From a virus, in IMG/VR virus record IMGVR_UViG_3300020055_000004: a DNA stretch of 64,000 nt; one strand, 5' to 3'. A program made the position numbers and the translations under genes. Below the pieces are notes generated by a model. That model ran no database searches and was not told where the DNA came from. It saw only the letters and a program-made list of their open reading frames with translations. This document shows, in pieces, positions 1 to 64,000 of the stretch. How positions within the stretch are numbered: position 1 is the stretch's first letter; the number at the start of each line of letters is the position of its first letter.

Positions 1-1
1 T

Positions 2-979
2 ATGTACGCTGCTCCCGATCCTACTGATCAGACTGGTTGGACAGAAGCTATGTACGACGAAGCCGATACAAACTTCTCTGGTGCCGATGCTCCTGCAGCT
101 GGTGCAAACTCAGAAGGTGCACCCGGTTTCCCAATTACAACTGCTGATGCAGAAGCTTTGGGTACAGATGCTGATGCAAACACAACATTCGGTCAGATGG
201 GTTTCTCAATTGATAAAGTAACGGTAACCGCTGGAAGCCGTGCTTTGAAAGCTGAGTACTCATTGGAACTCGCTCAAGACTTGAAAGCAGTTCATGGTCT
301 TGACGCTGAGTCAGAACTTAGCAACATCCTTGCTGCTGAGATCCTCGCTGAAATCAACCGAGAAGTTATCCGTACTGTAAACAACTCAGCTGTTGTTGGT
401 TCACAAGGTACAGTAACTACTAACGGAACTTTTGACCTCGACGTTGACGCTTCTGGTCGTTGGTCAGTTGAAAAGTTCAAGGGCCTCATGTTCCACATTG
501 AGCGTGAAGCTAACAAAGTTGCTAAAGACACTCGTCGTGGTAAGGCAAACATCATCATCTGTTCTTCTGACGTAGCGTCAGCTCTTCAGATGGCTGGTGT
601 CCTTGACTACACACCTGCTCTTAATAGCAACAGCCTCGCAATCGACGATACAGGTAACACATTCGCTGGTGTATTGAATGGTCGTTATCGCGTATACATC
701 GATCCTTATGCAACTACTAACTACATGAACATCGGCTATAAGGGTTCTGGCGCATTCGACGCTGGTATCTTCTACTGCCCATATGTTCCTCTGCAAATGG
801 TTCGTGCAGTTGATCAGAACACATTCCAGCCTCTGATCGGCTTCAAGACTCGATACGGTATGGTTGCTAACCCCTTCGCTACTTCAGTACAGGGTACTCC
901 TGCTGTTGACCGAACTGGTGCACTCAACGCACAGTCTAACGCTTACTATCGTAAGTCTACTGTTGCTAACCTGCTATAA
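2..979 (+). CDS. gp23: T4-like major capsid protein gp23, C-terminal part (5' truncated by window)
   Basis: Hallmark gp23 motifs: SRALKAEYSLELAQDLKAVHGLDAESEL, EINREVIR, FYCPYVPLQM, FQPLIGFKTRYGM. Confidence 0.98.
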   Translation: MYAAPDPTDQTGWTEAMYDEADTNFSGADAPAAGANSEGAPGFPITTADAEALGTDADANTTFGQMGFSIDKVTVTAGSRALKAEYSLELAQDLKAVHGLDAESELSNILAAEILAEINREVIRTVNNSAVVGSQGTVTTNGTFDLDVDASGRWSVEKFKGLMFHIEREANKVAKDTRRGKANIIICSSDVASALQMAGVLDYTPALNSNSLAIDDTGNTFAGVLNGRYRVYIDPYATTNYMNIGYKGSGAFDAGIFYCPYVPLQMVRAVDQNTFQPLIGFKTRYGMVANPFATSVQGTPAVDRTGALNAQSNAYYRKSTVANLL

Positions 980-1001
980 TAAAAAAACCACCGCAGGGTT
1001 T

Positions 1002-1028
1002 GAGGGAGCTTCGGCTCCCTCTTTTTTT
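1002..1028 (+). terminator. Rho-independent terminator after gp23
   Basis: GAGGGAGC-TTCG-GCTCCCTC perfect stem with C(UUCG)G tetraloop followed by T7. Confidence 0.95.
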
Positions 1029-1033
1029 GCCTG

Positions 1034-1062
1034 TGTACAATGTATAAATAACTCTGTATAAT
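1034..1062 (+). promoter_or_regulatory. Nested promoters: sigma70-type TGTACA-N17-TATAAT with a T4 late promoter TATAAATA (1043-1050) inside the spacer
   Basis: Both motifs read directly upstream of gp3. Confidence 0.75.
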
Positions 1063-1084
1063 CTATTCATGGACATGATCTTGT

Positions 1085-1591
1085 ATGGCTGAATTTAACA
1101 AGAATATGCTATCGCCACTTGGCTTTAGTTTCCACATTAAAAAATTACCAGAGTTTAATCACTTCTGTCAATCTGTTACATTGCCTGGTAGTACACTCGG
1201 TTATACTGAACGTGCTACACCATTTAAAACGATTCCTGTTTATGGTGATCATCTTACGTTTGGTGAATTGTCTGCTGAATTTAAAGTAAATGAAGATATG
1301 GGCAACTATATTGAAATATATAATTGGCTGAAAGGAGTTGGTTTTCCTGATGAATTCCAACAATATAAAACATTAGCGAATAATAAGCCGGAATCTGGTG
1401 AAGGTATTGAATCTGATGCATATATTATGGTTCTTTCTAGTAATATGCAACCTATCGTTAGAATTGATATTGAAGATATGTTTCCGGTTAGTTTATCAGA
1501 TCTAAGGTGGGATTCGCGGGATTCTGCTGTTGAATATATTGAAGCCACCGTTCAATTTAAGTTCTTAAAATATTCATTTACAAGTGTATAA
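1085..1591 (+). CDS. gp3: Tail tube terminator / tail completion protein gp3
   Basis: NMLSPLGFSF...FCQSVTLPG, GDHLTFGEL..F.VNEDM.NY motifs; position between gp23 and uvsY. Confidence 0.85.
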   Translation: MAEFNKNMLSPLGFSFHIKKLPEFNHFCQSVTLPGSTLGYTERATPFKTIPVYGDHLTFGELSAEFKVNEDMGNYIEIYNWLKGVGFPDEFQQYKTLANNKPESGEGIESDAYIMVLSSNMQPIVRIDIEDMFPVSLSDLRWDSRDSAVEYIEATVQFKFLKYSFTSV

Positions 1592-1605
1592 AAGTGTGGT
1601 AGAAT
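1577..1605 (+). promoter_or_regulatory. Early-type promoter TTTACA-N17-TAGAAT
   Basis: Matches the motif repeated across the window; upstream of uvsY. Confidence 0.75.
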
Positions 1606-1633
1606 AACACTTTAAAGTCCATAAAAGTGCATT

Positions 1634-2068
1634 ATGACATTAGATGAAATATTCGATTTGTGGAGTGATGATGCCTCCATTGATCAAACTGAACTTGGTA
1701 ATGCGGCACTTGAACTCGCCAAACTTCACCAAAAATATTATAAAATCCTGAGTCAGGAGAGACTCTTACATAAAAAGCTTGAGATGGAACTTAAGCAATT
1801 AAAACTTGAAAAACAGGAGTTTTATGGAGATGGACCTACTCAAGAACAAATTGACAAAGGTTGGCAGCTTCCTGCAAAAGGAAGAATCCTCAAAGCTGAT
1901 GTTGGAAATTATGTTGATAGTGATTCTGATGTCATTAACCATACCCTTAAACTAGCCTATCAGGCCGAGAAAGTAAATCTACTTACTGATATAATTAAAA
2001 CAATCTCCAATCGTGGCTTTCATATTAAGTCTGCTATTGATTGGGAGAGATTCAAGGTCGGTGCGTGA
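1634..2068 (+). CDS. uvsY: Recombination mediator UvsY
   Basis: LHQKY, YVDSDSDV, ISNRGFHIKSAIDWERF C-terminal motif; precedes uvsW. Confidence 0.92.
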   Translation: MTLDEIFDLWSDDASIDQTELGNAALELAKLHQKYYKILSQERLLHKKLEMELKQLKLEKQEFYGDGPTQEQIDKGWQLPAKGRILKADVGNYVDSDSDVINHTLKLAYQAEKVNLLTDIIKTISNRGFHIKSAIDWERFKVGA

Positions 2069-3507
2069 TAAGAGTACGTAAAGTAAACGAAGTCTTTAAT
2101 CAGTTTTTGATTGACGATATGGGAGTTGCACAAGAGCTCTCAGACTACTTTACGTTTAAAGTGCCTGGTTATCAATTTATGCCTGCTTATAGACATAAAG
2201 TTTGGGATGGTAACATTCGTCTCTATAATACCAAAGCTCAAACAATGTACTCTGGCCTAAATAACTACGTCGAGATTTTCGCGAAGGAGCGAGGCTATGA
2301 CGTCACATATGAATACGATAATTCAGCTAATCAATTCTCTGTCGTCGAGGCTAAACAATTCCTCGCTGACCAAAAGTTTACGCTTGAACCTCGAGACTAT
2401 CAGATCGAAGCTTTCGTGGATGCTATACGTTATAATCGTGGTCTATTCATTTCTCCCACTGCCTCTGGCAAATCGTTTATTATATACATGATCATGCGTT
2501 GGCATCTTAAGCCAACACTTATCATCGTACCTACCACAACACTCGTTCATCAAATGTATTCTGACTTCGAATCATACGGTTTTAACTCTAAAAAATATTG
2601 TCATAAGGTGATGGCAGGTAAAGATAAGAATACCGATAAACCAATTGTTATTACTACATGGCAATCCATTTATAAATTACGAAAGGATTTCTTTTCTAAA
2701 TTTGATGTGGTAGTAGGAGACGAAGCTCACCTCTTTAAAGCTAAGTCATTGACTTCGATCATGACAAAAATGGAAAATACTAAATACAGATATGGATTCA
2801 CTGGTACACTTGATGGTACACAAACACATAAGCTAGTACTTGAAGGTTTATTTGGTCCAGCTCAAAAGGTAACAACTACTAAAGAGTTGATGGATCAAAA
2901 ACACTTGGCAGATTTTAAGATTAAGATTCTTGCACTTAAGTATCGCGATGAGATACGAAAGACAGTAGCCAAGATGAAATACCAAGATGAGATGGACTTT
3001 CTTGTATCATATGAACCACGTAATAAGTTTATAAAAAATCTTGCTTTATCATTGGAAGGTAATACACTTCTACTGTTTCAATATGTTGAAAAACATGGTA
3101 GAATATTACAAGAAATGATTGAAAGCGAGGCTAAAGATAGAAAGGTATTTTTCATCCACGGAGGTGTGAAAGGTGAAGAACGAGATGAAATCAGAGGTAT
3201 CGTCGAGAACGAAACCGATGCAATCATTGTTGCTAGTTATGGTACTTTCTCTACCGGTGTTAACATTAGAAATTTACATTCTATCATATTTGCATCACCC
3301 TCCAAATCCAAGATTCGAAATCTTCAGTCTATAGGTAGAGGTCTTCGTAAGTCTGATACCAAAGACTCAGCTGTATTATATGATGTAGCAGATGATCTAT
3401 CATGGAAGAGCACATCTAATTTTACACTCAAACATCTTATGGAACGTGTTAAAGTATATGACGAAGAGAAGTTTGACTACAAACTCTATAGTATAGGAAT
3501 AACGTAG
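2065..3507 (+). CDS. uvsW: DNA helicase UvsW (SF2); start probably GTG at 2065
   Basis: SPTASGKS Walker A, GDEAH, GFTGT, QSIGRGLR; FTFKVPGYQFMP..WDG N-terminus. Confidence 0.96.
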   Translation: MIRVRKVNEVFNQFLIDDMGVAQELSDYFTFKVPGYQFMPAYRHKVWDGNIRLYNTKAQTMYSGLNNYVEIFAKERGYDVTYEYDNSANQFSVVEAKQFLADQKFTLEPRDYQIEAFVDAIRYNRGLFISPTASGKSFIIYMIMRWHLKPTLIIVPTTTLVHQMYSDFESYGFNSKKYCHKVMAGKDKNTDKPIVITTWQSIYKLRKDFFSKFDVVVGDEAHLFKAKSLTSIMTKMENTKYRYGFTGTLDGTQTHKLVLEGLFGPAQKVTTTKELMDQKHLADFKIKILALKYRDEIRKTVAKMKYQDEMDFLVSYEPRNKFIKNLALSLEGNTLLLFQYVEKHGRILQEMIESEAKDRKVFFIHGGVKGEERDEIRGIVENETDAIIVASYGTFSTGVNIRNLHSIIFASPSKSKIRNLQSIGRGLRKSDTKDSAVLYDVADDLSWKSTSNFTLKHLMERVKVYDEEKFDYKLYSIGIT

Positions 3508-3884
3508 TGCATGTAATTATACGACTAAAATCTGGTGAGACTGTAGTAGGTTCTCTTGCCGTCACGGAAGAGAATAGTATTGACGTTAAAGATGCATTAC
3601 TTGTACACTTCACATTTGATCATGATTATCCTGCCATGTATTTTTCAAAGTATTGTCTGTTTAATATTTCTTTTGATGTAACATTTCAAAAGTCGGATAT
3701 CGCAAATATATTTAACGATCCTTTGCCTTCTATGATAGAATTTTATAAAGAGCAATTAGATAATTTAAAACAAAACTACGAGATTCGTAAGAGATCTCCT
3801 TTTAAGAAAAAAGATAGAGTCGACCACGAACAAATTTTTAAAGCCATGTTCGAAAAAATGAACGATGATCCGGAGGTACACTGA
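3507..3884 (+). CDS. Hypothetical protein (Sm-like N-terminus, conserved position before gp55)
   Basis: IIRLKSGETVVG start; coupled to uvsW and gp55. Confidence 0.6.
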   Translation: MHVIIRLKSGETVVGSLAVTEENSIDVKDALLVHFTFDHDYPAMYFSKYCLFNISFDVTFQKSDIANIFNDPLPSMIEFYKEQLDNLKQNYEIRKRSPFKKKDRVDHEQIFKAMFEKMNDDPEVH

Positions 3885-4399
3885 TGGCAAACTATATTAA
3901 CAACAAAGAGTTTTATGCACTCTTGCAAGATTTTAAAGCAAAGTGCAAGGAAGCGGAACTCAATAATAAGCCAACGCCGCGTGTCCCTGAAGATATCGGT
4001 AAATGTTTTATGATGATCGCTACTAAGCTTTCAACTAAAGCCAATTTTTCTGGTTACACATATAAAGATGAAATGATCTGTGATGCTTTAGAAAACTGCG
4101 TGGTGGCTGTGCATAGTTTTGATCCGGATAAGTCTAAGAATCCATTTGCTTACTTCACACAGATCATTTGGTATGCATTTCTACGTCGTATTGAAAAAGA
4201 GAAGAAGCAGACATACGTCAAATATAAGTCGCTCGAACAATTGGTAGTAGATGCAGATTTAATGGAAGATGATAACTATAAGAACTTCGATATCACGAAT
4301 GAGAAAATGAAACCTATTATCGATAAGTTCGAACAGAAAAAAACCAAAAAGAAAGTAGCCTCCAAAAAGGGAGTAGAAAAATTTACAGATGAAAATTAG
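3884..4399 (+). CDS. gp55: Late transcription sigma factor gp55
   Basis: NYINNKEF, NFSGYTYKDEMICDALENC, FDPDKSKNPFAYFTQI..AFLRRIEKEKKQ. Confidence 0.96.
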   Translation: MANYINNKEFYALLQDFKAKCKEAELNNKPTPRVPEDIGKCFMMIATKLSTKANFSGYTYKDEMICDALENCVVAVHSFDPDKSKNPFAYFTQIIWYAFLRRIEKEKKQTYVKYKSLEQLVVDADLMEDDNYKNFDITNEKMKPIIDKFEQKKTKKKVASKKGVEKFTDEN

Positions 4400-5330
4400 A
4401 ATTGCAGCATCGCCTTCTAAGCCTGTTGCTTCATATAGAATAAGAACAAAATTAATATTTGAAGATCTACCGCAAATACATGATATAGATTGGTATCCAC
4501 CAAACAAAGATATTGATAACGCAATTGTATTCATCGATAAAGACAAGCAACGAGATCTTTGGCCGACAGAGTGGCCAGATTCTACAATTGTAGTATGGGA
4601 TATGTGTGATTGGTATTTTGATCGATCACCAGATCTTGTAGATTTTCTTTTAAATCGTGTTGATTATGTAACCGTTGCTACAGAATATTTGAGTGAAAAA
4701 TTATTAAAAACGTATGGAGTACAATCTACTGTAATCAAAGATCGATATCAAATAGAACCTATTTCTTGTTCTTGGCCTGCTAATAATGATTGTATAGAAG
4801 TTTTATGGTATGGCAACTCTAATAATATAGATGAAGATGTTTTTATAGAAAGAATATGGGAACCTTTTAAAGATTTTGAATTGCCTGTAAATTTTAAAAT
4901 ACTGACGAGTAGTGATTTTAAATTAAAAGAATGCTATCATGATGAAAAAAATACATTAGAATTAATAACATGGCAACTTGAAAATTGGCAATCATATGTA
5001 AAAAACTCTGATTTTGTTTTTATACCAAAACTAAGCGATGATGATTTTAATTTATCGAAAGGACATATTAGAGTGATTGACTCCATTATGGCACATTCAT
5101 TTGTTATAGCAGATGAGATTCCGGCCTATCAAAATTATGCAAACTATGGTAGAATAATACCACACGCAAATTTTGTCGCCGAAACAAGAAGAGCCTTAAA
5201 TTCGAAATCAGAATCTATACAGAGAATACAAAACGGTCAAGCTTATATTGTTGACAAATATGATCGAGCAACATTAATCAAAAAGTGGGAACAAACGTTA
5301 TTAAGTTATGAAAATCGCCCTAATCACTGA
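4389..5330 (+). CDS. Putative GT-B fold glycosyltransferase
   Basis: ASYRIR, VVWDMCD, VLWYGNSNN, SDFVFIP...K...R...VIAD..PAY pattern; AT-rich. Confidence 0.6.
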   Translation: MKIRIAASPSKPVASYRIRTKLIFEDLPQIHDIDWYPPNKDIDNAIVFIDKDKQRDLWPTEWPDSTIVVWDMCDWYFDRSPDLVDFLLNRVDYVTVATEYLSEKLLKTYGVQSTVIKDRYQIEPISCSWPANNDCIEVLWYGNSNNIDEDVFIERIWEPFKDFELPVNFKILTSSDFKLKECYHDEKNTLELITWQLENWQSYVKNSDFVFIPKLSDDDFNLSKGHIRVIDSIMAHSFVIADEIPAYQNYANYGRIIPHANFVAETRRALNSKSESIQRIQNGQAYIVDKYDRATLIKKWEQTLLSYENRPNH

Positions 5331-6357
5331 TCAACATTTTGGAGTTAGAAATGATTCTATCCAATTTCATGAATACTATAAAAAGTTTTACGAAGAGTTC
5401 TTCTTTCCGACACTAGAAAAACAAGGCGTTAAAACTATTATCGAGCTTGGCGATATTTTTGATCGCCGCAAGTTCGTTAACTATGATACTCTTTATCGTT
5501 GTCGTGATTATTTCTTCGATCCTATCATAAAGAATAATTTAGAATTACATTGCATCATTGGTAATCATGACGTTTATTTTAAAAATACCAATAGAGTCAA
5601 TGCACCTACACTATTAATAGATGAAGAAAATATTCACATATATGATGAGCCTACTATCTTTCACGCAGATGGTCTCAATATTTTATTCATGCCTTGGATC
5701 AACAATTCAAACTATGAAGAAGCAATGCACTATGTCGAAAATAGTGGGTGTAGTGTATGTATGGGCCATCTTGAACTGAAAGGCTTCGAGATGTATAAAG
5801 GTGCAGTGATTGATGCAGGTCTGCCTCATGGTACTTTTAAAAACTTTGATATGGTGATGTCAGGACACTTTCATCATAAGTCATCACGCGATAATGTGCA
5901 CTATCTTGGTGCGCCATATGAGATGACATGGTCCGATTATAACGACGATCGAGGTTTCCATATCTTTGACACCGATACAAAAGAGTTGACATATTTCAAA
6001 AATCCGTATACAATGTTTAATAAGATATACTACGATGACTTGGAAGGTGATAGCATTTTAGATAAATCATTTGATCATCTTACCGATACGTACGTTAAAC
6101 TTGTTGTTAAGAATAAAGATAATCCATATTTGTTTGACCTATTCGTCGACAAAGTTAACACATCAAATCCTGCACATCTGCAGGTTGTAGAAGATAACTT
6201 TCATCTCGATCTCGAAGGTGATGATACGATTATAGATGAAGCAGAAGATACGATTACAATCATTAATAAGTATATCGATAATCTTCAATTGAATGATGCA
6301 AAACCTATGAATGATTTATTTTATGATTTATATCATGAAGCTTTGAGTACTGAATGA
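5308..6357 (+). CDS. gp47: Recombination endonuclease subunit gp47 (Mre11/SbcD-like)
   Basis: TDQHFG, LGDIFDRRK, GNHD, GHLEL, SGHFH phosphoesterase motifs. Confidence 0.96.
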   Translation: MKIALITDQHFGVRNDSIQFHEYYKKFYEEFFFPTLEKQGVKTIIELGDIFDRRKFVNYDTLYRCRDYFFDPIIKNNLELHCIIGNHDVYFKNTNRVNAPTLLIDEENIHIYDEPTIFHADGLNILFMPWINNSNYEEAMHYVENSGCSVCMGHLELKGFEMYKGAVIDAGLPHGTFKNFDMVMSGHFHHKSSRDNVHYLGAPYEMTWSDYNDDRGFHIFDTDTKELTYFKNPYTMFNKIYYDDLEGDSILDKSFDHLTDTYVKLVVKNKDNPYLFDLFVDKVNTSNPAHLQVVEDNFHLDLEGDDTIIDEAEDTITIINKYIDNLQLNDAKPMNDLFYDLYHEALSTE

Positions 6358-6782
6358 CAATTATAGCAACAGACAGATCATGCGGCGGTTGTGTTGGATG
6401 CTGTGATGGAACACTATCCTTTGATGAATTAACACAATCAGGTCAAAGACTAGTAGTGGGTGATGACCGAAGCTGCTTTTATATGGCAAAAGACGAGGGT
6501 TGTGCTGGCTATGAAGATAGACCACAAAACTGTAAAGATTTTTTATGTGAATGGATGACAGACTGGGGATTGCCAGAATTTGTAAAACCGTCGCGATCCG
6601 GTTTTATTGTTATTAATAAGCTAGGCGATCCTAATCAAGAATGCTATGTACTTATACAAACATCTTCGTATAATATAGACCAAACAGCCCTGATATGGGT
6701 TCTTGGGTGGGCAAACGAAACAAAAAAAGATTTGATGATATCTACTAGAGCGACAGGTAGAATATTCTTCAAAAATACTTGA
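6354..6782 (+). CDS. YkgJ-like cysteine-cluster (Zn/Fe-S) protein
   Basis: CGGCVGCC...C...C..YEDRPQNCKDFLC. Confidence 0.65.
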   Translation: MTIIATDRSCGGCVGCCDGTLSFDELTQSGQRLVVGDDRSCFYMAKDEGCAGYEDRPQNCKDFLCEWMTDWGLPEFVKPSRSGFIVINKLGDPNQECYVLIQTSSYNIDQTALIWVLGWANETKKDLMISTRATGRIFFKNT

Positions 6783-6788
6783 GGTAGT

Positions 6789-8489
6789 ATGTTATATTTT
6801 AAGAAAGTCCGCTGGCAGAATTTTCTTTCTACTGGCAATCAATTTACTGAGATTCTTCTCAATAAATCACAATCAACTTTAATAGTCGGTGAGAATGGTG
6901 CTGGAAAATCAACGATGTTGGATGCAATCTCATTTGCATTATATGGTAAACCGTATCGTAATATCAATAAGCCTCAGTTAGTCAATAGTATTACTAATAA
7001 AGGTGCACTCGTAGAGATTGAATTTTCAGTCAAAGGTAAAGATTATTTAGTTCGTCGTGGTATCAAACCAGCCAGATTTGAGATTATATGTGATGGTGTT
7101 CTCCTCGATCAAAATGCAAGTGTAAGAGAATATCAAGAATATCTCGAGAAAAATATTCTTAAACTCAATCATAAATCTTTTACACAGATTGTAGTTATTG
7201 GTTCTGCTAACTTTGTCCCATTCATGCAGATGAAAGTATGGGAACGTCGATCCATCATCGAAGATTTACTTGATATTGAAATCTTTACGAAGATGTATAA
7301 TGTACTCAAAGAAAGAATCTCGGCCAATAAAGACGAAGTCATCTCAGCCAAATATAAGATCGATCTACTCGATGAAAAGATTACATTAACACGAAAACAT
7401 CTCAATGAAATTGCATCGATGAAAAAGTCAGATCGCGATGCCAAACTTAAACAGATTGCAGAACTCGAGAAAAAATTAATTCAATCCCGCGGTCAACATG
7501 AATTGTTTACTAGTCAAATTAAAGAAATGCAAGACAGTATTTCTGACTCAAAGAAGACTCACGATAAAAAACAAAAACTAGCTCATCTTAAATTTCAATT
7601 AGAACATAAAGTAAAATCTATACAAGATGAAATTACTTTCTTTGAAAACCATGACGATTGTCCAACATGTACACAAACAATCGGCGATCTTATTAAGCAG
7701 CGCGCTATAGATGATAAGACCACAAAACAAAAAGAAATTGAACAAGCTGTGACTGATATGTCTTCTCACTTTAACGAAGTCGAAGAACGATTGGCATATG
7801 TTGATAAAGTACAGCACGCGATCTCAGCTGCCAATCAAGAGTTAATGAATATTAATAGTGAGATCATGACAACCACTAACTCTATTGAGGCAGTCAAATC
7901 GAGTATAGGTGATAAGATAATCGAAGAACCAAAAGATGATCTCGATTCTCTCAATAAGGATTTAAATGATGCAAAAACAAAACACGAATCGTTACTATAT
8001 CAGAAAGAACTTTTCGATCGCGCTACATCTTTATTGAAAGATGGTGGTATCAAAGCCAAGATCATTCGACAATATGTGCCAATCATTAACAAATTGATGA
8101 ACAAATATTTGGCAGCAATGGAGTTCTTTGTACAATTCGAGTTAGATGATCAATTTAATGAGAAGATCAAGTCCAGATTTCGTGATGAGTTTACGTACGA
8201 TTCTTTTAGTGAAGGAGAGAAGATGCGTATTGACTTATCACTCCTTTTTACATGGAGAGCAGTGGCTAAGCTACGCAATTCTACGACCACCAATTTATTG
8301 ATTATGGACGAGGTGTTTGATAGCTCGCTTGATACTACAGGTACCGATGAGTTTATGAAACTCATTACTCAATTAACACAAGACACCAATGTCTTTGTTA
8401 TCAGTCATAAGGGTGATCAACTCTTTGACAAATTCCATAGTAATATTCGCTTTGAGAAAGTGAAGAATTTTTCACAAATAGCAGCATAG
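6789..8489 (+). CDS. gp46: Recombination ATPase subunit gp46 (Rad50/SbcC-like)
   Basis: GENGAGKS, CPTC zinc hook, FSEGEKMRIDL signature, MDEVFDSSLD, ISH. Confidence 0.97.
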   Translation: MLYFKKVRWQNFLSTGNQFTEILLNKSQSTLIVGENGAGKSTMLDAISFALYGKPYRNINKPQLVNSITNKGALVEIEFSVKGKDYLVRRGIKPARFEIICDGVLLDQNASVREYQEYLEKNILKLNHKSFTQIVVIGSANFVPFMQMKVWERRSIIEDLLDIEIFTKMYNVLKERISANKDEVISAKYKIDLLDEKITLTRKHLNEIASMKKSDRDAKLKQIAELEKKLIQSRGQHELFTSQIKEMQDSISDSKKTHDKKQKLAHLKFQLEHKVKSIQDEITFFENHDDCPTCTQTIGDLIKQRAIDDKTTKQKEIEQAVTDMSSHFNEVEERLAYVDKVQHAISAANQELMNINSEIMTTTNSIEAVKSSIGDKIIEEPKDDLDSLNKDLNDAKTKHESLLYQKELFDRATSLLKDGGIKAKIIRQYVPIINKLMNKYLAAMEFFVQFELDDQFNEKIKSRFRDEFTYDSFSEGEKMRIDLSLLFTWRAVAKLRNSTTTNLLIMDEVFDSSLDTTGTDEFMKLITQLTQDTNVFVISHKGDQLFDKFHSNIRFEKVKNFSQIAA

Positions 8490-8499
8490 GTATAATATA

Positions 8500-8691
8500 A
8501 TGTTTAAGATCTATACAAAAACACACAGCCACGACAACTGGAATGTAGTCATCGATGTTAAAAAAAGTAAAACACAAATTGTCGAACGTATATTTGCAAA
8601 TCAAGAAGAAGTTGATGGTTTTATCAGAGTAGCTCTTAAAGGTAAACCAGAAGAACATATTAAAGTGGAGTCGTTTGATGGCGAAGAATGA
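8500..8691 (+). CDS. Hypothetical protein
   Basis: ORF in gene-dense run with RBS. Confidence 0.5.
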   Translation: MFKIYTKTHSHDNWNVVIDVKKSKTQIVERIFANQEEVDGFIRVALKGKPEEHIKVESFDGEE

Positions 8692-8920
8692 TAAGTGGAA
8701 CGGTGAAGCAGATCCAATCGGAGATGTAGTATTCGAAAGAATTATGCAACTATATAATGGTGAAAGAGTTGAAAAACCTTTACATTATCCCTCGATTGAT
8801 GTAGAATGGTTAATTAAGGATATGAGAAGTATATGTGAACAGTGTTGGTTTCTAGACATTTCACTAAAACAGCTCATGGATATGGTATATGATGAAATCG
8901 CAGGTATAAAAGATGAGTAA
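8678..8920 (+). CDS. Hypothetical protein
   Basis: GGAG RBS; overlaps neighbours. Confidence 0.5.
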   Translation: MAKNDKWNGEADPIGDVVFERIMQLYNGERVEKPLHYPSIDVEWLIKDMRSICEQCWFLDISLKQLMDMVYDEIAGIKDE

Positions 8921-9326
8921 AGATTGGGCAAGTGATATCGCATCCATGCATGATAAGTATGGTGTCCGCGAGTGGGTAAAGAATAATCCTGAGAAGTTGA
9001 AAGAGTTTCTCGCATTTCGTTTGAAGTTTGTACAAGAAGAATTCCAAGAAACATTGGAAGCTGCAGTCAATAATGATCCAGAAGAGCTGGTAGATGGTCT
9101 GATCGATCTTTGTGTTGTTGCAATAGGTACCCTTGATGCATTTGGTATCGATGCTCACAAAGCTTGGGATGTGGTCTATGCAGCTAATATGGCCAAAGAG
9201 ATTGGTGTTAAAGAATCTCGGCCGAATCCACTTGGTCTACCAGATCTAGTCAAGCCAGAAGGATGGCAAACACCATCACATGCCGGCAATCATGGTATCT
9301 GGGAAGAGATGGCCAAGTCTGAATAA
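8913..9326 (+). CDS. All-alpha NTP pyrophosphohydrolase (MazG/PRA-PH-like), candidate dCTPase/dUTPase
   Basis: EEFQE...ELVDGLIDL acidic metal motif, ANMAK, DLVKPEGW. Confidence 0.8.
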   Translation: MSKDWASDIASMHDKYGVREWVKNNPEKLKEFLAFRLKFVQEEFQETLEAAVNNDPEELVDGLIDLCVVAIGTLDAFGIDAHKAWDVVYAANMAKEIGVKESRPNPLGLPDLVKPEGWQTPSHAGNHGIWEEMAKSE

Positions 9327-9330
9327 AGCA

Positions 9331-9359
9331 TGTACATGTGTCTCGTTTTATAGTAGAAT
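9331..9359 (+). promoter_or_regulatory. Early-type promoter TGTACA-N17-TAGAAT
   Basis: Exact motif and spacing; heads the modification cluster. Confidence 0.8.
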
Positions 9360-9386
9360 ATAATCTTCACACACAGGAAATATATT

Positions 9387-10034
9387 ATGAATTATCAAAT
9401 TGCTTATCAGGAACTCGGCGCCACTAAATTTTTACGTACTCATGGTCGCGATGTAGTAGAAATCCTAGGACATAATGTTACTGTAAATAAAATCAATCGG
9501 TTTTTAGGTTCTCGTGGTAGTAATGTCTCGGATTTCTTTTGGCGAAATCGAAATCGATTGCACATCTATGGCATGTCTGTCGTCCAAGTAAATGAGAAAT
9601 GCCGAATTAAAATTAATGCTATTGGCCCCCGCGGCAACGTATTAAATTTTGTTGAAAATACTAATAAGCAACCTAATAAATTGGAGCCAGAAATGAAAGA
9701 ATCTCTTAAGGTTCTGCAAGAATGTGCTGAAGTACAAGTTAAAAAGTCAAACGACTATCAAAATGAATTCTCCCGCATTCGTCAAGCAGATTACTATCCT
9801 CGTGGTATCGCAACCATTACAGATCTAATCTATGCTAAAGTTCTTCGTATGCAATCAGTCATTGAAGCTAGTGAACGAGATCCTAACTATGAACCGAACT
9901 TCGAATCAATCGAAGATTCAGCTAAAGATCTAATCAACTATGCATCTTTTGTTGTTGCATATATGCGTGGTAAGATGGATGGACAAGAATCTAACCGTGA
10001 CTTTCTTAATAGGATCGTAAATGATTCAGAATAA
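9387..10034 (+). CDS. Nucleotide-modification-associated domain 1 (Nmad1/DUF1599-like) with N-terminal extension; possible internal start at 9693
   Basis: KKSNDY...K..R...ESIEDSAKDLINYASF; GGAG before ATG 9693. Confidence 0.7.
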   Translation: MNYQIAYQELGATKFLRTHGRDVVEILGHNVTVNKINRFLGSRGSNVSDFFWRNRNRLHIYGMSVVQVNEKCRIKINAIGPRGNVLNFVENTNKQPNKLEPEMKESLKVLQECAEVQVKKSNDYQNEFSRIRQADYYPRGIATITDLIYAKVLRMQSVIEASERDPNYEPNFESIEDSAKDLINYASFVVAYMRGKMDGQESNRDFLNRIVNDSE

Positions 10035-10698
10035 AGTAGAAGACATTCGTTGTTACTTTAAACAAGCTCTTCACGAGAAACGTTTCACCACAGATAAGAC
10101 TGGTCAAAAGACTATAGAACTTATTGGTGCTTCATTTCTCGCTGACGAGCCATCTATCTTTGGTAAACCGAATCAAAAATATATCAAGGCCGAAATCCAG
10201 TGGTATATGTCTCAGTCTACCAATATTAATGACATATATAGTAGAGATCGTAAACCACCAGAAGCATGGCAATATAGTGCTGATGCAAATGGTGAAATCA
10301 ATTCTAATTACGGCTATCTCATTTATAACGAACGCTTTGGTAATCAATATAAGCAAGTTCGTGATGAGATGATGAAGAATCCATACGGTCGCCGTGGTAC
10401 TATGATCTACAATCGACCATCAATATGGCACGAGTACAACGAGGGTGGCAAGTCAGACTTTATTTGTACCAATGCTGTAAGCTACTATCTTCGAGATCAT
10501 AAGCTACATGCAGTGGTTCAGATGCGCTCTAATGATGTAGTCTTTGGTTATAAGAATGACTATGCATGGCAACGATTTGTACTTGAAAATCTTGCATATG
10601 ATATTAGCCTACCACAACACGATGTTGGTGTTGGTACAATCACGTGGCAAGTACAAAATCTTCACGTATATGAACGACACTTTGATTTGGTAGAATGA
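10021..10698 (+). CDS. gp42: dCMP hydroxymethylase (gp42-like, thymidylate synthase fold)
   Basis: INSNYG, IYNRPS, DFICTN (catalytic Cys), MRSNDVVFGYKNDYAWQ with Asp at the dCMP-specificity position, LHVYERHF. Confidence 0.88.
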   Translation: MIQNKVEDIRCYFKQALHEKRFTTDKTGQKTIELIGASFLADEPSIFGKPNQKYIKAEIQWYMSQSTNINDIYSRDRKPPEAWQYSADANGEINSNYGYLIYNERFGNQYKQVRDEMMKNPYGRRGTMIYNRPSIWHEYNEGGKSDFICTNAVSYYLRDHKLHAVVQMRSNDVVFGYKNDYAWQRFVLENLAYDISLPQHDVGVGTITWQVQNLHVYERHFDLVE

Positions 10699-11111
10699 GA
10701 GTAGGATTTACTGCTTCAGCATTTGATCTATTACACGCCGGACATGTCTCAATGCTAAGAGAGGCAAAGACACAGTGTGACTATTTGATTTGTGGTTTAC
10801 AAGTAGATCCTGGTCTCGATCGATTAGAGAAAAACAAACCAATACAAACTTTACCGGAAAGATATATACAATTGTCAGCTGTAAAATATGTTGATGAGAT
10901 TATACCTTATGAAACAGAAATTGATTTGAAGGATATCTTAGAAACATTAAAAATCGATGTACGTATTCTTGGTGACGAGTATCGTAATCTAGATTTTACT
11001 GGCAAAGAGATATGCCAACAACGTGGCATTGAATTATATTTCAATCAACGAGATCATAGGTTTTCAACAAGTGATCTAAGAAAAAGAGTAACGTTATGTA
11101 CGGAGTCTTAA
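10695..11111 (+). CDS. Cytidylyltransferase (TagD / glycerol-3-phosphate CT-like)
   Basis: FDLLHAGH (HxGH), ER..QL.AVKYVDEI, RDHRFSTS. Confidence 0.88.
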   Translation: MRVGFTASAFDLLHAGHVSMLREAKTQCDYLICGLQVDPGLDRLEKNKPIQTLPERYIQLSAVKYVDEIIPYETEIDLKDILETLKIDVRILGDEYRNLDFTGKEICQQRGIELYFNQRDHRFSTSDLRKRVTLCTES

Positions 11112-11572
11112 TTGGTATTATACTTGCACTTGGTGGTGCAGGTTATTGGTACTATGATACAACACAGGCCGAACTTATATATTTAAAAACACATAATGCT
11201 GCACTCGAGTCTGCAATTGAAACTCAAAAGGAAACATTGAATCAAATGCAAGAAGCAGCTGAACTTCAAAGTAAATCTATCAATGAGTTAACGGTTGCCA
11301 ATCAACAAGCAGAACAAGAGATGAATCGCTATCTCAGTATCTTTGCTCGTCATGATCTAACGAGGCTCGCGGCTGCTAAGCCAGGACTAATTGAAACAAG
11401 AGTAAACAGAGGAACGAAAGATGTATTCGACAGCATTGAAAATGCTTCTCGTGCTATCGATCTCCTTGACGACGGGGTGCAGCTTTCTGCGAACTCCGGA
11501 GCCGGAGGTAGTGATACAAACGAAAGTAGTACGAGTGCCGATAACACAACCGATTCTACCTCGGGAAATTGA
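11096..11572 (+). CDS. Putative inner-membrane spanin (Rz-like)
   Basis: N-terminal TM helix, coiled coil, AKPGLIETRVN; overlapped by a lipoprotein gene. Confidence 0.7.
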   Translation: MYGVLIGIILALGGAGYWYYDTTQAELIYLKTHNAALESAIETQKETLNQMQEAAELQSKSINELTVANQQAEQEMNRYLSIFARHDLTRLAAAKPGLIETRVNRGTKDVFDSIENASRAIDLLDDGVQLSANSGAGGSDTNESSTSADNTTDSTSGN

Positions 11573-11810
11573 ACTTCGTGATCCTCAGTTCTATGTCGTA
11601 TCGGCAAAGAATTTAGACGAGTTTATTGCGCGAGTAGAAAAAGAGTCAGGACAAGTTGTATTCATCGCGATGAGCGTTGCAGATTACGAATTGATGTCCT
11701 ATAATATGCAAGAAATCAAACGATATGTACAGCAGATGCAAGATGTGGTAGTATATTATCGTAGGGTAGTTGAAGACAACAATTCGAAAGTAGATGATAA
11801 CAACAACTAG
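11421..11810 (+). CDS. Putative outer-membrane spanin lipoprotein (Rz1-like)
   Basis: Signal peptide with lipobox LTTGC, Pro-rich linker; overlaps the Rz-like gene in another frame. Confidence 0.7.
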   Translation: MYSTALKMLLVLSISLTTGCSFLRTPEPEVVIQTKVVRVPITQPILPREIELRDPQFYVVSAKNLDEFIARVEKESGQVVFIAMSVADYELMSYNMQEIKRYVQQMQDVVVYYRRVVEDNNSKVDDNNN

Positions 11811-12975
11811 ATATTATGATGAGTTTATAAGGTACTTTAATTTAGCCTCTAAACAACAAGAGCTATGTAATGTATCTAATAAAGAACCTTATGGGATGAT
11901 CGCACACAAAGATTCGAATCTTGGTGATGATCTCATGGAGAATGTTGAATTGTATGATGTAGTCGAGCGTAAGTATGCTGGCTTCTCACAAATTATTAAT
12001 GATTGCTTTTATGGATGGACTGAAGATCATCCATATTGGAAAAAGATGGAGGCGGGTGTGTGCACTCGCCAACGAGAGACCGTTGCCAAAGACTGGACCG
12101 GTAAACACAACGTATTCTCTCTTCCTGAATGGCTGTATATTTTTATACTCCATCGGGTAACCGGTTCAGCAATTAACTATGCCCAAAAACCATCGGGCTA
12201 TTATAACACCATACTATTCAATCTACATCAATGTGATACGATTGAAGAAATGGTGCAGCTGGTGAAACACTACCCGGTATCCTTTTATACTTCAGTCGGA
12301 TACCAGTTCCCAGCATTTCCAAAACCAGTCGGTGACTATCGAAAGGGCGGCGACTATTACCTTGGTGAGTTCGCCCCAAGGCTGGCTCGAGATCTCGCGG
12401 ACCATTTGACGATGGGTCCTAAAAAGGACCTTCGCGAGATTGGAGAGTTTATGCTGAAGTGGAACGAGGACAACGGCCTTCGACGCTATCAGTTTCAGTA
12501 CGCAGCAGTAGTGGCTGACGTCGCCGACTGGTTTCCCCAATATGTGAACCGTGAGAGCATGTTCTATTACGGTACAAATGCAGTAGAATGTATTTCATAC
12601 CTCGCTTTTCCAGAAAAGAGGATGAAGAAAGAGTTGTTCCTTGATGCCGTCATGACAAAAATATATGATGATACAGGAAGTGTACCATATAATGCCGAAG
12701 ATGTATGTTGTGACTTCATTCGTTATGTTGAGAATTATGTCCGGCCAGGTCCGGATTATGATCATCTAGATTATGATACCCTGTGGTCGTCATGCGGCAT
12801 CAAGGATCACCCCTATGGCCGCCAGAAGTATATGCTAGATTTGGGTTTGGTAAATACTTTTAATGGCATGAAAAATCATCCATCTGATGACTTCATTTTG
12901 AAGAAAAACAATATGACTGCTGAAGAGTATCAACATAATGTAAATGCGAGGCTCCGATACAATGAAAATTTTTGA
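11794..12975 (+). CDS. aGPT-Pplase-like (HhH-fold) DNA base hypermodification protein, paralog 1
   Basis: Motif series DDLMENVELYDVVER / FQYAAVVAD / YGTNA / NAEDVCCDFIRY parallels aGPT-Pplase1 blocks (DPIL..YRF.NV.R / FMAYE..TD / GPGA / DIEHSLCEFDKY). Confidence 0.6.
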   Translation: MITTTRYYDEFIRYFNLASKQQELCNVSNKEPYGMIAHKDSNLGDDLMENVELYDVVERKYAGFSQIINDCFYGWTEDHPYWKKMEAGVCTRQRETVAKDWTGKHNVFSLPEWLYIFILHRVTGSAINYAQKPSGYYNTILFNLHQCDTIEEMVQLVKHYPVSFYTSVGYQFPAFPKPVGDYRKGGDYYLGEFAPRLARDLADHLTMGPKKDLREIGEFMLKWNEDNGLRRYQFQYAAVVADVADWFPQYVNRESMFYYGTNAVECISYLAFPEKRMKKELFLDAVMTKIYDDTGSVPYNAEDVCCDFIRYVENYVRPGPDYDHLDYDTLWSSCGIKDHPYGRQKYMLDLGLVNTFNGMKNHPSDDFILKKNNMTAEEYQHNVNARLRYNENF

Positions 12976-13222
12976 TTTAGAACAACAGATCTTAGATTGT
13001 TGGAAAGTAACTGACGACATTGATTTGGTGACAAAACATTTTGTTGATAGTCCAGAATGGGAAGGCATTGATCCAAAAGTTTGTGATGCGCTGATGAACA
13101 AGTATTTTGCTATCAAAGAACTGTATGAATTGAAGTTCAATGAGATGTGGGAATCCTTTGAGACAGTATGTAAAGAATATCATGAGGCAAGAAAAAATGA
13201 CGCTGACTCACTTTCTAGGTGA
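12962..13222 (+). CDS. Hypothetical protein
   Basis: FDLEQQILDCW.VTDDI phage-type small protein; RBS. Confidence 0.6.
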   Translation: MKIFDLEQQILDCWKVTDDIDLVTKHFVDSPEWEGIDPKVCDALMNKYFAIKELYELKFNEMWESFETVCKEYHEARKNDADSLSR

Positions 13223-14189
13223 ACATGATAATGATATTCAATACAATAATATCGCTGAAGTAGATTACAAAAACGGCAAACCAACATCATCGTGGCTAAA
13301 AGACTGGTGCCAAGAAGCTCGAACGAATAAGTTCTTCGAGTTTTGTCGTGCCTATGACGAGCGTAAAGACTTCCTGCTCAAGAATAACTATCAACAGTTC
13401 TCACATCGTTTGCACTGGCATGAGTGCCCGTTTGTCGAGGAAATGGCACAATTAAAAGATCGTGCCAAATTAATCGAAGGATGTGTCCTGTTTTCTTTTA
13501 GCAACGAGCATTGGCAAACATTTAGAGCATGGAAAGATCATGGCTATGATGGCATGAAGGTACGGTTCTCGAATTATCGGCATGCACGTTCTGATCTCTT
13601 TCAGATCTATTATCCAAAAGATACCAAAGTCAAAGATTGGTTGATTGAAACACCAGCTCGTGTAGCAATTGAACTAGATGCGATGTTTGATGGCATGAGA
13701 CGACCAATGACGATGATGGAGTTCGCCAAGAAGATGAATATCATCATGGTACGCGATTTTGGTTTTCGTAATGCCATGTATCCGTCAAAGAATGCAGCAC
13801 GCCATGTTGCAATGAGTCATCCTGAATGGGTTGATCCTGACTCATTCTTACATGGCGGAACGGGATACTTCGATGGTCTATCACAAATCTTTGACTGTCC
13901 ACATCTCATGTCAAAATCAAAGTATGAGATCGATGAGAATGGTGAATACGTACCAATGAATAAGTGGGCAGAGATGCAGGTCCAACACATGGACTATCTA
14001 AAGAATCATCCTAGCAATCCGATTCATACACATCAGTATCTCAACTTAGAAGACAAATTGTGTATGCATTATAAATTTATGTCGATGAAACTTGGTTCCA
14101 AAAAACAGACAAAAATGATACCATATAACTGGGTGTATCCAGACAATTGGTCACTAAAAACAAATAGGTACGATCGTGTCACACAATAA
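13197..14189 (+). CDS. aGPT-Pplase-like DNA modification protein, paralog 2
   Basis: DFLLKNNYQQFSHR / GFRNAMY / GGTGYFDGL / NLEDKLCMHYKF mirror the blocks in paralog 1. Confidence 0.55.
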   Translation: MTLTHFLGEHDNDIQYNNIAEVDYKNGKPTSSWLKDWCQEARTNKFFEFCRAYDERKDFLLKNNYQQFSHRLHWHECPFVEEMAQLKDRAKLIEGCVLFSFSNEHWQTFRAWKDHGYDGMKVRFSNYRHARSDLFQIYYPKDTKVKDWLIETPARVAIELDAMFDGMRRPMTMMEFAKKMNIIMVRDFGFRNAMYPSKNAARHVAMSHPEWVDPDSFLHGGTGYFDGLSQIFDCPHLMSKSKYEIDENGEYVPMNKWAEMQVQHMDYLKNHPSNPIHTHQYLNLEDKLCMHYKFMSMKLGSKKQTKMIPYNWVYPDNWSLKTNRYDRVTQ

Positions 14190-15057
14190 TCATGTAATCG
14201 ATGGCGTTAATAAAGACGTAGGAGTTTTTGGCTATGAAGCAGCAAGAGAATATTATCTATCTTTGTGCGAAGGATGGGAACCGTACAACCCCGAACCGGT
14301 TGTACGAGAACACGATGGCATTCGAGTCGTACGAGATGACCTTATCGTGGGGACAAAAGCGAGAGCTGGAGATCTCCTTGCAAGTCGATGCCCCTCAGAC
14401 ACAATTGTATACTGTCAACCTCGCACCGGACTCGCCGGAGTTTCCATATTGGACTGTGCAAAACGATATAATAAAGACGTAATACTATTCATGCCATCGT
14501 CTCAGCGCGTCTCTTTACATCAGGCATGCTGCATTGAACGTGGCGCTAAACCTATCTTTAAACGTATCGCCGCTATGCCAAATTTAAACAAAGCAGCTAA
14601 AGAATATGCAGAGAAACACGGATACTTTTTTGTCCCACTCGGACTTAGACATGAATTGGCGACTGCAGCTATAGTACACACTGCTATACAAATACCAGAA
14701 CCTGAAGAAGTATATGTGGCTACATCGACAGGTGTACTTAGTAGGGCATTGCAAATCGCGTGGCCAAGAGCTAAGTTTACGAGTATCGCAGTGGCGAGGA
14801 ATCTTAAAGCCGGAGAATTAGGAAGAGCAGATGTCATATCAGAACCACTCGCTTTTACAGCATCTGAAAAGAAACAAAATTTACCTCCATTTCCTTCGAT
14901 TGATACGTACGATGGAAAAGTCTGGAAGTACATTCCAAAAAACACGGGTCGGGATATTCTGTTTTGGAATGTTGGTACTGAACCTAGTTTACAAGACCAT
15001 AACATATATGATAGAATAGATTCATATCGCGATTGGGAGAAAAAAGATGTTGCGTAG
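14176..15057 (+). CDS. PLP-dependent enzyme, fold type II (ACC deaminase / Cys synthase-like)
   Basis: VRDDL..GTKAR (Schiff-base Lys), VATSTGVL, TYDGKVW, ILFWNVG. Confidence 0.8.
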   Translation: MSHNNHVIDGVNKDVGVFGYEAAREYYLSLCEGWEPYNPEPVVREHDGIRVVRDDLIVGTKARAGDLLASRCPSDTIVYCQPRTGLAGVSILDCAKRYNKDVILFMPSSQRVSLHQACCIERGAKPIFKRIAAMPNLNKAAKEYAEKHGYFFVPLGLRHELATAAIVHTAIQIPEPEEVYVATSTGVLSRALQIAWPRAKFTSIAVARNLKAGELGRADVISEPLAFTASEKKQNLPPFPSIDTYDGKVWKYIPKNTGRDILFWNVGTEPSLQDHNIYDRIDSYRDWEKKDVA

Positions 15058-16150
15058 TGGTTTAGTAGCTACACCGTTTATTACTATTTCACGCCAAATG
15101 ACCAGCCATCGTGCTGCTCAAGGTGTAATATATGCAGATCAACTTTCTGAGGCCAATATTGGTACAATTAAAGTAAACATGACAGGTGATCAGTATGTCT
15201 CCGATTTTTGTGATTTCGATGATCTTTATGTGTATCATGGTAATGATTGGTCTGGTAACGTTAATCTCTTTGGCGGCCTCAAAAACTTCCCATATATTGA
15301 GAATTTTGTCAATTTCTCTCGTTTCGACGGCCGTGTGTATAGCCTTGTGGTCGACATGCCTGACTATTATGGTATCATGAAAGAAAAGTTTGATAAAGCC
15401 AGAGAGAAAGGACAAGAATGGAATACTTTATGGGATGGCATTGATTGGGATAATCTGAAGCGCATGTGTGAAACTGCAGTGACAATCAATCCTAATGATC
15501 TACGACATTATCCTCGCATGGCAATTGGTGACAGCCATGCCATTTGTATGTACCGACCAGGCTGGTCAAATCTATCAGTGCCATTTAAAACACTACACGG
15601 CGCATTAAAAGAAGGTCTTGAATCTTTTATTCCGAAAGATAGATGTTTTACTGATCTAGAATTTTATTTTGGCAACATTGATGTTCGTCATCATCTTTGT
15701 AGACAAGATGATCCAATTCTTGCTACTAAACAACTTGTTGCTCGTTATATGGAACAAGCACATGCCATATCACAAAAATATAGTTGCCGTGTCAAGATCT
15801 ATGAACTCTTGCCTATCGAAGACGAATCACGATCGATTCCAAAAACTGGTTGGTATAAAGGCACTCCATTTTATGGCTCGCGCCAAGAGAGAAATGATAT
15901 TCGTAAGTTGTTTAAAAATGAAGTAATGAAGCGTTGTACTGATGAAGTTCAGATATATGAATGGGTTGGCGAAATGATTAATTCAAAAGGCGAACTTGGT
16001 TTTGAATACATGGAGAAACCACAGTCGGTGCACTTATCTAGACGCTGGTATCCACATTGGCAAGGATATGAGTGGAGTCATGCTCCGTATATTGAATATA
16101 TACCTACAGCAGAACGTGAACAATTAACGCTTGAGGATTTCTTTTCGTAA
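15047..16150 (+). CDS. Putative DNA-modifying enzyme: beta-glucosyltransferase-like N-domain + SGNH domain + clamp-binding tail
   Basis: NLFGG...RVYSLVVD resembles T4 BGT NFFGG...KIYYLFTD; IGDSHA, FGNID, SVH SGNH blocks; C-terminus LTLEDFFS. Confidence 0.55.
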   Translation: MLRSGLVATPFITISRQMTSHRAAQGVIYADQLSEANIGTIKVNMTGDQYVSDFCDFDDLYVYHGNDWSGNVNLFGGLKNFPYIENFVNFSRFDGRVYSLVVDMPDYYGIMKEKFDKAREKGQEWNTLWDGIDWDNLKRMCETAVTINPNDLRHYPRMAIGDSHAICMYRPGWSNLSVPFKTLHGALKEGLESFIPKDRCFTDLEFYFGNIDVRHHLCRQDDPILATKQLVARYMEQAHAISQKYSCRVKIYELLPIEDESRSIPKTGWYKGTPFYGSRQERNDIRKLFKNEVMKRCTDEVQIYEWVGEMINSKGELGFEYMEKPQSVHLSRRWYPHWQGYEWSHAPYIEYIPTAEREQLTLEDFFS

Positions 16151-17358
16151 TGAAGCATGCAACTATTATACCACTGATCGGAGGTGAAGTACTTGCCTCT
16201 GAGCAAGTCTTTGGTCATCGACCAGATTATATCTTATCTTATAATGCTTTTCAGGCAAATGAAGAACATCTACTAAATTATTGGAATCATGAGGTACCGT
16301 ACTACGTTCTAGATGAAGGAGATCGCCATCCGCACTCAGTAGACGTAGTGTCCAGTGTATGTCCTTGTGCTGGCTTGTCATTGTTCAGTACGCGTTATGG
16401 AGAGGACAACAAAAACAATCGTTGGATGATTGAAACGGCTAAGTATGTTCTTGGCGAGATCAAGCCTCTTGTATTTTGGGGAGAGAATGCCCCAACTTTC
16501 ACGGGTAAAATCGGTGAACCTATTCGAAACCAATTGATTCAAATTGGTAAGGAGAATGGCTATGTCATGTCGATGTATAAAACGAAAAGTCTGTTACACG
16601 GTATACCACAAACGCGCGAGCGAACATTCTACTTCTTTTGGAAAGGTACACAAGTTCCGGTATTTGACTACTATCGAAGAGAAATGCAAACTATCGAGGA
16701 CCTTATCCTCTCCGTCGAGCGCGATCCTAATGATCCGATGTCCGAATGCATAAATCGAAACAAACCAACCGACAATCCATTTTACAAATATATTTTGGAG
16801 GAGATTCATGGCGGTATTAGCCATCGCGACCACTTTGACCTTATCGATATCACTGATCCTAAAACACCGAATTACTTGGACGTCTATAGCCTTATTGAGT
16901 CTCATAAGCATGATTACGCTCGCGTTGCTAAATGGTTAGAGGAACGTCAATATCATCGTGAATCACAGCGTGCATTGCGAATGTATGATAAGCTAGAATC
17001 TGGTGGTAATATTATGCGCAGAGGTACTTTGTTGCCTAAAGGTCATATTGGATCTTTTGTAGGTCACTATCCACAAATGCTAACTCATCCTCATGAAGAT
17101 CGATATATAACCTTTAGAGAGGCGATGACAATTATGGGTATGCCAAGTGACTATCAGCTTCTTAATCCGAAAGGTAGCTTCAATCATATATGTCAGAATG
17201 TTCCGTTTCAAACTGCAGCTGATATGGCAACCGAAGTAAAAGCTGTATTAAATGGAGAACGAGAATTGATTGACGCGCGCGTATCATTACAACATAATAC
17301 ATCAAAAAAATTAGAAATTTTAGATAGAGAAGTATCTACACTAGATGCATTTTTATAG
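16150..17358 (+). CDS. C5-cytosine DNA methyltransferase-like protein with atypical motif I
   Basis: CPCAGLS (IV), ENAP (VI), PQTRERTF (VIII), RYITFREAMTIMG.P (IX), QNVP (X); motif I is IPLIGG. Confidence 0.8.
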   Translation: MKHATIIPLIGGEVLASEQVFGHRPDYILSYNAFQANEEHLLNYWNHEVPYYVLDEGDRHPHSVDVVSSVCPCAGLSLFSTRYGEDNKNNRWMIETAKYVLGEIKPLVFWGENAPTFTGKIGEPIRNQLIQIGKENGYVMSMYKTKSLLHGIPQTRERTFYFFWKGTQVPVFDYYRREMQTIEDLILSVERDPNDPMSECINRNKPTDNPFYKYILEEIHGGISHRDHFDLIDITDPKTPNYLDVYSLIESHKHDYARVAKWLEERQYHRESQRALRMYDKLESGGNIMRRGTLLPKGHIGSFVGHYPQMLTHPHEDRYITFREAMTIMGMPSDYQLLNPKGSFNHICQNVPFQTAADMATEVKAVLNGERELIDARVSLQHNTSKKLEILDREVSTLDAFL

Positions 17359-17387
17359 TGTACAAATATTTTAAAACAGTGTAGAAT
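17359..17387 (+). promoter_or_regulatory. Early-type promoter TGTACA-N17-TAGAAT
   Basis: Exact motif. Confidence 0.8.
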
Positions 17388-17410
17388 AGAACTTTTAGTG
17401 AGGTTAAACT

Positions 17411-18385
17411 ATGGAACTTAATATTCCAGTACAAGAGTTACAAAAATATAAAATCTTTTTGGCGACACCAATGTATGGTGCACAATGTTCTGGAATGTAT
17501 GCTAGATCGTTGGCTGAATTGACAACAACATGTCAGCGATATGGCATTCCATTACAATTTTATTTTCTATTCAATGAATCGTTAGTTACACGAGCACGTA
17601 ATTATTGTGTAGATGAATTTATGCGATCTGATTGTACACATCTTATGTTCATTGATTCAGATATTCATTTTAAGGCACATGATGTAGTATCTCTATTAGG
17701 AATGATGCATCAATATCCTGAGATGGATGTATGCTGTGCTCCTTATCCGAAGAAAACAATTGCGTGGGAAAAAATTAGTGAAGCAGTAAAACAAGGTGTA
17801 GCTGATGAGAATCCAAATGTTCTAGAAAACTTTGTTGGTGATTATGTCTTCAATCCTATTAGACAAAAAAATGGTGAAAATTATATTAAACTAACTCAAC
17901 CTGCAGAAGTAGCTGAGGGTGGTACAGGCTTCATGATGATCAAGAAGTCAACCTTTGAAAAATATAAAGAAACATATCCTCAATTCATGTATCGTCCTGA
18001 TCATGTTCGAACAGCAAACTTTGATGGAAGTACTGAGATCATGGCATACTTCGATGCTCTCATTGATGATAAGTCACAAAATCTTGTACCTGAAATCAAA
18101 GCATTCTTTAAAAAGAATCCAAATGCAAAAAATAGAGATGTCATCAACTTTATTGAAGATAAGAAAAATGGCATCGATCAAAAGTCATATTCGAATAGAT
18201 ACCTGTCCGAAGATTACATGTTTTGTTATAATGTAAGACGTGCTGGTATGAAAGTATTCATGTGTCCTTGGATGGAACTCAAACATATGGGCGCATACGT
18301 ATTTGGTGGTTCATTGGCAGCTATTGCATCTATTGGTGCAGCGGCTACAGCTGATCCCTCTAAACTTGGTGAAAAGAAAAAATAG
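17411..18385 (+). CDS. GT-A fold glycosyltransferase-like protein
   Basis: ATPMYG, ESLVTRARN, THLMFIDSDI (DxD), GTGFMMI, YLSEDYMFC. Confidence 0.75.
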   Translation: MELNIPVQELQKYKIFLATPMYGAQCSGMYARSLAELTTTCQRYGIPLQFYFLFNESLVTRARNYCVDEFMRSDCTHLMFIDSDIHFKAHDVVSLLGMMHQYPEMDVCCAPYPKKTIAWEKISEAVKQGVADENPNVLENFVGDYVFNPIRQKNGENYIKLTQPAEVAEGGTGFMMIKKSTFEKYKETYPQFMYRPDHVRTANFDGSTEIMAYFDALIDDKSQNLVPEIKAFFKKNPNAKNRDVINFIEDKKNGIDQKSYSNRYLSEDYMFCYNVRRAGMKVFMCPWMELKHMGAYVFGGSLAAIASIGAAATADPSKLGEKKK

Positions 18386-18396
18386 GAAACTATACT

Positions 18397-19053
18397 ATGA
18401 AACTTAATGCTCGATCTGTACAGGTCTTGAAAAACTTCTCAACAATTAATCCTTCGATTCAATTTCGCGAAGGTAATGCGTTGAAAACAATCTCGCCTAA
18501 TAAGACTATCATGGCAAAAGCAAATCTCGAGGATAATATTCCTCAGGACTTTGCAATCTATGATTTGTCTAGATTTCTTGGTGTATCATCTTTGTTTGCA
18601 GATCCGGACTTTCAACTTGAAGATCGTACTGTAGTGATTACATCACCGGGTCGTAAGGTAAATTACACCTTTGCAGATCCTAACACTATTGTTGCACCAC
18701 CTAACAAAGATATCGATATTGGTGACGCTGATGTATCATTTGAACTCAATCAAGAAAACTTCGCCGAAATTATGAAAGCTCTTGGTGTAATGTCATTTCC
18801 TGAGTTGGTGGTTGCTGGTGAAGATGGTCGTATTATTTTACGAGCCACTGATACTAAGAATCCAAGTTCAGACAAATATGATATTGAAGTTGGTGAGACT
18901 GATCGAACATTCACCGCAGTATTCAAGACAGAAAATGTCAAGATCTTACCAGATAATTATCGTGTAAGTTTGTCATCGCGTGGCATCTCACACTTCGCTT
19001 CAGACGATGTTGAATACTGGATCTCAATTGAATCCAACTCAACATTCGACTAA
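18397..19053 (+). CDS. gp45: Sliding clamp gp45
   Basis: VLKNFSTINPSI, FAIYDLSRFL, ENVKILPDNY.V, YWISIE. Confidence 0.95.
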   Translation: MKLNARSVQVLKNFSTINPSIQFREGNALKTISPNKTIMAKANLEDNIPQDFAIYDLSRFLGVSSLFADPDFQLEDRTVVITSPGRKVNYTFADPNTIVAPPNKDIDIGDADVSFELNQENFAEIMKALGVMSFPELVVAGEDGRIILRATDTKNPSSDKYDIEVGETDRTFTAVFKTENVKILPDNYRVSLSSRGISHFASDDVEYWISIESNSTFD

Positions 19054-19060
19054 ACAGATT

Positions 19061-19136
19061 GCCGCTATAGCTCAGCAGGTAGAGCAACTGATTTGTAATC
19101 AGTAGGTCCCGAGTTCGATTCTTGGTGGCGGCACCA
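19061..19136 (+). tRNA. tRNA-Thr(UGU)
   Basis: Cloverleaf; CTGAT-T TGT AA-TCAG anticodon arm; TTCGA T-loop; encoded CCA. Confidence 0.96.
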
Positions 19137-19150
19137 AATTGGAGTAAATT

Positions 19151-19231
19151 ATGGAAATGCTAGGTATATTGCTCTTTTTATTAGTAGGCATTTGCGGTTG
19201 CATATATCCATTTTTAGATAATGAAAGTTAA
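19151..19231 (+). CDS. Small hydrophobic peptide (26 aa) between tRNAs
   Basis: GGAG RBS; MEMLGILLFLLVGICGCIYPFLDNES. Confidence 0.4.
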   Translation: MEMLGILLFLLVGICGCIYPFLDNES

Positions 19232-19232
19232 T

Positions 19233-19308
19233 TCCACGATAGCTCAGCAGGCAGAGCAAGTGACTGTTAATCACTGGGTCCCTGGTTCGATCCCAGGTCG
19301 TGGAGCCA
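19233..19308 (+). tRNA. tRNA-Asn(GUU)
   Basis: TCCACGA/TCGTGGA acceptor, GTT anticodon, CCA end. Confidence 0.96.
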
Positions 19309-19323
19309 AATTAAGGAAATATT

Positions 19324-19494
19324 ATGTATATGTGGCAAGGAATAGAAGTAACAGGATCAGTTGAATCTGAGTACGTGTCATCAACTGGAACGCGATATTT
19401 CATTAAACTAACTGAACCTGTACCAGATGAATTCGTACAGGATAGACAAGGTCACGATTGGCCTATTAAAGGATCTATTATCCTTGTAGATTAA
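19324..19494 (+). CDS. Hypothetical protein (56 aa, below ORF-track cutoff)
   Basis: AAGGA RBS; open frame [11 protein letters not shown]...IILVD. Confidence 0.55.
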
Positions 19495-19504
19495 GGAGTG
19501 TACC

Positions 19505-20743
19505 ATGGGTACGAAAAGGAGTTACAAACCGGAGGCAGTAGATAAGCTACGAGGATCAGTACAAATTGATCATACACTCGCGAGGCTTGGAGCAAGGAAG
19601 CTGAGACAACTATTCGAAGAAAACGAATATATTAACACATTTGGTGCATACAATGGGCAACAAGCTGTACAACATGTCAAGGCAGGATTAAAAGCAATCT
19701 ATTGTTCTGGTTGGCAGGTAGCAGCATCTCAGAACTCGGCCGGCGAAGTATATCCGGATCAATCCTTGTATCCTGTAAACTCTGTACCTGATGTTGTTCG
19801 AAATATTAATAATGCGTTTAGGCGACAAGATCAAATTGATGTATTAAATGGTGGAGATGGTTTTGATTTTGCACCTATTATCGCAGATGCAGAAGCTGGA
19901 TTTGGAGGAGTACTAAACGCATATGAACTGGCACGAAATCTCATTGAAGCCGGTGCTGCAGCTGTGCATTTCGAAGATCAGCTCGCTTCTGAAAAGAAAT
20001 GCGGACACCTCGGTGGTAAAGTACTTATTCCGACTAGCAGTGCTGTTCGTAATCTTAACGCCGCTCGACTTGCTTCTGATGTGGCTGGTACTGACACAGT
20101 CATCATTGCCAGAACAGATGCAGAATCTGCTAAACTCCTTTCATCTGACGTAGATGCAATGGATAACAAATATATCAAGAGATATGGTGGTCAAGGATCC
20201 GCTACAATGCGATCTCGTACATCAGAAGGTTTCTTTGAAATTAATGGCGGTTTAGATTTTTGTATAGAACGAGGTCAGAGATATGCAGAGTACGCTGACC
20301 TGATATGGTGTGAAACCTCGAAGCCTTGTCTTAAGGAAGCAAAAAGATTTGCTGACGGCGTACGTGGCGCATATCCTGATCAAATGCTAGCATATAATTG
20401 TTCGCCTTCTTTTAATTGGAAGAAAGCAATTCCAAATGATCAAGAACTTGCAGAGTTTCAACGTGAGTTAGGTAAGTTAGGATTTAAGTTTCAGTTTATT
20501 ACATTAGCTGGCTTTCATGCAACAAACTATGCTGTTTTTGACTTCGCTCGACGATATAAAGAAGATGGTATGTTTGCCTATTCATTATTGCAAGAAGATG
20601 AGTTTAACAGTGAAATCTTTGGATATACTTCAACCAAACACCAACAAGAAGTTGGAGTCGGATACTTTGATGCAATATCTAACGTGCTTGGTTCTTCGTC
20701 AACGGCTGCACTCAAAGGTTCCACAGAAGAAGAACAGTTTTAA
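19505..20743 (+). CDS. aceA: Isocitrate lyase
   Basis: [40 protein letters not shown] signature, [32 protein letters not shown]. Confidence 0.97.
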
Positions 20744-21447
20744 TGGATTTGATTAAGAGCAAGTTTGACATTAAGGGTTGGACTCTCTTAACAAATTTTT
20801 TGACACCAGAAGAACACGAATATTATCTCGATATATGTGATCATATTCTTCTTAATAGAATTCAGCCGTCATATAAATGGGCGCTCAACTCAAATGGTAC
20901 TATAAACAAATTACACGGTGCTTGTGAGACCGTCCCTGCATTTCGAAAATTGGCCAGTCATCCATCTTTGATTCGTCAGGCTAAAAGCTTATTGCCATTT
21001 GAAGAAGAAATGGATATCTATATCAGTAAGTTCTTCCCTATGCAGCCAAAAGCAATTTCTACTTTGATGCATCAAGATAATTATTTTTTTCGTGGAGATC
21101 CTCAAAAAATATTATCATGTGCTGTATATCTTCAAAATACATCAACAGAAAACGGATGTCTGCGTGTTGTTGAAGGTAGTCATTTGAGAGGTATATTTCC
21201 TCATAATATTGATGAGGAAGGAATTGCTCAGTGGATCGACCAGCGAGAACTTACAGATTATAAAATAATAGAACTTAATTTAAAAGCACCTTATGCTGTA
21301 TTTTTTAACATAAATCTAGTGCACGGCTGCAGTATGAATATGACTGATTCAACTCGATACAGTTTAGCATGGGAATATGTAAATAAAACCGACAATAATT
21401 TGACGGTTTCCGCTGAAAAATGGTGTGATAGAATTTCTGTCTTATAA
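20743..21447 (+). CDS. Phytanoyl-CoA dioxygenase-family 2OG-Fe(II) oxygenase
   Basis: HQD, ENGCLRVVEGSH, LVHG, R. Confidence 0.85.
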   Translation: MDLIKSKFDIKGWTLLTNFLTPEEHEYYLDICDHILLNRIQPSYKWALNSNGTINKLHGACETVPAFRKLASHPSLIRQAKSLLPFEEEMDIYISKFFPMQPKAISTLMHQDNYFFRGDPQKILSCAVYLQNTSTENGCLRVVEGSHLRGIFPHNIDEEGIAQWIDQRELTDYKIIELNLKAPYAVFFNINLVHGCSMNMTDSTRYSLAWEYVNKTDNNLTVSAEKWCDRISVL

Positions 21448-21450
21448 ATA
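21443..21450 (+). promoter_or_regulatory. T4-type late promoter TATAAATA
   Basis: Exact consensus ahead of membrane-protein cluster. Confidence 0.75.
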
Positions 21451-21511
21451 AACACGTGATCTGAGTTTCCCCATTACTATGTCTTTGTAATTAAATTTGC
21501 AAGGAGTAAGT

Positions 21512-21838
21512 ATGTCTGAAGAAGTAAAACAAGAAAAGTTTCATCCAGCCGATACAAACGGTGATGGAAAAGTAAGCAAAGAAGAAGAAGCAATGTATCT
21601 TGAGTTTCGCAGAAAGGAACTCGAAGATGCAGATGCTATGCGCGATGCTCAGCGATCTATGGCTTGGTTCTCGTTGTGGGGTATGTTATTATATCCTGTG
21701 CTTGTAGTCGGCGCCAATGTTGGTGGGTTAGAACAAGGAGCTAAAATACTAGGTGATATGGCGGGTGTATATTTCATCGCCGTAGCTGGTATTGTAGCAG
21801 CGTTCTTTGGCGCCCAAGCATGGAGCGGAAAAAAATAA
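21512..21838 (+). CDS. EF-hand + two-TM membrane protein
   Basis: DTNGDGKVSKEE EF-hand loop; two hydrophobic helices; AAGGAG RBS. Confidence 0.7.
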   Translation: MSEEVKQEKFHPADTNGDGKVSKEEEAMYLEFRRKELEDADAMRDAQRSMAWFSLWGMLLYPVLVVGANVGGLEQGAKILGDMAGVYFIAVAGIVAAFFGAQAWSGKK

Positions 21839-22249
21839 ATGGATAATAATTTAGAAGTTAGCGAAGACTCATCAATCACTATTCCAATTCGTAATTTACT
21901 TGCGATTGGATTTGCAATTGTTTGTGTTGTAGTCGGCTACTTTGAGGTAACAAATCGTATTGATGTACTCGAACGCGAAAATATTCTGTTGAGACAAGAA
22001 GTTAATATGAATTCAGAATTTCGTGTAAAGTGGCCGCGTGGTGAATTAGGTAGCTTACCTGATGATTTAATGCAAAACGCTGCAATACATTCGATTGAGA
22101 AACAAATGGTTGATTTCGAAAACGATACTAAACAAATGCAAGATCTTCGTATTCTAATCAATAAAGAGCAAGGTGTAAACGAAACACAAAATGAAAAGAT
22201 TGAGACGCTCTTTGATATATGGAATAACTCCTTGACAGAAAAAAAATAA
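21839..22249 (+). CDS. Membrane-anchored coiled-coil protein
   Basis: IPIRNLLAI TM, FRVKWPRGELGSLPDD. Confidence 0.65.
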   Translation: MDNNLEVSEDSSITIPIRNLLAIGFAIVCVVVGYFEVTNRIDVLERENILLRQEVNMNSEFRVKWPRGELGSLPDDLMQNAAIHSIEKQMVDFENDTKQMQDLRILINKEQGVNETQNEKIETLFDIWNNSLTEKK

Positions 22250-22261
22250 ACTATAAAATAT

Positions 22262-22957
22262 ATGAAGGATTATTATATGAGAACTATAATATTCTTGACT
22301 ATGTTTTTGTTTTGTTCTAGTGCATATGCACAGATTGATACGCGAGGTGATGGTGAATTTGAACCAAATTTGCCTGGCGATGTCGTACCTGGCAATGCAC
22401 AGGATGGTGATTTGAATTCGAATCAACAAAATTCGAATAATAATAATACATCAACTACCAATATTGGAGCAGGTGCCGGTTCTCCTACACCTGTAGGTAC
22501 TGCAATTGCTCCAAGCCTGATGTCATCTGGTAGTGATACCTGCTTACAAAGCAGAGGAACTGGAATACAACTTCTAGATATAGGTGTCTCAAGAGGTGCG
22601 TATAAACAGGATGAAGAATGTAACAGAAGACGCGACGCAAAAGTCTTCAAAGATCTAGGCATGATTCTCCCAGCGGTGAGTAGAATGTGCCAAAACGAAG
22701 ACAACTGGAAAGCCATGTTTATTTCCGGCAATCCATGTCCTATATTAGTCGCAGGCAAAATGGTTTTTGGTAAACGTGCGGTGCTAGCAATGAGAAGTCA
22801 GCCCGACGTATATATTCCTGATTACGATGATAATAAAACTTTCTACGACACCGTTTTAGGAATAGGAAAACAAACCGATGAACAAACTAAAAACACTGGT
22901 AATGAGCTTAGTGTTAGCGAGCGGTTCCGCAGTAGCAGGACCAGTTCAGTGGAATAG
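22262..22957 (+). CDS. Secreted Cys-containing protein
   Basis: Signal peptide (..SAYA/Q), Asn-rich stretch, TAIAPS..DTC, DEECNRRRDA, MCQ, PCP. Confidence 0.65.
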   Translation: MKDYYMRTIIFLTMFLFCSSAYAQIDTRGDGEFEPNLPGDVVPGNAQDGDLNSNQQNSNNNNTSTTNIGAGAGSPTPVGTAIAPSLMSSGSDTCLQSRGTGIQLLDIGVSRGAYKQDEECNRRRDAKVFKDLGMILPAVSRMCQNEDNWKAMFISGNPCPILVAGKMVFGKRAVLAMRSQPDVYIPDYDDNKTFYDTVLGIGKQTDEQTKNTGNELSVSERFRSSRTSSVE

Positions 22958-23807
22958 TGTAGATAATCTTGTCGCTGCATCAGGTAGTATTGCAACGACA
23001 CTTAATGCAGGAATTAGAAGAGTGGGAGGTATACAATCAGTTGTACCCGGCGGCACTGTAACTCCTGATGGATATTTGGAAGTTGATGCAACACTAATTT
23101 CTGAAGCACAACGAACAGCCTATAATCAGGCAATTCAGGAAGTGCAAGCTGATATCTTTCAAAAGACAGCCGCAGAATATTTTGGTGAAGAATATGCAGC
23201 AGCTCAAATCGCATTTGGTAACGCAGTAGACGCATATGTCGATGCTGTAACACCGATTGCTACGGCTCAACATATTAATAACATGGCAGCTCAAGTACAA
23301 TTGAGTGGTGATGCAATTCAAGGTCAACAATTGCAAGCATATGTTCTTGATAATAATGTATTGATGACTACTGGTCAAACTGATGCATACAATAATACAC
23401 TAACTGTATTACAAGACGCAGCAGATCAATTCTCAGCTGTTGCGGCCGTGTATAACGACCCAGCTTTGATTGAAGGTTTTCAATTAAATGCAGATGCGAA
23501 TGGTGTAGACTTTTTGAATGCTGACAGTGTATTCCTTGATCGTATACAAAATCAAGGGATTACAGGTTATGACGCTGCAGTTGTAGTCGACTTTACATCA
23601 ACAGCTGCTTTATATTTGGTACAAGATATTTCTGTTAATATTCAAACTACTGAATTTATAAATCAAGCTGGAGCTCAAAGTAATTTCTATACAACTGGAC
23701 CTACACAGGATCAAAATACAACCTGTTTTGTAGTAGATTCTGGTGGTTACTGGCCATATCAGAATGAAGATCCAAACATGCCTTGTTATATTGAGCCGGC
23801 ACCCTAA
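22878..23807 (+). CDS. Secreted Ala/Gln-rich protein
   Basis: Signal peptide MNKLKTLVMSLVLASGSAVA. Confidence 0.65.
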   Translation: MNKLKTLVMSLVLASGSAVAGPVQWNSVDNLVAASGSIATTLNAGIRRVGGIQSVVPGGTVTPDGYLEVDATLISEAQRTAYNQAIQEVQADIFQKTAAEYFGEEYAAAQIAFGNAVDAYVDAVTPIATAQHINNMAAQVQLSGDAIQGQQLQAYVLDNNVLMTTGQTDAYNNTLTVLQDAADQFSAVAAVYNDPALIEGFQLNADANGVDFLNADSVFLDRIQNQGITGYDAAVVVDFTSTAALYLVQDISVNIQTTEFINQAGAQSNFYTTGPTQDQNTTCFVVDSGGYWPYQNEDPNMPCYIEPAP

Positions 23808-23851
23808 ATTAAAATTTTGTTAAGGAATTGTTAAGGTTAGATTAATTTTCA

Positions 23852-23859
23852 TATAAATA
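23852..23859 (+). promoter_or_regulatory. T4-type late promoter TATAAATA
   Basis: Exact consensus. Confidence 0.7.
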
Positions 23860-23889
23860 TTTTTACGTCGTGAGACGAAGGAGAAAAAT

Positions 23890-24153
23890 ATGAAAAAGAT
23901 AGCTATTATGCTACTAGCCTTAACGCCTTTCTTTGCAATGGCTGAAGAGCCAAAAGAAGAAACAATTATTGCAGTTGTGTTAGAAGATAAATACACATGG
24001 AAGCTGCAATTAGAACAGTGCCACAAAGAGATCGATCCTGATAAAGAACTCATTGTGGTTAAAAAGAAATTTCCTGCACAAACTGTTACTGTTAAACAAG
24101 ACAGACGACAGTTTCGATGTCAGGTAAAAAGGTTAGAAGTTACAATCGTTTGA
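23890..24153 (+). CDS. Small secreted protein
   Basis: Signal peptide; AAGGAG RBS. Confidence 0.65.
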   Translation: MKKIAIMLLALTPFFAMAEEPKEETIIAVVLEDKYTWKLQLEQCHKEIDPDKELIVVKKKFPAQTVTVKQDRRQFRCQVKRLEVTIV

Positions 24154-24179
24154 GGACATGAGTCCTCGTGGGAGGACAA

Positions 24180-24725
24180 ATGGCAATCGAAGATATTGAG
24201 TTAGATGTTGGTGGAACCAAGTTTAAAGGTATTTGGATTGCCGTTTTGTTCTCTTTTGCTTCAACTATCGGCGGCGGTATTTGGGCCGCCTCCGAATTCT
24301 TTTCGCGTCTCGCACTTCTAGAAGACGAAGTAGCAGCATCAGTTGCTGCGTCTGAAACTATTGATGCAAGATTTGAAGACTTCCGCGAAGTGTGGGTTGA
24401 CGATAAGAAAACAATTACAAGCGACTTAGCTGTAGCTCAGCAACAAATTCAAGATGCCAACATCGATGAACTACAAGGTAAATTGTCAGGTCTCGATACA
24501 AATCTCAAAACCATTTTAGAACGACAGGCCGAATTGATTGCAATTCAAGAGCGTGTTGTTCAAGTCGAAAAACAAATTACGGAAACAGAAACTCTAGTCC
24601 AGAAAGCCGAGTTGATGATGAAAGATGCGGACAAGATTCAAATAAAGCTTGATCGTATGGCGAAAGAAATTGAAGATTTATGGGAAGGCCTAGATTATCT
24701 GTCTAACCCATATGGCACTAACTAG
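24180..24725 (+). CDS. Membrane-anchored coiled-coil protein
   Basis: GGTKFKG, TM, heptads, LWEGLDYLSNP. Confidence 0.65.
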   Translation: MAIEDIELDVGGTKFKGIWIAVLFSFASTIGGGIWAASEFFSRLALLEDEVAASVAASETIDARFEDFREVWVDDKKTITSDLAVAQQQIQDANIDELQGKLSGLDTNLKTILERQAELIAIQERVVQVEKQITETETLVQKAELMMKDADKIQIKLDRMAKEIEDLWEGLDYLSNPYGTN

Positions 24726-25008
24726 ATTATTTCCTATTTTACTTTTATCCGGTTGTGCAGTACAATGGTCTCCAGACTATACAGTGCGCAAAGATATAAC
24801 TGGCAATGAATATTACGAAGTAACTTTAGGTGTTACATATCCAAAAAAACAATTTATGACTGCAGAGGAATACGAAGAATTTCGTAATCTTCCAGAACAC
24901 CAAAAACAAAAGATGATAGAAGCCTATGAAGAGCGCGAGAAAATGGAAGAGAAATGGAAAGAATTTATTAGCTGTATGTTGGAGCTTCCACCTTTTAGAT
25001 CATGTTAA
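24712..25008 (+). CDS. Putative lipoprotein
   Basis: Lipobox LLSGC. Confidence 0.55.
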   Translation: MALTRLFPILLLSGCAVQWSPDYTVRKDITGNEYYEVTLGVTYPKKQFMTAEEYEEFRNLPEHQKQKMIEAYEEREKMEEKWKEFISCMLELPPFRSC

Positions 25009-25643
25009 TTTATTATCATCATATTATGAAGACAGGTGGCACTGCTATTCGTAAGTGGATGGAAAATTCTGATCGTTATGCAAATGCACAGCATCGTCAA
25101 CACACATCCTACAGCCAGGTTTATATTATAAAAAATCATTTCTACGTTTATAATCATATTACGAATATCAAAAATATCAAAATAAAGTTTGAACCTGTGA
25201 AACATATCATTTCGATTAGAGATCCGATCGACCGACATACTTCTAAGTACATCAAAACAGATCTTGATTTTCTTAATCTTAAACCAGTTAAACATATCAT
25301 TTCGATTAGAGATCCGATCAGTCGACATATTTCTGTAATGAATTACAGTTTACAAGAAGGATATGAAATATTTTCAACTGAAAATGGAATCGATCAATTG
25401 CAATGGCTAAATAATAACTTATCTCAAATGAATTCATACGAATTTGTTCGTCAAGAATTTCATCAAGAAGATTTTAACAAGGCGTTTGAAAACGATGATA
25501 TCTTATCATTGCAAAATGTTACTCAAGTTAAAAAATATTCTTGGGATACAATGAGTGAGGAGGAAAAAGATAAGCTTCGACAAAGATACGAACCTGAATA
25601 TAACATGTTAAAATCTCTCGGAATACAGTATAATATTCCATAA
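25002..25643 (+). CDS. Sulfotransferase-family protein with internal duplication
   Basis: HIMKTGGT (5'-PSB) and IRDP..R..S (3'-PB, present twice). Confidence 0.65.
   Translation: MLIYYHHIMKTGGTAIRKWMENSDRYANAQHRQHTSYSQVYIIKNHFYVYNHITNIKNIKIKFEPVKHIISIRDPIDRHTSKYIKTDLDFLNLKPVKHIISIRDPISRHISVMNYSLQEGYEIFSTENGIDQLQWLNNNLSQMNSYEFVRQEFHQEDFNKAFENDDILSLQNVTQVKKYSWDTMSEEEKDKLRQRYEPEYNMLKSLGIQYNIP
25191..25334 (+). repeat. Intragenic direct repeat, 90-bp period
   Basis: AAACATATCATTTCGATTAGAGATCCGATC at 25200 and 25290. Confidence 0.9.
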
Positions 25644-25660
25644 GCGTGAGGACTTATATT

Positions 25661-26599
25661 ATGAATGATGATTTTTTGTGGGTCGAGAAATATCGACCTC
25701 GTACCGTATCCGATACTATCCTACCGGATCAACTCAAACAAACCTTTCAACAATTTGTTAACGATGGCAATGTTCCTAATCTTATCTTGACCGGTAGCGC
25801 CGGTGTTGGTAAGACTACGATTGCCAAAGCCATGCTCGAAGAACTTGACTGCGACTACATCGTCATCAATGGTTCGATGAATGGTAATATTGACACCCTT
25901 CGCAACGATATCATGTCGTTTGCATCCTCAGTATCTCTCCAAGGCGGTCGCAAATATGTGATTCTCGACGAAGCAGATTACCTTAATCCTAACTCTACTC
26001 AACCTGCTCTTCGTAACTTCATGGAAGAGTTCTCCAAAAACTGTGGCTTCATTCTTACATGCAACTTTAAGAACAAGATTATTGATCCACTACACTCTCG
26101 ATGTAGTGTGGTCGAGTTTAAACTTGATAAAGATCAACGTATGGAATGTGCTGCTCAAATGTTCAAACGAACATGTACAATTCTTAATCAAGAAAATGTA
26201 GAGTTTGATAAAGCAGTTGTTGCTGAAGTAGTGAAGAAGCATTTCCCTGATAATCGTCGTATTCTTAATGAGCTTCAACGATATTCTGCTACAGGACGCA
26301 TAGATACTGGCATCCTAAATAATTTACAAGAAGTGACGATGACTAATTTAGTCTCATCTCTCAAACAGAAAGATTTCACTTCGGTTCGTAAATGGGTGGC
26401 AGAGAATAGTGATGCAGACAATACAACAATCTTTCGGCGACTTTATGACAAGTGTTCTGACTTCATGGCGCCAAGTAGCATACCTCAATTGGTCCTTATT
26501 CTTGCCGATTATCAATATAAGGCTGCATTTGTTGCAGATCATGAAATCAATATGACTGCATGTCTTACTGAGATCATGGCCAATTGTGAGTTTACATGA
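25661..26599 (+). CDS. gp44: Clamp loader ATPase subunit gp44
   Basis: LWVEKYRP, GSAGVGKTT, ILDEAD, PLHSRC, FVADHEIN. Confidence 0.96.
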   Translation: MNDDFLWVEKYRPRTVSDTILPDQLKQTFQQFVNDGNVPNLILTGSAGVGKTTIAKAMLEELDCDYIVINGSMNGNIDTLRNDIMSFASSVSLQGGRKYVILDEADYLNPNSTQPALRNFMEEFSKNCGFILTCNFKNKIIDPLHSRCSVVEFKLDKDQRMECAAQMFKRTCTILNQENVEFDKAVVAEVVKKHFPDNRRILNELQRYSATGRIDTGILNNLQEVTMTNLVSSLKQKDFTSVRKWVAENSDADNTTIFRRLYDKCSDFMAPSSIPQLVLILADYQYKAAFVADHEINMTACLTEIMANCEFT

Positions 26600-27123
26600 T
26601 TTTAATTAATAATTTTTTATCACTGGAAGATTGTCTTAAAGTTTCAGAAGATAAAAATAAACTCTGGAAAGAAAATTGTTGGACAATCAATAAGCACAAC
26701 TGGGAACCCAACTTAACAGCTGGTCTATATGGATCTGTCTATATGACCAATGTTTCTCCTGAAATTAATGTCAGAGTAGGATTTTATATCGACAAATATT
26801 TTGATAATAAAGTAGATTGGGATAGAACTAATATACAACATTTTGTATGGGATACTAATTCTGGCATAAACTGGCACAACGATAGGGGATATGATTTTGC
26901 CGGTACCATTTATATAAATGAACACTATAATCCTGATTGGGGTGGTATTTTCGAATATTTTGAGAATGTAGATAGTCAACAAAAACATTCCATATGTCCT
27001 GAGCAAGGACTATTCGTGATCAACACTATAGGTCAATTACATCGTGTAACTAAAATTACACATCCTATGATGGATATTTTTAGACACACAATACAAATTT
27101 TCGGAAAGTTTAAAGATGTTTAA
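26596..27123 (+). CDS. 2OG-Fe(II) oxygenase (prolyl-4-hydroxylase-like)
   Basis: INWHND, IYINE...WGG, LHRVT, RHTIQIF. Confidence 0.8.
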   Translation: MILINNFLSLEDCLKVSEDKNKLWKENCWTINKHNWEPNLTAGLYGSVYMTNVSPEINVRVGFYIDKYFDNKVDWDRTNIQHFVWDTNSGINWHNDRGYDFAGTIYINEHYNPDWGGIFEYFENVDSQQKHSICPEQGLFVINTIGQLHRVTKITHPMMDIFRHTIQIFGKFKDV

Positions 27124-27301
27124 GAAAAAACGCCCTCTATGTGAGGTTGATGTGTGTGATAATTTTCTCCCTGATACTGGAGATTGTGGTACAATTGTGC
27201 TTGGCGAACATGAGTTTAAAGTGTGTGATGAATGCTATAAGCTTATGGAGAATATACAAATAAAATTTGAGGAGCGCGAAGACGATGAGCAATCCCTTTG
27301 A
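27116..27301 (+). CDS. Small Cys-rich protein
   Basis: C-x4-C...CDEC. Confidence 0.5.
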   Translation: MFKKKRPLCEVDVCDNFLPDTGDCGTIVLGEHEFKVCDECYKLMENIQIKFEEREDDEQSL

Positions 27302-27671
27302 GTATCTGAACTCTATCAATGTCACTAAACAAAATCTTATGCGTGGTTCCAATGATGATGTGATCGCAGAAAAAGATTATTTGCCATTCATGGTCAATCG
27401 TGGTTTGTCATATTTTCAAGATACAATAGCACTCGCTAACGAGATGAATATTCATCATGAGCTCGATAAAAAGCTTCAATACGAGTTTCTTATAAATATT
27501 GTTAGAAAACGAAAAAGATTTTCTAAGTGGTACAAGAAAGAAGACGATAGTGATATCGAAGCGGTTATGGAATATTATGGATATAGCAATGAACGAGCTT
27601 CTCAAGCACTCACAATCCTCTCTCAAGACCAGATAAAAACAATAAAGAGCCGAATAGAAAAAGGTGGATAG
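27285..27671 (+). CDS. gp62: Clamp loader small subunit gp62
   Basis: YLPFMVNRGLSYFQDT, RKRKRFSKW, YYGYSNERA. Confidence 0.93.
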   Translation: MSNPFEYLNSINVTKQNLMRGSNDDVIAEKDYLPFMVNRGLSYFQDTIALANEMNIHHELDKKLQYEFLINIVRKRKRFSKWYKKEDDSDIEAVMEYYGYSNERASQALTILSQDQIKTIKSRIEKGG

Positions 27672-27674
27672 TAC

Positions 27675-28070
27675 ATGAATATCGACTCACTTGTAGAGGT
27701 AGAGTTGGTGTCAGACGATGACTTTTTAAAAGTAAGAGAGACACTCACTCGTATTGGAATTGCTTCGCCAAAAGAAAGAAAGCTATATCAATCATGCCAT
27801 ATTCTTCATAAACGTGGCAAATACTACATCGTACATTTCAAAGAACTCTTTGCCCTTGATGGCAAGCCTACTAATTTTTCTGAACAAGACGAGAGTCGTC
27901 GTAATACTATTACGAAGCTTCTTGCTGACTGGAATCTTATTAGAGTTGTAGAACAAAAACAAATTGAAGAATTACAAGCACCTCTGAACCAGATTAAGAT
28001 TATTGCTCATAAAGATAAAAATGACTGGGAATTGGTGGCCAAATATAATATAGGTAATAAGAAAAAGTAA
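27675..28070 (+). CDS. regA: Translational repressor RegA
   Basis: DDFLKVRETLTRIGIAS, LYQSCHILHKRGKYYIVHFKELFALDG. Confidence 0.98.
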   Translation: MNIDSLVEVELVSDDDFLKVRETLTRIGIASPKERKLYQSCHILHKRGKYYIVHFKELFALDGKPTNFSEQDESRRNTITKLLADWNLIRVVEQKQIEELQAPLNQIKIIAHKDKNDWELVAKYNIGNKKK

Positions 28071-28074
28071 GGCA

Positions 28075-28103
28075 TGTACATTTCATGGGATCTGTAGTAG
28101 AAT
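28075..28103 (+). promoter_or_regulatory. Early-type promoter TGTACA-N17-TAGAAT
   Basis: Exact motif. Confidence 0.8.
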
Positions 28104-28124
28104 AGATCTTGATGAGGAGAACAT

Positions 28125-28646
28125 ATGGCTACGATACGTACAACTGGATTGGATAAATTGCAGCAAAAACTGGCTAAGAGATTTATCCGGTGGACAATGA
28201 AAAAATTCTTTCCAAGATCATATTATACTTTTTCTATTAAAATAAAAGGTAGTAATGATCTTTTAGAAAAATACGAAATGTATGCAGATTGTATGTACGA
28301 TAGTGTAGGTGTTCGACCAAAGGAATATACAATTCGAATAGATAATACACTTGATCCAGAAATGTTTATCAAAACTCTTGCTCATGAATTGACACATGTC
28401 AAACAATGGGGTAAGGGTGAAATGAAAACTTACGAGAGAAACTTTAAAGTTACTCGTTGGCACGAAAGAAAAATTCGGCATGATTTGATTAATTATCATG
28501 ATATGCCATGGGAAATTGAAGCACACGGTCGTGAACATGGACTGTTTGCTCAATTTATTGAGAATGACGAAGAAATGAGAGATTTGATTGATGGCACAGC
28601 TACTGATTACAAACTGCTCGGACACAAGCAGATGGTACTCTTCTAA
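28125..28646 (+). CDS. Zincin-like metallopeptidase
   Basis: TLAHELTHVKQ (HExxH), PWEIEA. Confidence 0.75.
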   Translation: MATIRTTGLDKLQQKLAKRFIRWTMKKFFPRSYYTFSIKIKGSNDLLEKYEMYADCMYDSVGVRPKEYTIRIDNTLDPEMFIKTLAHELTHVKQWGKGEMKTYERNFKVTRWHERKIRHDLINYHDMPWEIEAHGREHGLFAQFIENDEEMRDLIDGTATDYKLLGHKQMVLF

Positions 28647-28774
28647 TATAGGAGAGACATTTCCTCTTCTCAAAGAATTCGATATTGAATATTTAACTCT
28701 TCAGGCCCCGTCTGAGGAGTTTAATGGCTATCGCTTTAAAAATTATATTTTGAAACAAGACGCGGAGATTATTG

Positions 28775-29044
28775 ATGTCTGATATAATGACTTTCTGCAC
28801 CATCACTGGTGAGATTATTGGTAGATTAAAAGAAGAGAACGACACTTCCTACGTAGTAGAAAATCCACGACTATTTGGTCAATCTGAGCAAGGTGTTGGC
28901 TTTGTCCCGGGTGTATGCATGACCGGTAAGCGCGAACCTTCTGAAGCTACACTGAACAAAGCCATGATTAGTTGTGTTGTAGAAACTGATGAAAATATTG
29001 TCAAGGCTTGGCAACAACAAACTTCTGGCATTGTACTTCCGTAA
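28775..29044 (+). CDS. Hypothetical Sm-like protein
   Basis: TGEIIGRL...NPR, C-terminal TSGIVLP. Confidence 0.6.
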   Translation: MSDIMTFCTITGEIIGRLKEENDTSYVVENPRLFGQSEQGVGFVPGVCMTGKREPSEATLNKAMISCVVETDENIVKAWQQQTSGIVLP

Positions 29045-30543
29045 TGCTACATCAAGTAACGCCGTTAGATGCAGTATATCATATATTAAAAACTGGTACC
29101 AAAGAACAGTTGCTAGCAGATGAACATCTTGTTAATTTTTACAATCAATTTAATATAAAAATTGTACCATATCAAGAAGTTTTAAAAATTCTCAAACCTG
29201 TTGAACGAGCACAATCTGAAGTACACTACGGAAGAATAATTAGTGAGATGCTATCTAAAAATGATGATGTTGAAGATCCGAATCAACACTATCTAGAAAA
29301 CTGTGAACCCGGAACACGTTCCTATGATGTCAGACAATTTACAAAAATGTCATGGCTAATTAATGATATTAAAAATCATGGTTTAAAAGAACCTATCACT
29401 GTAATCTTATCTCCCGAATATAATGCAGACACGCAGGAAATTAATATTAAAAAAGTTTCTCATCCGGGTTCATTTAGATTTCATGCATTACAAATAATGG
29501 ATTTAAATCCTGATATTATTGTATTCGATCATTTTAATTTTTTACCTGAATATAAAAAGGTAGGTCTAGAAGATCTATTAAATCTATATAATGACGATGA
29601 TACGTATTTTGAAATAGCAATACTTCCAAATCCGGATAACCATTTAACACCACAAATTTTAAACATTGCAGGACAATCAAGAAATGGATTGATGATGGAA
29701 TCAATCGAAAAATATTTCGAAGATCATACAAAAAAAGTGTTTAATAAAAAATGGAAAATATTTGTTGGGTATGATGGTAAACATACTGATGCTGCTGCTA
29801 CATGTGTTAATAGTATCTACTATGCTATGGGCTCTCAAATGTCAAAAACCGTAGAAGTAGAATTACTCGATATATCAAAGATACCAGAATATACCAGAGA
29901 ATATAAAAATCAAAGTACAGAGTTTGCATATTCACGATTTCTAGTACCTTATCTTTCGAATTATGAAGGTATGAGTATTTTTGTTGATGATGATTATATT
30001 TTTACCAAAGATATTCGAAATTTATTTTATTTTATTAATCACGATCAAGCTGTATCATGTGTTCAACATAATTTTGAAGAAAAATATAATACTAAATTTA
30101 ATAATGAAAAAGACGTTTGGTATCCTAAAAAACTGTGGTCAAGTTTAATGGTATTCAATAATGAACATCCTGATTGTAAAAAATTAACACCAGAAATTGT
30201 AAATACAGAATCTGGAAAATATTTGCATCAGTTCGAATGGACAGATAAGATTGGATCTATACCAAAAATGTGGGCATGGACAGAAGGATACGATGATATA
30301 AATAGTATACATCATGCTCGAGGTTTACACTGGACAAGAGGTGGCCCTTGGATTGAAGACATGAATTGTAGTGAAATTCAAGGACTGAGTTTATATGATT
30401 ATTATAGATCTAGGCACATAGATCTAAAAGTTTTTCAATCTAGATTTTGTGCATTCGTTAATCCACATGAGTGGTATGATATGAATGAACCTTTGATAGA
30501 TGAAAATAGTGGAACTAAAACCGTACTAAAAAGAGGTAAATGA
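29044..30543 (+). CDS. ParB/Srx-like domain fused to GT-A (GT8-like) glycosyltransferase
   Basis: DIKNHGLKEPITV...PGSFRFHAL; IFVGYD, STEFAYSRFLVPYL, IFVDDD, KLWSSLMVFN, HWTRGGPW. Confidence 0.7.
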   Translation: MLHQVTPLDAVYHILKTGTKEQLLADEHLVNFYNQFNIKIVPYQEVLKILKPVERAQSEVHYGRIISEMLSKNDDVEDPNQHYLENCEPGTRSYDVRQFTKMSWLINDIKNHGLKEPITVILSPEYNADTQEINIKKVSHPGSFRFHALQIMDLNPDIIVFDHFNFLPEYKKVGLEDLLNLYNDDDTYFEIAILPNPDNHLTPQILNIAGQSRNGLMMESIEKYFEDHTKKVFNKKWKIFVGYDGKHTDAAATCVNSIYYAMGSQMSKTVEVELLDISKIPEYTREYKNQSTEFAYSRFLVPYLSNYEGMSIFVDDDYIFTKDIRNLFYFINHDQAVSCVQHNFEEKYNTKFNNEKDVWYPKKLWSSLMVFNNEHPDCKKLTPEIVNTESGKYLHQFEWTDKIGSIPKMWAWTEGYDDINSIHHARGLHWTRGGPWIEDMNCSEIQGLSLYDYYRSRHIDLKVFQSRFCAFVNPHEWYDMNEPLIDENSGTKTVLKRGK

Positions 30544-30544
30544 G

Positions 30545-30841
30545 ATGGATACTGTAATTGCAATCGTATTGTTTGGCGCCGCTGGAGTAGCACTTTATTT
30601 TTGGCTACAAAAGCGTAAAGAACCAAAGAAAACGGTCATTTTGCCAGGCGTTTCAGAAGATCTATTTAATGCTACAGTTGAAGATCTAATGCGTAAAACC
30701 AAAGCAGAGCTTATTCAAATTTGGTCAGCTGAAATTATTGCAAGCGGTGGTAATTATGTTCCTCCTACGCTTGGTAACGGCATGACCAAAAAACAGATTT
30801 CAGAAGAAATCGCTGCACTCCGCCTGGGCGGCCGCCCCTAA
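30545..30841 (+). CDS. Membrane-anchored hypothetical protein
   Basis: N-terminal TM; KTKAEL...MTKKQI. Confidence 0.55.
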   Translation: MDTVIAIVLFGAAGVALYFWLQKRKEPKKTVILPGVSEDLFNATVEDLMRKTKAELIQIWSAEIIASGGNYVPPTLGNGMTKKQISEEIAALRLGGRP

Positions 30842-30849
30842 AAAAAACA

Positions 30850-30878
30850 TGTACAAACGTCGCATTCTGTAGTAGAAT
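30850..30878 (+). promoter_or_regulatory. Early-type promoter TGTACA-N17-TAGAAT
   Basis: Exact motif. Confidence 0.8.
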
Positions 30879-30884
30879 GTTTAC

Positions 30885-31482
30885 ATGATCAAAGAAAAAG
30901 TAATATTGACAGACTGCGACGGTGTGCTCCTTGATTGGGAGTATGCTTTTACTCAATGGATGCATTCGCCACGGATATGATCCGGTTGACGAGACACAAT
31001 ACAATGTAGGTAAGAGATTTAATCTTGAACGACCTTTCTCTAAGAAACTAGTTCGAATGTTCAATGAATCTGCTTCCATTCGTAAAGTACCTCCTCTACG
31101 CGATGCTATTAAATATGTTCGAAAGTTACACGAAGAACATGGTTATGTATTTCATGCCATCACTTCTTTAAGTAATGATCAGTACGCTCAACATCTTAGA
31201 ACAAAAAATCTAATCGAGCTATTTGGTCCTACTGCTTTCGAAAAATACACTTATCTTGACTGTGGCGCTGACAAAGACGAAGCACTTGCAGTATATAAAA
31301 ACACCGAATGTTGGTGGGTCGAAGATAAAGTAGAAAATGCTGTAGTTGGAGCAAAGGCTGGATTGAATTCAATTCTAATGGCACATACTCACAACGCAGA
31401 TTTAAGTTCTACTCAAGCTATGTTAATCAGAGCGAGAGTTCAGAACTGGAAACAAATTTATGATTTGATCATAAATACTTAA
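30885..31482 (+). pseudogene. HAD 5'(3')-deoxyribonucleotidase-like gene interrupted by a +1 frameshift near 30963
   Basis: Frame from 30885 gives MIKEKVILTDCDGVLLDWEYAFTQWM then stops; remaining HAD motifs (AITS, KD, WVEDK) are in the +1 frame. Confidence 0.75.
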
Positions 31483-31810
31483 TTCGCTGAAGCTTGTAAT
31501 AGGTTTGTGCGGACGGCGGTTCGACTCCGCCCGCCTCCACCATAAGCACATCGTTGATCTAGAAGTGGCAAAGGCGACGATGAGACTAAGATCCCGCTGC
31601 GCGGGTACATGGGTGAGAATCCCATACGGTGTGCTTATGATGGGGGCGTAATGGATTCGACGGGCGACTGAAAGCAAGTGGAGAATCGTCAATGATGCTG
31701 ACGTTAAACAGGGTCAACTAAAATAATCGCAAACGACGATTACTATCAGGACTACGCACTAGCTGCATAATCCTCGGGGCGGCCACTGCCTTGTTATCCA
31801 AGTGTGGCAC
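31482..31810 (+). ncRNA. ssrA: Circularly permuted (two-piece) tmRNA: acceptor piece ~31482-31542, intervening segment 31543-31641, coding piece 31642-~31810, tag (A)ANDDYYQDYALAA at 31729-31770
   Basis: GAC-GGCGG-TTCGACT-CCGCC-CGCCTCC-ACCA lies upstream of GGGGGCG-TAATGGATTCGAC; 7-bp acceptor stem with G3.U70; resume GCA AAC GAC; ends ALAA-stop. Confidence 0.93.
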
Positions 31811-31846
31811 CTTTTATTATGAGAGGTAGGAAACAGGGAGACGCTT

Positions 31847-32335
31847 ATGATTAGGCGAGCACTTGCGGTATTACTTTGTTTATGTTCTTGGTCAGCATGT
31901 GCTGATCTCGATTCTGAATTGGAATGTTTGGCAAAGAACATATATTTTGAAGCAAGAGGGGAAGAGCCAAGAGGGCAATTTGCTGTGGCTCATGTTACTC
32001 TTAATCGTGTAGAAAGCAATAAATTTCCTGATAGCATATGTGGTGTAGTCTATCAGGCAAGAATGAGACCGAGTTGGAAAGATCCAAATAAGCTTATACC
32101 GTCTCGTCATCGATGTCAATTCTCATGGTATTGTGATGGATTGCCAGATGAGATAGATGATTGGCCGGCATACGAAAAAGCTATTCAGATAGCACGTATA
32201 AGTATTATAGGAATTATTCCTGATATGACAAATGGATCGTTGTTCTATCATAATGAAACGGTTGATCCACACTGGAATGATAATATGAGATTAGTTGCTG
32301 TGGTAGGTAAACACAGATTTTATACTGGATGGTGA
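31847..32335 (+). CDS. Cell wall hydrolase (SleB/Hydrolase_2)
   Basis: CLAKNIYFEARGE, VAHVTLNRV, CGVVYQ, CQFSWYCDG, HRFY. Confidence 0.92.
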   Translation: MIRRALAVLLCLCSWSACADLDSELECLAKNIYFEARGEEPRGQFAVAHVTLNRVESNKFPDSICGVVYQARMRPSWKDPNKLIPSRHRCQFSWYCDGLPDEIDDWPAYEKAIQIARISIIGIIPDMTNGSLFYHNETVDPHWNDNMRLVAVVGKHRFYTGW

Positions 32336-32336
32336 T

Positions 32337-33062
32337 ATGGCAGAAATTGGTGATCAATATAATACTATACCTTTATTTGCAACACCTGTTGTAAGATATA
32401 AAATAGAATTCAACGAAAAAGAAAAAAGTCTATTAGACACATACACTGATCAAAATTTTGTTCAAGAAAATTCCATTATCGATAGTATCAAATATGATCC
32501 TGAAACAGACGAAAATTTTAAAATCAATTTTCTTACTGAAAATCTATTGCAACTAAATTCAAAGTTTCATTCAATTAGAGATGCGGTATTAGAATGTGCA
32601 AACCATTATTTAACACAGGTATGGGGATTCGAAATTGGTGGTACTCAGCTAGTAATTTCTGATTCATGGTTTATACATAGTAGAGGTGAAAACGAAATGA
32701 GAGTGTTTAAAAAACACAATCATTCATGGTCATTACTTACAGCTGTTTTGTATTTAGATGATACTGATAATGGTTTAATGTTAACACCTATAGGTGGCGG
32801 AGCCCCAAAAATGTGGTATCCGTTTTTATATCAACCTAGAGAAGATAATGAATTTAATAGTGATGAATTTTTCTTTCGACCGGAGGCCGGTGATCTATTA
32901 ATAATGCCAGCTAAAATGGAACATGCCATTGTGAAGAGTGATAATCCAAATGATGTTAGAAATTCTATTGCTATTAACATTTGGCCACATGGCGAACCAA
33001 GTATAGCTCATTCTGCTAGATTAAATACAAACGATTTTAAGGAATATGACAATGGCAGGTAA
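32337..33062 (+). CDS. Putative 2OG-Fe(II) oxygenase (TIGR02466-like)
   Basis: LFATPV, HNH, AVLYL, GDLLIMP..MEH, RNSIAIN. Confidence 0.75.
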   Translation: MAEIGDQYNTIPLFATPVVRYKIEFNEKEKSLLDTYTDQNFVQENSIIDSIKYDPETDENFKINFLTENLLQLNSKFHSIRDAVLECANHYLTQVWGFEIGGTQLVISDSWFIHSRGENEMRVFKKHNHSWSLLTAVLYLDDTDNGLMLTPIGGGAPKMWYPFLYQPREDNEFNSDEFFFRPEAGDLLIMPAKMEHAIVKSDNPNDVRNSIAINIWPHGEPSIAHSARLNTNDFKEYDNGR

Positions 33063-33252
33063 GGGTAGTAAAGCACGACCATTAAGTGTTGAGCGTCAGG
33101 TATTTTCAGATAATTGGGATCGATGTTTTAAGAAAAAACAAAAAGAATTAACTGAACTCAATGCTGATGGCAACGAGGATCGTGGCCGATTTGGAGAAGA
33201 TTTAAAATATGAATCTGGTAACCCGCTCGAAAGACCATATGAACCCGATTAA
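33046..33252 (+). CDS. Hypothetical protein
   Basis: GKGSKARP...NWDRCF conserved phage-type peptide. Confidence 0.55.
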   Translation: MTMAGKGSKARPLSVERQVFSDNWDRCFKKKQKELTELNADGNEDRGRFGEDLKYESGNPLERPYEPD

Positions 33253-33754
33253 AATTAATCTTGGTTGTGGTAAAAAATATTGGGATGACTATATTAATGT
33301 TGATGCAAACCCAGATGTCAATCCGGATATTATTACCGATTTTACTCAAGAATTACCTTTCGAAAACGATTATGCAGATGAAATAATTGCAATTCATTTG
33401 ATCGAACATATCGATAAATTAAAGATCGATAATATTATACAAGATTGGTTTAGGGTATTAAAGCCCGGCGGAAAGTTAATTATAGAATGTCCTGATTTAG
33501 AAAAAATTGCGCATCATATTTTAAACCGCGAGTTTCGAGAAAATGAACCAAAGCTTTGGGAAACATTTACAATACAAGGAATTTTCGGTGAGCAAACTGA
33601 AAATATGTTGACGATCGATCGTCATATGTGGGGATACACTCCTGATACAATGGCCGATCTTCTTCTCAGAAATAATTTTAAAGATGTAATGTGTATGCCT
33701 GCTCAATGGCATCGGCCTCAGCGAGATATGAGATTCGAGGCAACAAAACTGTAA
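33239..33754 (+). CDS. Class I SAM-dependent methyltransferase
   Basis: INLGCG, NVD, HLIEH, RVLKPGG. Confidence 0.85.
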   Translation: MNPIKINLGCGKKYWDDYINVDANPDVNPDIITDFTQELPFENDYADEIIAIHLIEHIDKLKIDNIIQDWFRVLKPGGKLIIECPDLEKIAHHILNREFRENEPKLWETFTIQGIFGEQTENMLTIDRHMWGYTPDTMADLLLRNNFKDVMCMPAQWHRPQRDMRFEATKL

Positions 33755-33770
33755 ATATTTCACAAAAGCA

Positions 33771-33799
33771 TGTACAAACACTCCAATATGCTGTAGAAT
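33771..33799 (+). promoter_or_regulatory. Early-type promoter TGTACA-N17-TAGAAT
   Basis: Exact motif. Confidence 0.8.
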
Positions 33800-33823
33800 G
33801 GCACAGTCAAATGGAGAAATGCT

Positions 33824-34144
33824 ATGGGTATGATGTTTACGAATTCACTTGCGTACGATATGTCTGGACGTCGACGTAAGAAAGCTAAGCCGACCGGCGA
33901 AGTCTATAAAAAGTATCAACCAGAATTTAAGCCTTATGTCGCTCCCACACCCACACCACGTCGCGACGATGGTGTAGTCTATAAGTCTGTATCGGACTTC
34001 TCTACGATGGGACAGGCATCACGGAGAGAGCCTCAGAAATACACTGGCACTTTGATCAAAGGTATTGCAACTATGCACAAATCGAATGCAGTACCTGTTA
34101 TTGATCAAAAGCATGCCGAAGAGATTTCTAAGATGGCAAGATAA
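33824..34144 (+). CDS. Conserved phage hypothetical protein
   Basis: YTGTLIKGIATMHKSNAVPV motif. Confidence 0.7.
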   Translation: MGMMFTNSLAYDMSGRRRKKAKPTGEVYKKYQPEFKPYVAPTPTPRRDDGVVYKSVSDFSTMGQASRREPQKYTGTLIKGIATMHKSNAVPVIDQKHAEEISKMAR

Positions 34145-34146
34145 TT

Positions 34147-34230
34147 GGAGAGGTTGGGGAGTGGTTAAACCCATCAGACTGTAAATCTGACGCGCAAGCT
34201 TCGGTGGTTCGAATCCACCCCTCTCCACCA
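34147..34230 (+). tRNA. tRNA-Tyr(GUA)
   Basis: TCAGA-CT GTA AA-TCTGA, long variable arm, CCA. Confidence 0.96.
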
Positions 34231-34234
34231 ACTT

Positions 34235-34321
34235 GCCTCGGTGGTGAAATTGGTAGACACAAGGGACTTAAAATCCCTCGGCAGAAATGCTGTGCCGGTT
34301 CGACTCCGGCTCGAGGCACCA
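34235..34321 (+). tRNA. tRNA-Leu(UAA)
   Basis: AGGGA-CT TAA AA-TCCCT, long variable arm, CCA. Confidence 0.96.
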
Positions 34322-34331
34322 TCCATATACG

Positions 34332-34483
34332 AAAAAGTTATATACTTAGACGAAAATAGTCTAAAAAAAGTGAAAAAAGTTCTTGAAAAAGTCTTTAGAA
34401 ATCAATAACTTGCAAGTCTCAAAAAAGCCCTTTGAAATCAATAACTTAGAAGTGTACATTGCCATCACCACTTGATAGAATAG
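34332..34483 (+). repeat. Duplicated ~150-bp regulatory cassette, copy 1 (A-tracts, two IHF-consensus sites, early promoter 34453-34481)
   Basis: First 63 bp identical to 53852-53914; AATCAATAACTTR at 34400 and 34436. Confidence 0.9.
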
Positions 34484-34506
34484 ACTCATCAAATGGAGAA
34501 AAGCTT

Positions 34507-34767
34507 ATGATTAATTATGTAACTGGTAACGCATACACTGGCAACAACGCCAATATCCTGTCTGATATCGACTCAGCTGGTTTCCTTACATTTATGCAAG
34601 CCAAATCAATTGGTCGAGTACCTGCTGCTGGCACCGGTATCGAACTTAAGCGCATCGTCAAAGTCAAGCAAATTGACAAGAAGACTGGTGAGAAAAAGTT
34701 CAAGAAAGTACCTAAGCGTTTTTGGGTATTCCGAATTGAAGACACTGTAGAATTGGAGGTAGCGTAA
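34507..34767 (+). CDS. Stand-alone ArdC N-terminal (ssDNA-binding, DUF1738-like) domain protein
   Basis: N..TG.AYTGNN..IL, FLTFMQA..IG, FWVF. Confidence 0.7.
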   Translation: MINYVTGNAYTGNNANILSDIDSAGFLTFMQAKSIGRVPAAGTGIELKRIVKVKQIDKKTGEKKFKKVPKRFWVFRIEDTVELEVA

Positions 34768-34943
34768 TGAATGCATGGTATGCACGCGGTAGGACCGGCG
34801 AACAGGTTCTCGATGCAGTCGAGATGATGCTCGACGCCAAGACTGAATCAGACTTCGAATGGGGTGTATTACGCCTTGAGCGAATTGGTTTGTCTGAAGA
34901 AGAAATTAATTTTGTAATCGATACCGAAGTGAGGGATCAATAA
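34767..34943 (+). CDS. Hypothetical protein (58 aa)
   Basis: GGAGG RBS, TAATG coupling at both ends. Confidence 0.55.
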   Translation: MNAWYARGRTGEQVLDAVEMMLDAKTESDFEWGVLRLERIGLSEEEINFVIDTEVRDQ

Positions 34944-35296
34944 TGGAAGTTAAAACACATCGCACAGACTCTTATGTATGTTCACTCGATCCTATGTCAT
35001 GTGTCGACATGGAGATTCTATCAGCCATTCGTAAGAGTATTTCAGCTAGTAACAAGAACGCGCCTCGTGTGTATACGAAGTACGGTTCAAGTTATATTGC
35101 TAAGAAGCGAGTGACTGTCAAAGGTCGTAAGGCTATTCAAAAGCAATTAGTCAACGTTGGTGGTCGTTATGGCAAGCCTGACTTTCGCTGGCGTTCACAC
35201 ACAACCTTTGGTGACATCGTCGGTGGTATTGCAAATGCTGGTGAATATGATGTTTATATTCATGAAGATCGACGTGACTGGGAATATTCAAGATGA
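34943..35296 (+). CDS. Hypothetical early protein
   Basis: Coupled ORF. Confidence 0.6.
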   Translation: MEVKTHRTDSYVCSLDPMSCVDMEILSAIRKSISASNKNAPRVYTKYGSSYIAKKRVTVKGRKAIQKQLVNVGGRYGKPDFRWRSHTTFGDIVGGIANAGEYDVYIHEDRRDWEYSR

Positions 35297-35478
35297 GTGC
35301 AATGGGTAGAGTAGTAATGGCTATTCAAGAGATGTTGGCTAATGACGAGCCAACATCTACGATAGTCAAAATGCTTCGCGATCGATACGGCTTTGGTGAT
35401 GCATCGGCTCGCGAATTTATTGATTCATGTGAAGAAGAATACAGGCGGCAAGAATACACATCACACGATCCATATTAA
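35293..35478 (+). CDS. Hypothetical protein
   Basis: Coupled ORF. Confidence 0.5.
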   Translation: MSAMGRVVMAIQEMLANDEPTSTIVKMLRDRYGFGDASAREFIDSCEEEYRRQEYTSHDPY

Positions 35479-35486
35479 GGAAATTT

Positions 35487-36017
35487 ATGAATAGAATTGA
35501 TTACACAAAACAACATAAGCTTGGCCGCTTTAATCCTAACTCTGAATGGACTGACGAGTACGCGCGCGTCGGTGCAGTACGTGGTCTAGACTGTGACGTC
35601 TGGGTCGAAGGCGAAGATGGTGATGAATACATTAACATCGAAGTTGTGCAGCGTTGGAATGAGAATCGTCAAGGTTATCAGCGTGTAATGGAAATTCAAT
35701 TGACTCGTAAGAAAAACTCTTACATAGTCGACTTAGCTCGCATTGATTCTAAGTTTCAAGGTTTTGGTATCGCTCCACGAATTTATAAATATCTACTAAG
35801 AAAGCTTGGTATTATTCTACAAGCAGGTGAAATGCAAAGCCCAGGTGGCCGTAGTATCTGGGCTCGCATGGCGAGTATGAGTGGTATCGATATGTTTGCC
35901 CTCGATAGTCGCGGTAATCATTATGATGTAGAAGCCGAAGATAACGAGCTTATGACTGATAACGAACGACTCTACGACGGTCGTAAGAAGATGCGTGTGT
36001 TCGCAATGGCCTGTTGA
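35487..36017 (+). CDS. GNAT-fold acetyltransferase-like protein
   Basis: IDSKFQGFGIA..IY (motif A), QSPGGRSIW. Confidence 0.65.
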   Translation: MNRIDYTKQHKLGRFNPNSEWTDEYARVGAVRGLDCDVWVEGEDGDEYINIEVVQRWNENRQGYQRVMEIQLTRKKNSYIVDLARIDSKFQGFGIAPRIYKYLLRKLGIILQAGEMQSPGGRSIWARMASMSGIDMFALDSRGNHYDVEAEDNELMTDNERLYDGRKKMRVFAMAC

Positions 36018-36343
36018 TGGAATTTAGACAAGTTACAATTACTCTAACTGAGGCAGCTAATGTCAGTGGCAAAAAGCTGCCTAAATCTTATTTGTGGATT
36101 CCTGAAGATGCAAGACTTAGCGATCTCATGAATGATGAGAGAAAGTTTATTCCAGTCTATAAGGAAAATCAATATAGAATGGGTGAGTATGATATGATGA
36201 TTGTCAATAAGGCGATCATTGCAATGATTGAGGAAGAAGATTTTGCCGAGAAGAAAAAAATCCGTGAAGACGGAACTAAAACGAAGCGGGGAGTTCGTTT
36301 CGACTCCGCCGATGGAAATACCCGGGTACAAGACAAGCTTTAA
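36017..36343 (+). CDS. Hypothetical protein
   Basis: RLSDLMNDERKFIPV...VNK. Confidence 0.55.
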   Translation: MEFRQVTITLTEAANVSGKKLPKSYLWIPEDARLSDLMNDERKFIPVYKENQYRMGEYDMMIVNKAIIAMIEEEDFAEKKKIREDGTKTKRGVRFDSADGNTRVQDKL

Positions 36344-36526
36344 GAAAGGCGGTGTGGTATATCATGTCGGTGACGAAGTCATTGTATCGAGTGCAGCACA
36401 GGGTATTGATGCATGCCGCGGTGAAGTTATAAGTGTACTTGGTTCTCAGTTTGTGATAAAATCAGAAGAAGATGCGCCGTACGGCAGATTCTTCTTTTAT
36501 AATGGCTCTAAATTGACCAAAGTATC

Positions 36527-37078
36527 ATGAATAGATTAGAGATATTTCCAACAATATTTTATGAAACAAATATAGATCCTCGACTTGCTTTTGATATTTT
36601 AGAAGATATCAAAAGTAAAAAGACGAGGATCGATCTTGTTCATGAATCAACTCAAATCACACCAGTATCAGATTATTCTACTGATTTTATAGAACCAATA
36701 GATGTACCTTTATTTGATCAACATGTTGTACCACAATTGATCAACGAATTTAAAGAAATGGATGTGAGTCTAGAAATTGGAAATAAATGGGTGTCATGTT
36801 ATACGGGACCAGATGGTTGTCACCCTATGCATATTCATGCTAAACGATTTTCTGGAGTACCAGAATTTTCAGCTATATTATATCTGACATCTATTGGATA
36901 CACTGACTTCTTTAATACTACACTTCATTCCGATCAATATCAACATTCAATTGAATCGCAGGTTGGCAAGATCGTATTCTTTCCTTCCATAATTCCTCAT
37001 CAATATCGTGCTGAAAGATTCGATGGCAACCATCGTTACACTTTACCGTTTAACGTTATTCTTCATGGTTTAAAATGA
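36527..37078 (+). CDS. Putative 2OG-Fe(II) oxygenase
   Basis: IFPT, HIH, SAILYL, GKIVFFPS..PH, RYTLPFN. Confidence 0.75.
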   Translation: MNRLEIFPTIFYETNIDPRLAFDILEDIKSKKTRIDLVHESTQITPVSDYSTDFIEPIDVPLFDQHVVPQLINEFKEMDVSLEIGNKWVSCYTGPDGCHPMHIHAKRFSGVPEFSAILYLTSIGYTDFFNTTLHSDQYQHSIESQVGKIVFFPSIIPHQYRAERFDGNHRYTLPFNVILHGLK

Positions 37079-37713
37079 AAGCATACGTTATTGTTTTAGA
37101 AACTGATCCAAGAGCAATACGCGCATATGAATATGTGAAACTAAAAATGTCTCTATGCTATCCTGAAATAGAACTTATCAGATTTGAAGCAACAACACCT
37201 CAAACACGTAAATATAATTTTAAGGCGCGACAATTATTAACTGAAACAGAAAAAGCCGTAATTGAATCTCATTATAACGTATGGAAATGTATCGATGAAC
37301 CTACACTTATATTAGAACATGATGCGGCTCCTATTAATAGATCATATGATATCGTAGAACTCGCATCAGAGGAATTCGATGTTATCGAATTGTCGCACCC
37401 CGTGTGGGCACCTCCAGCATATAATGATGGCAGTCCATTCGAATATTACAAAAAAAATGATGGTCTTGTACGAAGAGATGGAAAATGGAAGTGTTTGCTA
37501 GGAGCAGGCGCATACATCATGAGTAAGAACGGCGCTACCAAAATGATGAAAGAGATCGAAACTAATGGAGCATTTTCGTTAGATGTAAGTATTAGACAAC
37601 CAGTAGTAGAAATATATGATTTACTACCGGCATTTTTTATGCAATCATTCGAAAATTATTCAACGGTCGAGCACACTAAATATAATAATATTCCAATAGA
37701 AATTATGCAATAA
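37075..37713 (+). CDS. Glycosyltransferase family 25-like
   Basis: KAYVI, SHY.VW, LILEHDA, GAGAYIMS..GA. Confidence 0.7.
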   Translation: MKAYVIVLETDPRAIRAYEYVKLKMSLCYPEIELIRFEATTPQTRKYNFKARQLLTETEKAVIESHYNVWKCIDEPTLILEHDAAPINRSYDIVELASEEFDVIELSHPVWAPPAYNDGSPFEYYKKNDGLVRRDGKWKCLLGAGAYIMSKNGATKMMKEIETNGAFSLDVSIRQPVVEIYDLLPAFFMQSFENYSTVEHTKYNNIPIEIMQ

Positions 37714-37958
37714 TGAGAAGAAGATTATTACACATACTTATTGCATTCGATCAATTTATGTGGGTAATATTAACTCTCGGCGCAGGTTATCCAGATGAAA
37801 CTATTTCTTCGGCAGCTTATCGATATGAGAAACAAGGACATTGGTTTGGTAAAGCTAGACCAATTATTGATAAAATATTTTTCTGGGATTCACAACATTG
37901 TAGAAGAGCGTACTTAGCTGAGAAATTTCGTAAACAAATATCGTTGGATTTAAGATGA
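37713..37958 (+). CDS. Hypothetical membrane protein
   Basis: AFDQ..GYPDETISS..HC. Confidence 0.6.
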   Translation: MRRRLLHILIAFDQFMWVILTLGAGYPDETISSAAYRYEKQGHWFGKARPIIDKIFFWDSQHCRRAYLAEKFRKQISLDLR

Positions 37959-38740
37959 ATGATTTTAAAACATTTGATAGAAATAGCATACCAATTTGGC
38001 GTGATTGGGCAAATCCTAATAATACATTTCTATCGATTAAGGGTTATGCGGAGTTTTGTGATGTCTTAACTTTACATCATCTAGATAAAATAATAGAATC
38101 CGAAGGCGCTGCAGTCGAGATTGGTGTACATCACGGGAGATATTCTGCAGCGATGAATTATTTTCCGAAAAATACCAAACTATATGCATTCGACATTTGG
38201 AATGAGCCATTGCAAAATACTGGCCCGACTCAATGTGGAACAAATGAAATGTTAACATTTCAAACTGAAATGAATCGTAAAGCACGATTTCCGGAAAGAA
38301 TCGTAGCTACGCAAATTAATTCTTTTATGAACAAAAGAAAAATTGTAGATATTATTAAAGAACCTGTACGAATATTTCATGTTGATGGCGGTCATGATGT
38401 TAGACATGTTTTAAATGATCTTTCTATTGCTGATGAAGTCATGGCTGAAGATGGTGTAGTAATAATTGATGATTTTTTTAATATGTCATTTCCTGGCATT
38501 ACCGAAGCAGTATATCTCTATCTACAAAAGAGAGGACCTATGATTCCTTTCCTTCAAATAGGATGGAAATTGTTTTTGTGTAGCCAATATAAGCATTTAC
38601 AATATAGAGATTATTGGGTAGAATATAATAATAATCCTGAATCTGTCGCGCTTGGGAAAAATTTTATTAATGATGTTGATGTGGCAGAATACAGGATACC
38701 AATATATGCAAAAATGGGTCTGGGCTTTACAGTCAGATAA
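37955..38740 (+). CDS. Class I SAM methyltransferase (Methyltransf_24-like)
   Basis: VEIGVHHGRY, FHVDGGH, GVVIIDD. Confidence 0.8.
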   Translation: MNDFKTFDRNSIPIWRDWANPNNTFLSIKGYAEFCDVLTLHHLDKIIESEGAAVEIGVHHGRYSAAMNYFPKNTKLYAFDIWNEPLQNTGPTQCGTNEMLTFQTEMNRKARFPERIVATQINSFMNKRKIVDIIKEPVRIFHVDGGHDVRHVLNDLSIADEVMAEDGVVIIDDFFNMSFPGITEAVYLYLQKRGPMIPFLQIGWKLFLCSQYKHLQYRDYWVEYNNNPESVALGKNFINDVDVAEYRIPIYAKMGLGFTVR

Positions 38741-38761
38741 TTTTTTTGTATATATAGTAAC

Positions 38762-38820
38762 GTGATGCGGATGAACCGGTCACATTATTCTTGCTTAACT
38801 AAAAGGAGAAAACCACTATG
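38762..38820 (+). promoter_or_regulatory. ROSE-like RNA thermometer in the hsp20 5' UTR
   Basis: TTCTTGCT (38788-38795) can pair with AGGAGAA SD (38804-38810); upstream GTGA..CGG/CCG..TCAC hairpin. Confidence 0.55.
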
Positions 38821-39249
38821 GTTACGACTAAACATTTTACGTTCCCTACCTCTAGCTTTATCGGATTCGATCACTTATGGGATGAGATCACCAAGCTGCA
38901 AACTGTTGGTGATAACACATACCCTAGGCACAACGTAGTCAAGCACAGTGATACAGAGTACAGCATTGAGCTGGCTTTGGCTGGCTACGGAAAGAACGAG
39001 ATTGAAGTAGAGTTGAAGGAGGGGATACTCATCATAAAAGGCGATCCTGCTAAAAATGATGTAGAGTACCTGCACAAAGGAGTCTCTACCAAGAGATTCA
39101 CAAGAACGTTCCGTCTGTCCGAACACGTTGTAGTGGATGGAGCTGACTTTAAGAATGGTCTACTGGTCATACAATTGAGAGTAGAAATTCCAGAAGAAAA
39201 GCGTCCTCGCAAAATTCCCATTGGAAAACAATTGCTAACAGAGGACTAA
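38818..39249 (+). CDS. hsp20: Small heat shock protein (IbpA/Hsp20)
   Basis: IGFD, YPRHNV, IELALAG, YLHKGVS, NGLL, IPEEKRPRKIPI. Confidence 0.95.
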   Translation: MVTTKHFTFPTSSFIGFDHLWDEITKLQTVGDNTYPRHNVVKHSDTEYSIELALAGYGKNEIEVELKEGILIIKGDPAKNDVEYLHKGVSTKRFTRTFRLSEHVVVDGADFKNGLLVIQLRVEIPEEKRPRKIPIGKQLLTED

Positions 39250-39250
39250 A

Positions 39251-39346
39251 ATGATTTCTAAAATTGAAATACTAAAAAATATTGGTGCTATGGCATTTTG
39301 CCTATTTGTTGCACCAGCAATGATCTGGCTAACGGTGACAGCATGA
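39251..39346 (+). CDS. Small membrane peptide (31 aa)
   Basis: GAGGA RBS; hydrophobic. Confidence 0.45.
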   Translation: MISKIEILKNIGAMAFCLFVAPAMIWLTVTA

Positions 39347-39483
39347 TTACAAAAATTCGTAACAGCGCAGTTATCGCATTAGTAGTAGGAATGTGTGTCA
39401 TGGGTTTGTTAGGCCCAATTATGTATCCTGAATACATGATCGAAGCACAACTCAATTCATCATACTATATGCCGTTGATCTAA
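39343..39483 (+). CDS. Small membrane protein
   Basis: ATGA overlap with previous; TM helix. Confidence 0.5.
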   Translation: MITKIRNSAVIALVVGMCVMGLLGPIMYPEYMIEAQLNSSYYMPLI

Positions 39484-39484
39484 C

Positions 39485-39514
39485 TGAGTGGGGGTTTCGA
39501 CCCCCCTCATTTTT
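39485..39514 (+). terminator. Rho-independent terminator
   Basis: TGAG(T)GGGGGT-TTCG-ACCCCCCTCA followed by T-run. Confidence 0.85.
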
Positions 39515-39532
39515 AAAATTATGGAGTAAATC

Positions 39533-39724
39533 ATGATTACGCGAAGTGACCTCAACGAAGAAGCATTCGACAAACTCATTCGAGACGAACTCATCGATCA
39601 ACTTACCGGATTAGAAACGGACGGATTGATGGAAGAGCGAGACAAGCTTATTGAAGCATTTAATATTGTTATTGCGTACAACTCAGTGCCCGGTACGTAC
39701 AAAAACGGTGAATTTGATTATTGA
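39533..39724 (+). CDS. Hypothetical protein
   Basis: GGAG RBS. Confidence 0.55.
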   Translation: MITRSDLNEEAFDKLIRDELIDQLTGLETDGLMEERDKLIEAFNIVIAYNSVPGTYKNGEFDY

Positions 39725-39969
39725 ACTCTTTGCAGTCGATAGTCGAACGGCTTCTTTGTTTTGATTTCAAAGAATCTACCTTTCATATCTTTACCAATTA
39801 TATGTGTCTGAGTTTTTTTACTGATGCGTGATAGTCTATATGTACTGTTTTTACCTCTCGCATGTATATTACCATTCGTATCAGTAAAATCTTCAGTCCA
39901 AAATACAGTGAGAGCCCATTCTTGATTGCAACATTTGCACTTACTAAATGGCCATATTTTACAAATCAT
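39718..39969 (-). CDS. Hypothetical protein downstream of lysozyme
   Basis: Overlaps lysozyme stop on - strand. Confidence 0.55.
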   Translation of the reverse strand: MICKIWPFSKCKCCNQEWALTVFWTEDFTDTNGNIHARGKNSTYRLSRISKKTQTHIIGKDMKGRFFEIKTKKPFDYRLQRVQ

Positions 39970-40409
39970 TCGACAGCCTCTAGTCTTGTCATCAATCGTT
40001 CGGCACGATTACCTACTTGCCGATACCAGAGTGAATCTCGACCTTCTGCAGCCGCAAGCTTCCAATGCTTTGCAACAAGAGCAAGTCGAAAGTTACGAAA
40101 CTTACTTAATCGTGGACGACCAAGATTGAACATCATATTGACCAATACCTCTTGGACTTCTCCTGGCAGATCTTCCCAGAACTCGTATAATACTTTACAC
40201 TCTGAGATTGCGATGTCGAGGTCTTGTTCGAAGAGTTCTGCAACTCTTTCTTCGCTGACTGCCGTGCCAATCTCTGCTCCGTGTTCCGGTTCTCCCTCTT
40301 TAATGAGGTGGCCGACTCCAAGGGTTGGATAGCCCAGGTGATCAAGGTAGATTTCATATTTGACACCTTCATCGATCTTGAGTTGTTCATATACATTTTT
40401 TCTGTCCAT
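39966..40409 (-). CDS. T4-type lysozyme (GH24); start likely ATG 40409
   Basis: LKIDEG..IYLDHLGYPTLGVGH, NMMFNLG, DSLWYRQVGNRAERL. Confidence 0.9.
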   Translation of the reverse strand: MDRKNVYEQLKIDEGVKYEIYLDHLGYPTLGVGHLIKEGEPEHGAEIGTAVSEERVAELFEQDLDIAISECKVLYEFWEDLPGEVQEVLVNMMFNLGRPRLSKFRNFRLALVAKHWKLAAAEGRDSLWYRQVGNRAERLMTRLEAVE

Positions 40410-40412
40410 CAG

Positions 40413-40441
40413 TTTACTTTCCCTATAATTTTTGGTAGAAT
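40413..40441 (+). promoter_or_regulatory. Early-type promoter TTTACT-N17-TAGAAT for gp43, overlapping the divergent lysozyme RBS
   Basis: Motif and spacing. Confidence 0.7.
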
Positions 40442-40447
40442 GGATCC

Positions 40448-42985
40448 ATGACTGAATTTTACACAAACGTTTTACAATACGGTCAAAGCCTTTACATACG
40501 AGGCTTCGACTCCGATGGACAACGCCTGCAGCGCCGCGTACCTTATCAACCATATCACTTCGTTTCTTCGAATGTTGAGACTGGTTATACGGATATTCAT
40601 GGTAATCCGGTGCAACGGAAAGATTTCGACTCAATACGTGATGCTCGTGATTTCCTCAAACGATATGAGGAAGTCGAGGGCTTTAATGTATTCGGTCTAG
40701 ATCGTTACCCTTACACCTTTATATATGATAATTTCAAGTCGCAAGATCCTGACACATCAAAAATCAATATCGTCAATATCGATATCGAGGTGGCATCCGA
40801 TGATGGATTCCCAGAGCCTGAAGACGCCGACAAAGAGATCACAGCCATTGCTCTTCGTCGACGCAATCTAAAGGTCGTACTCGGCTGTGGTGACTTTACA
40901 CATGATGAAGAAAATCTATACTATATCAAGTGTAAAAACGAGTACGGCCTCTTGCATAAATTCCTTGATATCTGGCAACAAATGGATCCTGACGTGGTGA
41001 CTGGTTGGAACACAGAGTTTTTCGATATTCCATATCTTGTCAATCGTATCACCAAGATCTGTAGCGAAGATGCAGTCAAACGTATGTCGCCTTGGGGTAT
41101 CATCAAAGAAAAGAAAGTCTATCGTCAAGGTAGCGACAAGCAATCTCAGACGTATCAACTTTTTGGTGTCTCTGCTCTCGATTATTTGGCCGTGTACAAA
41201 AAGTTTCGACTTCAACCTCGCGAGTCATACAAACTGGACTTCATTGCCGAGACTGAACTTGGTACCAAAAAGTTAGACTACAGCGAGTACGGTAATCTAC
41301 ACGAGTTGTACAAGAACAACTATCAAAAGTTTATTGAATACAACATTAAGGATACTGACCTCATCTTCGAACTGGAAGAGAAGCTTGGCTTCCTCGAGCA
41401 AATCTTTACAATCGCATATGATGCTAAGGTCAACTTCAATGATGCTCTGGCATCTGTGCTCATATGGGATGTGATCATCCATAACTATCTCATGGATCAG
41501 AATAAAGTGGTGTCAATGAAACGACCACCGATGTCTGATCGTCGTATCGAAGGTGGTTATGTCAAAGATCCAATCGTAGGCATCCACAATTGGGTAATGT
41601 CATTCGACCTCAACTCTCTGTATCCACACTTGATTCAGCAATATAACATATCACCCGATACGGTGCTCAATAAGTTCGATGATCTATTTCCTATTACAGC
41701 TAAAGCATCAGTTGATAATTTACTCAGTGAAGATATCGATCTCACTGAACTTAAAAACTTTGATGTCACTATGACACCAAATGGAAAAATATATCGACGA
41801 GATCGCCAAGGTTTCTTGCCTGCTCTCATGAAAAAGATGTACGATGATCGTGTATTATATAAGAAGAAGATGCTCGAGTGTAAGCAAGCATATCAAGAAA
41901 ATCCTACACGTCAACTCGAGATTGATATCTCTCGTTATCATAATCTACAACACGCCAAAAAGATCCAGCTAAACTCAGCTTATGGTGCACTTGCTAACAA
42001 ATACTTTCGTTGGTTCGATAATGAAAACGCCGAAGCTATTACGATGGCTGGTCAATTGTCCATTCGATGGATCGAGAAGAAACTTAACACGTGGCTCAAT
42101 GATATTCTCAAAACGAAAGGTAGAGATTATGTCATTGCTATTGACACCGATTCAGTGTATGTTTCATTTGATAAGATGATTGAACTAACACAACCAAAAA
42201 ATCCTGTAGAGTTTCTTAATAAAGTTGCCGATAAACAAGTTGAACCATTCATCGATCGATCATATCAAGAACTGGCAGACTACACCAATGCCTATGCACA
42301 GAAGATGTTTATGAAGCGAGAGAATATCGCCGATAAAGCCATCTGGACTGCCAAGAAGAGATACATCATGCATGTATGGGATTCGGAAGGTGTACGTTAC
42401 AAAGAACCTGAACTAAAGATGATGGGTATCGAAGCTATTCGTTCGAGTACTCCGGCCGTATGTCGTGACTATATTAAACAGACACTTAAACTACTGATGA
42501 CCACTGACGAAGAGACAGTGCAGAAATACATTGCCAAGATTCGCGAAGAGTTTCGTACATTGTCATTCGAAGAAGTGGCCTTCCCTCGTAGTTGTAACTT
42601 TATCAAGTGGGAACGTAACTCTCAAGGTAAAGCGTATCCATCGACGTATGCAGATGACAAGATCATATACAAGAAAGCTACACCGATTCAGGTCAAAGGT
42701 GCTCTACTGTACAACTGGTATTTAGATAAATATAACTTGAAGAAACGATACGAAGAGATTAAGTCTGGCGAGAAAATTAAGTTCAGCTATCTCAAGAAAC
42801 CAAACCCGATACACGACTCGGTGATATCGTGTCCTGATGTACTACCACGAGAATTCAATCTCAACGAGTACATTGATTACGACACACAGTTCGTGAAAGG
42901 CTATCTCGATCCGATAGAAATCATACTTCATGCTATCGGATGGAAGTCGGAAAAAGTATCAACACTCGAGGATTTTTTCTCATGA
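40448..42985 (+). CDS. gp43: Family B DNA polymerase gp43
   Basis: DIEV ExoI, GWNTEFFDIPY, SFDLNSLYPH, KIQLNSAYG, IDTDS, KKRY; clamp tail STLEDFFS. Confidence 0.98.
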   Translation: MTEFYTNVLQYGQSLYIRGFDSDGQRLQRRVPYQPYHFVSSNVETGYTDIHGNPVQRKDFDSIRDARDFLKRYEEVEGFNVFGLDRYPYTFIYDNFKSQDPDTSKINIVNIDIEVASDDGFPEPEDADKEITAIALRRRNLKVVLGCGDFTHDEENLYYIKCKNEYGLLHKFLDIWQQMDPDVVTGWNTEFFDIPYLVNRITKICSEDAVKRMSPWGIIKEKKVYRQGSDKQSQTYQLFGVSALDYLAVYKKFRLQPRESYKLDFIAETELGTKKLDYSEYGNLHELYKNNYQKFIEYNIKDTDLIFELEEKLGFLEQIFTIAYDAKVNFNDALASVLIWDVIIHNYLMDQNKVVSMKRPPMSDRRIEGGYVKDPIVGIHNWVMSFDLNSLYPHLIQQYNISPDTVLNKFDDLFPITAKASVDNLLSEDIDLTELKNFDVTMTPNGKIYRRDRQGFLPALMKKMYDDRVLYKKKMLECKQAYQENPTRQLEIDISRYHNLQHAKKIQLNSAYGALANKYFRWFDNENAEAITMAGQLSIRWIEKKLNTWLNDILKTKGRDYVIAIDTDSVYVSFDKMIELTQPKNPVEFLNKVADKQVEPFIDRSYQELADYTNAYAQKMFMKRENIADKAIWTAKKRYIMHVWDSEGVRYKEPELKMMGIEAIRSSTPAVCRDYIKQTLKLLMTTDEETVQKYIAKIREEFRTLSFEEVAFPRSCNFIKWERNSQGKAYPSTYADDKIIYKKATPIQVKGALLYNWYLDKYNLKKRYEEIKSGEKIKFSYLKKPNPIHDSVISCPDVLPREFNLNEYIDYDTQFVKGYLDPIEIILHAIGWKSEKVSTLEDFFS

Positions 42986-43290
42986 CAGATAAACCAGCTG
43001 TAGACCTACAAAATTTTGATTTTGGTTTTAGTTTAGTAGATGCTGACGAATTAGACGTCGTACAACAACTTAAGACTGAAAGTACTACCATCGCATCCAC
43101 AGCAGAGGAGTGGGAAGCAATGGCTGAACAATGGAGAGTAAAGGCTCAGACCATTTACGCTTCAGTCATACCTCTGCTCGACAACTTATCACAATCTCCT
43201 GAGAAAGAATATATTTTGTGGCCAGGTGAAGATAGAGTAAATAAGATTAACGCTTTCAAACTCAGGCTCAACCAAATTCTGGAGGATTAA
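42982..43290 (+). CDS. Hypothetical protein
   Basis: FDFGFS, PLLDNL..PEKEYILWP. Confidence 0.65.
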   Translation: MTDKPAVDLQNFDFGFSLVDADELDVVQQLKTESTTIASTAEEWEAMAEQWRVKAQTIYASVIPLLDNLSQSPEKEYILWPGEDRVNKINAFKLRLNQILED

Positions 43291-44136
43291 ATGCAACCTT
43301 CCTATCCTTTGAGCATAATGGCTCTTTTGATGGGAGTAATGTTGTCAGCAGTTGCTGGCTATTTTTCAGTGATAGGACTTGCCACAATCTTTGCCGGTGC
43401 ATTCTGGTCAGTGATTGTCATGGCATCCGCTTTAGAACTCTCAAAACTCGTAGCAGCAGCATGGATATATCGATGCTGGTCAATTGCACCATACCTCATG
43501 CGATTTTACATGGTCACTGCGGTAGTGGTGCTCGTGTTCATCACTTCAATGGGTATCTTTGGATATCTATCGAAGGCTCACTTAGAGCAGACAATAAATC
43601 AAGGTGGAAATAATGAATTACTTATCAGTGGCCTCGAGAGAAAGATTGAAAGACAGCAATCGATCATCGATGACTCCGAAACGGTCTTGGCGCAACTCGA
43701 CTCTGCGGTTGAAATACTGCAAGACTATGACCGAATTAGAGGACCTGATGGAGCAATTGCGGTTCGGAAGGCGCAAGCAGAGGAAAGGACAGAACTCAAC
43801 AGAACAATCGGATTGGCGTATGATCAGATTGCAGGATTCCAAGAACAACTTCTGCCCCTGCAGAAACAAACTCTTGAACTTGAAGCAGAAATTGGTCCAC
43901 TCAAATATATTGCGGAGTTAATTTACGGTGAGGATAGAGCACGAGATTATTTTGATGTCGCTGTACGTTGGATTATTATTTTACTTATTTCCGTATTTGA
44001 TCCAATGGCTGTCTGCCTCATATTAGCTGGCAACACTGGTATAAATATTTTACGACCTCAGAAAGAAGTTAAATATATGACAGGTGATGAGGTCATGCGA
44101 AAAGTAAACCGTGACGGACACAATAGGGATGGATAA
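43291..44136 (+). CDS. Membrane protein with coiled coil
   Basis: FSVIGLATIFAG, ITSMGIFGYLSKAH, EIGPLKYIA, VFDPMAV. Confidence 0.75.
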   Translation: MQPSYPLSIMALLMGVMLSAVAGYFSVIGLATIFAGAFWSVIVMASALELSKLVAAAWIYRCWSIAPYLMRFYMVTAVVVLVFITSMGIFGYLSKAHLEQTINQGGNNELLISGLERKIERQQSIIDDSETVLAQLDSAVEILQDYDRIRGPDGAIAVRKAQAEERTELNRTIGLAYDQIAGFQEQLLPLQKQTLELEAEIGPLKYIAELIYGEDRARDYFDVAVRWIIILLISVFDPMAVCLILAGNTGINILRPQKEVKYMTGDEVMRKVNRDGHNRDG

Positions 44137-45038
44137 TGCCAAAAGCTTTGTTAATTATATCTGGACTTGCAGTAAAAAGTGAAAAATCTGATTATCAAAA
44201 AGGTTTTCGAAATATCACCGAAAACATAATTCGTTATAATCATGCATTTGATTTTGAAACAAGATTTTGTTTAGAAAATGATGTTGTTACTGGTAGCATA
44301 AATCCACAGAAACAAAACTCCGAACACGACTTTGAAAAGATAAAAGATTTTTACGAAGGCGCTACACTTAATTCAATTTATAATATGAAATCTATTAATG
44401 TATGTAGTTATAAAAACTTTCCTCAAAGATATATAGCAACACATCAGATGCCATATCAAAGGCTCAAAATTTTAAATGAAGAGATTGACTTCGAGGCCTT
44501 TGATACAATTGTATATGTAAGACCTGATGTACATATTACTGGTCCAGTTCATTTACACGATCATAAACATAATAATTTTACCATTTATCATAGCTATGGT
44601 GGCGGAGGACCTTTTCATGGTGCGGATTATGATTATATGTGGATTGGCGGTCCAAAACCTTTTAAAAAGTTTTTAGATTTATGGGTAAGTAATCCGCTTA
44701 TGTCGGACGATGACTCAAAATATATGAAGTATATGGATAAAGAAACAGTAGAAAGACTTCATGAACAATATGGTTTAAAACCTTTACTTTATCATTATCC
44801 CGAATTGTTTGATCAAGAACTGACAGGCGAACTAAAAGAATTTATTAAAGTTGAAATTCATTGTTTAAATTGTGTCTTAGAACTCGAAAAAAATGATATG
44901 AATTTTGCTTTAAGTTTCCAAAAATTTGGTGAGCTCGCTTTATTAGATAGTGCACCCAATACACCAGAAGAATTGATGCAAATTTATGACCATCATAAAT
45001 TGGATATAGAACCTTTACGACGGGATCCAACATGGTAA
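44136..45038 (+). CDS. Putative glycosyltransferase (paralog A)
   Basis: ALLIISG..., FDTIVYVRPD motif. Confidence 0.5.
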   Translation: MPKALLIISGLAVKSEKSDYQKGFRNITENIIRYNHAFDFETRFCLENDVVTGSINPQKQNSEHDFEKIKDFYEGATLNSIYNMKSINVCSYKNFPQRYIATHQMPYQRLKILNEEIDFEAFDTIVYVRPDVHITGPVHLHDHKHNNFTIYHSYGGGGPFHGADYDYMWIGGPKPFKKFLDLWVSNPLMSDDDSKYMKYMDKETVERLHEQYGLKPLLYHYPELFDQELTGELKEFIKVEIHCLNCVLELEKNDMNFALSFQKFGELALLDSAPNTPEELMQIYDHHKLDIEPLRRDPTW

Positions 45039-45514
45039 TTATTGCCCATAGAGGAAATACTACCGGTCCTAATTCAGAAACAGAAAATTTACCATCGCAT
45101 ATTGATAGAATATATCATCAATATGGATTTCATAGTGAAATTGATTTATGGAGAGTATATGATAAGGCTACTGGTCCTTCGTTATTTTTAGGACACGATT
45201 ATCCACAACATCAAGTTGACAGTGATTGGTTACGAATGAGAAGCAACATACTTTGGATTCATTGTAAAAATATTGAAGCACTAGCAATGTTTCAAAATCA
45301 TCCATATGGTAAAGACTTTAATTATTTTTGGCACGAAGAAGATGCTTATACACTCACATCGAAAGGATGGATATGGGCATATCCTGGCAAAAAAGTACCT
45401 GATAACGGTCCATTTAAATCAATTGCAGTCATGCCTGAAGTGACTGGAATGTCACATAAAGATTTGATTTGCTTTAACGGTGTGTGCACAGACTATGGTG
45501 TTAATTATCTATGA
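45032..45514 (+). CDS. Glycerophosphodiester phosphodiesterase-like protein
   Basis: IAHRGN, EN, EIDLW, LGHD, WIHCKN, GVCTDY. Confidence 0.75.
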   Translation: MVIIAHRGNTTGPNSETENLPSHIDRIYHQYGFHSEIDLWRVYDKATGPSLFLGHDYPQHQVDSDWLRMRSNILWIHCKNIEALAMFQNHPYGKDFNYFWHEEDAYTLTSKGWIWAYPGKKVPDNGPFKSIAVMPEVTGMSHKDLICFNGVCTDYGVNYL

Positions 45515-46866
45515 TCAAACTTATATTATTTGATTTAGATGGCGTGCTCATCGATGCGAAAGATATTCATTATCGAGCCTTGAATCAAGCGCTTGGTAAG
45601 TACTACAATATCTCGCATGATGAGCACCTCAATATATATGATGGTCATAAAACACGTAAAAAACTTCAGATGCTATCTGAAGCAAAAGGTTTGCCACTTG
45701 AACTGCATGATGAAATCTATAATAGAAAACAAGCTATCACACAGCGTGAGATATGTAAATTAAAACCAAGTAACGCTATTGTTAAATTATTTCGGCAGCT
45801 GATAGACGATGATTATAAAATTGGAGTATGCTCAAATAGTATTCGTCAAACCGTATTAACAGCTCTCGCTAAATCACAACTCATTGAGTTTTGTTCGGTT
45901 ATTATATCAAATGAAGATGTAAAAAATAGTAAGCCTCATCCTGAAATGTATTGGAAAGCCATGTCAATTATGGGTGTGCTGCCCGAAGAGACAATCATTG
46001 TGGAGGATTCGCCACCCGGGATATTAGCAGCAGAGAGATCACGCGCTAAATACATTCGAGTGACTTCTCCAATTGAAGTAAATATAAGTAATATATTACC
46101 TCAAATTACTGGTGAACCGATAGTATATAAATGGAAAAATAAAAATATGAATGTATTGATACCTATGGCCGGTGCTGGATCTAGATTCGCAGAAGCCGGC
46201 TACACATTTCCAAAGCCTCTAATTGATGTCAATGGTCAACCAATGATCGAGCTTGTTGTCGATAACATTGGTATCGAAGCTAATTACATTTTTGTCGTAC
46301 AGCGCGAGCATCGCGATCTATATAATCTCGATACGATGCTTGGTCTAATTGCACCGGGCTGTAAGATTGTTGAAGTGGATGGTATTACTGAAGGAGCCGC
46401 CTGTACAGCTTTACTTGCGAAAGAATATATTGATAACGACGAACCTCTCTTCATTGCAAACAGCGATCAATATGTAGAATGGGATCCGATTGAGTTTATG
46501 TATTCGATGCAAGAACGTCAGTTAGATGGAGGTATGGTTTGTTTTAAATCGCGCCATCCTAAATGGTCATATGCTTCGGTTGATCTGAGATCTAATCTTG
46601 TGACAGCTGTTGCAGAAAAAGATCCGATCAGTGACTGTGCAACTGTTGGTTTCTATTATTGGAAAAAAGGATCTGACTTCGTTAAATACACTCTCGAAAT
46701 GATTGACGAAGATGAACGAGTAAACGGAGAATTTTATATTTGTCCAGTTTTTAATCAAGCTATCGCTGATGCAAAGAAAATCGGTGTGACAACAACACAA
46801 AAGATGTGGGGTCTTGGTACTCCTGAAGATCTCGAATATTACTTAGAACACAAGGAGCAAAAATGA
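45511..46866 (+). CDS. HAD phosphatase + sugar nucleotidyltransferase fusion
   Basis: FDLDGVL, SNS, KPHPE, VEDS; IPMAGAGSRF, PKPLI, TEGAA, NSDQ, NGEFY, GLGTPEDL. Confidence 0.88.
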   Translation: MIKLILFDLDGVLIDAKDIHYRALNQALGKYYNISHDEHLNIYDGHKTRKKLQMLSEAKGLPLELHDEIYNRKQAITQREICKLKPSNAIVKLFRQLIDDDYKIGVCSNSIRQTVLTALAKSQLIEFCSVIISNEDVKNSKPHPEMYWKAMSIMGVLPEETIIVEDSPPGILAAERSRAKYIRVTSPIEVNISNILPQITGEPIVYKWKNKNMNVLIPMAGAGSRFAEAGYTFPKPLIDVNGQPMIELVVDNIGIEANYIFVVQREHRDLYNLDTMLGLIAPGCKIVEVDGITEGAACTALLAKEYIDNDEPLFIANSDQYVEWDPIEFMYSMQERQLDGGMVCFKSRHPKWSYASVDLRSNLVTAVAEKDPISDCATVGFYYWKKGSDFVKYTLEMIDEDERVNGEFYICPVFNQAIADAKKIGVTTTQKMWGLGTPEDLEYYLEHKEQK

Positions 46867-47786
46867 AAGTCTTAGTTTTATTTTCAGGTGAAACTAGGTG
46901 TGTCTCTCAGGCAAAATTAGATAACATTAGTGCAATGTTTAATGGATACGATATAAAATATACCACGTGGGATGACGATCCTATGGCAAATGCGCCGTGG
47001 ATGCATGCCACATATCCACAACCAAAAGTAGGATATAATTGTGAAAAGCATATTATTGAGGAATGTTTAACATCTCTACGTGAATTTGGAGGAACATATC
47101 CATCTAAAATAAGTGAGTTTGAAGAAAAAAGAGGTGCACTCCATTTTTTACTTACCGGTGGTCGAGTCAGAGGTAGGAATAGATTTAAACAAGTTTTAGC
47201 TCATATTGCCGCATATAATGAATTTGCTCTTGGACAAGATTATGATATGGTTATTCGAGTACGATATGATTTAATCGCAGACGAATCAAAATATAATGCC
47301 ATTCATATAGATCCGATGTCAACTGAAACTATGTCGTTTCATGATCTTGTAACAAAATGTTATAATGAACACGCCCATTGCGGATTAGGATATTATTTTG
47401 ATGTTCCAAACTGGATTCGAATTGCCACACAGGTTGATTACAATCCTGAAATTCATCCACCAGCAGATAAAGTAGCTCTCATTAAAATAGATTATTCTGA
47501 TCACAAAAGCTATGCATGGGGTTTAGGTGATCTTATTATTATTCATCCAAATAATTATTTAAGAGTTGATTTTGTAAATGAAAGAATAGCAGCAAAAACT
47601 CAGTCAGGCGGTGAAGGCGGTTGGGGTCCATTGTTGGCTCAACCAACAGGTAATCAATATCATTATAGTGTTTTTAATAGTATAGATCTTCATCACGAAC
47701 CTGAATATATTGAACAATTAATCAATGTTCACAACAATAATTATACAAAATTTTGTACTAAACATGGAATCGTAGACGACAGATAA
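46863..47786 (+). CDS. Putative glycosyltransferase (paralog B)
   Basis: MKVLVLFSGETR, TW, YDMVIRVRYD. Confidence 0.55.
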   Translation: MKVLVLFSGETRCVSQAKLDNISAMFNGYDIKYTTWDDDPMANAPWMHATYPQPKVGYNCEKHIIEECLTSLREFGGTYPSKISEFEEKRGALHFLLTGGRVRGRNRFKQVLAHIAAYNEFALGQDYDMVIRVRYDLIADESKYNAIHIDPMSTETMSFHDLVTKCYNEHAHCGLGYYFDVPNWIRIATQVDYNPEIHPPADKVALIKIDYSDHKSYAWGLGDLIIIHPNNYLRVDFVNERIAAKTQSGGEGGWGPLLAQPTGNQYHYSVFNSIDLHHEPEYIEQLINVHNNNYTKFCTKHGIVDDR

Positions 47787-47787
47787 T

Positions 47788-48762
47788 ATGAAAACAGCTG
47801 TAATATTCTCGGGACTAGTCCGAGGTGACTATGAAACGGCCATTAAAAATTTTAAAAGGTGTTTCGATCCTGACACAACTGATTTTTTCTTTGTGACTTG
47901 GGATTTTCCAAAGAAAAGTAAAAAATGGCAAAAAGAAAGTACACGTGAATATTATCCATTTATTAATAGATATTATAAGCAACCGAAAATATCGTACTTT
48001 CCAAACAAGGCGGTATGGACAAAATACGCACGTGTTTGGAGAATTCTAAAAGAAAATGATTTCGATGTCAAGGGAACTTTACCGCCGGGGGTAATTAGAA
48101 ATAGACCAGATGATGTTGTTATAGAAGAAATGAGAGGTGGACTGAATAATCGTGTTGTTCAAAAAAACCAAACTAAACAGCACTTAATTCATGCATATGC
48201 AGTTAGAGATCTTATCGATAAATCAAAATATGATGTTATAGTTAGGGTACGCTATGATATCGTTGTAAATCGTAATCTTAAATATATGATGCCATTTTAT
48301 CTTAAGACTTGTTTCGATACAAAAACTCCTATAGGATTTCACACATATAATAATGATAGTGTTTATGGATTTTTAAGTGGCACACCTGATTTAAAATTTA
48401 GATTATCATCAGATATGCATGATTTTGTAATTATACATAGAGCTGATATGTTTGATCCTGAACATGTTATCTATAGAAACGAAAATCATAATTTAGAAAT
48501 TGCCGAAGGTGGTTGGTGGCAAATTATATGTGATCCATACGGTGTTCAACCATATATTGTAAATAACATGATAAGATTAACAGCTCAAGGTTTAGATGAA
48601 AAAATCTATCTTGAAAAAGAACGAGCTAAACCATCATGGACATATGAGTCAATACATGGATGTAAAGAAAATATGAGAATGATGTATGGATCGATCGCAG
48701 ATAAAGTAAAGGAAGGCGAAAATAACAAACCAACCGCACATGGAAAAATTGTACGATCATGA
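47788..48762 (+). CDS. Putative glycosyltransferase (paralog C)
   Basis: MKTAVIFSGLVR, TW, YDVIVRVRYD. Confidence 0.55.
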   Translation: MKTAVIFSGLVRGDYETAIKNFKRCFDPDTTDFFFVTWDFPKKSKKWQKESTREYYPFINRYYKQPKISYFPNKAVWTKYARVWRILKENDFDVKGTLPPGVIRNRPDDVVIEEMRGGLNNRVVQKNQTKQHLIHAYAVRDLIDKSKYDVIVRVRYDIVVNRNLKYMMPFYLKTCFDTKTPIGFHTYNNDSVYGFLSGTPDLKFRLSSDMHDFVIIHRADMFDPEHVIYRNENHNLEIAEGGWWQIICDPYGVQPYIVNNMIRLTAQGLDEKIYLEKERAKPSWTYESIHGCKENMRMMYGSIADKVKEGENNKPTAHGKIVRS

Positions 48763-49076
48763 AATTTAAAGTACTTAAAAATCAAAAATGGTTATTTTGG
48801 GCCGGAGGTATGGTAATATATCCATACGTTATTTTTAACATGCGACAACCTGGTCGTCGTATCTTCAAACACGAATTAGAACATTGTTATCAGATACAAA
48901 GTATGGGTGTGTGGGGATTCTATTCTTCATACATTCTTAAATTCTTTCGATATGGATATCGCAAACATCCATATGAAATAGAAGCATACGAATACCAGCG
49001 TGAGCCATTGACAGAAATTGAAGAGAGGTGGTATAAGACAGGTCTTATTGATCTCGATAATCAATGGCTCCCATAG
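48759..49076 (+). CDS. Small HExxH protein
   Basis: KHELEHCYQ, PYEIEAY. Confidence 0.6.
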   Translation: MKFKVLKNQKWLFWAGGMVIYPYVIFNMRQPGRRIFKHELEHCYQIQSMGVWGFYSSYILKFFRYGYRKHPYEIEAYEYQREPLTEIEERWYKTGLIDLDNQWLP

Positions 49077-49078
49077 CA

Positions 49079-49107
49079 TTTACTTTTCCAACGTTTTAGT
49101 GTAGAAT
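49079..49107 (+). promoter_or_regulatory. Early-type promoter TTTACT-N17-TAGAAT
   Basis: Upstream of uvsX. Confidence 0.75.
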
Positions 49108-49142
49108 ATATTAAATATCAACCTGCGTGGAGAATACTATAC

Positions 49143-50204
49143 ATGAGCGTACTCGCTAAACTAAAGAAGAACTCAACAATCAAAGATACGTCAATCCTGA
49201 CTGAATCCAAGTTCTTCACACAAAAAGACATGATCCCTACCGCCATCCCCGTCATCAATGTAGCATTGAGTGGTAGATTGGATGGTGGTCTCACTCCTGG
49301 CCTTACGATGTGGGCTGGTCCTTCTAAACACTTTAAGACTGCGTTTAGTCTACTCATGGCTAAAGCATATATGGACAAATATGAAGATGCAGCACTTTTA
49401 TTCTACGATTCAGAATTTGGTACTCCACAATCATACTTTGATTCTTTCGGAATCGATGGCGATCGTGTACTCCATACCCCTATTACTGATGTTGAACAAT
49501 TAAAGTTTGATATCATGAAACAACTCGATCAGGTCGATCGTGGCGATAAGCTGATCGTCATTGTCGACTCCATCGGTAACTTGGCTTCAAAGAAAGAAGT
49601 CGAAGATGCACTTAACGAGAAAGCAGTGGCAGACATGTCGCGAGCTAAGCAAATTAAGTCGCTGTTTCGTATGGTGACTCCTCATCTCACCCTCAAAGAT
49701 ATCCCTATGGTAGTAGTCAATCATACCTATAAAGAAATGTCTTTGTTCCCTAAAGATATTGTTGGAGGCGGCACTGGTTCATACTACTCAGCTGACAATA
49801 TCTACATCATCGGCCGTCAACAAGAAAAAGAAGGTAAAGATGTTGTTGGATATAATTTCATCATTAATGTGGAAAAATCAAGACATGTACGTGAGAAGGC
49901 GAAAATCCCTGTTACTGTTACTCATGACGGCGGCCTTTCTAAGTGGAGCGGGCTTCTCGACATTGCTATGGATGGTGGTTTTGTAGCGAAGCCATCGAAT
50001 GGTTGGTATCAGCGCGTCGATACATCAACAGGTGAATTGGTTGGTACAAAGGTAAGAGCCAAAGATACAGATACAGCTGATTTCTGGATGCCTATACTTA
50101 CAACTTCTGGTTTTGCAGATTATGTAAAGAATAAGTACTCGGTAGCTCATTCATCTATTATTAAAGACGAAGAAATAGAGGATTTCTTGACTAATGAAGT
50201 TTGA
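49143..50204 (+). CDS. uvsX: RecA-like recombinase UvsX
   Basis: GPSKHFKT, FYDSEFG, DSIGNLASKKE, ADMSRAK, VNHTY. Confidence 0.97.
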   Translation: MSVLAKLKKNSTIKDTSILTESKFFTQKDMIPTAIPVINVALSGRLDGGLTPGLTMWAGPSKHFKTAFSLLMAKAYMDKYEDAALLFYDSEFGTPQSYFDSFGIDGDRVLHTPITDVEQLKFDIMKQLDQVDRGDKLIVIVDSIGNLASKKEVEDALNEKAVADMSRAKQIKSLFRMVTPHLTLKDIPMVVVNHTYKEMSLFPKDIVGGGTGSYYSADNIYIIGRQQEKEGKDVVGYNFIINVEKSRHVREKAKIPVTVTHDGGLSKWSGLLDIAMDGGFVAKPSNGWYQRVDTSTGELVGTKVRAKDTDTADFWMPILTTSGFADYVKNKYSVAHSSIIKDEEIEDFLTNEV

Positions 50205-50682
50205 AGTTCTAGATAATTTTCTAAGACCTAATGAAATAGAATATATTACTCATATTGTAATGAACAACCTAACATGGCTGAGCAATGGAAAAGGTGGTTG
50301 GGCTCGCGATGGTGATTGCAACATTGCCGCATGGAATAGCTATTTGAAAATGGAAAATGAATTTGAAAATGATTATTCTAAAGATTTATTATCAGTATTC
50401 AATGGTTTTTTTGAAGTCTTCGGTCATCCTAGTCAAGCAAGAGTAATGTGGGCAGAAAGAACTGTAGAAAAAATGCTTGGTGATTTTCATACTGATTCAC
50501 TAAACAAGCATAAGGTTGGTATATTTTATCTAACAACATGTAATGGGACAACAGACTTTGATGGTGTATCTATAGAATCGAAGAGAAACAGATTTTTACT
50601 TTTTGATGGTGATATGAGACATAGATCAACATCAAATACTGATACTAACGAACGAATCGTAATTCATTTTTTATGGGAATAA
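50194..50682 (+). CDS. Putative 2OG-Fe(II) oxygenase
   Basis: LDNFL, FHTD, IFYLTTCNG.T, NRFLLFDG..HRS, R. Confidence 0.7.
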   Translation: MKFEVLDNFLRPNEIEYITHIVMNNLTWLSNGKGGWARDGDCNIAAWNSYLKMENEFENDYSKDLLSVFNGFFEVFGHPSQARVMWAERTVEKMLGDFHTDSLNKHKVGIFYLTTCNGTTDFDGVSIESKRNRFLLFDGDMRHRSTSNTDTNERIVIHFLWE

Positions 50683-50755
50683 CAACATTTTTATTGTATG
50701 TACTTTTTATTATTCTTGGAGTAATATGGTGGTATATTAAAGGTGAGGATGATGT

Positions 50756-52159
50756 ATGACTGATATTTCAATAGAAGATCTTATCTTCTCAAGTCTCGTT
50801 CATAACGAAGATTATATTCGTACGACGTTGCCATATATTAAACCAGAATACTTTGTTAATCATGAGTATCGTATCATCTTTGGTTTAATCGAAGAACATT
50901 TTACAAAATACAATGTCGCACCTACACAAGCAGCACTAAAGATTGAATTGGACGATTTGCAACTCAATCAAGATTCATATGCCGAAGCTGTACAACTAAT
51001 TGGTCGATTGCAAAAACAAGACACTGACTATGATTGGTTGGTGAAACAAACCGAAAAGTATTGTCAAGACAAAGCAATCTATAATGCCATCATGGAATCT
51101 ATTCAGGTTATCGATGGTAAAGTCAAAGATAAAGATAAAGGTGCGCTGCCTCAGATCCTATCTGATGCGCTTTCGGTATCCTTTGATCAACATATTGGCC
51201 ACGATTTTCTTGAAGACTATGAGGCTCGATATGACTTCTATCATAAAGTTGTAGAGCGTGTGCCATTTGACATCGAATATCTGAATAAGATCACTCGAGG
51301 TGGTGTTCCTCGTAAAACACTTAATGTTATCTTGGCTGGTACTGGTGTTGGTAAGACGTTGATGATGTGTCACTTCGCTGCAGCTAATCTTATGGCTGGT
51401 AAGAATGTATTGTATATTACATTAGAAATGGCCGAAGAACGTATCTCAGAACGTATCGATGCAAATCTAATGTCCATACCATTGAACGATTTGGAGACAT
51501 ACCCACGCGAAACCTATCAGACCAAAATACAACGAATACGGAACAAGACGTCTGGTAAATTGATCGTGAAGGAGTATCCTACGGCATCTGTTGGGTCTGG
51601 TCATTTTAGACATCTCCTGAATGAACTGAAAATGAAAAAGAAGTTTATACCGGACATTATCTATATCGATTATCTAAATTTATGCACATCATCACGTATT
51701 CGTGGTGGCGCGAATGTTAATAGTTATACATTGGTGAAAGCCATAGCAGAAGAACTAAGAGGACTTGCAGTTGAATACAATCTCCCGATCTTTACCGCAA
51801 CGCAGACAAATCGTACAGGCTTCACGTCGTCGGATGTGGGGCTTGAAGACACGAGTGAATCATTTGGATTGCCCGCTACTGCGGACTTTATGTTTGCCGC
51901 CATATCTTCAGAAGAACTTGAAAGCCTCGGCCAGCTCCTCATCAAACAACTCAAAAACCGATATAACGATCCTGGCCTCTACCGAAGATTCGTAGTTGGT
52001 GTAGATCGAGCTCGAATGAAGATATATGATGTAGAACAGAATGCACAGGAAAACGTTGGACCTGATATCGATGATAAACCAATCATGGATAGCAGTGCAT
52101 TCGGTGAAAGATTGAAAGCAGAAAAATTTGATAGGAATGTATTTGACTCATGGAAATGA
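50756..52159 (+). CDS. gp41: Replicative helicase gp41 (DnaB-like)
   Basis: AGTGVGKT, ITLEMAEERI.ERID, VKEYPT, IDYLN, TATQTNR, SESFGLPATAD, KQLKNRY. Confidence 0.97.
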   Translation: MTDISIEDLIFSSLVHNEDYIRTTLPYIKPEYFVNHEYRIIFGLIEEHFTKYNVAPTQAALKIELDDLQLNQDSYAEAVQLIGRLQKQDTDYDWLVKQTEKYCQDKAIYNAIMESIQVIDGKVKDKDKGALPQILSDALSVSFDQHIGHDFLEDYEARYDFYHKVVERVPFDIEYLNKITRGGVPRKTLNVILAGTGVGKTLMMCHFAAANLMAGKNVLYITLEMAEERISERIDANLMSIPLNDLETYPRETYQTKIQRIRNKTSGKLIVKEYPTASVGSGHFRHLLNELKMKKKFIPDIIYIDYLNLCTSSRIRGGANVNSYTLVKAIAEELRGLAVEYNLPIFTATQTNRTGFTSSDVGLEDTSESFGLPATADFMFAAISSEELESLGQLLIKQLKNRYNDPGLYRRFVVGVDRARMKIYDVEQNAQENVGPDIDDKPIMDSSAFGERLKAEKFDRNVFDSWK

Positions 52160-52323
52160 AGAAGATCGTGTATGAACACTGGAAAACTGGTGATCATCTA
52201 ACCTGTATAGGTACTATTGCGCATGATAATCCACAAAGTGATAGAATAGTTATACGTGAACCTGATGGAACTTTCGAAGATATTATTAAAAAAACAATAG
52301 TGAGTATTGAAGATTATGTTTGA
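52156..52323 (+). CDS. Hypothetical protein (55 aa)
   Basis: ATGA overlap with gp41 stop; open frame. Confidence 0.45.
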   Translation: MKKIVYEHWKTGDHLTCIGTIAHDNPQSDRIVIREPDGTFEDIIKKTIVSIEDYV

Positions 52324-52888
52324 ACCAATATTCCTATGTAATAAATTTGTGACAACACTTGAATTTGATAATGTACAACTTGCTAAAGATGTTTTAGAAT
52401 TAAAAGATGATAAAGCTTTTAAAGATCCGAAGCATACGTTTTTCGAAGATAGTGATTATCCAACAACAAAATTAGGTAAAAAACTAATATCAGCAGTTGA
52501 TCAAGTTATAAAAGAAAATATACATTCAGGATTTTCTACTCAACAAAAATGGTCTCATATTATTAATCCGGGTGAATCTACCGGACCACATCAACATAGC
52601 GATAGACAGAATCCTATGGCTCTATCTTGGGTATATTATGTAGATGCTGACGATAGTACTGGTGATCTTATCTTTAGTATGATGGCAGAAAAACGAAGAG
52701 TGATTGATTATGTGATTCCTGAAACAGGTAAGCTTGTTATTTTTCCTGATTGGATAACACATTATACTCAAAGAAATACGAGCGATAAAATTAGAATTTC
52801 AGTGAGTGGAAATGCATACGTATCTGATTATGACCTTTTAGGGGATGGACAAAACTTTTGGACAGTTTATGGAATTGGAGATGATTGA
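52316..52888 (+). CDS. Putative 2OG-Fe(II) oxygenase
   Basis: HQH, SWVYYV, GKLVIFP..ITH, RISVSGN. Confidence 0.78.
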   Translation: MFEPIFLCNKFVTTLEFDNVQLAKDVLELKDDKAFKDPKHTFFEDSDYPTTKLGKKLISAVDQVIKENIHSGFSTQQKWSHIINPGESTGPHQHSDRQNPMALSWVYYVDADDSTGDLIFSMMAEKRRVIDYVIPETGKLVIFPDWITHYTQRNTSDKIRISVSGNAYVSDYDLLGDGQNFWTVYGIGDD

Positions 52889-53153
52889 GTACAAATATAA
52901 TGAACAGCAACTAATCGATGAACTAAAAGCATATGTTGATCAAACTTATGATGAACACTATGCACAAAACAAAGTTCAGACCACAGAGTTTGTTATTGAT
53001 GCCGGTCATGGTGAAGGATTTTGTTTGGGAAATGTGATTAAATATACTCAACGTTATGGTAAAAAAGAAGGTAAGAACCGAAAAGATCTACTTAAAGTTC
53101 TTCACTACGCACTTATTGCATTGCACGTACATGATTTAACAAATGAAAAATGA
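52881..53153 (+). CDS. DUF3310-like (T7 gp1.7-like nucleotide kinase family) protein
   Basis: HYA, GFCLGNVIKY..RYGKK...DLLK..HY. Confidence 0.7.
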   Translation: MIEYKYNEQQLIDELKAYVDQTYDEHYAQNKVQTTEFVIDAGHGEGFCLGNVIKYTQRYGKKEGKNRKDLLKVLHYALIALHVHDLTNEK

Positions 53154-53841
53154 TGATTTACCTCATATAGACAAATTAGAATTAGGCTTGAACAAGCTTT
53201 TTTCTAATTTCCAATATCTAGATTTTAGTTTACCTATTCTTGCCGGCAAGCTTCATCCTGATATACACAATGATTTTTTAAGATTAGCTTATGAGTGTAG
53301 AGAAACCCTTAATCATCCTGATTTAGGTTTTCTAAAACATCATCATAATGTAGGTGCTAATGCAGGACAAACTGCAATTCCTATTACTAAAATTTTAGAT
53401 TCAAACTTACATGCCTACATGATAGGTTTGGCTACCTATTTTATGCATCAACGAACTGATAAGTCTTATTCTGAATTATGGTCTGGTGCTGCTATTCAAA
53501 TGGCAGCTGTTCCATATAATAAAGAATCTTCTTGGTGGTTCAATTTGGCAGATTCGTCTAGTGAAAATTTACCACATGTTCATCCATGTACATTCACAAC
53601 AGTTGTCTATGTAAAAAATTGTCATGTAGCGCCTACAGTATTCTATGATTCAGAACGAAATGAAACATATGAACATTGGGGTAAAGATGGTGAAGTTGTC
53701 ATCTTACCCGGTTGGGTATTTCATGGTGTAGGTAAATTTTCATCAGATGAGACAAGAATTACAGCCGCCTGCAATATCAATAAGTATTCAGAAGATTCGG
53801 CGCTTTGGTCATTTTTAACTGATTTTGAAACCATTTTATAA
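53143..53841 (+). CDS. Putative 2OG-Fe(II) oxygenase
   Basis: WWFN, HVH, VVYV, GEVVILPGWVFHGV, RIT..CN. Confidence 0.7.
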   Translation: MKNDDLPHIDKLELGLNKLFSNFQYLDFSLPILAGKLHPDIHNDFLRLAYECRETLNHPDLGFLKHHHNVGANAGQTAIPITKILDSNLHAYMIGLATYFMHQRTDKSYSELWSGAAIQMAAVPYNKESSWWFNLADSSSENLPHVHPCTFTTVVYVKNCHVAPTVFYDSERNETYEHWGKDGEVVILPGWVFHGVGKFSSDETRITAACNINKYSEDSALWSFLTDFETIL

Positions 53842-53851
53842 GCAAAAGATC

Positions 53852-54003
53852 AAAAAGTTATATACTTAGACGAAAATAGTCTAAAAAAAGTGAAAAAAGT
53901 TCTTGAAAAAGTCTAATAAAATCAATAACTTGCAAGTCTTCAAAAAGTCTTTATAAATCAATAACTTAGAGATGTACATTCCTGTCACCGCTTGATAGAA
54001 TAG
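53852..54003 (+). repeat. Duplicated regulatory cassette, copy 2 (IHF-consensus sites at 53920 and 53956; promoter 53973-54001)
   Basis: Near-identical to 34332-34483. Confidence 0.9.
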
Positions 54004-54037
54004 CACTTGTAAATTGGAAAAACACAGGAAAAAAGCT

Positions 54038-54352
54038 ATGGCAACATTCACTATTCACCAGCTCGACCGAGACCTCTCTGATCGAGATCTTGATACTTAT
54101 CGTCGTCTGTCTTTCAATGATTCAGACTATCAACCTCAAGATTTTCAATACTTCAATCCAGTTGCTCGGGTTGAAGCGGTTGACCTCGACGATGTGTTTC
54201 ATCTCACAAATGCTTGGAACAATCCTGACGCAGTTCGTCGATTTATGCCAATGCACTCACTGAGTGTTGGTGATATTATTGAGACTCACACTGACGGTCA
54301 TCGATATTTCATGGTGGCAGGTTTTGGTTTTAACGAAATTGAAGTAGCTTAA
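54038..54352 (+). CDS. YodL-like domain protein
   Basis: FTIHQL, LDDVFHLTN, MHSLSVGDII, FMV..FGF. Confidence 0.7.
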   Translation: MATFTIHQLDRDLSDRDLDTYRRLSFNDSDYQPQDFQYFNPVARVEAVDLDDVFHLTNAWNNPDAVRRFMPMHSLSVGDIIETHTDGHRYFMVAGFGFNEIEVA

Positions 54353-54357
54353 GGAGA

Positions 54358-55026
54358 ATGACTATGACCAATCCAGTATACAACACTGAAGCTTTCGAAA
54401 AAATCATCAACGGTGGTTACACTGCATTCGAATTCACTGACGAAAAATATTTTTGGTCATCAAGTGTAGTTACAGTCTATGCGCGAGTCGACTACAAATA
54501 TACAAAAGATGATGATATCAAGTACGAGCTCAGGACCGAAATCAATCGATCGTCTGGTGGCGAAAATGGTTTGGACGCTATCGAAACTACCAATGCTTAC
54601 ATCAAACTACTTGGCGAAGCGTGCAACTTTGTCGAAGCCGTTCGCAATGACGAAGAAGCTATCATGACTGCTTTCGCAGATATCCAAGCAGAACGAAAAC
54701 GTTTGCGTGATGAAGAAGAAGCCGAGCGTAAAGCGAAGATCGATGCTGATACCAGAATTGGTCATGAAAAAGCAAAAGCTATCGTCGGCGCAATGTTTGC
54801 AAATTGCAAACTCGCTTCTAACTATCTTGATACCATCAAAGTTCGCGTACGTGGTAGTGATAAGACTTATGCTTTCTTCGCCGAGTGGACTGGTTCGATT
54901 GTGGCTTTTGCTGAACGAAGCAGATACGGCGGTTATACACGCATTCGTCGATCCGCGCTAATCAATAAGATCTCTGAGATGGCTGAAATTGTACCCATTG
55001 AAGTGGCTGTCGAAGAAGCAGCATAA
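54358..55026 (+). CDS. Hypothetical early protein
   Basis: AAGGAG RBS, long ORF. Confidence 0.65.
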   Translation: MTMTNPVYNTEAFEKIINGGYTAFEFTDEKYFWSSSVVTVYARVDYKYTKDDDIKYELRTEINRSSGGENGLDAIETTNAYIKLLGEACNFVEAVRNDEEAIMTAFADIQAERKRLRDEEEAERKAKIDADTRIGHEKAKAIVGAMFANCKLASNYLDTIKVRVRGSDKTYAFFAEWTGSIVAFAERSRYGGYTRIRRSALINKISEMAEIVPIEVAVEEAA

Positions 55027-55048
55027 ATAAGGTTTGGAGGAACTTCCT

Positions 55049-55363
55049 ATGAAAAAATTATTCGCACTCGCATTGGTTCTCGTTGCTTTCGAAGCCAATG
55101 CACAGACAGAAGAAGAGAAAGTAGCAAACAACTTGTTTTGTAAGAATTGCTACACTGTTACAGATCCACAAACCGGAGACTTTATTCCTAAGTCACAGGT
55201 CCTTCGTAATCAATGTGATCGAACAGCTACCGGTACTGGTGCATTTTGTGGTATAGTAGAAAAGAATATTGATCGTACAGCATGGTATGCACGTCGATCG
55301 ATTGATAATAAGGTACAGCGTACCATTAATCGTAAAATTGATAGAATCATGGATAAACTATGA
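55049..55363 (+). CDS. Small secreted protein
   Basis: Signal peptide; GGAGG RBS; CATAAATA late-like promoter at 55022. Confidence 0.6.
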   Translation: MKKLFALALVLVAFEANAQTEEEKVANNLFCKNCYTVTDPQTGDFIPKSQVLRNQCDRTATGTGAFCGIVEKNIDRTAWYARRSIDNKVQRTINRKIDRIMDKL

Positions 55364-55527
55364 ATAGATATGTAAAAATAGGTTTGCTTTATGGTATTGT
55401 TGTACCAGTAGCAATAGTTTGGGATTTGCTGTTTACTGCTATCGAATACGCCTATAAAGGCTGTGCTTGGGTAGATAAAAAAGGTGAAGCCATCATTGAT
55501 GACATTCAAGATGATTTGAGGAAATAA
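55360..55527 (+). CDS. Small membrane protein
   Basis: Coupled open frame with TM. Confidence 0.45.
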   Translation: MNRYVKIGLLYGIVVPVAIVWDLLFTAIEYAYKGCAWVDKKGEAIIDDIQDDLRK

Positions 55528-55529
55528 TT

Positions 55530-55685
55530 ATGGAAAAAGTGGTTTTGATTGAAATTGACACAATGAATAAAATTCTCGCTGTTTTAGGTGCAATGCCTTA
55601 CAATCAAGTTTCTGAACTAGTGGCTGAGATTCAAAACAATACGAATATTATTGATCGACCTAGTGGAGAAGCTGAGGCTGAGTAA
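55530..55685 (+). CDS. Hypothetical protein
   Basis: GAGGA RBS; LGAMPYNQV. Confidence 0.5.
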   Translation: MEKVVLIEIDTMNKILAVLGAMPYNQVSELVAEIQNNTNIIDRPSGEAEAE

Positions 55686-55879
55686 TGGAACTTATTATCA
55701 TGGCAATTGGTACACTCTATATTTTTGGATGGAGTGTCTTTTGGCTCACGATCATTGGTTTAATAGTTTGGGCGATTTGCAAATTTGCAGGCGTTATTTT
55801 TAAGTTTGCTTTTTATGGACTCCTCGGCATTTTAGCCTTGGGTTCTTTAATTAGTCTTTTGACATGGAGTTATGCATAA
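55685..55879 (+). CDS. Small membrane protein
   Basis: Hydrophobic, coupled. Confidence 0.5.
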   Translation: MELIIMAIGTLYIFGWSVFWLTIIGLIVWAICKFAGVIFKFAFYGLLGILALGSLISLLTWSYA

Positions 55880-56169
55880 TGGTCACGCGTGATCCAATGA
55901 AACGAGCTGAAGGTAGACAAAAGCCTGATCGCTCATGGTATCCAGAAAATTTTGATTGGTATTTGAAGTGGATCGCTTCAATCATGATTCTTATCTCACT
56001 TGCAATGAGATCTGCAGGACCAGATTATCGAATGTATGATTTGGTATTCGGTGTTATTGGCATCCTATTGTGGTTATGGGTTTCAGTCATCTGGAGAGAT
56101 CGAGCTCTTATCATGTTGAATGCAGTATCTGCGTTCATGTTGGCATCAACTATATTACGAGAAATTTAA
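55879..56169 (+). CDS. Membrane protein
   Basis: DWYLKWIAS...WRDRALIMLN. Confidence 0.6.
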   Translation: MVTRDPMKRAEGRQKPDRSWYPENFDWYLKWIASIMILISLAMRSAGPDYRMYDLVFGVIGILLWLWVSVIWRDRALIMLNAVSAFMLASTILREI

Positions 56170-56459
56170 TGAAAAATAGATATAGTGATGATTATCATTG
56201 GGAAAAACTCAATGACAAAGAGTACAAGTTTGTGATGGAAGGCGACTCAATGAAGTACTGTCGTTATGGTGGTAAGGAAGGTCAAGAAAAACTGGATATA
56301 AATGATCTTGGTATGTTTGATCCGAGTGGCGGCCCGTATGTTGCAATTGGCTCTATAATTTTCTATGATGAGATTCAAGGTGGACAGAAGGGTGATGAAC
56401 CACTGCTAGTAAATCATATTCGACTTGATGGCGAAAATTTTATTATTAAGGTTGAGTAA
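56169..56459 (+). CDS. Hypothetical protein
   Basis: KNRY, FDPSGGPY. Confidence 0.6.
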   Translation: MKNRYSDDYHWEKLNDKEYKFVMEGDSMKYCRYGGKEGQEKLDINDLGMFDPSGGPYVAIGSIIFYDEIQGGQKGDEPLLVNHIRLDGENFIIKVE

Positions 56460-56464
56460 AATAA

Positions 56465-57127
56465 ATGAAAGTAAAACTAATTAGTCATAGTCAGGTACCA
56501 GTAGATGTAGTATTTGATCGTGGTGATTATGCATCTGCCCTTGATCTCGTTGCTTTCTGTGCACGAGTCAGTAATCCTTCTAATCAGATGAACAAAGAGA
56601 CATCTGAGAAGCTGGTTAAATATCTTATCAAGCATAAACATTGGTCACCACTCGAGATGGTATCAGTGTGTATGGAAATAGAAACAACTCGTGATATTGC
56701 TCGTCAGTTATTGCGACATCGATCGTTCTCATTCCAAGAATTCTCTCAACGATATGCAGATCCGACTGACATGGAAGAATATCCATTCGAAGTAAGAGAA
56801 GCACGTTTGCAAGATCCAAAGAATCGTCAGAATAGTATTGCATGCGATGATGAATATATTATGGAGCGATGGGAAGATGAGCAACTGGCTGTTATCAATA
56901 GAGCTCAACGAGCATATAAATGGGCTATAGATCATGGCATTGCCAAAGAACAAGCTCGAGCTGTACTACCGGAAGGTAACACAATTTCCAGATTGTATGT
57001 AAATGGTACACTCAGGTCATGGGTACATTTTATTGAGCTGCGATCCGCAAATGGTACACAGCTCGAACACATGGAGTTAGCGAAAGAATGTGGAAAAGTT
57101 ATATCGGATATATTTCCGCTGGTTTGA
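56465..57127 (+). CDS. thyX: Flavin-dependent thymidylate synthase
   Basis: CARVS, HWSPLE, RQLLRHRSFSFQEFSQRY, AKEQARAVLP, LRSWVHF. Confidence 0.97.
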   Translation: MKVKLISHSQVPVDVVFDRGDYASALDLVAFCARVSNPSNQMNKETSEKLVKYLIKHKHWSPLEMVSVCMEIETTRDIARQLLRHRSFSFQEFSQRYADPTDMEEYPFEVREARLQDPKNRQNSIACDDEYIMERWEDEQLAVINRAQRAYKWAIDHGIAKEQARAVLPEGNTISRLYVNGTLRSWVHFIELRSANGTQLEHMELAKECGKVISDIFPLV

Positions 57128-57336
57128 TTCTCGCCGGTTGTGCTACAACAACGAAAGACGTTGAGCTAGAAGACATCGAGGTATCAGAAGCATATGAGCT
57201 TGAGTACGACTACGGCAACAGCTTCTGTAAGCGTTGGGAAAAAATCAGTGAAACTCGAAAGCGTTGTGAAATAATAAACGAAGAATTAGTTTGTGGCGAT
57301 AAAGTATTTGAGATATACGAATGTACAGATTGGTAA
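57088..57336 (+). CDS. Putative lipoprotein
   Basis: Lipobox LAGC. Confidence 0.5.
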   Translation: MWKSYIGYISAGLILAGCATTTKDVELEDIEVSEAYELEYDYGNSFCKRWEKISETRKRCEIINEELVCGDKVFEIYECTDW

Positions 57337-57624
57337 AACTTTGGAAAATTTGGCAGTATAGTCTGGGTGGTTATGATGACGATACCACAAAACCGTATGA
57401 CAACTATATTACGTTTGTACGTACTATCATTGTCGGTGTCAACTTCATGACCTGTTTTTTTATTATAGCAAATGTGGTGCATAACTGGTGACTATGAAAG
57501 ATACGAAACGCTTGATTGACGATGGCATTCTGGTGTACAATTACGACGAAAAGAAGTACTATATTAATGTAACGCTTGAAGAATTCGAGCGTATCATTCA
57601 ACAACTATATGATGGACATAATCA

Positions 57625-58215
57625 GTGAATAGATTTAGAATTGAACATACTCCACAGCAATGTGCTCAATCACATTGCGACAAGCATGTGCCTAAGATGT
57701 ATGTCGAAGAAGCACAAATGCTCTGCACAGTTCATCGACTACTTGACGGTGAGTTGACAATGGTGCCTGCCCTTGATAAACAGGGGAATCAAGTCTATCT
57801 TAAATCAGGTGAGCCTCGCATGAAGAAGCACTGGCGTCTGCCTGACGAGCGCGAAGATGTACTATATAAGGCTGCACACATGAAGCATCCATGCACAGAA
57901 TGGGCAATGGAGACAGCTGGTAATTATCAGTGGGCATATCAAATGTTCCTGTATCTTGGCATCGAATACAACTATCGATATGGTAAAAGTCACAAGACTG
58001 ATGCTTTGGATGGTTGGTTGTGTTATCCACCAAATAACATTAATCCATCACAGGAAGTTACACCTATGCCATTGGCGATGGGTGCTGCACCTGAATGTAT
58101 TGATCCGAACGATGTAATTGGCTCGTATCGAAAGTTCTATCAGACTAAACAACATCGTTTCAAGATGGTTTGGTCTAAACGTCCTGTACCACAGTGGTTC
58201 CAGTTTGCAGCATAA
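57625..58215 (+). CDS. Pyrimidine-dimer DNA glycosylase (DenV-like family) protein
   Basis: HCDKHVPKM..E.AQML, H.KHPC..W, EY.YRYGK.H, W..R..PQW. Confidence 0.7.
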   Translation: MNRFRIEHTPQQCAQSHCDKHVPKMYVEEAQMLCTVHRLLDGELTMVPALDKQGNQVYLKSGEPRMKKHWRLPDEREDVLYKAAHMKHPCTEWAMETAGNYQWAYQMFLYLGIEYNYRYGKSHKTDALDGWLCYPPNNINPSQEVTPMPLAMGAAPECIDPNDVIGSYRKFYQTKQHRFKMVWSKRPVPQWFQFAA

Positions 58216-58242
58216 TAAATAGCCATAGACAAAGGAGTTTCT

Positions 58243-59580
58243 ATGGCACTTGCAAAGCTTACACCAGCTGAACTTAAAAAGAAAAATAGCAATACAGGCG
58301 AGCAGCGTATCGATATTCTTGAACGCGCTATAAAAGAAGGTATTGTATTACCACTGGTTGATGGTAGTGAACTCAAGCTTGATAAATCTAAAGAAAATTT
58401 AGCAGGCATAGAACAGTTTCGAAAAGAAGAAAAAGCTTTTGAACTGACTGCAGGTTCGCGAACTATTAAATCGTCAGATATCGCTAAAAGTGCGCTTTTC
58501 GGTGGAGGCGGCGGTGGTGCCGGCGGTGGTACTCTTCAAACTGCAGTTGTAGAATCGATGCAATGTGTATATTGTCAGGCTATGCTCGACAATCCTGGCA
58601 AAGATATTTCATTTTTTACACCATCTGTTTTGAAAAAAGCATATGCAAAATGTGAAGTTGGTAGTACGTCATTTGATGAAATACGAGATGCTGATTCTCT
58701 TTGGCACAACTCAGCATTTAAATCAAGCGAAATATTGATATCAAAAGGATATATTAATAAGAGACATGTGTTTCATCGCGATTCAAATGTAATGAAAAAA
58801 ATATATTCTATGAAGAAAGAAGCATTTAAAAATTCAGGAATGGAAATCATGACTGATGATAAATGGAATCCTGGCGATATATGGGCCGTTGAAAAGAATT
58901 TTGATGTATCGAAGATGAGCACTCGTACGATTCAAGAATATAATCAAGATATTGCTGCAGCATTTAAAAACAAAAACTGTGTTGGTATTTCTCTGAAGCA
59001 GGTAAAGAAAGTTGCTAAGTTATCAGTTCTCAATGAAGGTAATGCACGACCATCAAAATTAAAATTTGTTGAAGCTAAGACTCAAGGTCAGAATAGAAAT
59101 AATACATTCTATTCTTCAAAAGGTGGTCAAATCATTTATTCTGATGGAAAGATGGAAGTTAGACCAAATTCAGGCTTGGCTATTATTAAAGCCGAGATTC
59201 TTGGAAAGACTGCACGAGGTGGTGGTGCAAGCTGGGGACCAATTACAGAATTTATCAATGATGTAACAGGCATAACTTTACCAAATAATTCTGCCATCGT
59301 AAATATGGCCAAAAATATAAAGAAGGGCAATAAACAAGATCTTCAAAAATTTTGGAATATGGCTAAGATGGTAAATAATCAGATTAAAGAAAAAGAATTT
59401 AAAGCTGAAGTACCAAAGCAAGAAATTGAATGGATACATGGAAAATTAGGAGTATGCACTTTATTAAGTATACTTGTGAAAAATAAAGGTACCAAAGCAA
59501 ACAAGATTGTCAACTCTATACATAATTATGCAGGTAGTCAATCTAAGTTGTCGAGTGTGTATATAAAGGTTTATGAATAA
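58243..59580 (+). CDS. PD-(D/E)xK nuclease-like protein, late-expressed
   Basis: ES.QC, DKWNPGDIW, VGISLKQ; AATAAATA late-like promoter at 58214. Confidence 0.5.
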   Translation: MALAKLTPAELKKKNSNTGEQRIDILERAIKEGIVLPLVDGSELKLDKSKENLAGIEQFRKEEKAFELTAGSRTIKSSDIAKSALFGGGGGGAGGGTLQTAVVESMQCVYCQAMLDNPGKDISFFTPSVLKKAYAKCEVGSTSFDEIRDADSLWHNSAFKSSEILISKGYINKRHVFHRDSNVMKKIYSMKKEAFKNSGMEIMTDDKWNPGDIWAVEKNFDVSKMSTRTIQEYNQDIAAAFKNKNCVGISLKQVKKVAKLSVLNEGNARPSKLKFVEAKTQGQNRNNTFYSSKGGQIIYSDGKMEVRPNSGLAIIKAEILGKTARGGGASWGPITEFINDVTGITLPNNSAIVNMAKNIKKGNKQDLQKFWNMAKMVNNQIKEKEFKAEVPKQEIEWIHGKLGVCTLLSILVKNKGTKANKIVNSIHNYAGSQSKLSSVYIKVYE

Positions 59581-59966
59581 TGGCGTATAGTGAACAAGTA
59601 ATGGATCACTACGAGAATCCACGAAATGTAGGAAAGCTCGATAAAGATGCACCTGACATTGGCACTGGTATGGTTGGTGCACCTGCATGCGGCGATGTTA
59701 TGCAACTACAAATACAGGTAAATGACGATGGAATTATCGAAGATGCTAGGTTTAAAACCTACGGATGCGGAAGTGCTATCGCTTCTTCCTCCCTCCTTAC
59801 CGAATGGGTTAAAGGTAAGAGTCTTGATGAAGCTGGGAATATTAGAAACACCGATATTGCAGAAGAGCTCGCACTTCCACCAGTCAAAATCCACTGTAGT
59901 GTGCTTGCAGAAGATGCGATCAAAGCTGCGATAAAAGATTACAAGGAAAAAAATGAAAAAGTTTAA
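59580..59966 (+). CDS. iscU: Fe-S cluster scaffold IscU
   Basis: DHYENPRNVG, GAPACGDVM, FKTYGCGSAIASSS, LPPVKIHCSVLAEDA. Confidence 0.97.
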   Translation: MAYSEQVMDHYENPRNVGKLDKDAPDIGTGMVGAPACGDVMQLQIQVNDDGIIEDARFKTYGCGSAIASSSLLTEWVKGKSLDEAGNIRNTDIAEELALPPVKIHCSVLAEDAIKAAIKDYKEKNEKV

Positions 59967-61182
59967 TCAATTTATTATTGAAGCTAAGAATACCCACATG
60001 GAACACGTGGAAGATATGATGTTTAACGAGGGTGTGAATGGAACACGTAAAGCAATTATTTTTCTACGTTCTCTGCGAGATATGTTGGCGGGTCATACGA
60101 ACAAAAATATTTCAAGGACTGTCAAATGGGACGGTGCTCCGGCTGTATTTGTGGGTGTCGATCCTTCAGATGGTAAGTTTTTTGTGGCTAAGAAAGGAGT
60201 GTTCAATAAGAATCCAAAAGTTTACAAGACTCCCGCTGACGTTAAAGCTGATACTTCCGGAGATTTACAAGACAAGCTATTACAATCACTCGCAGAATTC
60301 TCAAAACTAGGTGTCAAATCAGGAGTATATCAAGGCGACTTGATGTTTACAAAAGGTGATGTGAAGAAGGAAAAAATAGATGATCAAGTATATTACACTT
60401 TTCAGCCTAACACTATTGTGTATGCTATTCCCGTTAACACTCCACTCGGAAGACAAATTGCCAAAGCCAATATTGGAGTCGTTTGGCATACCACCTACAC
60501 AGGTACTTCCTTTGAGACTATGTCGGCCTCTTTTGGTAAGGACATCGCCTCCAAATTTAATTCCTCTGCCAGTATCTGGCAAACTGACGCCACCTATCGC
60601 GACGAATCCGGGCGAGCTGTGTTCAGCGCGGCAGAAACAAAAGCTGTTACTGACGAATTGTCAAAGGCAGGAGTCTTGTTCAAGTCAGTTCCTGCTGGTT
60701 TGTTAAATGGTATCGCTAATAATGAAGAACTTAAACTTCGTGTGAAGACGTTTAATAATACATTTGTACGTCAAGGTCAGCGCGCTAATCCTAAAACTCA
60801 TGCCAAAAAATTGATTGATTATATTACTAACTATTATGGTAAAGAAATGGATAAGCGATCATCTGATAAAGGTAAATCTGCAGTAAAAGCAAAGCAATCA
60901 GATGTTCTCAAAATCTTTACTCAATATAAAGCAAAAGACTTCGAGAATATGTTTAGACTAATGGTCATGCTTGCCGATATCAAACAGATGATTATCGATA
61001 AGATGAATCAGGCTGGCAGCATGAGCACATTCCTTCGAACAAAGAACGGATTTAAAGTGACTGCACCTGAAGGATTTGTTGCTATCGATCACTTGAGTAA
61101 TGATGCTGTGAAGATTGTGGATCGTATGGAATTTTCCAGAGCCAATTTCTCGCCGGAGGTAATCAAAGGCTGGGAAAAATAG
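59953..61182 (+). CDS. Ligase-like nucleotidyltransferase (DUF6267-like) with capsid-targeting-like leader
   Basis: VKWDGAPA (KxDG), YQGDLMF, PEGFVA, VKIVDR; N-terminus MKKFNQFIIE/A. Confidence 0.6.
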   Translation: MKKFNQFIIEAKNTHMEHVEDMMFNEGVNGTRKAIIFLRSLRDMLAGHTNKNISRTVKWDGAPAVFVGVDPSDGKFFVAKKGVFNKNPKVYKTPADVKADTSGDLQDKLLQSLAEFSKLGVKSGVYQGDLMFTKGDVKKEKIDDQVYYTFQPNTIVYAIPVNTPLGRQIAKANIGVVWHTTYTGTSFETMSASFGKDIASKFNSSASIWQTDATYRDESGRAVFSAAETKAVTDELSKAGVLFKSVPAGLLNGIANNEELKLRVKTFNNTFVRQGQRANPKTHAKKLIDYITNYYGKEMDKRSSDKGKSAVKAKQSDVLKIFTQYKAKDFENMFRLMVMLADIKQMIIDKMNQAGSMSTFLRTKNGFKVTAPEGFVAIDHLSNDAVKIVDRMEFSRANFSPEVIKGWEK

Positions 61183-61868
61183 TGGATTATACCGTATTTG
61201 GTTTACAAAGAAGTGGCACTAATTTTTTAGAAACTCTTATTAAAAAATCTTTTAAAGACACAAATCTTTTATTGGCGTATGAGCATAATGGTGTTTGGAA
61301 ACATGCTTTCGATATTCAACACGATATCAAAACACAAAAAGCCAGAGTTAAATATAACGACGATGGTAAAGTAGTTCATTTTAGAAGTAATGGTTCATAT
61401 GTAGTAGAAACATATGACTATTGGATAAATCGTTTAAGATCTATCAATGCAATTCTAATTACTAAACATCCATTTACTTGGATAGAAAGTGTACAGAAAA
61501 AAAATGTTGACATGAGAAGATTTAAAAAATATAATGCTTCTCATAAATCAGAAATGTTTGCAGAAATATATCATGATCATGCATTGTTTTGGAAAGAACA
61601 AATGCGTTATCAAAACATATTACATATAAAATATGAAGATTTATTAGTATCAAGAGAATTGTGGTTAAATAAAATTAGCGAACATTTTAATGATGAATGT
61701 ACACCATTTACCGGTGAGCTGACTAAAATAAGTATGTCACCATCTTTTTCTGCAGATGATGTAAATAGATATAGAAACATAGAAACAAAATTATCTACTG
61801 AAGAAAAAAATAATGTTTTAGGCATTATAGGTGAAGACATAATGAAGATGTACAGATATGAGAATTAG
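61182..61868 (+). CDS. Sulfotransferase-like protein
   Basis: GLQRSGTNFL, WKH, KHPFTW..S, IKYEDL. Confidence 0.7.
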   Translation: MDYTVFGLQRSGTNFLETLIKKSFKDTNLLLAYEHNGVWKHAFDIQHDIKTQKARVKYNDDGKVVHFRSNGSYVVETYDYWINRLRSINAILITKHPFTWIESVQKKNVDMRRFKKYNASHKSEMFAEIYHDHALFWKEQMRYQNILHIKYEDLLVSRELWLNKISEHFNDECTPFTGELTKISMSPSFSADDVNRYRNIETKLSTEEKNNVLGIIGEDIMKMYRYEN

Positions 61869-62565
61869 TAAGACATTTATCGTTCGACACGACAGTAAAA
61901 TATCTAAAGAATATAGTGCATTTACTGCAAAAACTGTCGGTGAAGTTCAAATGAAATATGAATATTTAGATTGGGAATCTGATCCACAGAAAGCTTGGAA
62001 TAGAATAGATCTAGATATAGAAAAGAAATTTGATTATTTGCCTCATTACGAAAAATATCATATGGTAGAAGATGGGGCTGAATGCATTACACTTGCTCAT
62101 ATACATTTATGGGAATATGCTGCTAAACATAATGAATGCATTGCAATTATGGAACATGATTTTTGTGTAAATCGAAGATATGATACCGTTGATATTCCTG
62201 TAGGTTTTTTTGTAGGTATGGGATACAAACTCCGTGAACCGTGGAGAATGAATCTGAGATCTATTAATGGTCAACATTCTACACAATTAGTATTAGTAAA
62301 AACTATTCATGGCGCGCATGGTTATGCTATTCATCCTGAGACTGCCAAAATATTATTAGAAGAAATAAAAGAAAAAGGTGTTAAAGGATATATAGATTGC
62401 TATTGGATGCAAAATACTTTCGGCGGCACACAAGTAAAAACATGCATGATGGATCCTATAGTTGGTGTCGGATATATTAGAGAATCAACAATATGGCACA
62501 CGGCATCTGCTACAAATGGACCTATGACGCGTGGGTTTCAAGAAATTATAAATATACAATATTAA
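61858..62565 (+). CDS. Glycosyltransferase family 25-like
   Basis: CITLAH..LW, IMEHD, GAHGYAI.P..AK. Confidence 0.6.
   Translation: MRISKTFIVRHDSKISKEYSAFTAKTVGEVQMKYEYLDWESDPQKAWNRIDLDIEKKFDYLPHYEKYHMVEDGAECITLAHIHLWEYAAKHNECIAIMEHDFCVNRRYDTVDIPVGFFVGMGYKLREPWRMNLRSINGQHSTQLVLVKTIHGAHGYAIHPETAKILLEEIKEKGVKGYIDCYWMQNTFGGTQVKTCMMDPIVGVGYIRESTIWHTASATNGPMTRGFQEIINIQY
62547..62554 (+). promoter_or_regulatory. T4-type late promoter TATAAATA
   Basis: Exact consensus 46 bp before next ORF. Confidence 0.75.
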
Positions 62566-62599
62566 TTTAACAACAAGAGTTAGGCTAAGGCAATCCTCT

Positions 62600-63982
62600 A
62601 TGAAAAAAATTGTACTGGCGTTCGGTCGGATGAATCCGCCTACCGTTGGCCATCAAAAACTTGTTAACAAGATCCAATCAGTTGCTCGTAAAGAGCGAGC
62701 GACTCCTGCCCTATATTTGTCACACTCGCAAGACAAGAAAAAGAATCCACTTTCGTATGACGATAAAGTTCGATTTTCTACAAAAGCATTTGGTAAAATT
62801 GTCAAGCGAACAACTGCACGCACAATCATTGAAGTATTAAAAGAACTCGATAATCAATACGACGAAGTCATCGTCATTGGTGGTTCTGATCGTGTAGGTG
62901 AATTCGAGACTCTACTTAAAAAATATAATGGCAAAGATTATGCTTACGAAAAACTAGATGTACAGTCTGCTGGTGATCGCGATCCAGATGCTGACGATGT
63001 ATCAGGCATGAGTGCATCTAAATTGCGTGGGCTTGCTCAGTCAGGTAAGTTTGAAGAATTTAAGAAAGGACTCCCAGCAAAATTGCAACGGGGCAAAGAG
63101 GCAAAAGAAATGTATGATAAAATTAGAGAGGCCGCTGGGATTACAGAAGATCTCACGCTCGATGAAGCTCTTAATCTTCAACAACGATTAAAGCGTAAGG
63201 CTATGATGAAGCGTATTAAGTCTAAGATTAAGTTAGGTAGACGCAGAGCAAAGTATAAGATTGCTGCTCCTGATAAACTTCAACGCCGATCACAAAAGAA
63301 AGCACGTGAACTTATTCGAGCTCGAGTCGCAGGACAACAAGGCAAAAACTATAAGAGTTTACCTCTGGCCGGCCGGATGCAAGTTGACAAAAAATTAGAA
63401 AAGAAAAAGGCGCTAATCGGTCGTTTAGCTAAGCGTATGCTGCCAAAAGTTAAAAAGGCAGAAATGGAGCGAGTAAAGAAAGCTCGATCGAATCGAAATG
63501 AATCATATGAGATGCTCTCAGTGATTGAGTCTGTATATGAAGTTATACAGAACGAAAATATTACGATGAAAGTAGAACAGAATCTCGCAAAGAAAAGTGT
63601 AAAGTATGGCGTAGATTTAACTGAGTTAAAAGAAAAATATTTAACATATCGTCAATGGGGCAGTGAGCAAGAAACATTCCAAGCGATCAACTCTGAGCTT
63701 GCGAATATTATTGAAGATGACAAGCCTAATAAAAGAGGTGATGACGCTAAAGGACATAAGCGACCAACCGAAGATGGTGCTGGTTTGACTCGAAAAGGTG
63801 CGAAGGCAGCTGGTGTTAAGACCGCAGTGACAACACCACCAAGTAAATTAGATCCTAATGGAAAAGCGGCCAAGCGACGTAAGTCATTTTGCGCTCGTAT
63901 GAGCGGAATGAAAGGACCAATGAAAGATGAAAAAGGCCGGCCGACTCGTAAGGCTATGTCTCTGAGAAGGTGGAATTGCTAA
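62600..63982 (+). CDS. HxGH cytidylyltransferase-like domain + basic segments + C-terminal DUF6321-like domain
   Basis: FGRMNPPTVGH, KNPL, GSDR, MSASKLR; RRKSFCARMSGMKG...RWNC. Confidence 0.75.
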   Translation: MKKIVLAFGRMNPPTVGHQKLVNKIQSVARKERATPALYLSHSQDKKKNPLSYDDKVRFSTKAFGKIVKRTTARTIIEVLKELDNQYDEVIVIGGSDRVGEFETLLKKYNGKDYAYEKLDVQSAGDRDPDADDVSGMSASKLRGLAQSGKFEEFKKGLPAKLQRGKEAKEMYDKIREAAGITEDLTLDEALNLQQRLKRKAMMKRIKSKIKLGRRRAKYKIAAPDKLQRRSQKKARELIRARVAGQQGKNYKSLPLAGRMQVDKKLEKKKALIGRLAKRMLPKVKKAEMERVKKARSNRNESYEMLSVIESVYEVIQNENITMKVEQNLAKKSVKYGVDLTELKEKYLTYRQWGSEQETFQAINSELANIIEDDKPNKRGDDAKGHKRPTEDGAGLTRKGAKAAGVKTAVTTPPSKLDPNGKAAKRRKSFCARMSGMKGPMKDEKGRPTRKAMSLRRWNC

Positions 63983-64000
63983 TGAAAGGTTTTAAAGAAT

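Follow-up and report, generated by a model that had tools for sequence, protein, structure and literature searches.

The thymidine hypermodification pathways of the phages M6, ViI, PaMx11, SP10 and phiW-14, reportedly worked out by Lee and colleagues in 2018 and 2021 and by Wen and colleagues in 2024, combine a dUMP hydroxymethylase, the kinase 5-HMUDK, an AADT/aGPT-Pplase clade 2 protein and PLP, rSAM or FAD tailoring enzymes. Amino-acid:DNA transferases (AADTs) carry an essential Glu/Cys pair (PMC8989533, PMC11472151) and, where characterised, act on 5-hmdU-derived DNA (PMC8989533). The hmC pathway of T4 comprises the gp56 dCTPase, gp42, gp1 and the alpha- and beta-glucosyltransferases. A 5-hydroxymethylcytosine carbamoyltransferase system with a TobZ-type enzyme has been described in environmental phages (MetaGPA; Yang et al. 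2021, PMC8670742), and 5-hydroxycytosine is arabinosylated in RB69 and DLP3 (Lee et al. 2026, PMC13326640).

The locus described here lies in a 64,000-nt one-strand stretch (the window) of an uncultured T4-like phage (IMGVR_UViG_3300020055_000004). With the thymidine pathways it shares a thymidylate synthase (TS) homolog making a 5-hydroxymethyl pyrimidine, two paralogs predicted to be HhH-fold aGPT-Pplase proteins that keep the essential Glu/Cys, a PLP enzyme encoded in the cluster, and likely action on DNA after replication. It differs from them in four respects: its hydroxymethylase is cytosine-specific; a BGT-N-like/GDSH protein, not a P-loop 5-HMUDK, stands beside the helical domain; its PLP enzyme is of the cysteine synthase type (fold II, beta-replacement), whereas those of M6 and ViI have been characterised as decarboxylases; and its paralogs fall below the Pfam AADT and HMUDK_hel models. 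A gp42 ortholog with an adjoining NTP pyrophosphatase, a protein whose N-terminal domain is BGT-like and the background of T4-like replication genes are common to the window and T4, but the window lacks gp1, a recognisable gp56 ortholog and a complete glucosyltransferase, and has AADT-like and PLP enzymes instead. The carbamoyltransferase system resembles the locus in its occurrence in environmental phages, in the linkage of a TS-homolog hydroxymethylase to a PRA-PH/MazG pyrophosphatase and in the use of hmC to attach an adduct other than a sugar; the window, however, has no TobZ-type gene. In RB69 and DLP3, as here, a gp42-like TS homolog of T4-like phages takes the first step of cytosine hypermodification.

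We consider it probable that the cluster makes a hypermodified cytosine starting from 5-hydroxymethylcytosine, and we propose a route for it below. The original prediction, in which an amino-acid-transfer toolkit is paired with hmC, was largely supported by the cytosine-type gp42, the AADT fold matches and the failure to find a kinase.

Synthesis of the 5-hydroxymethyl pyrimidine

All genes named below are on the + strand. The ORF at 10021-10698 is 53% identical to T6 gp42 across 98% of its length. Its residues Asp146, Cys149, Asp172 and Asp180, which correspond to ThyA positions 143, 146, 169 and 177, were invariant in nine sequences. Asp180, within a KND motif, occupies the position of ThyA N177 and is the dCMP-specifying Asp; the residue at L143 is acidic and the Asp at D169 is kept. 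The ThyA positions that part 5hm-dCMP synthases from 5-hydroxy-dCMP synthases, which have Asn at 169, were described in 2026 (PMC13326640). As controls for the reading of the signature we used RB69 gp48 (5ho-dCMP synthase) and PaMx11 gp51 (dUMP hydroxymethylase), which had Asn at 169 and at 177, respectively. RB69 gp48, which has this Asn and makes 5-hydroxy-dCMP, shares only 27% identity with the window enzyme, which keeps Asp like T4 gp42. Asp at ThyA positions 143, 169 and 177 alike places the enzyme among the hydroxymethylases (as a T4-type 5hm-dCMP synthase), apart from the 5-hydroxy-dCMP synthases. The expected specificity for dCMP rather than dUMP was thus borne out at the level of identity and signature.

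Next to the gp42 gene, in an arrangement conserved in both phage lineages described below, lies a gene for a MazG/PRA-PH-type NTP pyrophosphatase (8913-9326; PF01503, E 6.6e-12; phrog_671, E 1.4e-23). Pairwise comparison with T4 gp56 did not reveal similarity; the protein is a candidate dCTPase that may supply dCMP to the hydroxymethylase. A search for a gp1-type dNMP kinase found none, and the hmC route would therefore need host kinases. A separate thyX had also been predicted; it was located at 56465-57127 (220-aa ORF) by the motif RHRxxSxxxxSxR (signature RHRSFSFQEFSQR), and dTMP is therefore made separately.

The product could nevertheless be a thymine-type base as in ViI and M6, if hm-dCMP or hmC in DNA were deaminated and the AADT-like enzymes then acted on hmU. 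The characterised AADTs all act on 5-hmdU-derived DNA (PMC8989533). Two relatives, G002 and G004, have a gene of the dCMP deaminase family within the cluster or close to it, and in G002 its direct neighbours are gp42 and the homolog of ORF11794; for these phages an hmU route is conceivable. We regard this explanation as quite unlikely. No deaminase homolog was found within the window, the deaminase of the relative G001 is ~55 kb from the cluster, and T4 uses a dCMP deaminase of its own to supply dTMP. The presence of thyX argues against it too, as does the synthase signature, which was cytosine-type (Asp/Cys/Asp/Asp) in 9/9 enzymes of the window's lineage and in 63/66 TS homologs of a second lineage, and never uracil-type. 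Moreover, the partner domain described below resembles the hmC-binding domain of BGT, and the canonical hmU kinase is absent: searches of the window and of a relative that is 99% complete turned up neither a 5-hmdU-kinase-type P-loop kinase (PF18748) nor any other small kinase of the P-loop class, and the window contained no Walker-A kinase. This agrees with what had been noticed for the window and extends it to the relative.

The aGPT-Pplase-like paralogs and their partners

Two paralogous proteins, A (ORF11794, 11794-12975) and B (ORF13197, 13197-14189), were modelled with AF2 (pLDDT 78 and 91, respectively). The best PDB match of the ORF11794 model, which has an HhH glycosylase-like fold, was the solved amino-acid:DNA transferase PaMx11 gp46 (8z2n; Z 9.4, rmsd 4.0, 208 residues aligned), followed by HhH glycosylases; for the AADT-like ORF13197, 8z2n was again the top match in Foldseek (prob 0.97), with Z 10.0, rmsd 4.0 and 217 residues aligned in VIA, middling Z values of this kind being possible by chance between helical folds. 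Both keep the essential Glu-x-x-x-Cys motif of PaMx11 gp46 (Glu302 and Cys306 in A, Glu285 and Cys289 in B), and AEDVCCDF and LEDKLC are invariant in their respective families. An ORF11794 ortholog is labelled an AADT domain protein in BFVD, with clade-1/HMUDK_hel proteins of phiW-14, SP10 and phiRSL1 coming next, and ESM Atlas neighbours of the paralogs carry PF18723/PF18724. In the Pfam search neither protein reached any model, including AADT and HMUDK_hel, and profile-profile comparison to PaMx11 gp46 was not significant. By predicted fold and motif, both are assigned to the aGPT-Pplase superfamily, which is the class that the original prediction had proposed. ORF11794 would be the partner of ORF15047, in the position of the 5-HMUDK helical domain. 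ORF13197 is a candidate group transferase; it was seen only in the window's own lineage, with homologs in 0/79 loci of the second.

The gene at 14176-15057 encodes a fold-type II PLP enzyme (phrog_7093, E 9.5e-35). A diverse profile of its family (A10) matched 41 PDB sequences, nearly all of them cysteine synthase/OASS/CBS (best E 1.6e-4), with the family Lys aligned to the Lys of their KDR motif. Gly59, Lys61 and Arg63 are invariant, and Lys61 is the putative Schiff-base lysine. The profile matches place the enzyme closest to these beta-replacement enzymes.

ORF15047 (15047-16150) appears to consist of two domains. Its first ~110 residues are similar to the N-terminal domain of T4 beta-glucosyltransferase (hhalign E 1.6e-4, prob 50%), and PF09198 matched 7/12 family members. 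In the C-terminal domain, which gave no sequence match in Pfam or PDB, the motifs GDSH, KTLxG, GNIDxRxH and SVH are invariant and follow one another as in SGNH proteins. Of the BGT-N/SGNH fusion proposed originally, the BGT-like N-terminus was supported by the profile comparisons, and the order of the motifs would fit an SGNH domain. The protein ends in LTLEDFFS, repeating the terminal peptide of the DNA polymerase gp43 (VSTLEDFFS). We count the BGT-like domain as pointing to hmC-DNA binding and the terminal peptide, which has a counterpart in the methyltransferase described below, as pointing to action on replicating DNA.

Clustered at 50% identity, the ORF15047-like proteins in public data fall into 792 clusters. 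Other viruses encode at least 17 proteins in which the domain is joined to one of the ORF11794-like or HMUDK_hel type. Of 19 long proteins that include the ORF15047-like domain, 12 had ORF11794 similarity in their second part (BLASTP E 4e-6 to 6e-51) and three more had PF18723 above the Pfam cut-off, here or in a precomputed table. P0248 had PF18723 in the precomputed table only, and the 44RR protein had a weak PF18723 match (E 0.0036) and an ExxCCQF motif. The combination of a BGT-like N-terminus, an invariant GDSH domain and these fusions was first spotted in this analysis. Because the fusions put ORF15047 in the position of the kinase of 5-HMUDK, it is a likely stand-in for the P-loop kinase.

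ORF15047 could also be a BGT-like glycosyltransferase that is complete but has diverged, and the modification ordinary hmC glycosylation, perhaps aided by the GT-A-like gene at 17411. The HhH-fold proteins would then assist by binding DNA or flipping bases, or would be glycosylase-like proteins of repair or anti-restriction, and the PLP enzyme would make an unusual sugar or donor. ORF15047 is close to BGT in length (367 vs 351 aa) and matches its N-terminus, a DSD motif is invariant in the GT-like gene, and the Aeromonas phages 44RR and 31, for which gene 42 but no glucosyltransferase is known (PMC2993671), encode an ORF15047-like fusion. We nevertheless judge glycosylation unlikely. Even in a relaxed alignment the similarity to BGT gave no signal past the first ~105 residues, and the Glu/Cys pair retained in the HhH partners is required by C5-methylene chemistry but not by glycosyl transfer. 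The cysteine-synthase-like enzyme, linked in 77/79 second-lineage loci, has no role in simple glycosylation. The GT-like gene (17411-18385; phrog_1574, E 3e-62) is only weakly GT-A-like (GT21, E 1.3e-3), less than had been predicted; a 55%-identical homolog adjoins gp45 in Stenotrophomonas phage DLP6, in whose whole record no gp42 match was found. The gene is probably not tied to hmC and not part of the core.

The conserved core and its bystanders

We examined 80 of 406 loci of the window's lineage and 79 of 111 loci of the second lineage. The MazG, gp42, ORF15047, ORF11794 and PLP enzyme genes form a conserved core that recurs in both. The order was MazG, Nmad1, gp42, A, B, PLP, ORF15047 in the former, and ORF15047-like, A-like, PLP, TS, MazG in the latter. 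Where the second lineage had a complete ORF15047-like gene (n = 75), it was separate and just upstream of the A-like gene in 72 loci and fused in three.

All cluster genes of the original prediction were found where it had placed them. The run did not consist purely of modification genes, and the cytidylyltransferase, the methyltransferase and probably also the GT-like gene lie outside the core. The cytidylyl/adenylyltransferase-like protein (RfaE domain II/TagD-like; 10695-11111; PF01467, E 2.9e-13; TIGR02199, E 6.8e-22, and TIGR01518, E 1.1e-17, both under cut-off) was encoded in 0/80 related loci and, judged by this distribution, appears to be a strain-specific accessory outside the conserved pathway. 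An Rz/Rz1-like spanin pair (11096-11810: 11096-11572 with 11421-11810 nested; phrog_739, E 1.7e-15; phrog_812, E 3.2e-13), found among relatives in L002 only, breaks up the cluster and is no part of it. The C5-cytosine methyltransferase-family protein (16150-17358; PF00145, E 4.6e-16, 59.6 bits, cut-off 22) has invariant PC, ENA and QTRER motifs and a C-terminus resembling that of the polymerase. Present in ~20/80 related loci and 0/79 second-lineage loci, it is an optional accessory. The Nmad1 (DUF1599)-like protein (9387-10034; PF07659, 22.5 bits, under the 25-bit cut-off; phrog_1485, phrog_18404) is conserved in its C-terminal ~110 residues alone, and tblastn matches in relatives span ~112/215 residues.

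That so many neighbours are unrelated or optional would fit a replication region of a T4-like phage in which genes of several pathways merely lie side by side, with hmC left unmodified or only methylated or glycosylated. We hold this to be very improbable, since the five core genes co-occur in two phage backgrounds with differing gene orders and two of them are repeatedly fused.

A proposed route to a hypermodified cytosine

The first step, for which the sequence evidence is good, would be the formation of 5hm-dCMP by the gp42 ortholog together with the MazG-type pyrophosphatase; hmC would then enter DNA via the dNTP pool as in T4. In the second step, suggested by the fusions, folds and motifs, ORF15047 (hmC-DNA-binding BGT-like domain, GDSH domain and polymerase-like C-terminal peptide) and ORF11794 would act on DNA as one two-part enzyme that is built like the 5-hmdU DNA kinase but has its P-loop kinase replaced. 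In the manner of amino-acid:DNA transferases, ORF11794 would add its Cys to C6 of the hmC once this is flipped, while the GDSH domain would activate the 5-CH2-OH group, most likely through a non-phosphate ester leaving group or by direct acid-assisted loss of water, to give an exocyclic methylene. A nucleophile would be added in the third step, here by ORF13197 through Glu285 and Cys289. Finally, the cysteine-synthase-like enzyme may use beta-replacement or beta-elimination chemistry to build or tailor a side chain derived from an amino acid. The methyltransferase-like protein would be an optional extra, and the cytidylyltransferase, spanins and GT-like gene bystanders.

The pairing of a T4-type hmC synthase with relatives of the thymine amino-acid-transfer enzymes points to an undescribed cytosine modification of DNA, which, if true, would be widespread across environmental viruses.

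Hydroxymethyl-dCMP synthesis and conservation of the module

The window belongs to an uncultured phage of the T4-like kind. Its modification region is bordered upstream by the Rad50-like gp46 gene (6789-8489) and downstream by the gp45 clamp gene (18397-19053). A megablast search of 50,697 phage records found no nucleotide-level relative of this region, and the gp43 DNA polymerase encoded in the window is at most ~48% identical to cyanomyophage polymerases.

The predicted first step of the cluster is the production of hydroxymethyl-dCMP. The product of ORF 10021-10698 shares 53% identity with T6/T4 gp42 across 98% of its length, has a thymidylate-synthase fold (PF00303, E 2.1e-16) and contains an invariant catalytic cysteine, Cys149 (ThyA C146). 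RB69 gp48 and certain other gp42-like enzymes produce 5-hydroxy-dCMP, and three positions are diagnostic of the reaction: an acidic residue in place of ThyA L143 provides water access and a hydroxymethyl product, Asp in place of N177 specifies dCMP, and Asn in place of D169 occurs only in the 5-hydroxy enzymes (2026 paper, PMC13326640). The window enzyme and eight relatives (n=9) have Asp146, Cys149, Asp172 and Asp180, as in T4-type gp42. Asp146, at the L143 position, is invariant in the nine. At the D169 position the window enzyme has Asp172 (MRSND), whereas RB69 gp48 has Asn in the same alignment (MRSQN), and a 5-hydroxy-dCMP synthase of the RB69 gp48 type was rejected on this ground. The dCMP-type Asp180, at the N177 position, is invariant in the nine sequences, whereas the dUMP hydroxymethylase of PaMx11, used as a control, has Asn. 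The dCMP-specifying Asp of the original prediction was thus borne out. A pathway acting on hmU rather than hmC keeps some weight because two relatives (G002 and G004) carry a dCMP-deaminase-family gene in or near the cluster, in G002 between gp42 and the ORF11794 homolog; the window has no gene of this family, and its hydroxymethylase has the cytosine-type signature.

Upstream of the gp42 gene lie a MazG/PRA-PH pyrophosphatase gene (8913-9326) and a gene for a weakly Nmad1/DUF1599-like protein (9387-10034). A linkage between PRA-PH domains and homologs of hydroxymethylases is already known from contigs with modified cytosine (PMC8670742). The MazG protein as an ortholog of gp56 was rejected, there being no similarity. 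A separate thyX gene is present at 56465-57127, as had been noticed earlier.

The module is real, conserved and widespread. In the lineage of the window, 80 of the 406 IMG/VR loci found were examined, and the gene order MazG, Nmad1, gp42, ORF11794, ORF13197, PLP enzyme, ORF15047, GT-like gene and gp45 was kept; a methyltransferase gene follows ORF15047 in about a quarter of them. In a second, non-T4-like lineage (79 loci examined of 111 found), genes for an ORF15047-like protein, an ORF11794-like protein, a PLP enzyme, a thymidylate synthase-type enzyme (TS) and MazG are tightly packed. The TS has the D/C/D/D signature in 63 of 66 cases, and no ORF13197 homolog was found in the 79 loci.

Several genes of the window are not shared in this way. 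Between gp42 and ORF11794 the window carries an Rz/Rz1-like spanin pair (nested ORFs, 11096-11810) and a cytidylyltransferase-like gene (10695-11111); relative G002 has its dCMP-deaminase-family gene at this position (G002 128711-129046). The junction seems to be a site where insertions vary. Spanin homologs occur in one of the 80 loci of the lineage. The cytidylyltransferase has no counterpart in any of them; it was rejected as the activating enzyme and loses the place in the pathway that it had been given. Directly past the gp45 clamp gene lie genes for a full-length isocitrate lyase (PF00463, E 1.5e-94) and then for a dioxygenase of the PhyH family (19505-21447 together), and both were likewise found in 0/80 loci. 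Isocitrate lyase yields glyoxylate, a precursor of glycine, and might in this way be tied to the supply of amino acids.

Two AADT-like paralogs and the search for a kinase

ORF11794 (11794-12975) and ORF13197 (13197-14189, its start judged from homologs to be near 13197) gave no matches in Pfam, PHROG, NCBIfam, PDB sequences or phage tblastn searches. PF18724 and PF18723 did not match either protein at E values up to 10, with PaMx11 gp46, the control, scoring 97 bits. A phmmer search of the two proteins against the PDB returned noise only, and hhalign comparisons of the family alignments with PaMx11 gp46, and with each other, were not significant.

Structural comparison pointed to a relationship. 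AlphaFold models were built from metagenomic homologs (pLDDT 78 for ORF11794 and 91 for ORF13197), and the best solved structure for both was 8z2n, the PaMx11 gp46 5-phosphomethyl-dU glycinyltransferase (ORF11794, Z 9.4, rmsd 4.0, 208 aligned residues; ORF13197, Z 10.0, rmsd 4.0, 217 aligned residues, Foldseek probability 0.97). All hits ranked after 8z2n were helix-hairpin-helix glycosylases. A BFVD ortholog of ORF11794 (65% identical) bears the name 'Amino acid:DNA transferase domain-containing protein', and the next entries in the list are clade-1/HMUDK_hel proteins of phiW-14, SP10 and phiRSL1. ESM Atlas neighbors also carry PF18723/PF18724.

PaMx11 gp46 catalyzes its reaction by Cys247, with Glu243 nearby (EVETILC; PMC11472151), and the corresponding motif of the PaMx11 HMUDK_hel protein gp50 is EVEHTLC. 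Mutation of the Cys or Glu of this motif abolished the activity of M6 gp51 and ViI gp247 (PMC8989533). The motif AEDVCC (E302/C306) is invariant in 31 homologs of ORF11794, as is LEDKLC (E285/C289) in 40 homologs of ORF13197. The motif, taken with the ranges that align, makes it probable that these pairs are equivalent to E243/C247 of gp46. On the strength of the models and the Glu-x-x-x-Cys motif, both proteins are relatives of the aGPT-Pplase/AADT enzymes, the fold that the original prediction had assigned to them, with a predicted transferase activity.

The canonical set of PaMx11 consists of AADT (gp46), a P-loop kinase (gp49) and HMUDK_hel (gp50). The only Walker-A proteins of the window are the T4-type gp46, gp44 and gp41, and no P-loop kinase of the 5-HMUDK kind is among them. 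Four long records of relatives, among them one of 167 kb that is 99% complete, gave no match to PF18748 and no small kinase of the AAA_33 type, and a motif scan across the whole 167-kb relative found no gp1-type or other small kinase. The lack of a visible P-loop hmdU kinase, first noticed in the window, thus extends to these four relatives. The characterized AADT enzymes act on the 5-phosphomethyl-dU made by 5-HMUDK; the window has no such kinase, and its hydroxymethylase is of the dCMP type. Residues 97-104 of ORF11794 (12081-12104) form a conserved AKDWTGKH segment resembling a Walker-A-like A-x4-G-K, with W101, T102 and G103 invariant and K104 nearly so.

ORF15047, its fusions and the PLP enzyme

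ORF15047 (15047-16150) belongs to phrog_13881. Its N-terminus shows similarity to the corresponding domain of T4 beta-glucosyltransferase (hhalign E 1.6e-4, probability 50%, 68 columns), and PF09198 matches 7 of 12 family members (best E 1.5e-4). This likeness, which is modest, points to the acceptor (hmC-DNA) domain of T4 BGT. Beyond about residue 105, in the region of the UDP-glucose-binding domain, there is no significant alignment with T4 BGT. The remainder has the invariant motifs GDSH (161-164), KTLxG with G185, GNIDxRxH with GNID at 209-212, and SVH (327-329). Their order is SGNH-like when compared with SGNH blocks I (GDS), II (G), III (GxND) and V (DxxH), with blocks III and V being atypical. 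No sequence relative of the C-terminal part was detectable in Pfam or the PDB, even with the family profile against the PDB. Of the predicted BGT-N/SGNH fusion, the BGT-like half has modest support, and the other half is a candidate SGNH domain by the order of its motifs. The GDSH-domain family comprises 792 clusters at 50% identity (E up to 0.001), and a representative search with the GDSH domain gave only family members among its best 150 matches.

In other viruses the ORF15047-like domain is often part of a longer protein. In Aeromonas phages 44RR and 31 it forms residues 1-335 of a 795-residue protein, whose C-terminal part has a weak PF18723 match (E 0.0036 for 44RR) and an EIACCQF motif. 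BLASTP found no match between ORF11794 and the 44RR C-terminal half; it is the PF18723 match and the motif, not BLASTP, that link the two. The gene (5992-8379 of the 44RR2.8t.2 record) adjoins one annotated as a sodium-dependent galactose transporter. The gp42 of 44RR is of the hydroxymethyl type (MRSND, RND). Phage 31 and the avDM phages likewise combine a gp42 of this type with the fused protein.

In 12 of 19 long ORF15047-domain proteins the second part is directly similar to ORF11794; in P0251, for example, residues 409-771 match it at E 5e-50, with the motif EDVACDYIRYIENYV. Three more of the 19 have PF18723 above the Pfam cut-off together with FkbM/FtsJ methyltransferase domains (P0249, 43 bits; P0253, 39 bits). 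ORF13197 was not found in the fusions examined, and the fused protein P0266 gave BLASTP matches to both ORF11794 and ORF13197. From the fusions in other viruses we infer that ORF15047 and ORF11794 form one two-part enzyme. Its layout would copy that of 5-HMUDK, with the P-loop kinase exchanged. The metagenomic proteins P0249, P0253 and P0254 (959-1001 aa) are triple fusions in which an FkbM/FtsJ-type methyltransferase is followed by HMUDK_hel and a C-terminal ORF15047-like part, a hint of further pathway variants.

ORF 14176-15057 encodes a putative fold-type II PLP enzyme of the cysteine synthase/CBS branch. A diverse profile of the protein and its relatives matched 41 PDB sequences (best E 1.6e-4), nearly all of them cysteine synthases, O-acetyl-/O-phosphoserine sulfhydrylases or cystathionine beta-synthases. 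A profile of a narrow set gave no PDB match, and Pfam PALP scored 12.8 bits, under its cut-off of 35. Gly59, Lys61 and Arg63 are invariant, and Lys61 aligns with the Schiff-base lysine in an (S/T/G)xKxR motif. Enzymes of this branch pass through an aminoacrylate intermediate to carry out beta-replacement, whereas M6 and ViI have PLP enzymes that are decarboxylases (PMC8989533). The only homologs in cultured phages (~31-33% identity) are in Erythrobacter phages R6L and ZS04 and Microcystis phage Mae-JY30 (KY006853 552-1238, PV416405 and PP438422 26815-27645), where they underlie features annotated as 'DNA modification methylase' or 'ParB/sulfiredoxin'. These may represent another DNA-modification context for the family.

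ORF 16150-17358 encodes a putative C5-cytosine DNA methyltransferase (PF00145, 59.6 bits, cut-off 22) with all catalytic motifs; PCAGLS, GENA and QTRER, the PC, ENV and QxRxR motifs, are invariant in its family. The protein ends in VSTLDAFL, ORF15047 in LTLEDFFS and the gp43 DNA polymerase (40448-42985) in VSTLEDFFS, and the ORF15047 and methyltransferase families keep a nearly invariant L..F pattern at the terminus. The polymerase tail of T4 binds the clamp. By analogy, the shared tail suggests that ORF15047 and the methyltransferase may dock on, or ride, the sliding clamp.

The GT-like gene (phrog_1574, 17411-18385) is weakly GT-A-like, with an invariant DSD, and its profile gave no match in the PDB. 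A 55% identical gene adjoins gp45 in Stenotrophomonas phage DLP6, whose whole record gave no gp42 match in a search that recovered gp42 in 44RR, the positive control. The gene was therefore rejected as a pathway member, contrary to the original prediction. In DLP6 (9001-9858 of its record) it lies immediately upstream of the clamp gene, as in the window, and other homologs occur in Sinorhizobium phiM12-type phages, in Caulobacter Cr30, and in some Synechococcus as well as Pelagibacter phages. It seems to be one of the conserved genes of the 'far-T4' replication region.

A probable cytosine-directed variant of thymidine hypermodification

The pairing of an amino-acid-transfer-type toolkit with an hmC synthase, without a kinase, held up as a module conserved in two lineages, with a cytosine-type signature and AADT-like folds. 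Its best description is a variant of the thymidine hypermodification pathways that targets cytosine and does without a kinase. To our knowledge, the amino-acid and polyamine hypermodifications worked out to date are all on thymine and all need a DNA kinase. The literature searched contained no report of an hmC kinase, aminomethylcytosine or AADT-type chemistry on hmC, and the hmC derivatives known from it carry sugars or a carbamoyl group.

We tentatively propose, at somewhat less than even chances, that the uncharacterized BGT-N/GDSH family replaced the P-loop kinase as the partner of the aGPT-Pplase helical domain and activates hmC in DNA without phosphate, for example by forming an ester, acyl or otherwise, or by direct dehydration, and that jointly with the cysteine-synthase-like PLP enzyme it attaches to cytosine a side chain derived from an amino acid, giving a new DNA base. 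In this proposal we infer the SGNH nature of the domain, the mode of activation and the nucleophile.

If true, many marine and freshwater phages, as well as the cultured Aeromonas phages 44RR and 31, would contain a new DNA base. The chemistry of C5-methylene transferases would extend to cytosine, there would be a second way of activating a hydroxymethyl base, and a very large viral protein family that lacks annotation would gain a role. Aeromonas phages 44RR, 31 and 25 have no known glucosyltransferases, and the fate of their hmC was left open by a 2010 review of T4-related genomes (PMC2993671); the module may explain what these phages do with it. New base-modifying enzymes would be useful for epigenetic sequencing and for understanding how phages escape restriction and CRISPR.

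Follow-up and report, generated by a model that had tools for sequence, protein, structure and literature searches.

The window analysed here, a 64-kb stretch of a larger phage genome, contains an open reading frame (15047..16150) that encodes a protein of 367 residues, a member of PHROG 13881/17781 that belongs to no Pfam family; this and all features described below lie on the plus strand. The model of this protein is of high confidence (pLDDT of 96.1) and consists of two domains: the N-terminal domain (residues 1~152, 15047..15502), which resembles the N-terminal domain of the T4 DNA β-glucosyltransferase (BGT), and the C-terminal domain of SGNH fold (residues 153~354, 15503..16108), beyond which the chain ends in a short tail, TLEDFFS (16127..16147). 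A first-pass annotation had read the protein as a BGT-type acceptor domain fused to an SGNH acyl-enzyme possibly acting on 5-hydroxymethylcytosine (hmC), and all the residues it quoted are present in the translation, namely DFDDLYV (residues 56~62), NLFGG...SLVVD (73~103), IGDSHA (160~165), FGNID (208~212) and SVH (327~329).

Sequence searches revealed a large family, with 1158 homologous proteins at E ≤ 0.001 in a word-indexed search and 410 distinct representatives in an exhaustive search. The carriers are mostly uncultured phages, in addition to cultured T4-like phages of Aeromonas (44RR2.8t, 31 and 25). A Pfam scan of the protein returned no family at E ≤ 0.1, PDB sequence searches with the single protein or with a 71-sequence profile gave nothing meaningful, and megablast of the gene cluster against 50,697 phage records yielded no match. 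The family is not described in the literature that we searched for SGNH proteins together with hydroxymethylcytosine, aGPT-Pplase or β-glucosyltransferase. Conservation is given hereafter as counts in an alignment of 71 family sequences.

Gene cluster and conserved synteny

The open reading frame is embedded in a cluster of genes for DNA modification and replication. Upstream of it, a gp42-type dCMP hydroxymethylase (10021..10698), the source of hmC, shares 52% identity with T4 gp42 (E-value of 2e-81) and keeps the specificity Asp in the ND motif; Asp likewise occupies this position in the TS-like genes that neighbour distant members of the family. Two helical proteins follow, one of 393 residues (11794..12975), the homologues of which are fused to the C-terminus of target-family proteins in other phages, and its distant paralogue of 349 residues (13140..14189), as indicated by hhalign (probability of 94.9%, E-value of 4e-8). 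The ESM-Atlas clusters nearest to the 393-residue protein carry PF18723 in 11~36% of their members and, in one cluster, PF18724 in 12%; the 349-residue protein also has Atlas clusters with PF18723/PF18724. Both proteins may accordingly resemble amino-acid:DNA transferases (HMUDK_hel/AADT-like). Comparison of the two protein groups by hhalign against a Pfam-positive HMUDK_hel group, which comprised only three sequences, gave a probability of 0.1%, so that this assignment stays a lead drawn from language-model neighbours and sub-threshold Pfam matches.

The start of the target open reading frame is overlapped by the gene of a PLP-enzyme-like protein (14176..15057; phrog_7093, E-value of 9.5e-35), which has a weak PALP match of its own; PALP was also recorded on the syntenic gene of another phage contig, L012. 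Downstream, the start codon of a C5-cytosine-methyltransferase-like protein (16150..17358; PF00145, E-value of 4.6e-16) overlaps the target stop codon, followed by a GT-like protein (17411..18385; phrog_1574) that is conserved at the downstream side of the cluster, and by the gp45 sliding clamp (18397..19053; PF09116, E-value of 3.8e-14; phrog_223). PDB sequence searches with the two helical proteins, the PLP enzyme and the GT-like protein returned nothing useful.

A similar gene order was found in four other phage contigs, which encode a gp42-like protein, a dCMP deaminase, the helical proteins, the PLP enzyme, the target, the GT-like protein and gp45. The syntenic helical proteins have about 390 and about 330 residues, except in L012, which has a single one of 346 residues, and the methyltransferase-like gene is present in three of the four contigs. 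In many phages, the target family sits between the replication genes and the hmC genes.

N-terminal domain homologous to that of T4 β-glucosyltransferase

In an hhalign comparison, 71 N-domains aligned with 31 homologues of BGT at a probability of 98.2% and an E-value of 4e-14 over 104 columns. Structural similarity search with the N-domain model ranked T4 BGT first among 48,161 chains, with a Z-score of 7.8 and an RMSD of 2.8 Å over 112 residues, compared to a Z-score of 5.9 for the runner-up, and Foldseek also recovered BGT (PDB 1qkj) with a probability of 1.00 and an RMSD of 3.7 Å. The superposition of the N-terminal half on the BGT N-domain, which the first-pass annotation had named as a check on its proposal, was therefore obtained. 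At the sequence level, a single BLASTP comparison of the target against T4 BGT (b-gt, PF09198) showed 25% identity over 52 residues (E-value of 0.004), and PF09198 matched nine of the 71 family members below threshold (best E-value of 0.0037), with no match to the target protein itself over the Pfam gathering threshold. BLASTP reproduced the gapless alignment proposed earlier, placing target residues 73~104 on BGT residues 70~101 with a five-residue gap ahead of them, and the BGT peptide quoted for this alignment is 100% identical to b-gt of T4. As judged from these profile and fold comparisons, the two N-terminal domains are homologous, beyond merely sharing a fold.

The hhalign alignment covers only BGT residues 1~116 and places N73, G76 and G77 of the target on N70, G73 and G74 of BGT. 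These residues belong to the N73-L-F-G-G77 loop (15263..15277), which aligns on N70-F-F-G-G74 of BGT and is fully or almost fully conserved in the two families; together they share the pattern YD...N-x-F-G-G within a Rossmann-like domain (PDB 1c3j, 1qkj and 1j39 for BGT). In BGT, the N-terminal domain presents the flipped-out hmC. We propose that the N-domain of the target would likewise provide recognition of DNA and of the base through these shared elements. Both proteins occur in hmC-making T4-like phages and presumably act post-replicatively on hmC-containing DNA.

By contrast, the catalytic base of BGT is not conserved. The earlier claim that the catalytic-base Asp is retained at the same spacing did not hold in the family: position 103 is Pro in 25, Asp in 21 and Glu in 10 of the 71 sequences, an acid at either 101 or 103 is absent in 18 of them, and T99-D100 of BGT, invariant among the 31 BGT homologues, falls in a gap of the target family in the hhalign alignment. 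Compared to BGT, the Asp100 of which has no conserved counterpart here, the target family possesses a near-invariant pair, Ser20-His21 (15104..15109; 69 of 71 each), at the start of the first helix of the N-domain. This pair, which is missing from BGT, may contribute active-site residues.

A Z-score of 7.8 is in the middling range, and would also suit a protein that acts on hm-dCMP/hm-dCTP, a sugar or an envelope polysaccharide, its likeness to BGT reflecting no more than a common Rossmann-like scaffold. SGNH proteins deacetylating surface glycans are frequently encoded by phages, and several phage proteins named ‘GDSL-like lipase’ were matched. However, we consider such a role highly improbable: the BGT profile homology exceeds what a shared fold would give, the protein carries a tail identical to that of the polymerase, its gene lies between the replication and hmC genes, and its relatives are fused to a family whose annotation derives from DNA-base kinases and transferases. 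A surface-glycan esterase in particular was rejected in view of the gene context and the tail.

SGNH-fold domain in the C-terminal half

Structural similarity search with the C-domain identified SGNH/GDSL enzymes, with Z-scores of 14.8 (PDB 2hsj), 13.2 (PAF-AH, PDB 1bwp) and 13.2 (sialate esterase, PDB 7pzg) over 150~176 aligned residues; Foldseek gave an E-value of 5e-6 and a probability of 1.00. The O-acetyltransferases PatB (PDB 7tjb/8tlb) and OatA (PDB 5ug1/6vjp) were also matched, with Z-scores of about 10, so that the same three-layer α/β/α fold is shared over Z-scores of 10~15, most of the matches being hydrolases such as PAF acetylhydrolase and sialate and xylan esterases. A GT-B reading of this domain was rejected, as all the listed matches confined to residues 148~359 are of SGNH type, with BGT absent among them. 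The C-terminal UDP-glucose-binding domain of BGT, marked by the family-invariant R191, R269 and E272, was not encountered in the target, the hhalign alignment stopping at BGT residue 116. Compared to T4 BGT, the target has an SGNH domain in place of the UDP-glucose domain, as the first-pass annotation had stated; of its structural interpretation, both domain assignments stand, and Asp103 as a conserved catalytic base falls.

The SGNH blocks I (GDS), II (G), III (N) and V (H) occur in the right order, each following its expected strand in the model. Block I, G161-D-S163-H164 (15527..15538), is invariant in all 71 sequences and immediately follows the domain's first strand, with Ser163 as the presumed nucleophile. 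Block II is represented by G185 (63 of 71). Block III, Y207-F-G-N210-I-D212-x-R214-H215-H216-x-x-R219 (15665..15703), contains the oxyanion Asn (N210, 65 of 71) followed by an invariant Asp/Arg/His cluster that is atypical of SGNH esterases, and the block V region, M322-E323-K-P-Q-S-V-H329 (16010..16033), holds an invariant His (H329, 71 of 71) and an invariant Glu. The canonical acid of the DxxH motif is absent, position 326, three residues ahead of the His, being Arg in 29, Lys in 18 and Gln in 17 of the 71 sequences; the invariant Glu323 might take its place. We propose that Ser163, Gly185, Asn210 and His329 would make up a site for covalent catalysis that faces the cleft between the two domains. 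Compared to SGNH/GDSL enzymes, the target lacks Pfam-level membership and the Asp at His-3, possesses the invariant Glu323 and the extra residues D212, R214, H215, H216, R219, R262 and R282, and is a cytoplasmic protein fused to a DNA-glucosyltransferase domain within a DNA-modification cluster.

The dense set of invariant Arg and His residues (H164, R214, H215, H216, R219, R262 and R282) surrounds the nucleophile, is uncommon among acyl esterases and may bind a phosphate-bearing ligand instead of an acyl donor, or contact the DNA backbone. The former suggests an analogue of a kinase, in which Ser163 passes a phosphoryl or other anionic group to hmC on an SGNH scaffold, giving a 5-phosphomethyl-type intermediate like the one with which 5-HMUDK provides amino-acid:DNA transferases. 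The SGNH Ser can accept phosphoryl adducts, as seen in two complexes among the Foldseek matches, with sarin (PDB 3dt8) and paraoxon (PDB 3dt6), and the family fills the slot of the P-loop domain beside HMUDK_hel, with Walker A absent from the proteins checked. Nevertheless, the Arg and His residues may do no more than contact the DNA backbone and no nucleotide-binding motif was recognised in the target, which make this chemistry very unlikely; we know of no SGNH enzyme that catalyses phosphoryl transfer.

As for acyl transfer, no acyl-CoA- or tRNA-binding element was recognised in the target. The characterised SGNH O-acyltransferases PatB and OatA receive their acetyl groups from membrane partners, and a cytoplasmic, DNA-directed SGNH O-acyltransferase is, to our knowledge, without precedent. 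The same structural evidence that suggests acyl transfer, with PatB and OatA among the structural neighbours, would also fit O-acyl-hmC as the end product, that is, a final acyl (e.g. acetyl) or aminoacyl ester, for which the helical, PLP and GT-like proteins would serve another branch or the supply of the donor. The first-pass annotation had named such a final modification among its options; we regard this end product as distinctly unlikely. Fusions of the target to the helical family, found in at least eight long forms (see below), argue instead for a joint reaction, and an ester on the 5-methylene of a pyrimidine is readily substituted, a property expected of an intermediate more than of a packaged base.

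Clamp-type tail, fusions and proposed role in hmC modification

The C-terminal TLEDFFS of the target also ends the gp43 DNA polymerase encoded in the window (42962..42982), the two heptapeptides being identical. Such a tail occurs in only three of the 84 open reading frames of the window, and the C5-methyltransferase-like protein encoded next to the target also ends in a clamp-type tail, VSTLDAFL. Across the target family, the tail motif was found in 96 of 227 C-termini, compared to 0.66% of interior control windows, an enrichment of about 60-fold. It is likely, from this sequence identity with the polymerase, that the peptide docks on the sliding clamp, with gp45 as the partner.

Prediction of the complex between three copies of gp45 and target residues 153~367 gave a score of 0.44, compared to 0.00 for the best of three controls, and lends this weak support, with the runs agreeing in at least 38% of contacts and a partner pLDDT of at least 67. 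Among solved complexes, 58 of 80 attained the mark for this score, as did two of 110 mismatched pairs; at scores of 0.60 or under, the mark was attained by only seven of those 80 and by both mismatches. As a solved complex of the polymerase peptide with the clamp exists, the score may reflect likeness only. T4 α-GT co-purifies with gp45 and provides a precedent for a clamp-bound DNA-modifying enzyme, whereas T4 β-GT did not co-purify (PMC13216743). Similar to α-GT, the target would be a DNA-modifying enzyme that rides the clamp, a feature that would distinguish it from BGT. Docking through TLEDFFS would let it act on newly replicated DNA.

Further insights come from long forms of the family. 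Six of them (678~790 residues) join the target family to homologues of the 393-residue helical protein, as phmmer of the latter against the C-terminal halves of P0162, P0182, P0184, P0227, P0250 and P0257 gave E-values from 1e-24 to 1e-51. In P0149 the target family is fused to HMUDK_hel (PF18723, 43.1 bits against a cut-off of 25, E-value of 4.5e-11), and in ORF233c of Aeromonas phage 44RR2.8t to a weak HMUDK_hel match, so that the fused forms number at least eight. Pairwise BLASTP of the helical neighbours against the fused C-terminal halves of ORF233c and P0149 was uninformative, the link coming from phmmer on the other fusions. A search of 14 helical and fused proteins for Walker A ([AG]xxxxGK[ST]) was negative throughout; it covered selected open reading frames in the 64 kb of the window together with the fusions, and a kinase may be encoded elsewhere in the genome.

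The hypermodification of thymidine in phages M6, ViI, PaMx11, PhiW-14 and SP10 proceeds by 5-HMUDK together with aGPT-Pplase/AADT (PMC5889632, PMC8989533). This pathway and the present cluster have in common a hydroxymethylase of TS-like type, two paralogous helical proteins that may resemble DNA-base transferases, and a PLP enzyme, and the target family is fused to HMUDK_hel-type domains in the way that the P-loop kinase domain is in 5-HMUDK. They differ in the base, which is cytosine rather than uracil to judge from the gp42-type enzyme with its specificity Asp, and in the lack of a P-loop in the target. Given the serine-esterase fold of the domain presumed to carry out activation, an ester rather than a phosphate would be the leaving group.

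Altogether, the protein is most likely an undescribed two-part enzyme for the modification of hmC, combining a BGT-type half that would grip the base, a serine-esterase/acyltransferase domain and a putative clamp-docking tail, and most likely helps to turn hmC in phage DNA into a modification other than a sugar. The hmC role proposed in the first-pass annotation gains new support from the polymerase-identical tail, the gp42-type synteny and the fusions to the family of the helical neighbour. With a probability of about 0.45, we propose that it works on hmC in phage DNA as a clamp-tethered enzyme of Ser163-dependent group transfer, leaving an ester as the leaving group. In this mechanism, a soluble ester or thioester would donate an acyl or aminoacyl group to Ser163, from which it would pass to the 5-CH2OH of hmC, and the resulting ester would be displaced by the adjacent, sometimes fused, HMUDK_hel/AADT-like helical proteins, with the PLP enzyme and other members of the cluster completing the modification. 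The target would thereby stand in for the P-loop kinase that acts on 5-hydroxymethylated bases of DNA in thymidine hypermodification.

The SGNH domain could instead hydrolyse, for example by trimming or unmasking a group placed on the 5-methylene of cytosine by the AADT-like proteins or some other enzyme, or by recycling mis-modified bases to hmC. Such a DNA-directed esterase would accord with the hydrolases that make up most of its SGNH-fold relatives and with the intact catalytic blocks, and the gene context and fusions fit any step of a pathway, not only the first. It is nevertheless unlikely: fusion to a helical transferase-like domain points to two coupled steps carried out on one flipped base, and a stoichiometric writer that acts genome-wide would account more readily for a full BGT-type base-presenting domain together with a clamp tail. 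Moreover, if the domain hydrolysed, no activating enzyme would be left for the pathway, given that no Walker A was found in the helical and fused proteins checked.

Taken further, the serine-ester transfer proposed here might make this widespread family of over 1,000 sequences the first enzyme to esterify a DNA base, a serine acyl-enzyme on a glucosyltransferase-derived scaffold that activates hmC at the replication fork, replaces a kinase and leads to a chemically undescribed hypermodification of cytosine; we hold this fuller picture to be conceivable, though on balance doubtful. Known post-replicative hypermodification comprises that of thymine, by a kinase and an amino-acid:DNA transferase, and the glycosylation of hmC, and a non-sugar route on hmC is not described in the literature searched. 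If activation by a serine ester is true, it would represent new chemistry among enzymes acting on DNA bases, offer a new handle for the enzymatic labelling of 5hmC, and explain how cytosine is shielded from restriction and CRISPR nucleases in abundant environmental phages.

The architecture also illustrates domain shuffling clearly, the acceptor domain of a GT-B enzyme having been re-used with a different catalytic partner domain. Near a distant homologue of the target, a PF18723 protein of 499 residues is encoded.

Two-domain architecture of the target protein

The window derives from the genome of a T4-like phage and encodes gp23, UvsW, gp46/47, the gp45 clamp with its gp44 loader, the gp43 polymerase and a helicase resembling gp41; no close DNA relative was found among 50,697 phage records. 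The 367-residue translation of the target ORF (15047-16150, +) contains all the peptides quoted in the first-pass annotation. A Pfam search of the protein assigned no family, and PHROGs placed it in families 13881 and 17781, both of unknown function. Its homologues (the family) comprise 1158 proteins at E ≤ 0.001 in a word-indexed search, and 410 representatives at 50% identity in a separate one. Their source labels point to metagenome collections (JGI, ENA, Logan and Tara) or read 'uncultured Caudovirales phage'; cultured T4-like phages of Aeromonas and Stenotrophomonas carry the family as well, and Tenacibaculum phages share homology with the C-terminal half only.

The AlphaFold model, built from a 71-sequence alignment (A1), has two domains with a pLDDT of 96.1, or 96.6 for the N-domain modelled separately. 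Structural similarity search against 48,161 representative PDB chains revealed that the N-domain best matches T4 beta-glucosyltransferase (BGT), with a Z of 7.8 and an RMSD of 2.8 Å over 112 residues (model 3-152 on BGT 1-165), compared to a Z of 5.9 for the runner-up chain. Foldseek gave BGT a probability of 1.00 and the sole low RMSD among the matches listed, and a search of viral structures ranked members of the family itself on top, followed by a 351-residue entry that we take to be BGT. The BGT peptide that the first-pass annotation had quoted matches the T4 sequence exactly, and its ungapped register was reproduced by BLASTP from N73 (BGT N70) on, weakly, at 25% identity and an E-value of 0.004 for one comparison. 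Support independent of structure came from hhalign, in which the profiles of 71 N-domains and 31 BGT homologues aligned over 104 columns (98.2% probability, E 4e-14), placing the family NLFGG on BGT NFFGG and the preceding YD on BGT YD. The BGT model PF09198 was matched below threshold by 9 of the 71 members. Given these BLASTP, structural, profile and sub-threshold Pfam results, the N-domain is homologous to the N-terminal domain of BGT, well beyond chance.

Asp103, previously taken as the conserved catalytic base, is not conserved: column 103 holds P in 25, D in 21, E in 10 and K in 5 of 71 sequences, an acid at 101 or 103 is missing in 18 of them, and the invariant T99-D100 of BGT falls opposite a gap in the hhalign alignment. 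Helix 1 begins with a near-invariant Ser20-His21 pair (69/71), which would be the stronger candidate base or ligand contact. The target is not a BGT family member, since the donor domain and catalytic Asp are absent and the score lies below the Pfam threshold.

The earlier reading of the C-terminal half as SGNH agrees with the fold: residues 153-354 match 2hsj (Z 14.8), PAF acetylhydrolase (13.2) and sialate O-acetylesterase (13.2), as well as the peptidoglycan O-acetyltransferases PatB and OatA (about 10), and Foldseek gave an E-value of about 5e-6; that the domain has a hydrolytic role we consider unlikely. In the alignment and the model, the SGNH signature residues keep the right order and secondary-structure context, namely G161-D-S163-H164 (71/71), the conserved T182-L-x-G185 and Y207-F-G-N210, and S327-V-H329 (His in 71/71). 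There are two departures from the SGNH canon. Position His-3 is R/K/Q instead of Asp, with Glu323 invariant, and there is an extra invariant set of D212, R214, H215 (70/71), H216, R219, R262 and R282. This Arg/His cluster suggests phosphoryl-type transfer, a chemistry that we regard as improbable here. A few family members weakly match the Lipase_GDSL, Lipase_GDSL_2 or SGNH Pfam models; fold and motifs, but no curated model, place the target in the SGNH superfamily as a divergent member.

Gene neighbourhood, fused homologues and C-terminal tail

The TS-like gene at 10021-10698 shares 52% identity with T4 gp42 dCMP hydroxymethylase, including the specificity Asp; a MazG/PRA-PH-type protein is encoded upstream. 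The target gene order is shared with four other phage contigs: PRA-PH, gp42-like, dCMP deaminase, proteins of about 390 and about 330 aa, PLP enzyme and target family, followed by C5-MTase-like, DUF3310, a GT-like gene of about 285-330 aa and gp45. Two exceptions are L005, without the C5-MTase-like gene, and L012, with just one helical gene (346 aa). In a different phage type (L013), a 33%-identical homologue lies between TS-like, dUTPase/DCD-family, inositol-1-phosphate synthase, 499-aa HMUDK_hel protein and PolB genes; a further homologue was found near a weakly PALP-like gene. The specificity Asp is also present in the TS-like genes adjoining distant family members, and in the gp42-like gene of Aeromonas phage 44RR2.8t (cytosine-type).

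The helical neighbours of 393 aa (11794-12975) and 349 aa (13140-14189) are distant paralogues (hhalign 94.9%). Among their nearest ESM-Atlas clusters, HMUDK_hel (PF18723) occurs in 10-36% of members and PF18724/ADDT in one cluster (12%), a lead, not proof, that they are HMUDK_hel/ADDT relatives. No Walker A motif was found in the helical neighbours or the fused proteins checked. In six long proteins (678-790 aa), the family domain precedes a clear homologue of the 393-aa neighbour (phmmer E 1e-24 to 1e-51). The 981-aa P0149 (L004:1331-4276), whose gene adjoins a 277-aa TS-like gene, runs from an FkbM methyltransferase through a Pfam-positive HMUDK_hel domain to the family domain, and Aeromonas phage ORF233c combines the family with a weak HMUDK_hel match.

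The target ends with TLEDFFS, the identical seven residues that end gp43. Such a tail occurs in 3 of 84 ORFs, the third being the adjacent C5-MTase-like ORF (VSTLDAFL), and the motif is present in 96 of 227 full-length family members versus 0.66% of interior windows. Polymerase-type tails dock on gp45, as known from RB69 and T4 polymerase-clamp work. Complex prediction with three gp45 copies and residues 153-367 scored 0.44 (best of three controls 0.00; run agreement at least 38% of contacts; partner pLDDT at least 67), lending weak support to docking of the target tail. The complex-prediction mark is reached by 58/80 solved complexes and 2/110 mismatches, and at a score of 0.60 or under by just 7/80 solved complexes and both mismatches. 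As the polymerase-peptide/clamp complex is already solved, the score may reflect likeness only. A precedent for DNA modification by a clamp-associated enzyme is T4 alpha-GT, which binds gp45, whereas T4 beta-GT does not (PMC13216743).

The gp42-like gene, synteny, fusions and tail all point to 5-hydroxymethylcytosine (hmC) in DNA as the likely substrate; a substrate other than DNA appears very improbable.

Proposed activation of hmC

In thymidine hypermodification, a P-loop kinase phosphorylates 5-hmdU in DNA, an aGPT-Pplase/AADT of helix-hairpin-helix fold, often a paralogous pair, puts an amine or amino acid in place of the phosphate, and tailoring by PLP enzymes or others follows (PMC8989533). 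The target cluster likewise has a paralogous helical pair and a PLP-enzyme-like gene (14176-15057). The base is cytosine, no kinase motif was found among the proteins checked, and a BGT-N/SGNH protein is encoded next to the helical proteins or fused with them. The most economical reading is that the target supplies the activation step, acting like the kinase half of a 5-HMUDK, yet not being one.

We propose that the BGT-type domain presents hmC, and that Ser163 delivers a group turning 5-CH2-O- into a leaving group. O-acylation was chosen because acyl is the default group for the SGNH fold; we infer the donor, chemistry, step order and binding, while the folds, homology, conservation, tail, synteny and fusions are directly observed, and give this reading a probability of roughly 45%. 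An ester on hmC could instead be the end product, which seems rather doubtful. The target would bring a new catalytic module, and probably a new activation chemistry, to the post-replicative hypermodification of hydroxymethylpyrimidines; a literature search found no description of the family, or of SGNH domains tied to hmC or aGPT-Pplase systems.

Further genes in the window and in related phages

Directly 5' of the gp42-like gene lies a gene (9387-10034, +) whose product weakly matches DUF1599 (nucleotide modification associated domain 1; E 1.5e-4) and which is syntenic in relatives (L005). Overlapping the end of the gp42-like gene, a small cytidylyltransferase-like protein (10695-11111, +; PF01467, E 2.9e-13) may make a CDP-activated donor. 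The ESM Atlas version of the 349-aa neighbour (13140-14189, +) begins at residue 15 (read as M), so its true start may be the ATG at 13182, not 13140. The start codon of the C5-cytosine-methyltransferase-like gene (16150-17358, +; PF00145, E 4.6e-16) overlaps the target stop, in a phage that appears already to replace C by hmC; C5-MTase-type folds are able to transfer other groups, as in the phage C5-carboxymethyltransferase CmoX (PMC12783734).

Just 3' of gp45, at 19505-21447 (+), lie genes for a full-length isocitrate lyase (PF00463, E 1.5e-94) and, immediately after it, a PhyH-type dioxygenase (PF05721, E 3e-21). Sugar nucleotide for the GT-like gene at 17411-18385 may be supplied with the help of a fusion of HAD phosphatase and sugar-nucleotidyltransferase (45511-46866, +; PF13419, PF00483) or of a 511-aa protein weakly matching GT8 (29008-30543, +). 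In Aeromonas phage 44RR2.8t (L001:5399-9379), the fused 795-aa ORF233c comes directly after the sodium:solute symporter-like ORF234c. The myo-inositol-1-phosphate synthase gene (L013:9193-10389; PF01658) beside the 33%-identical family member, with the 499-aa HMUDK_hel protein close by, suggests that the substituent differs in that lineage.
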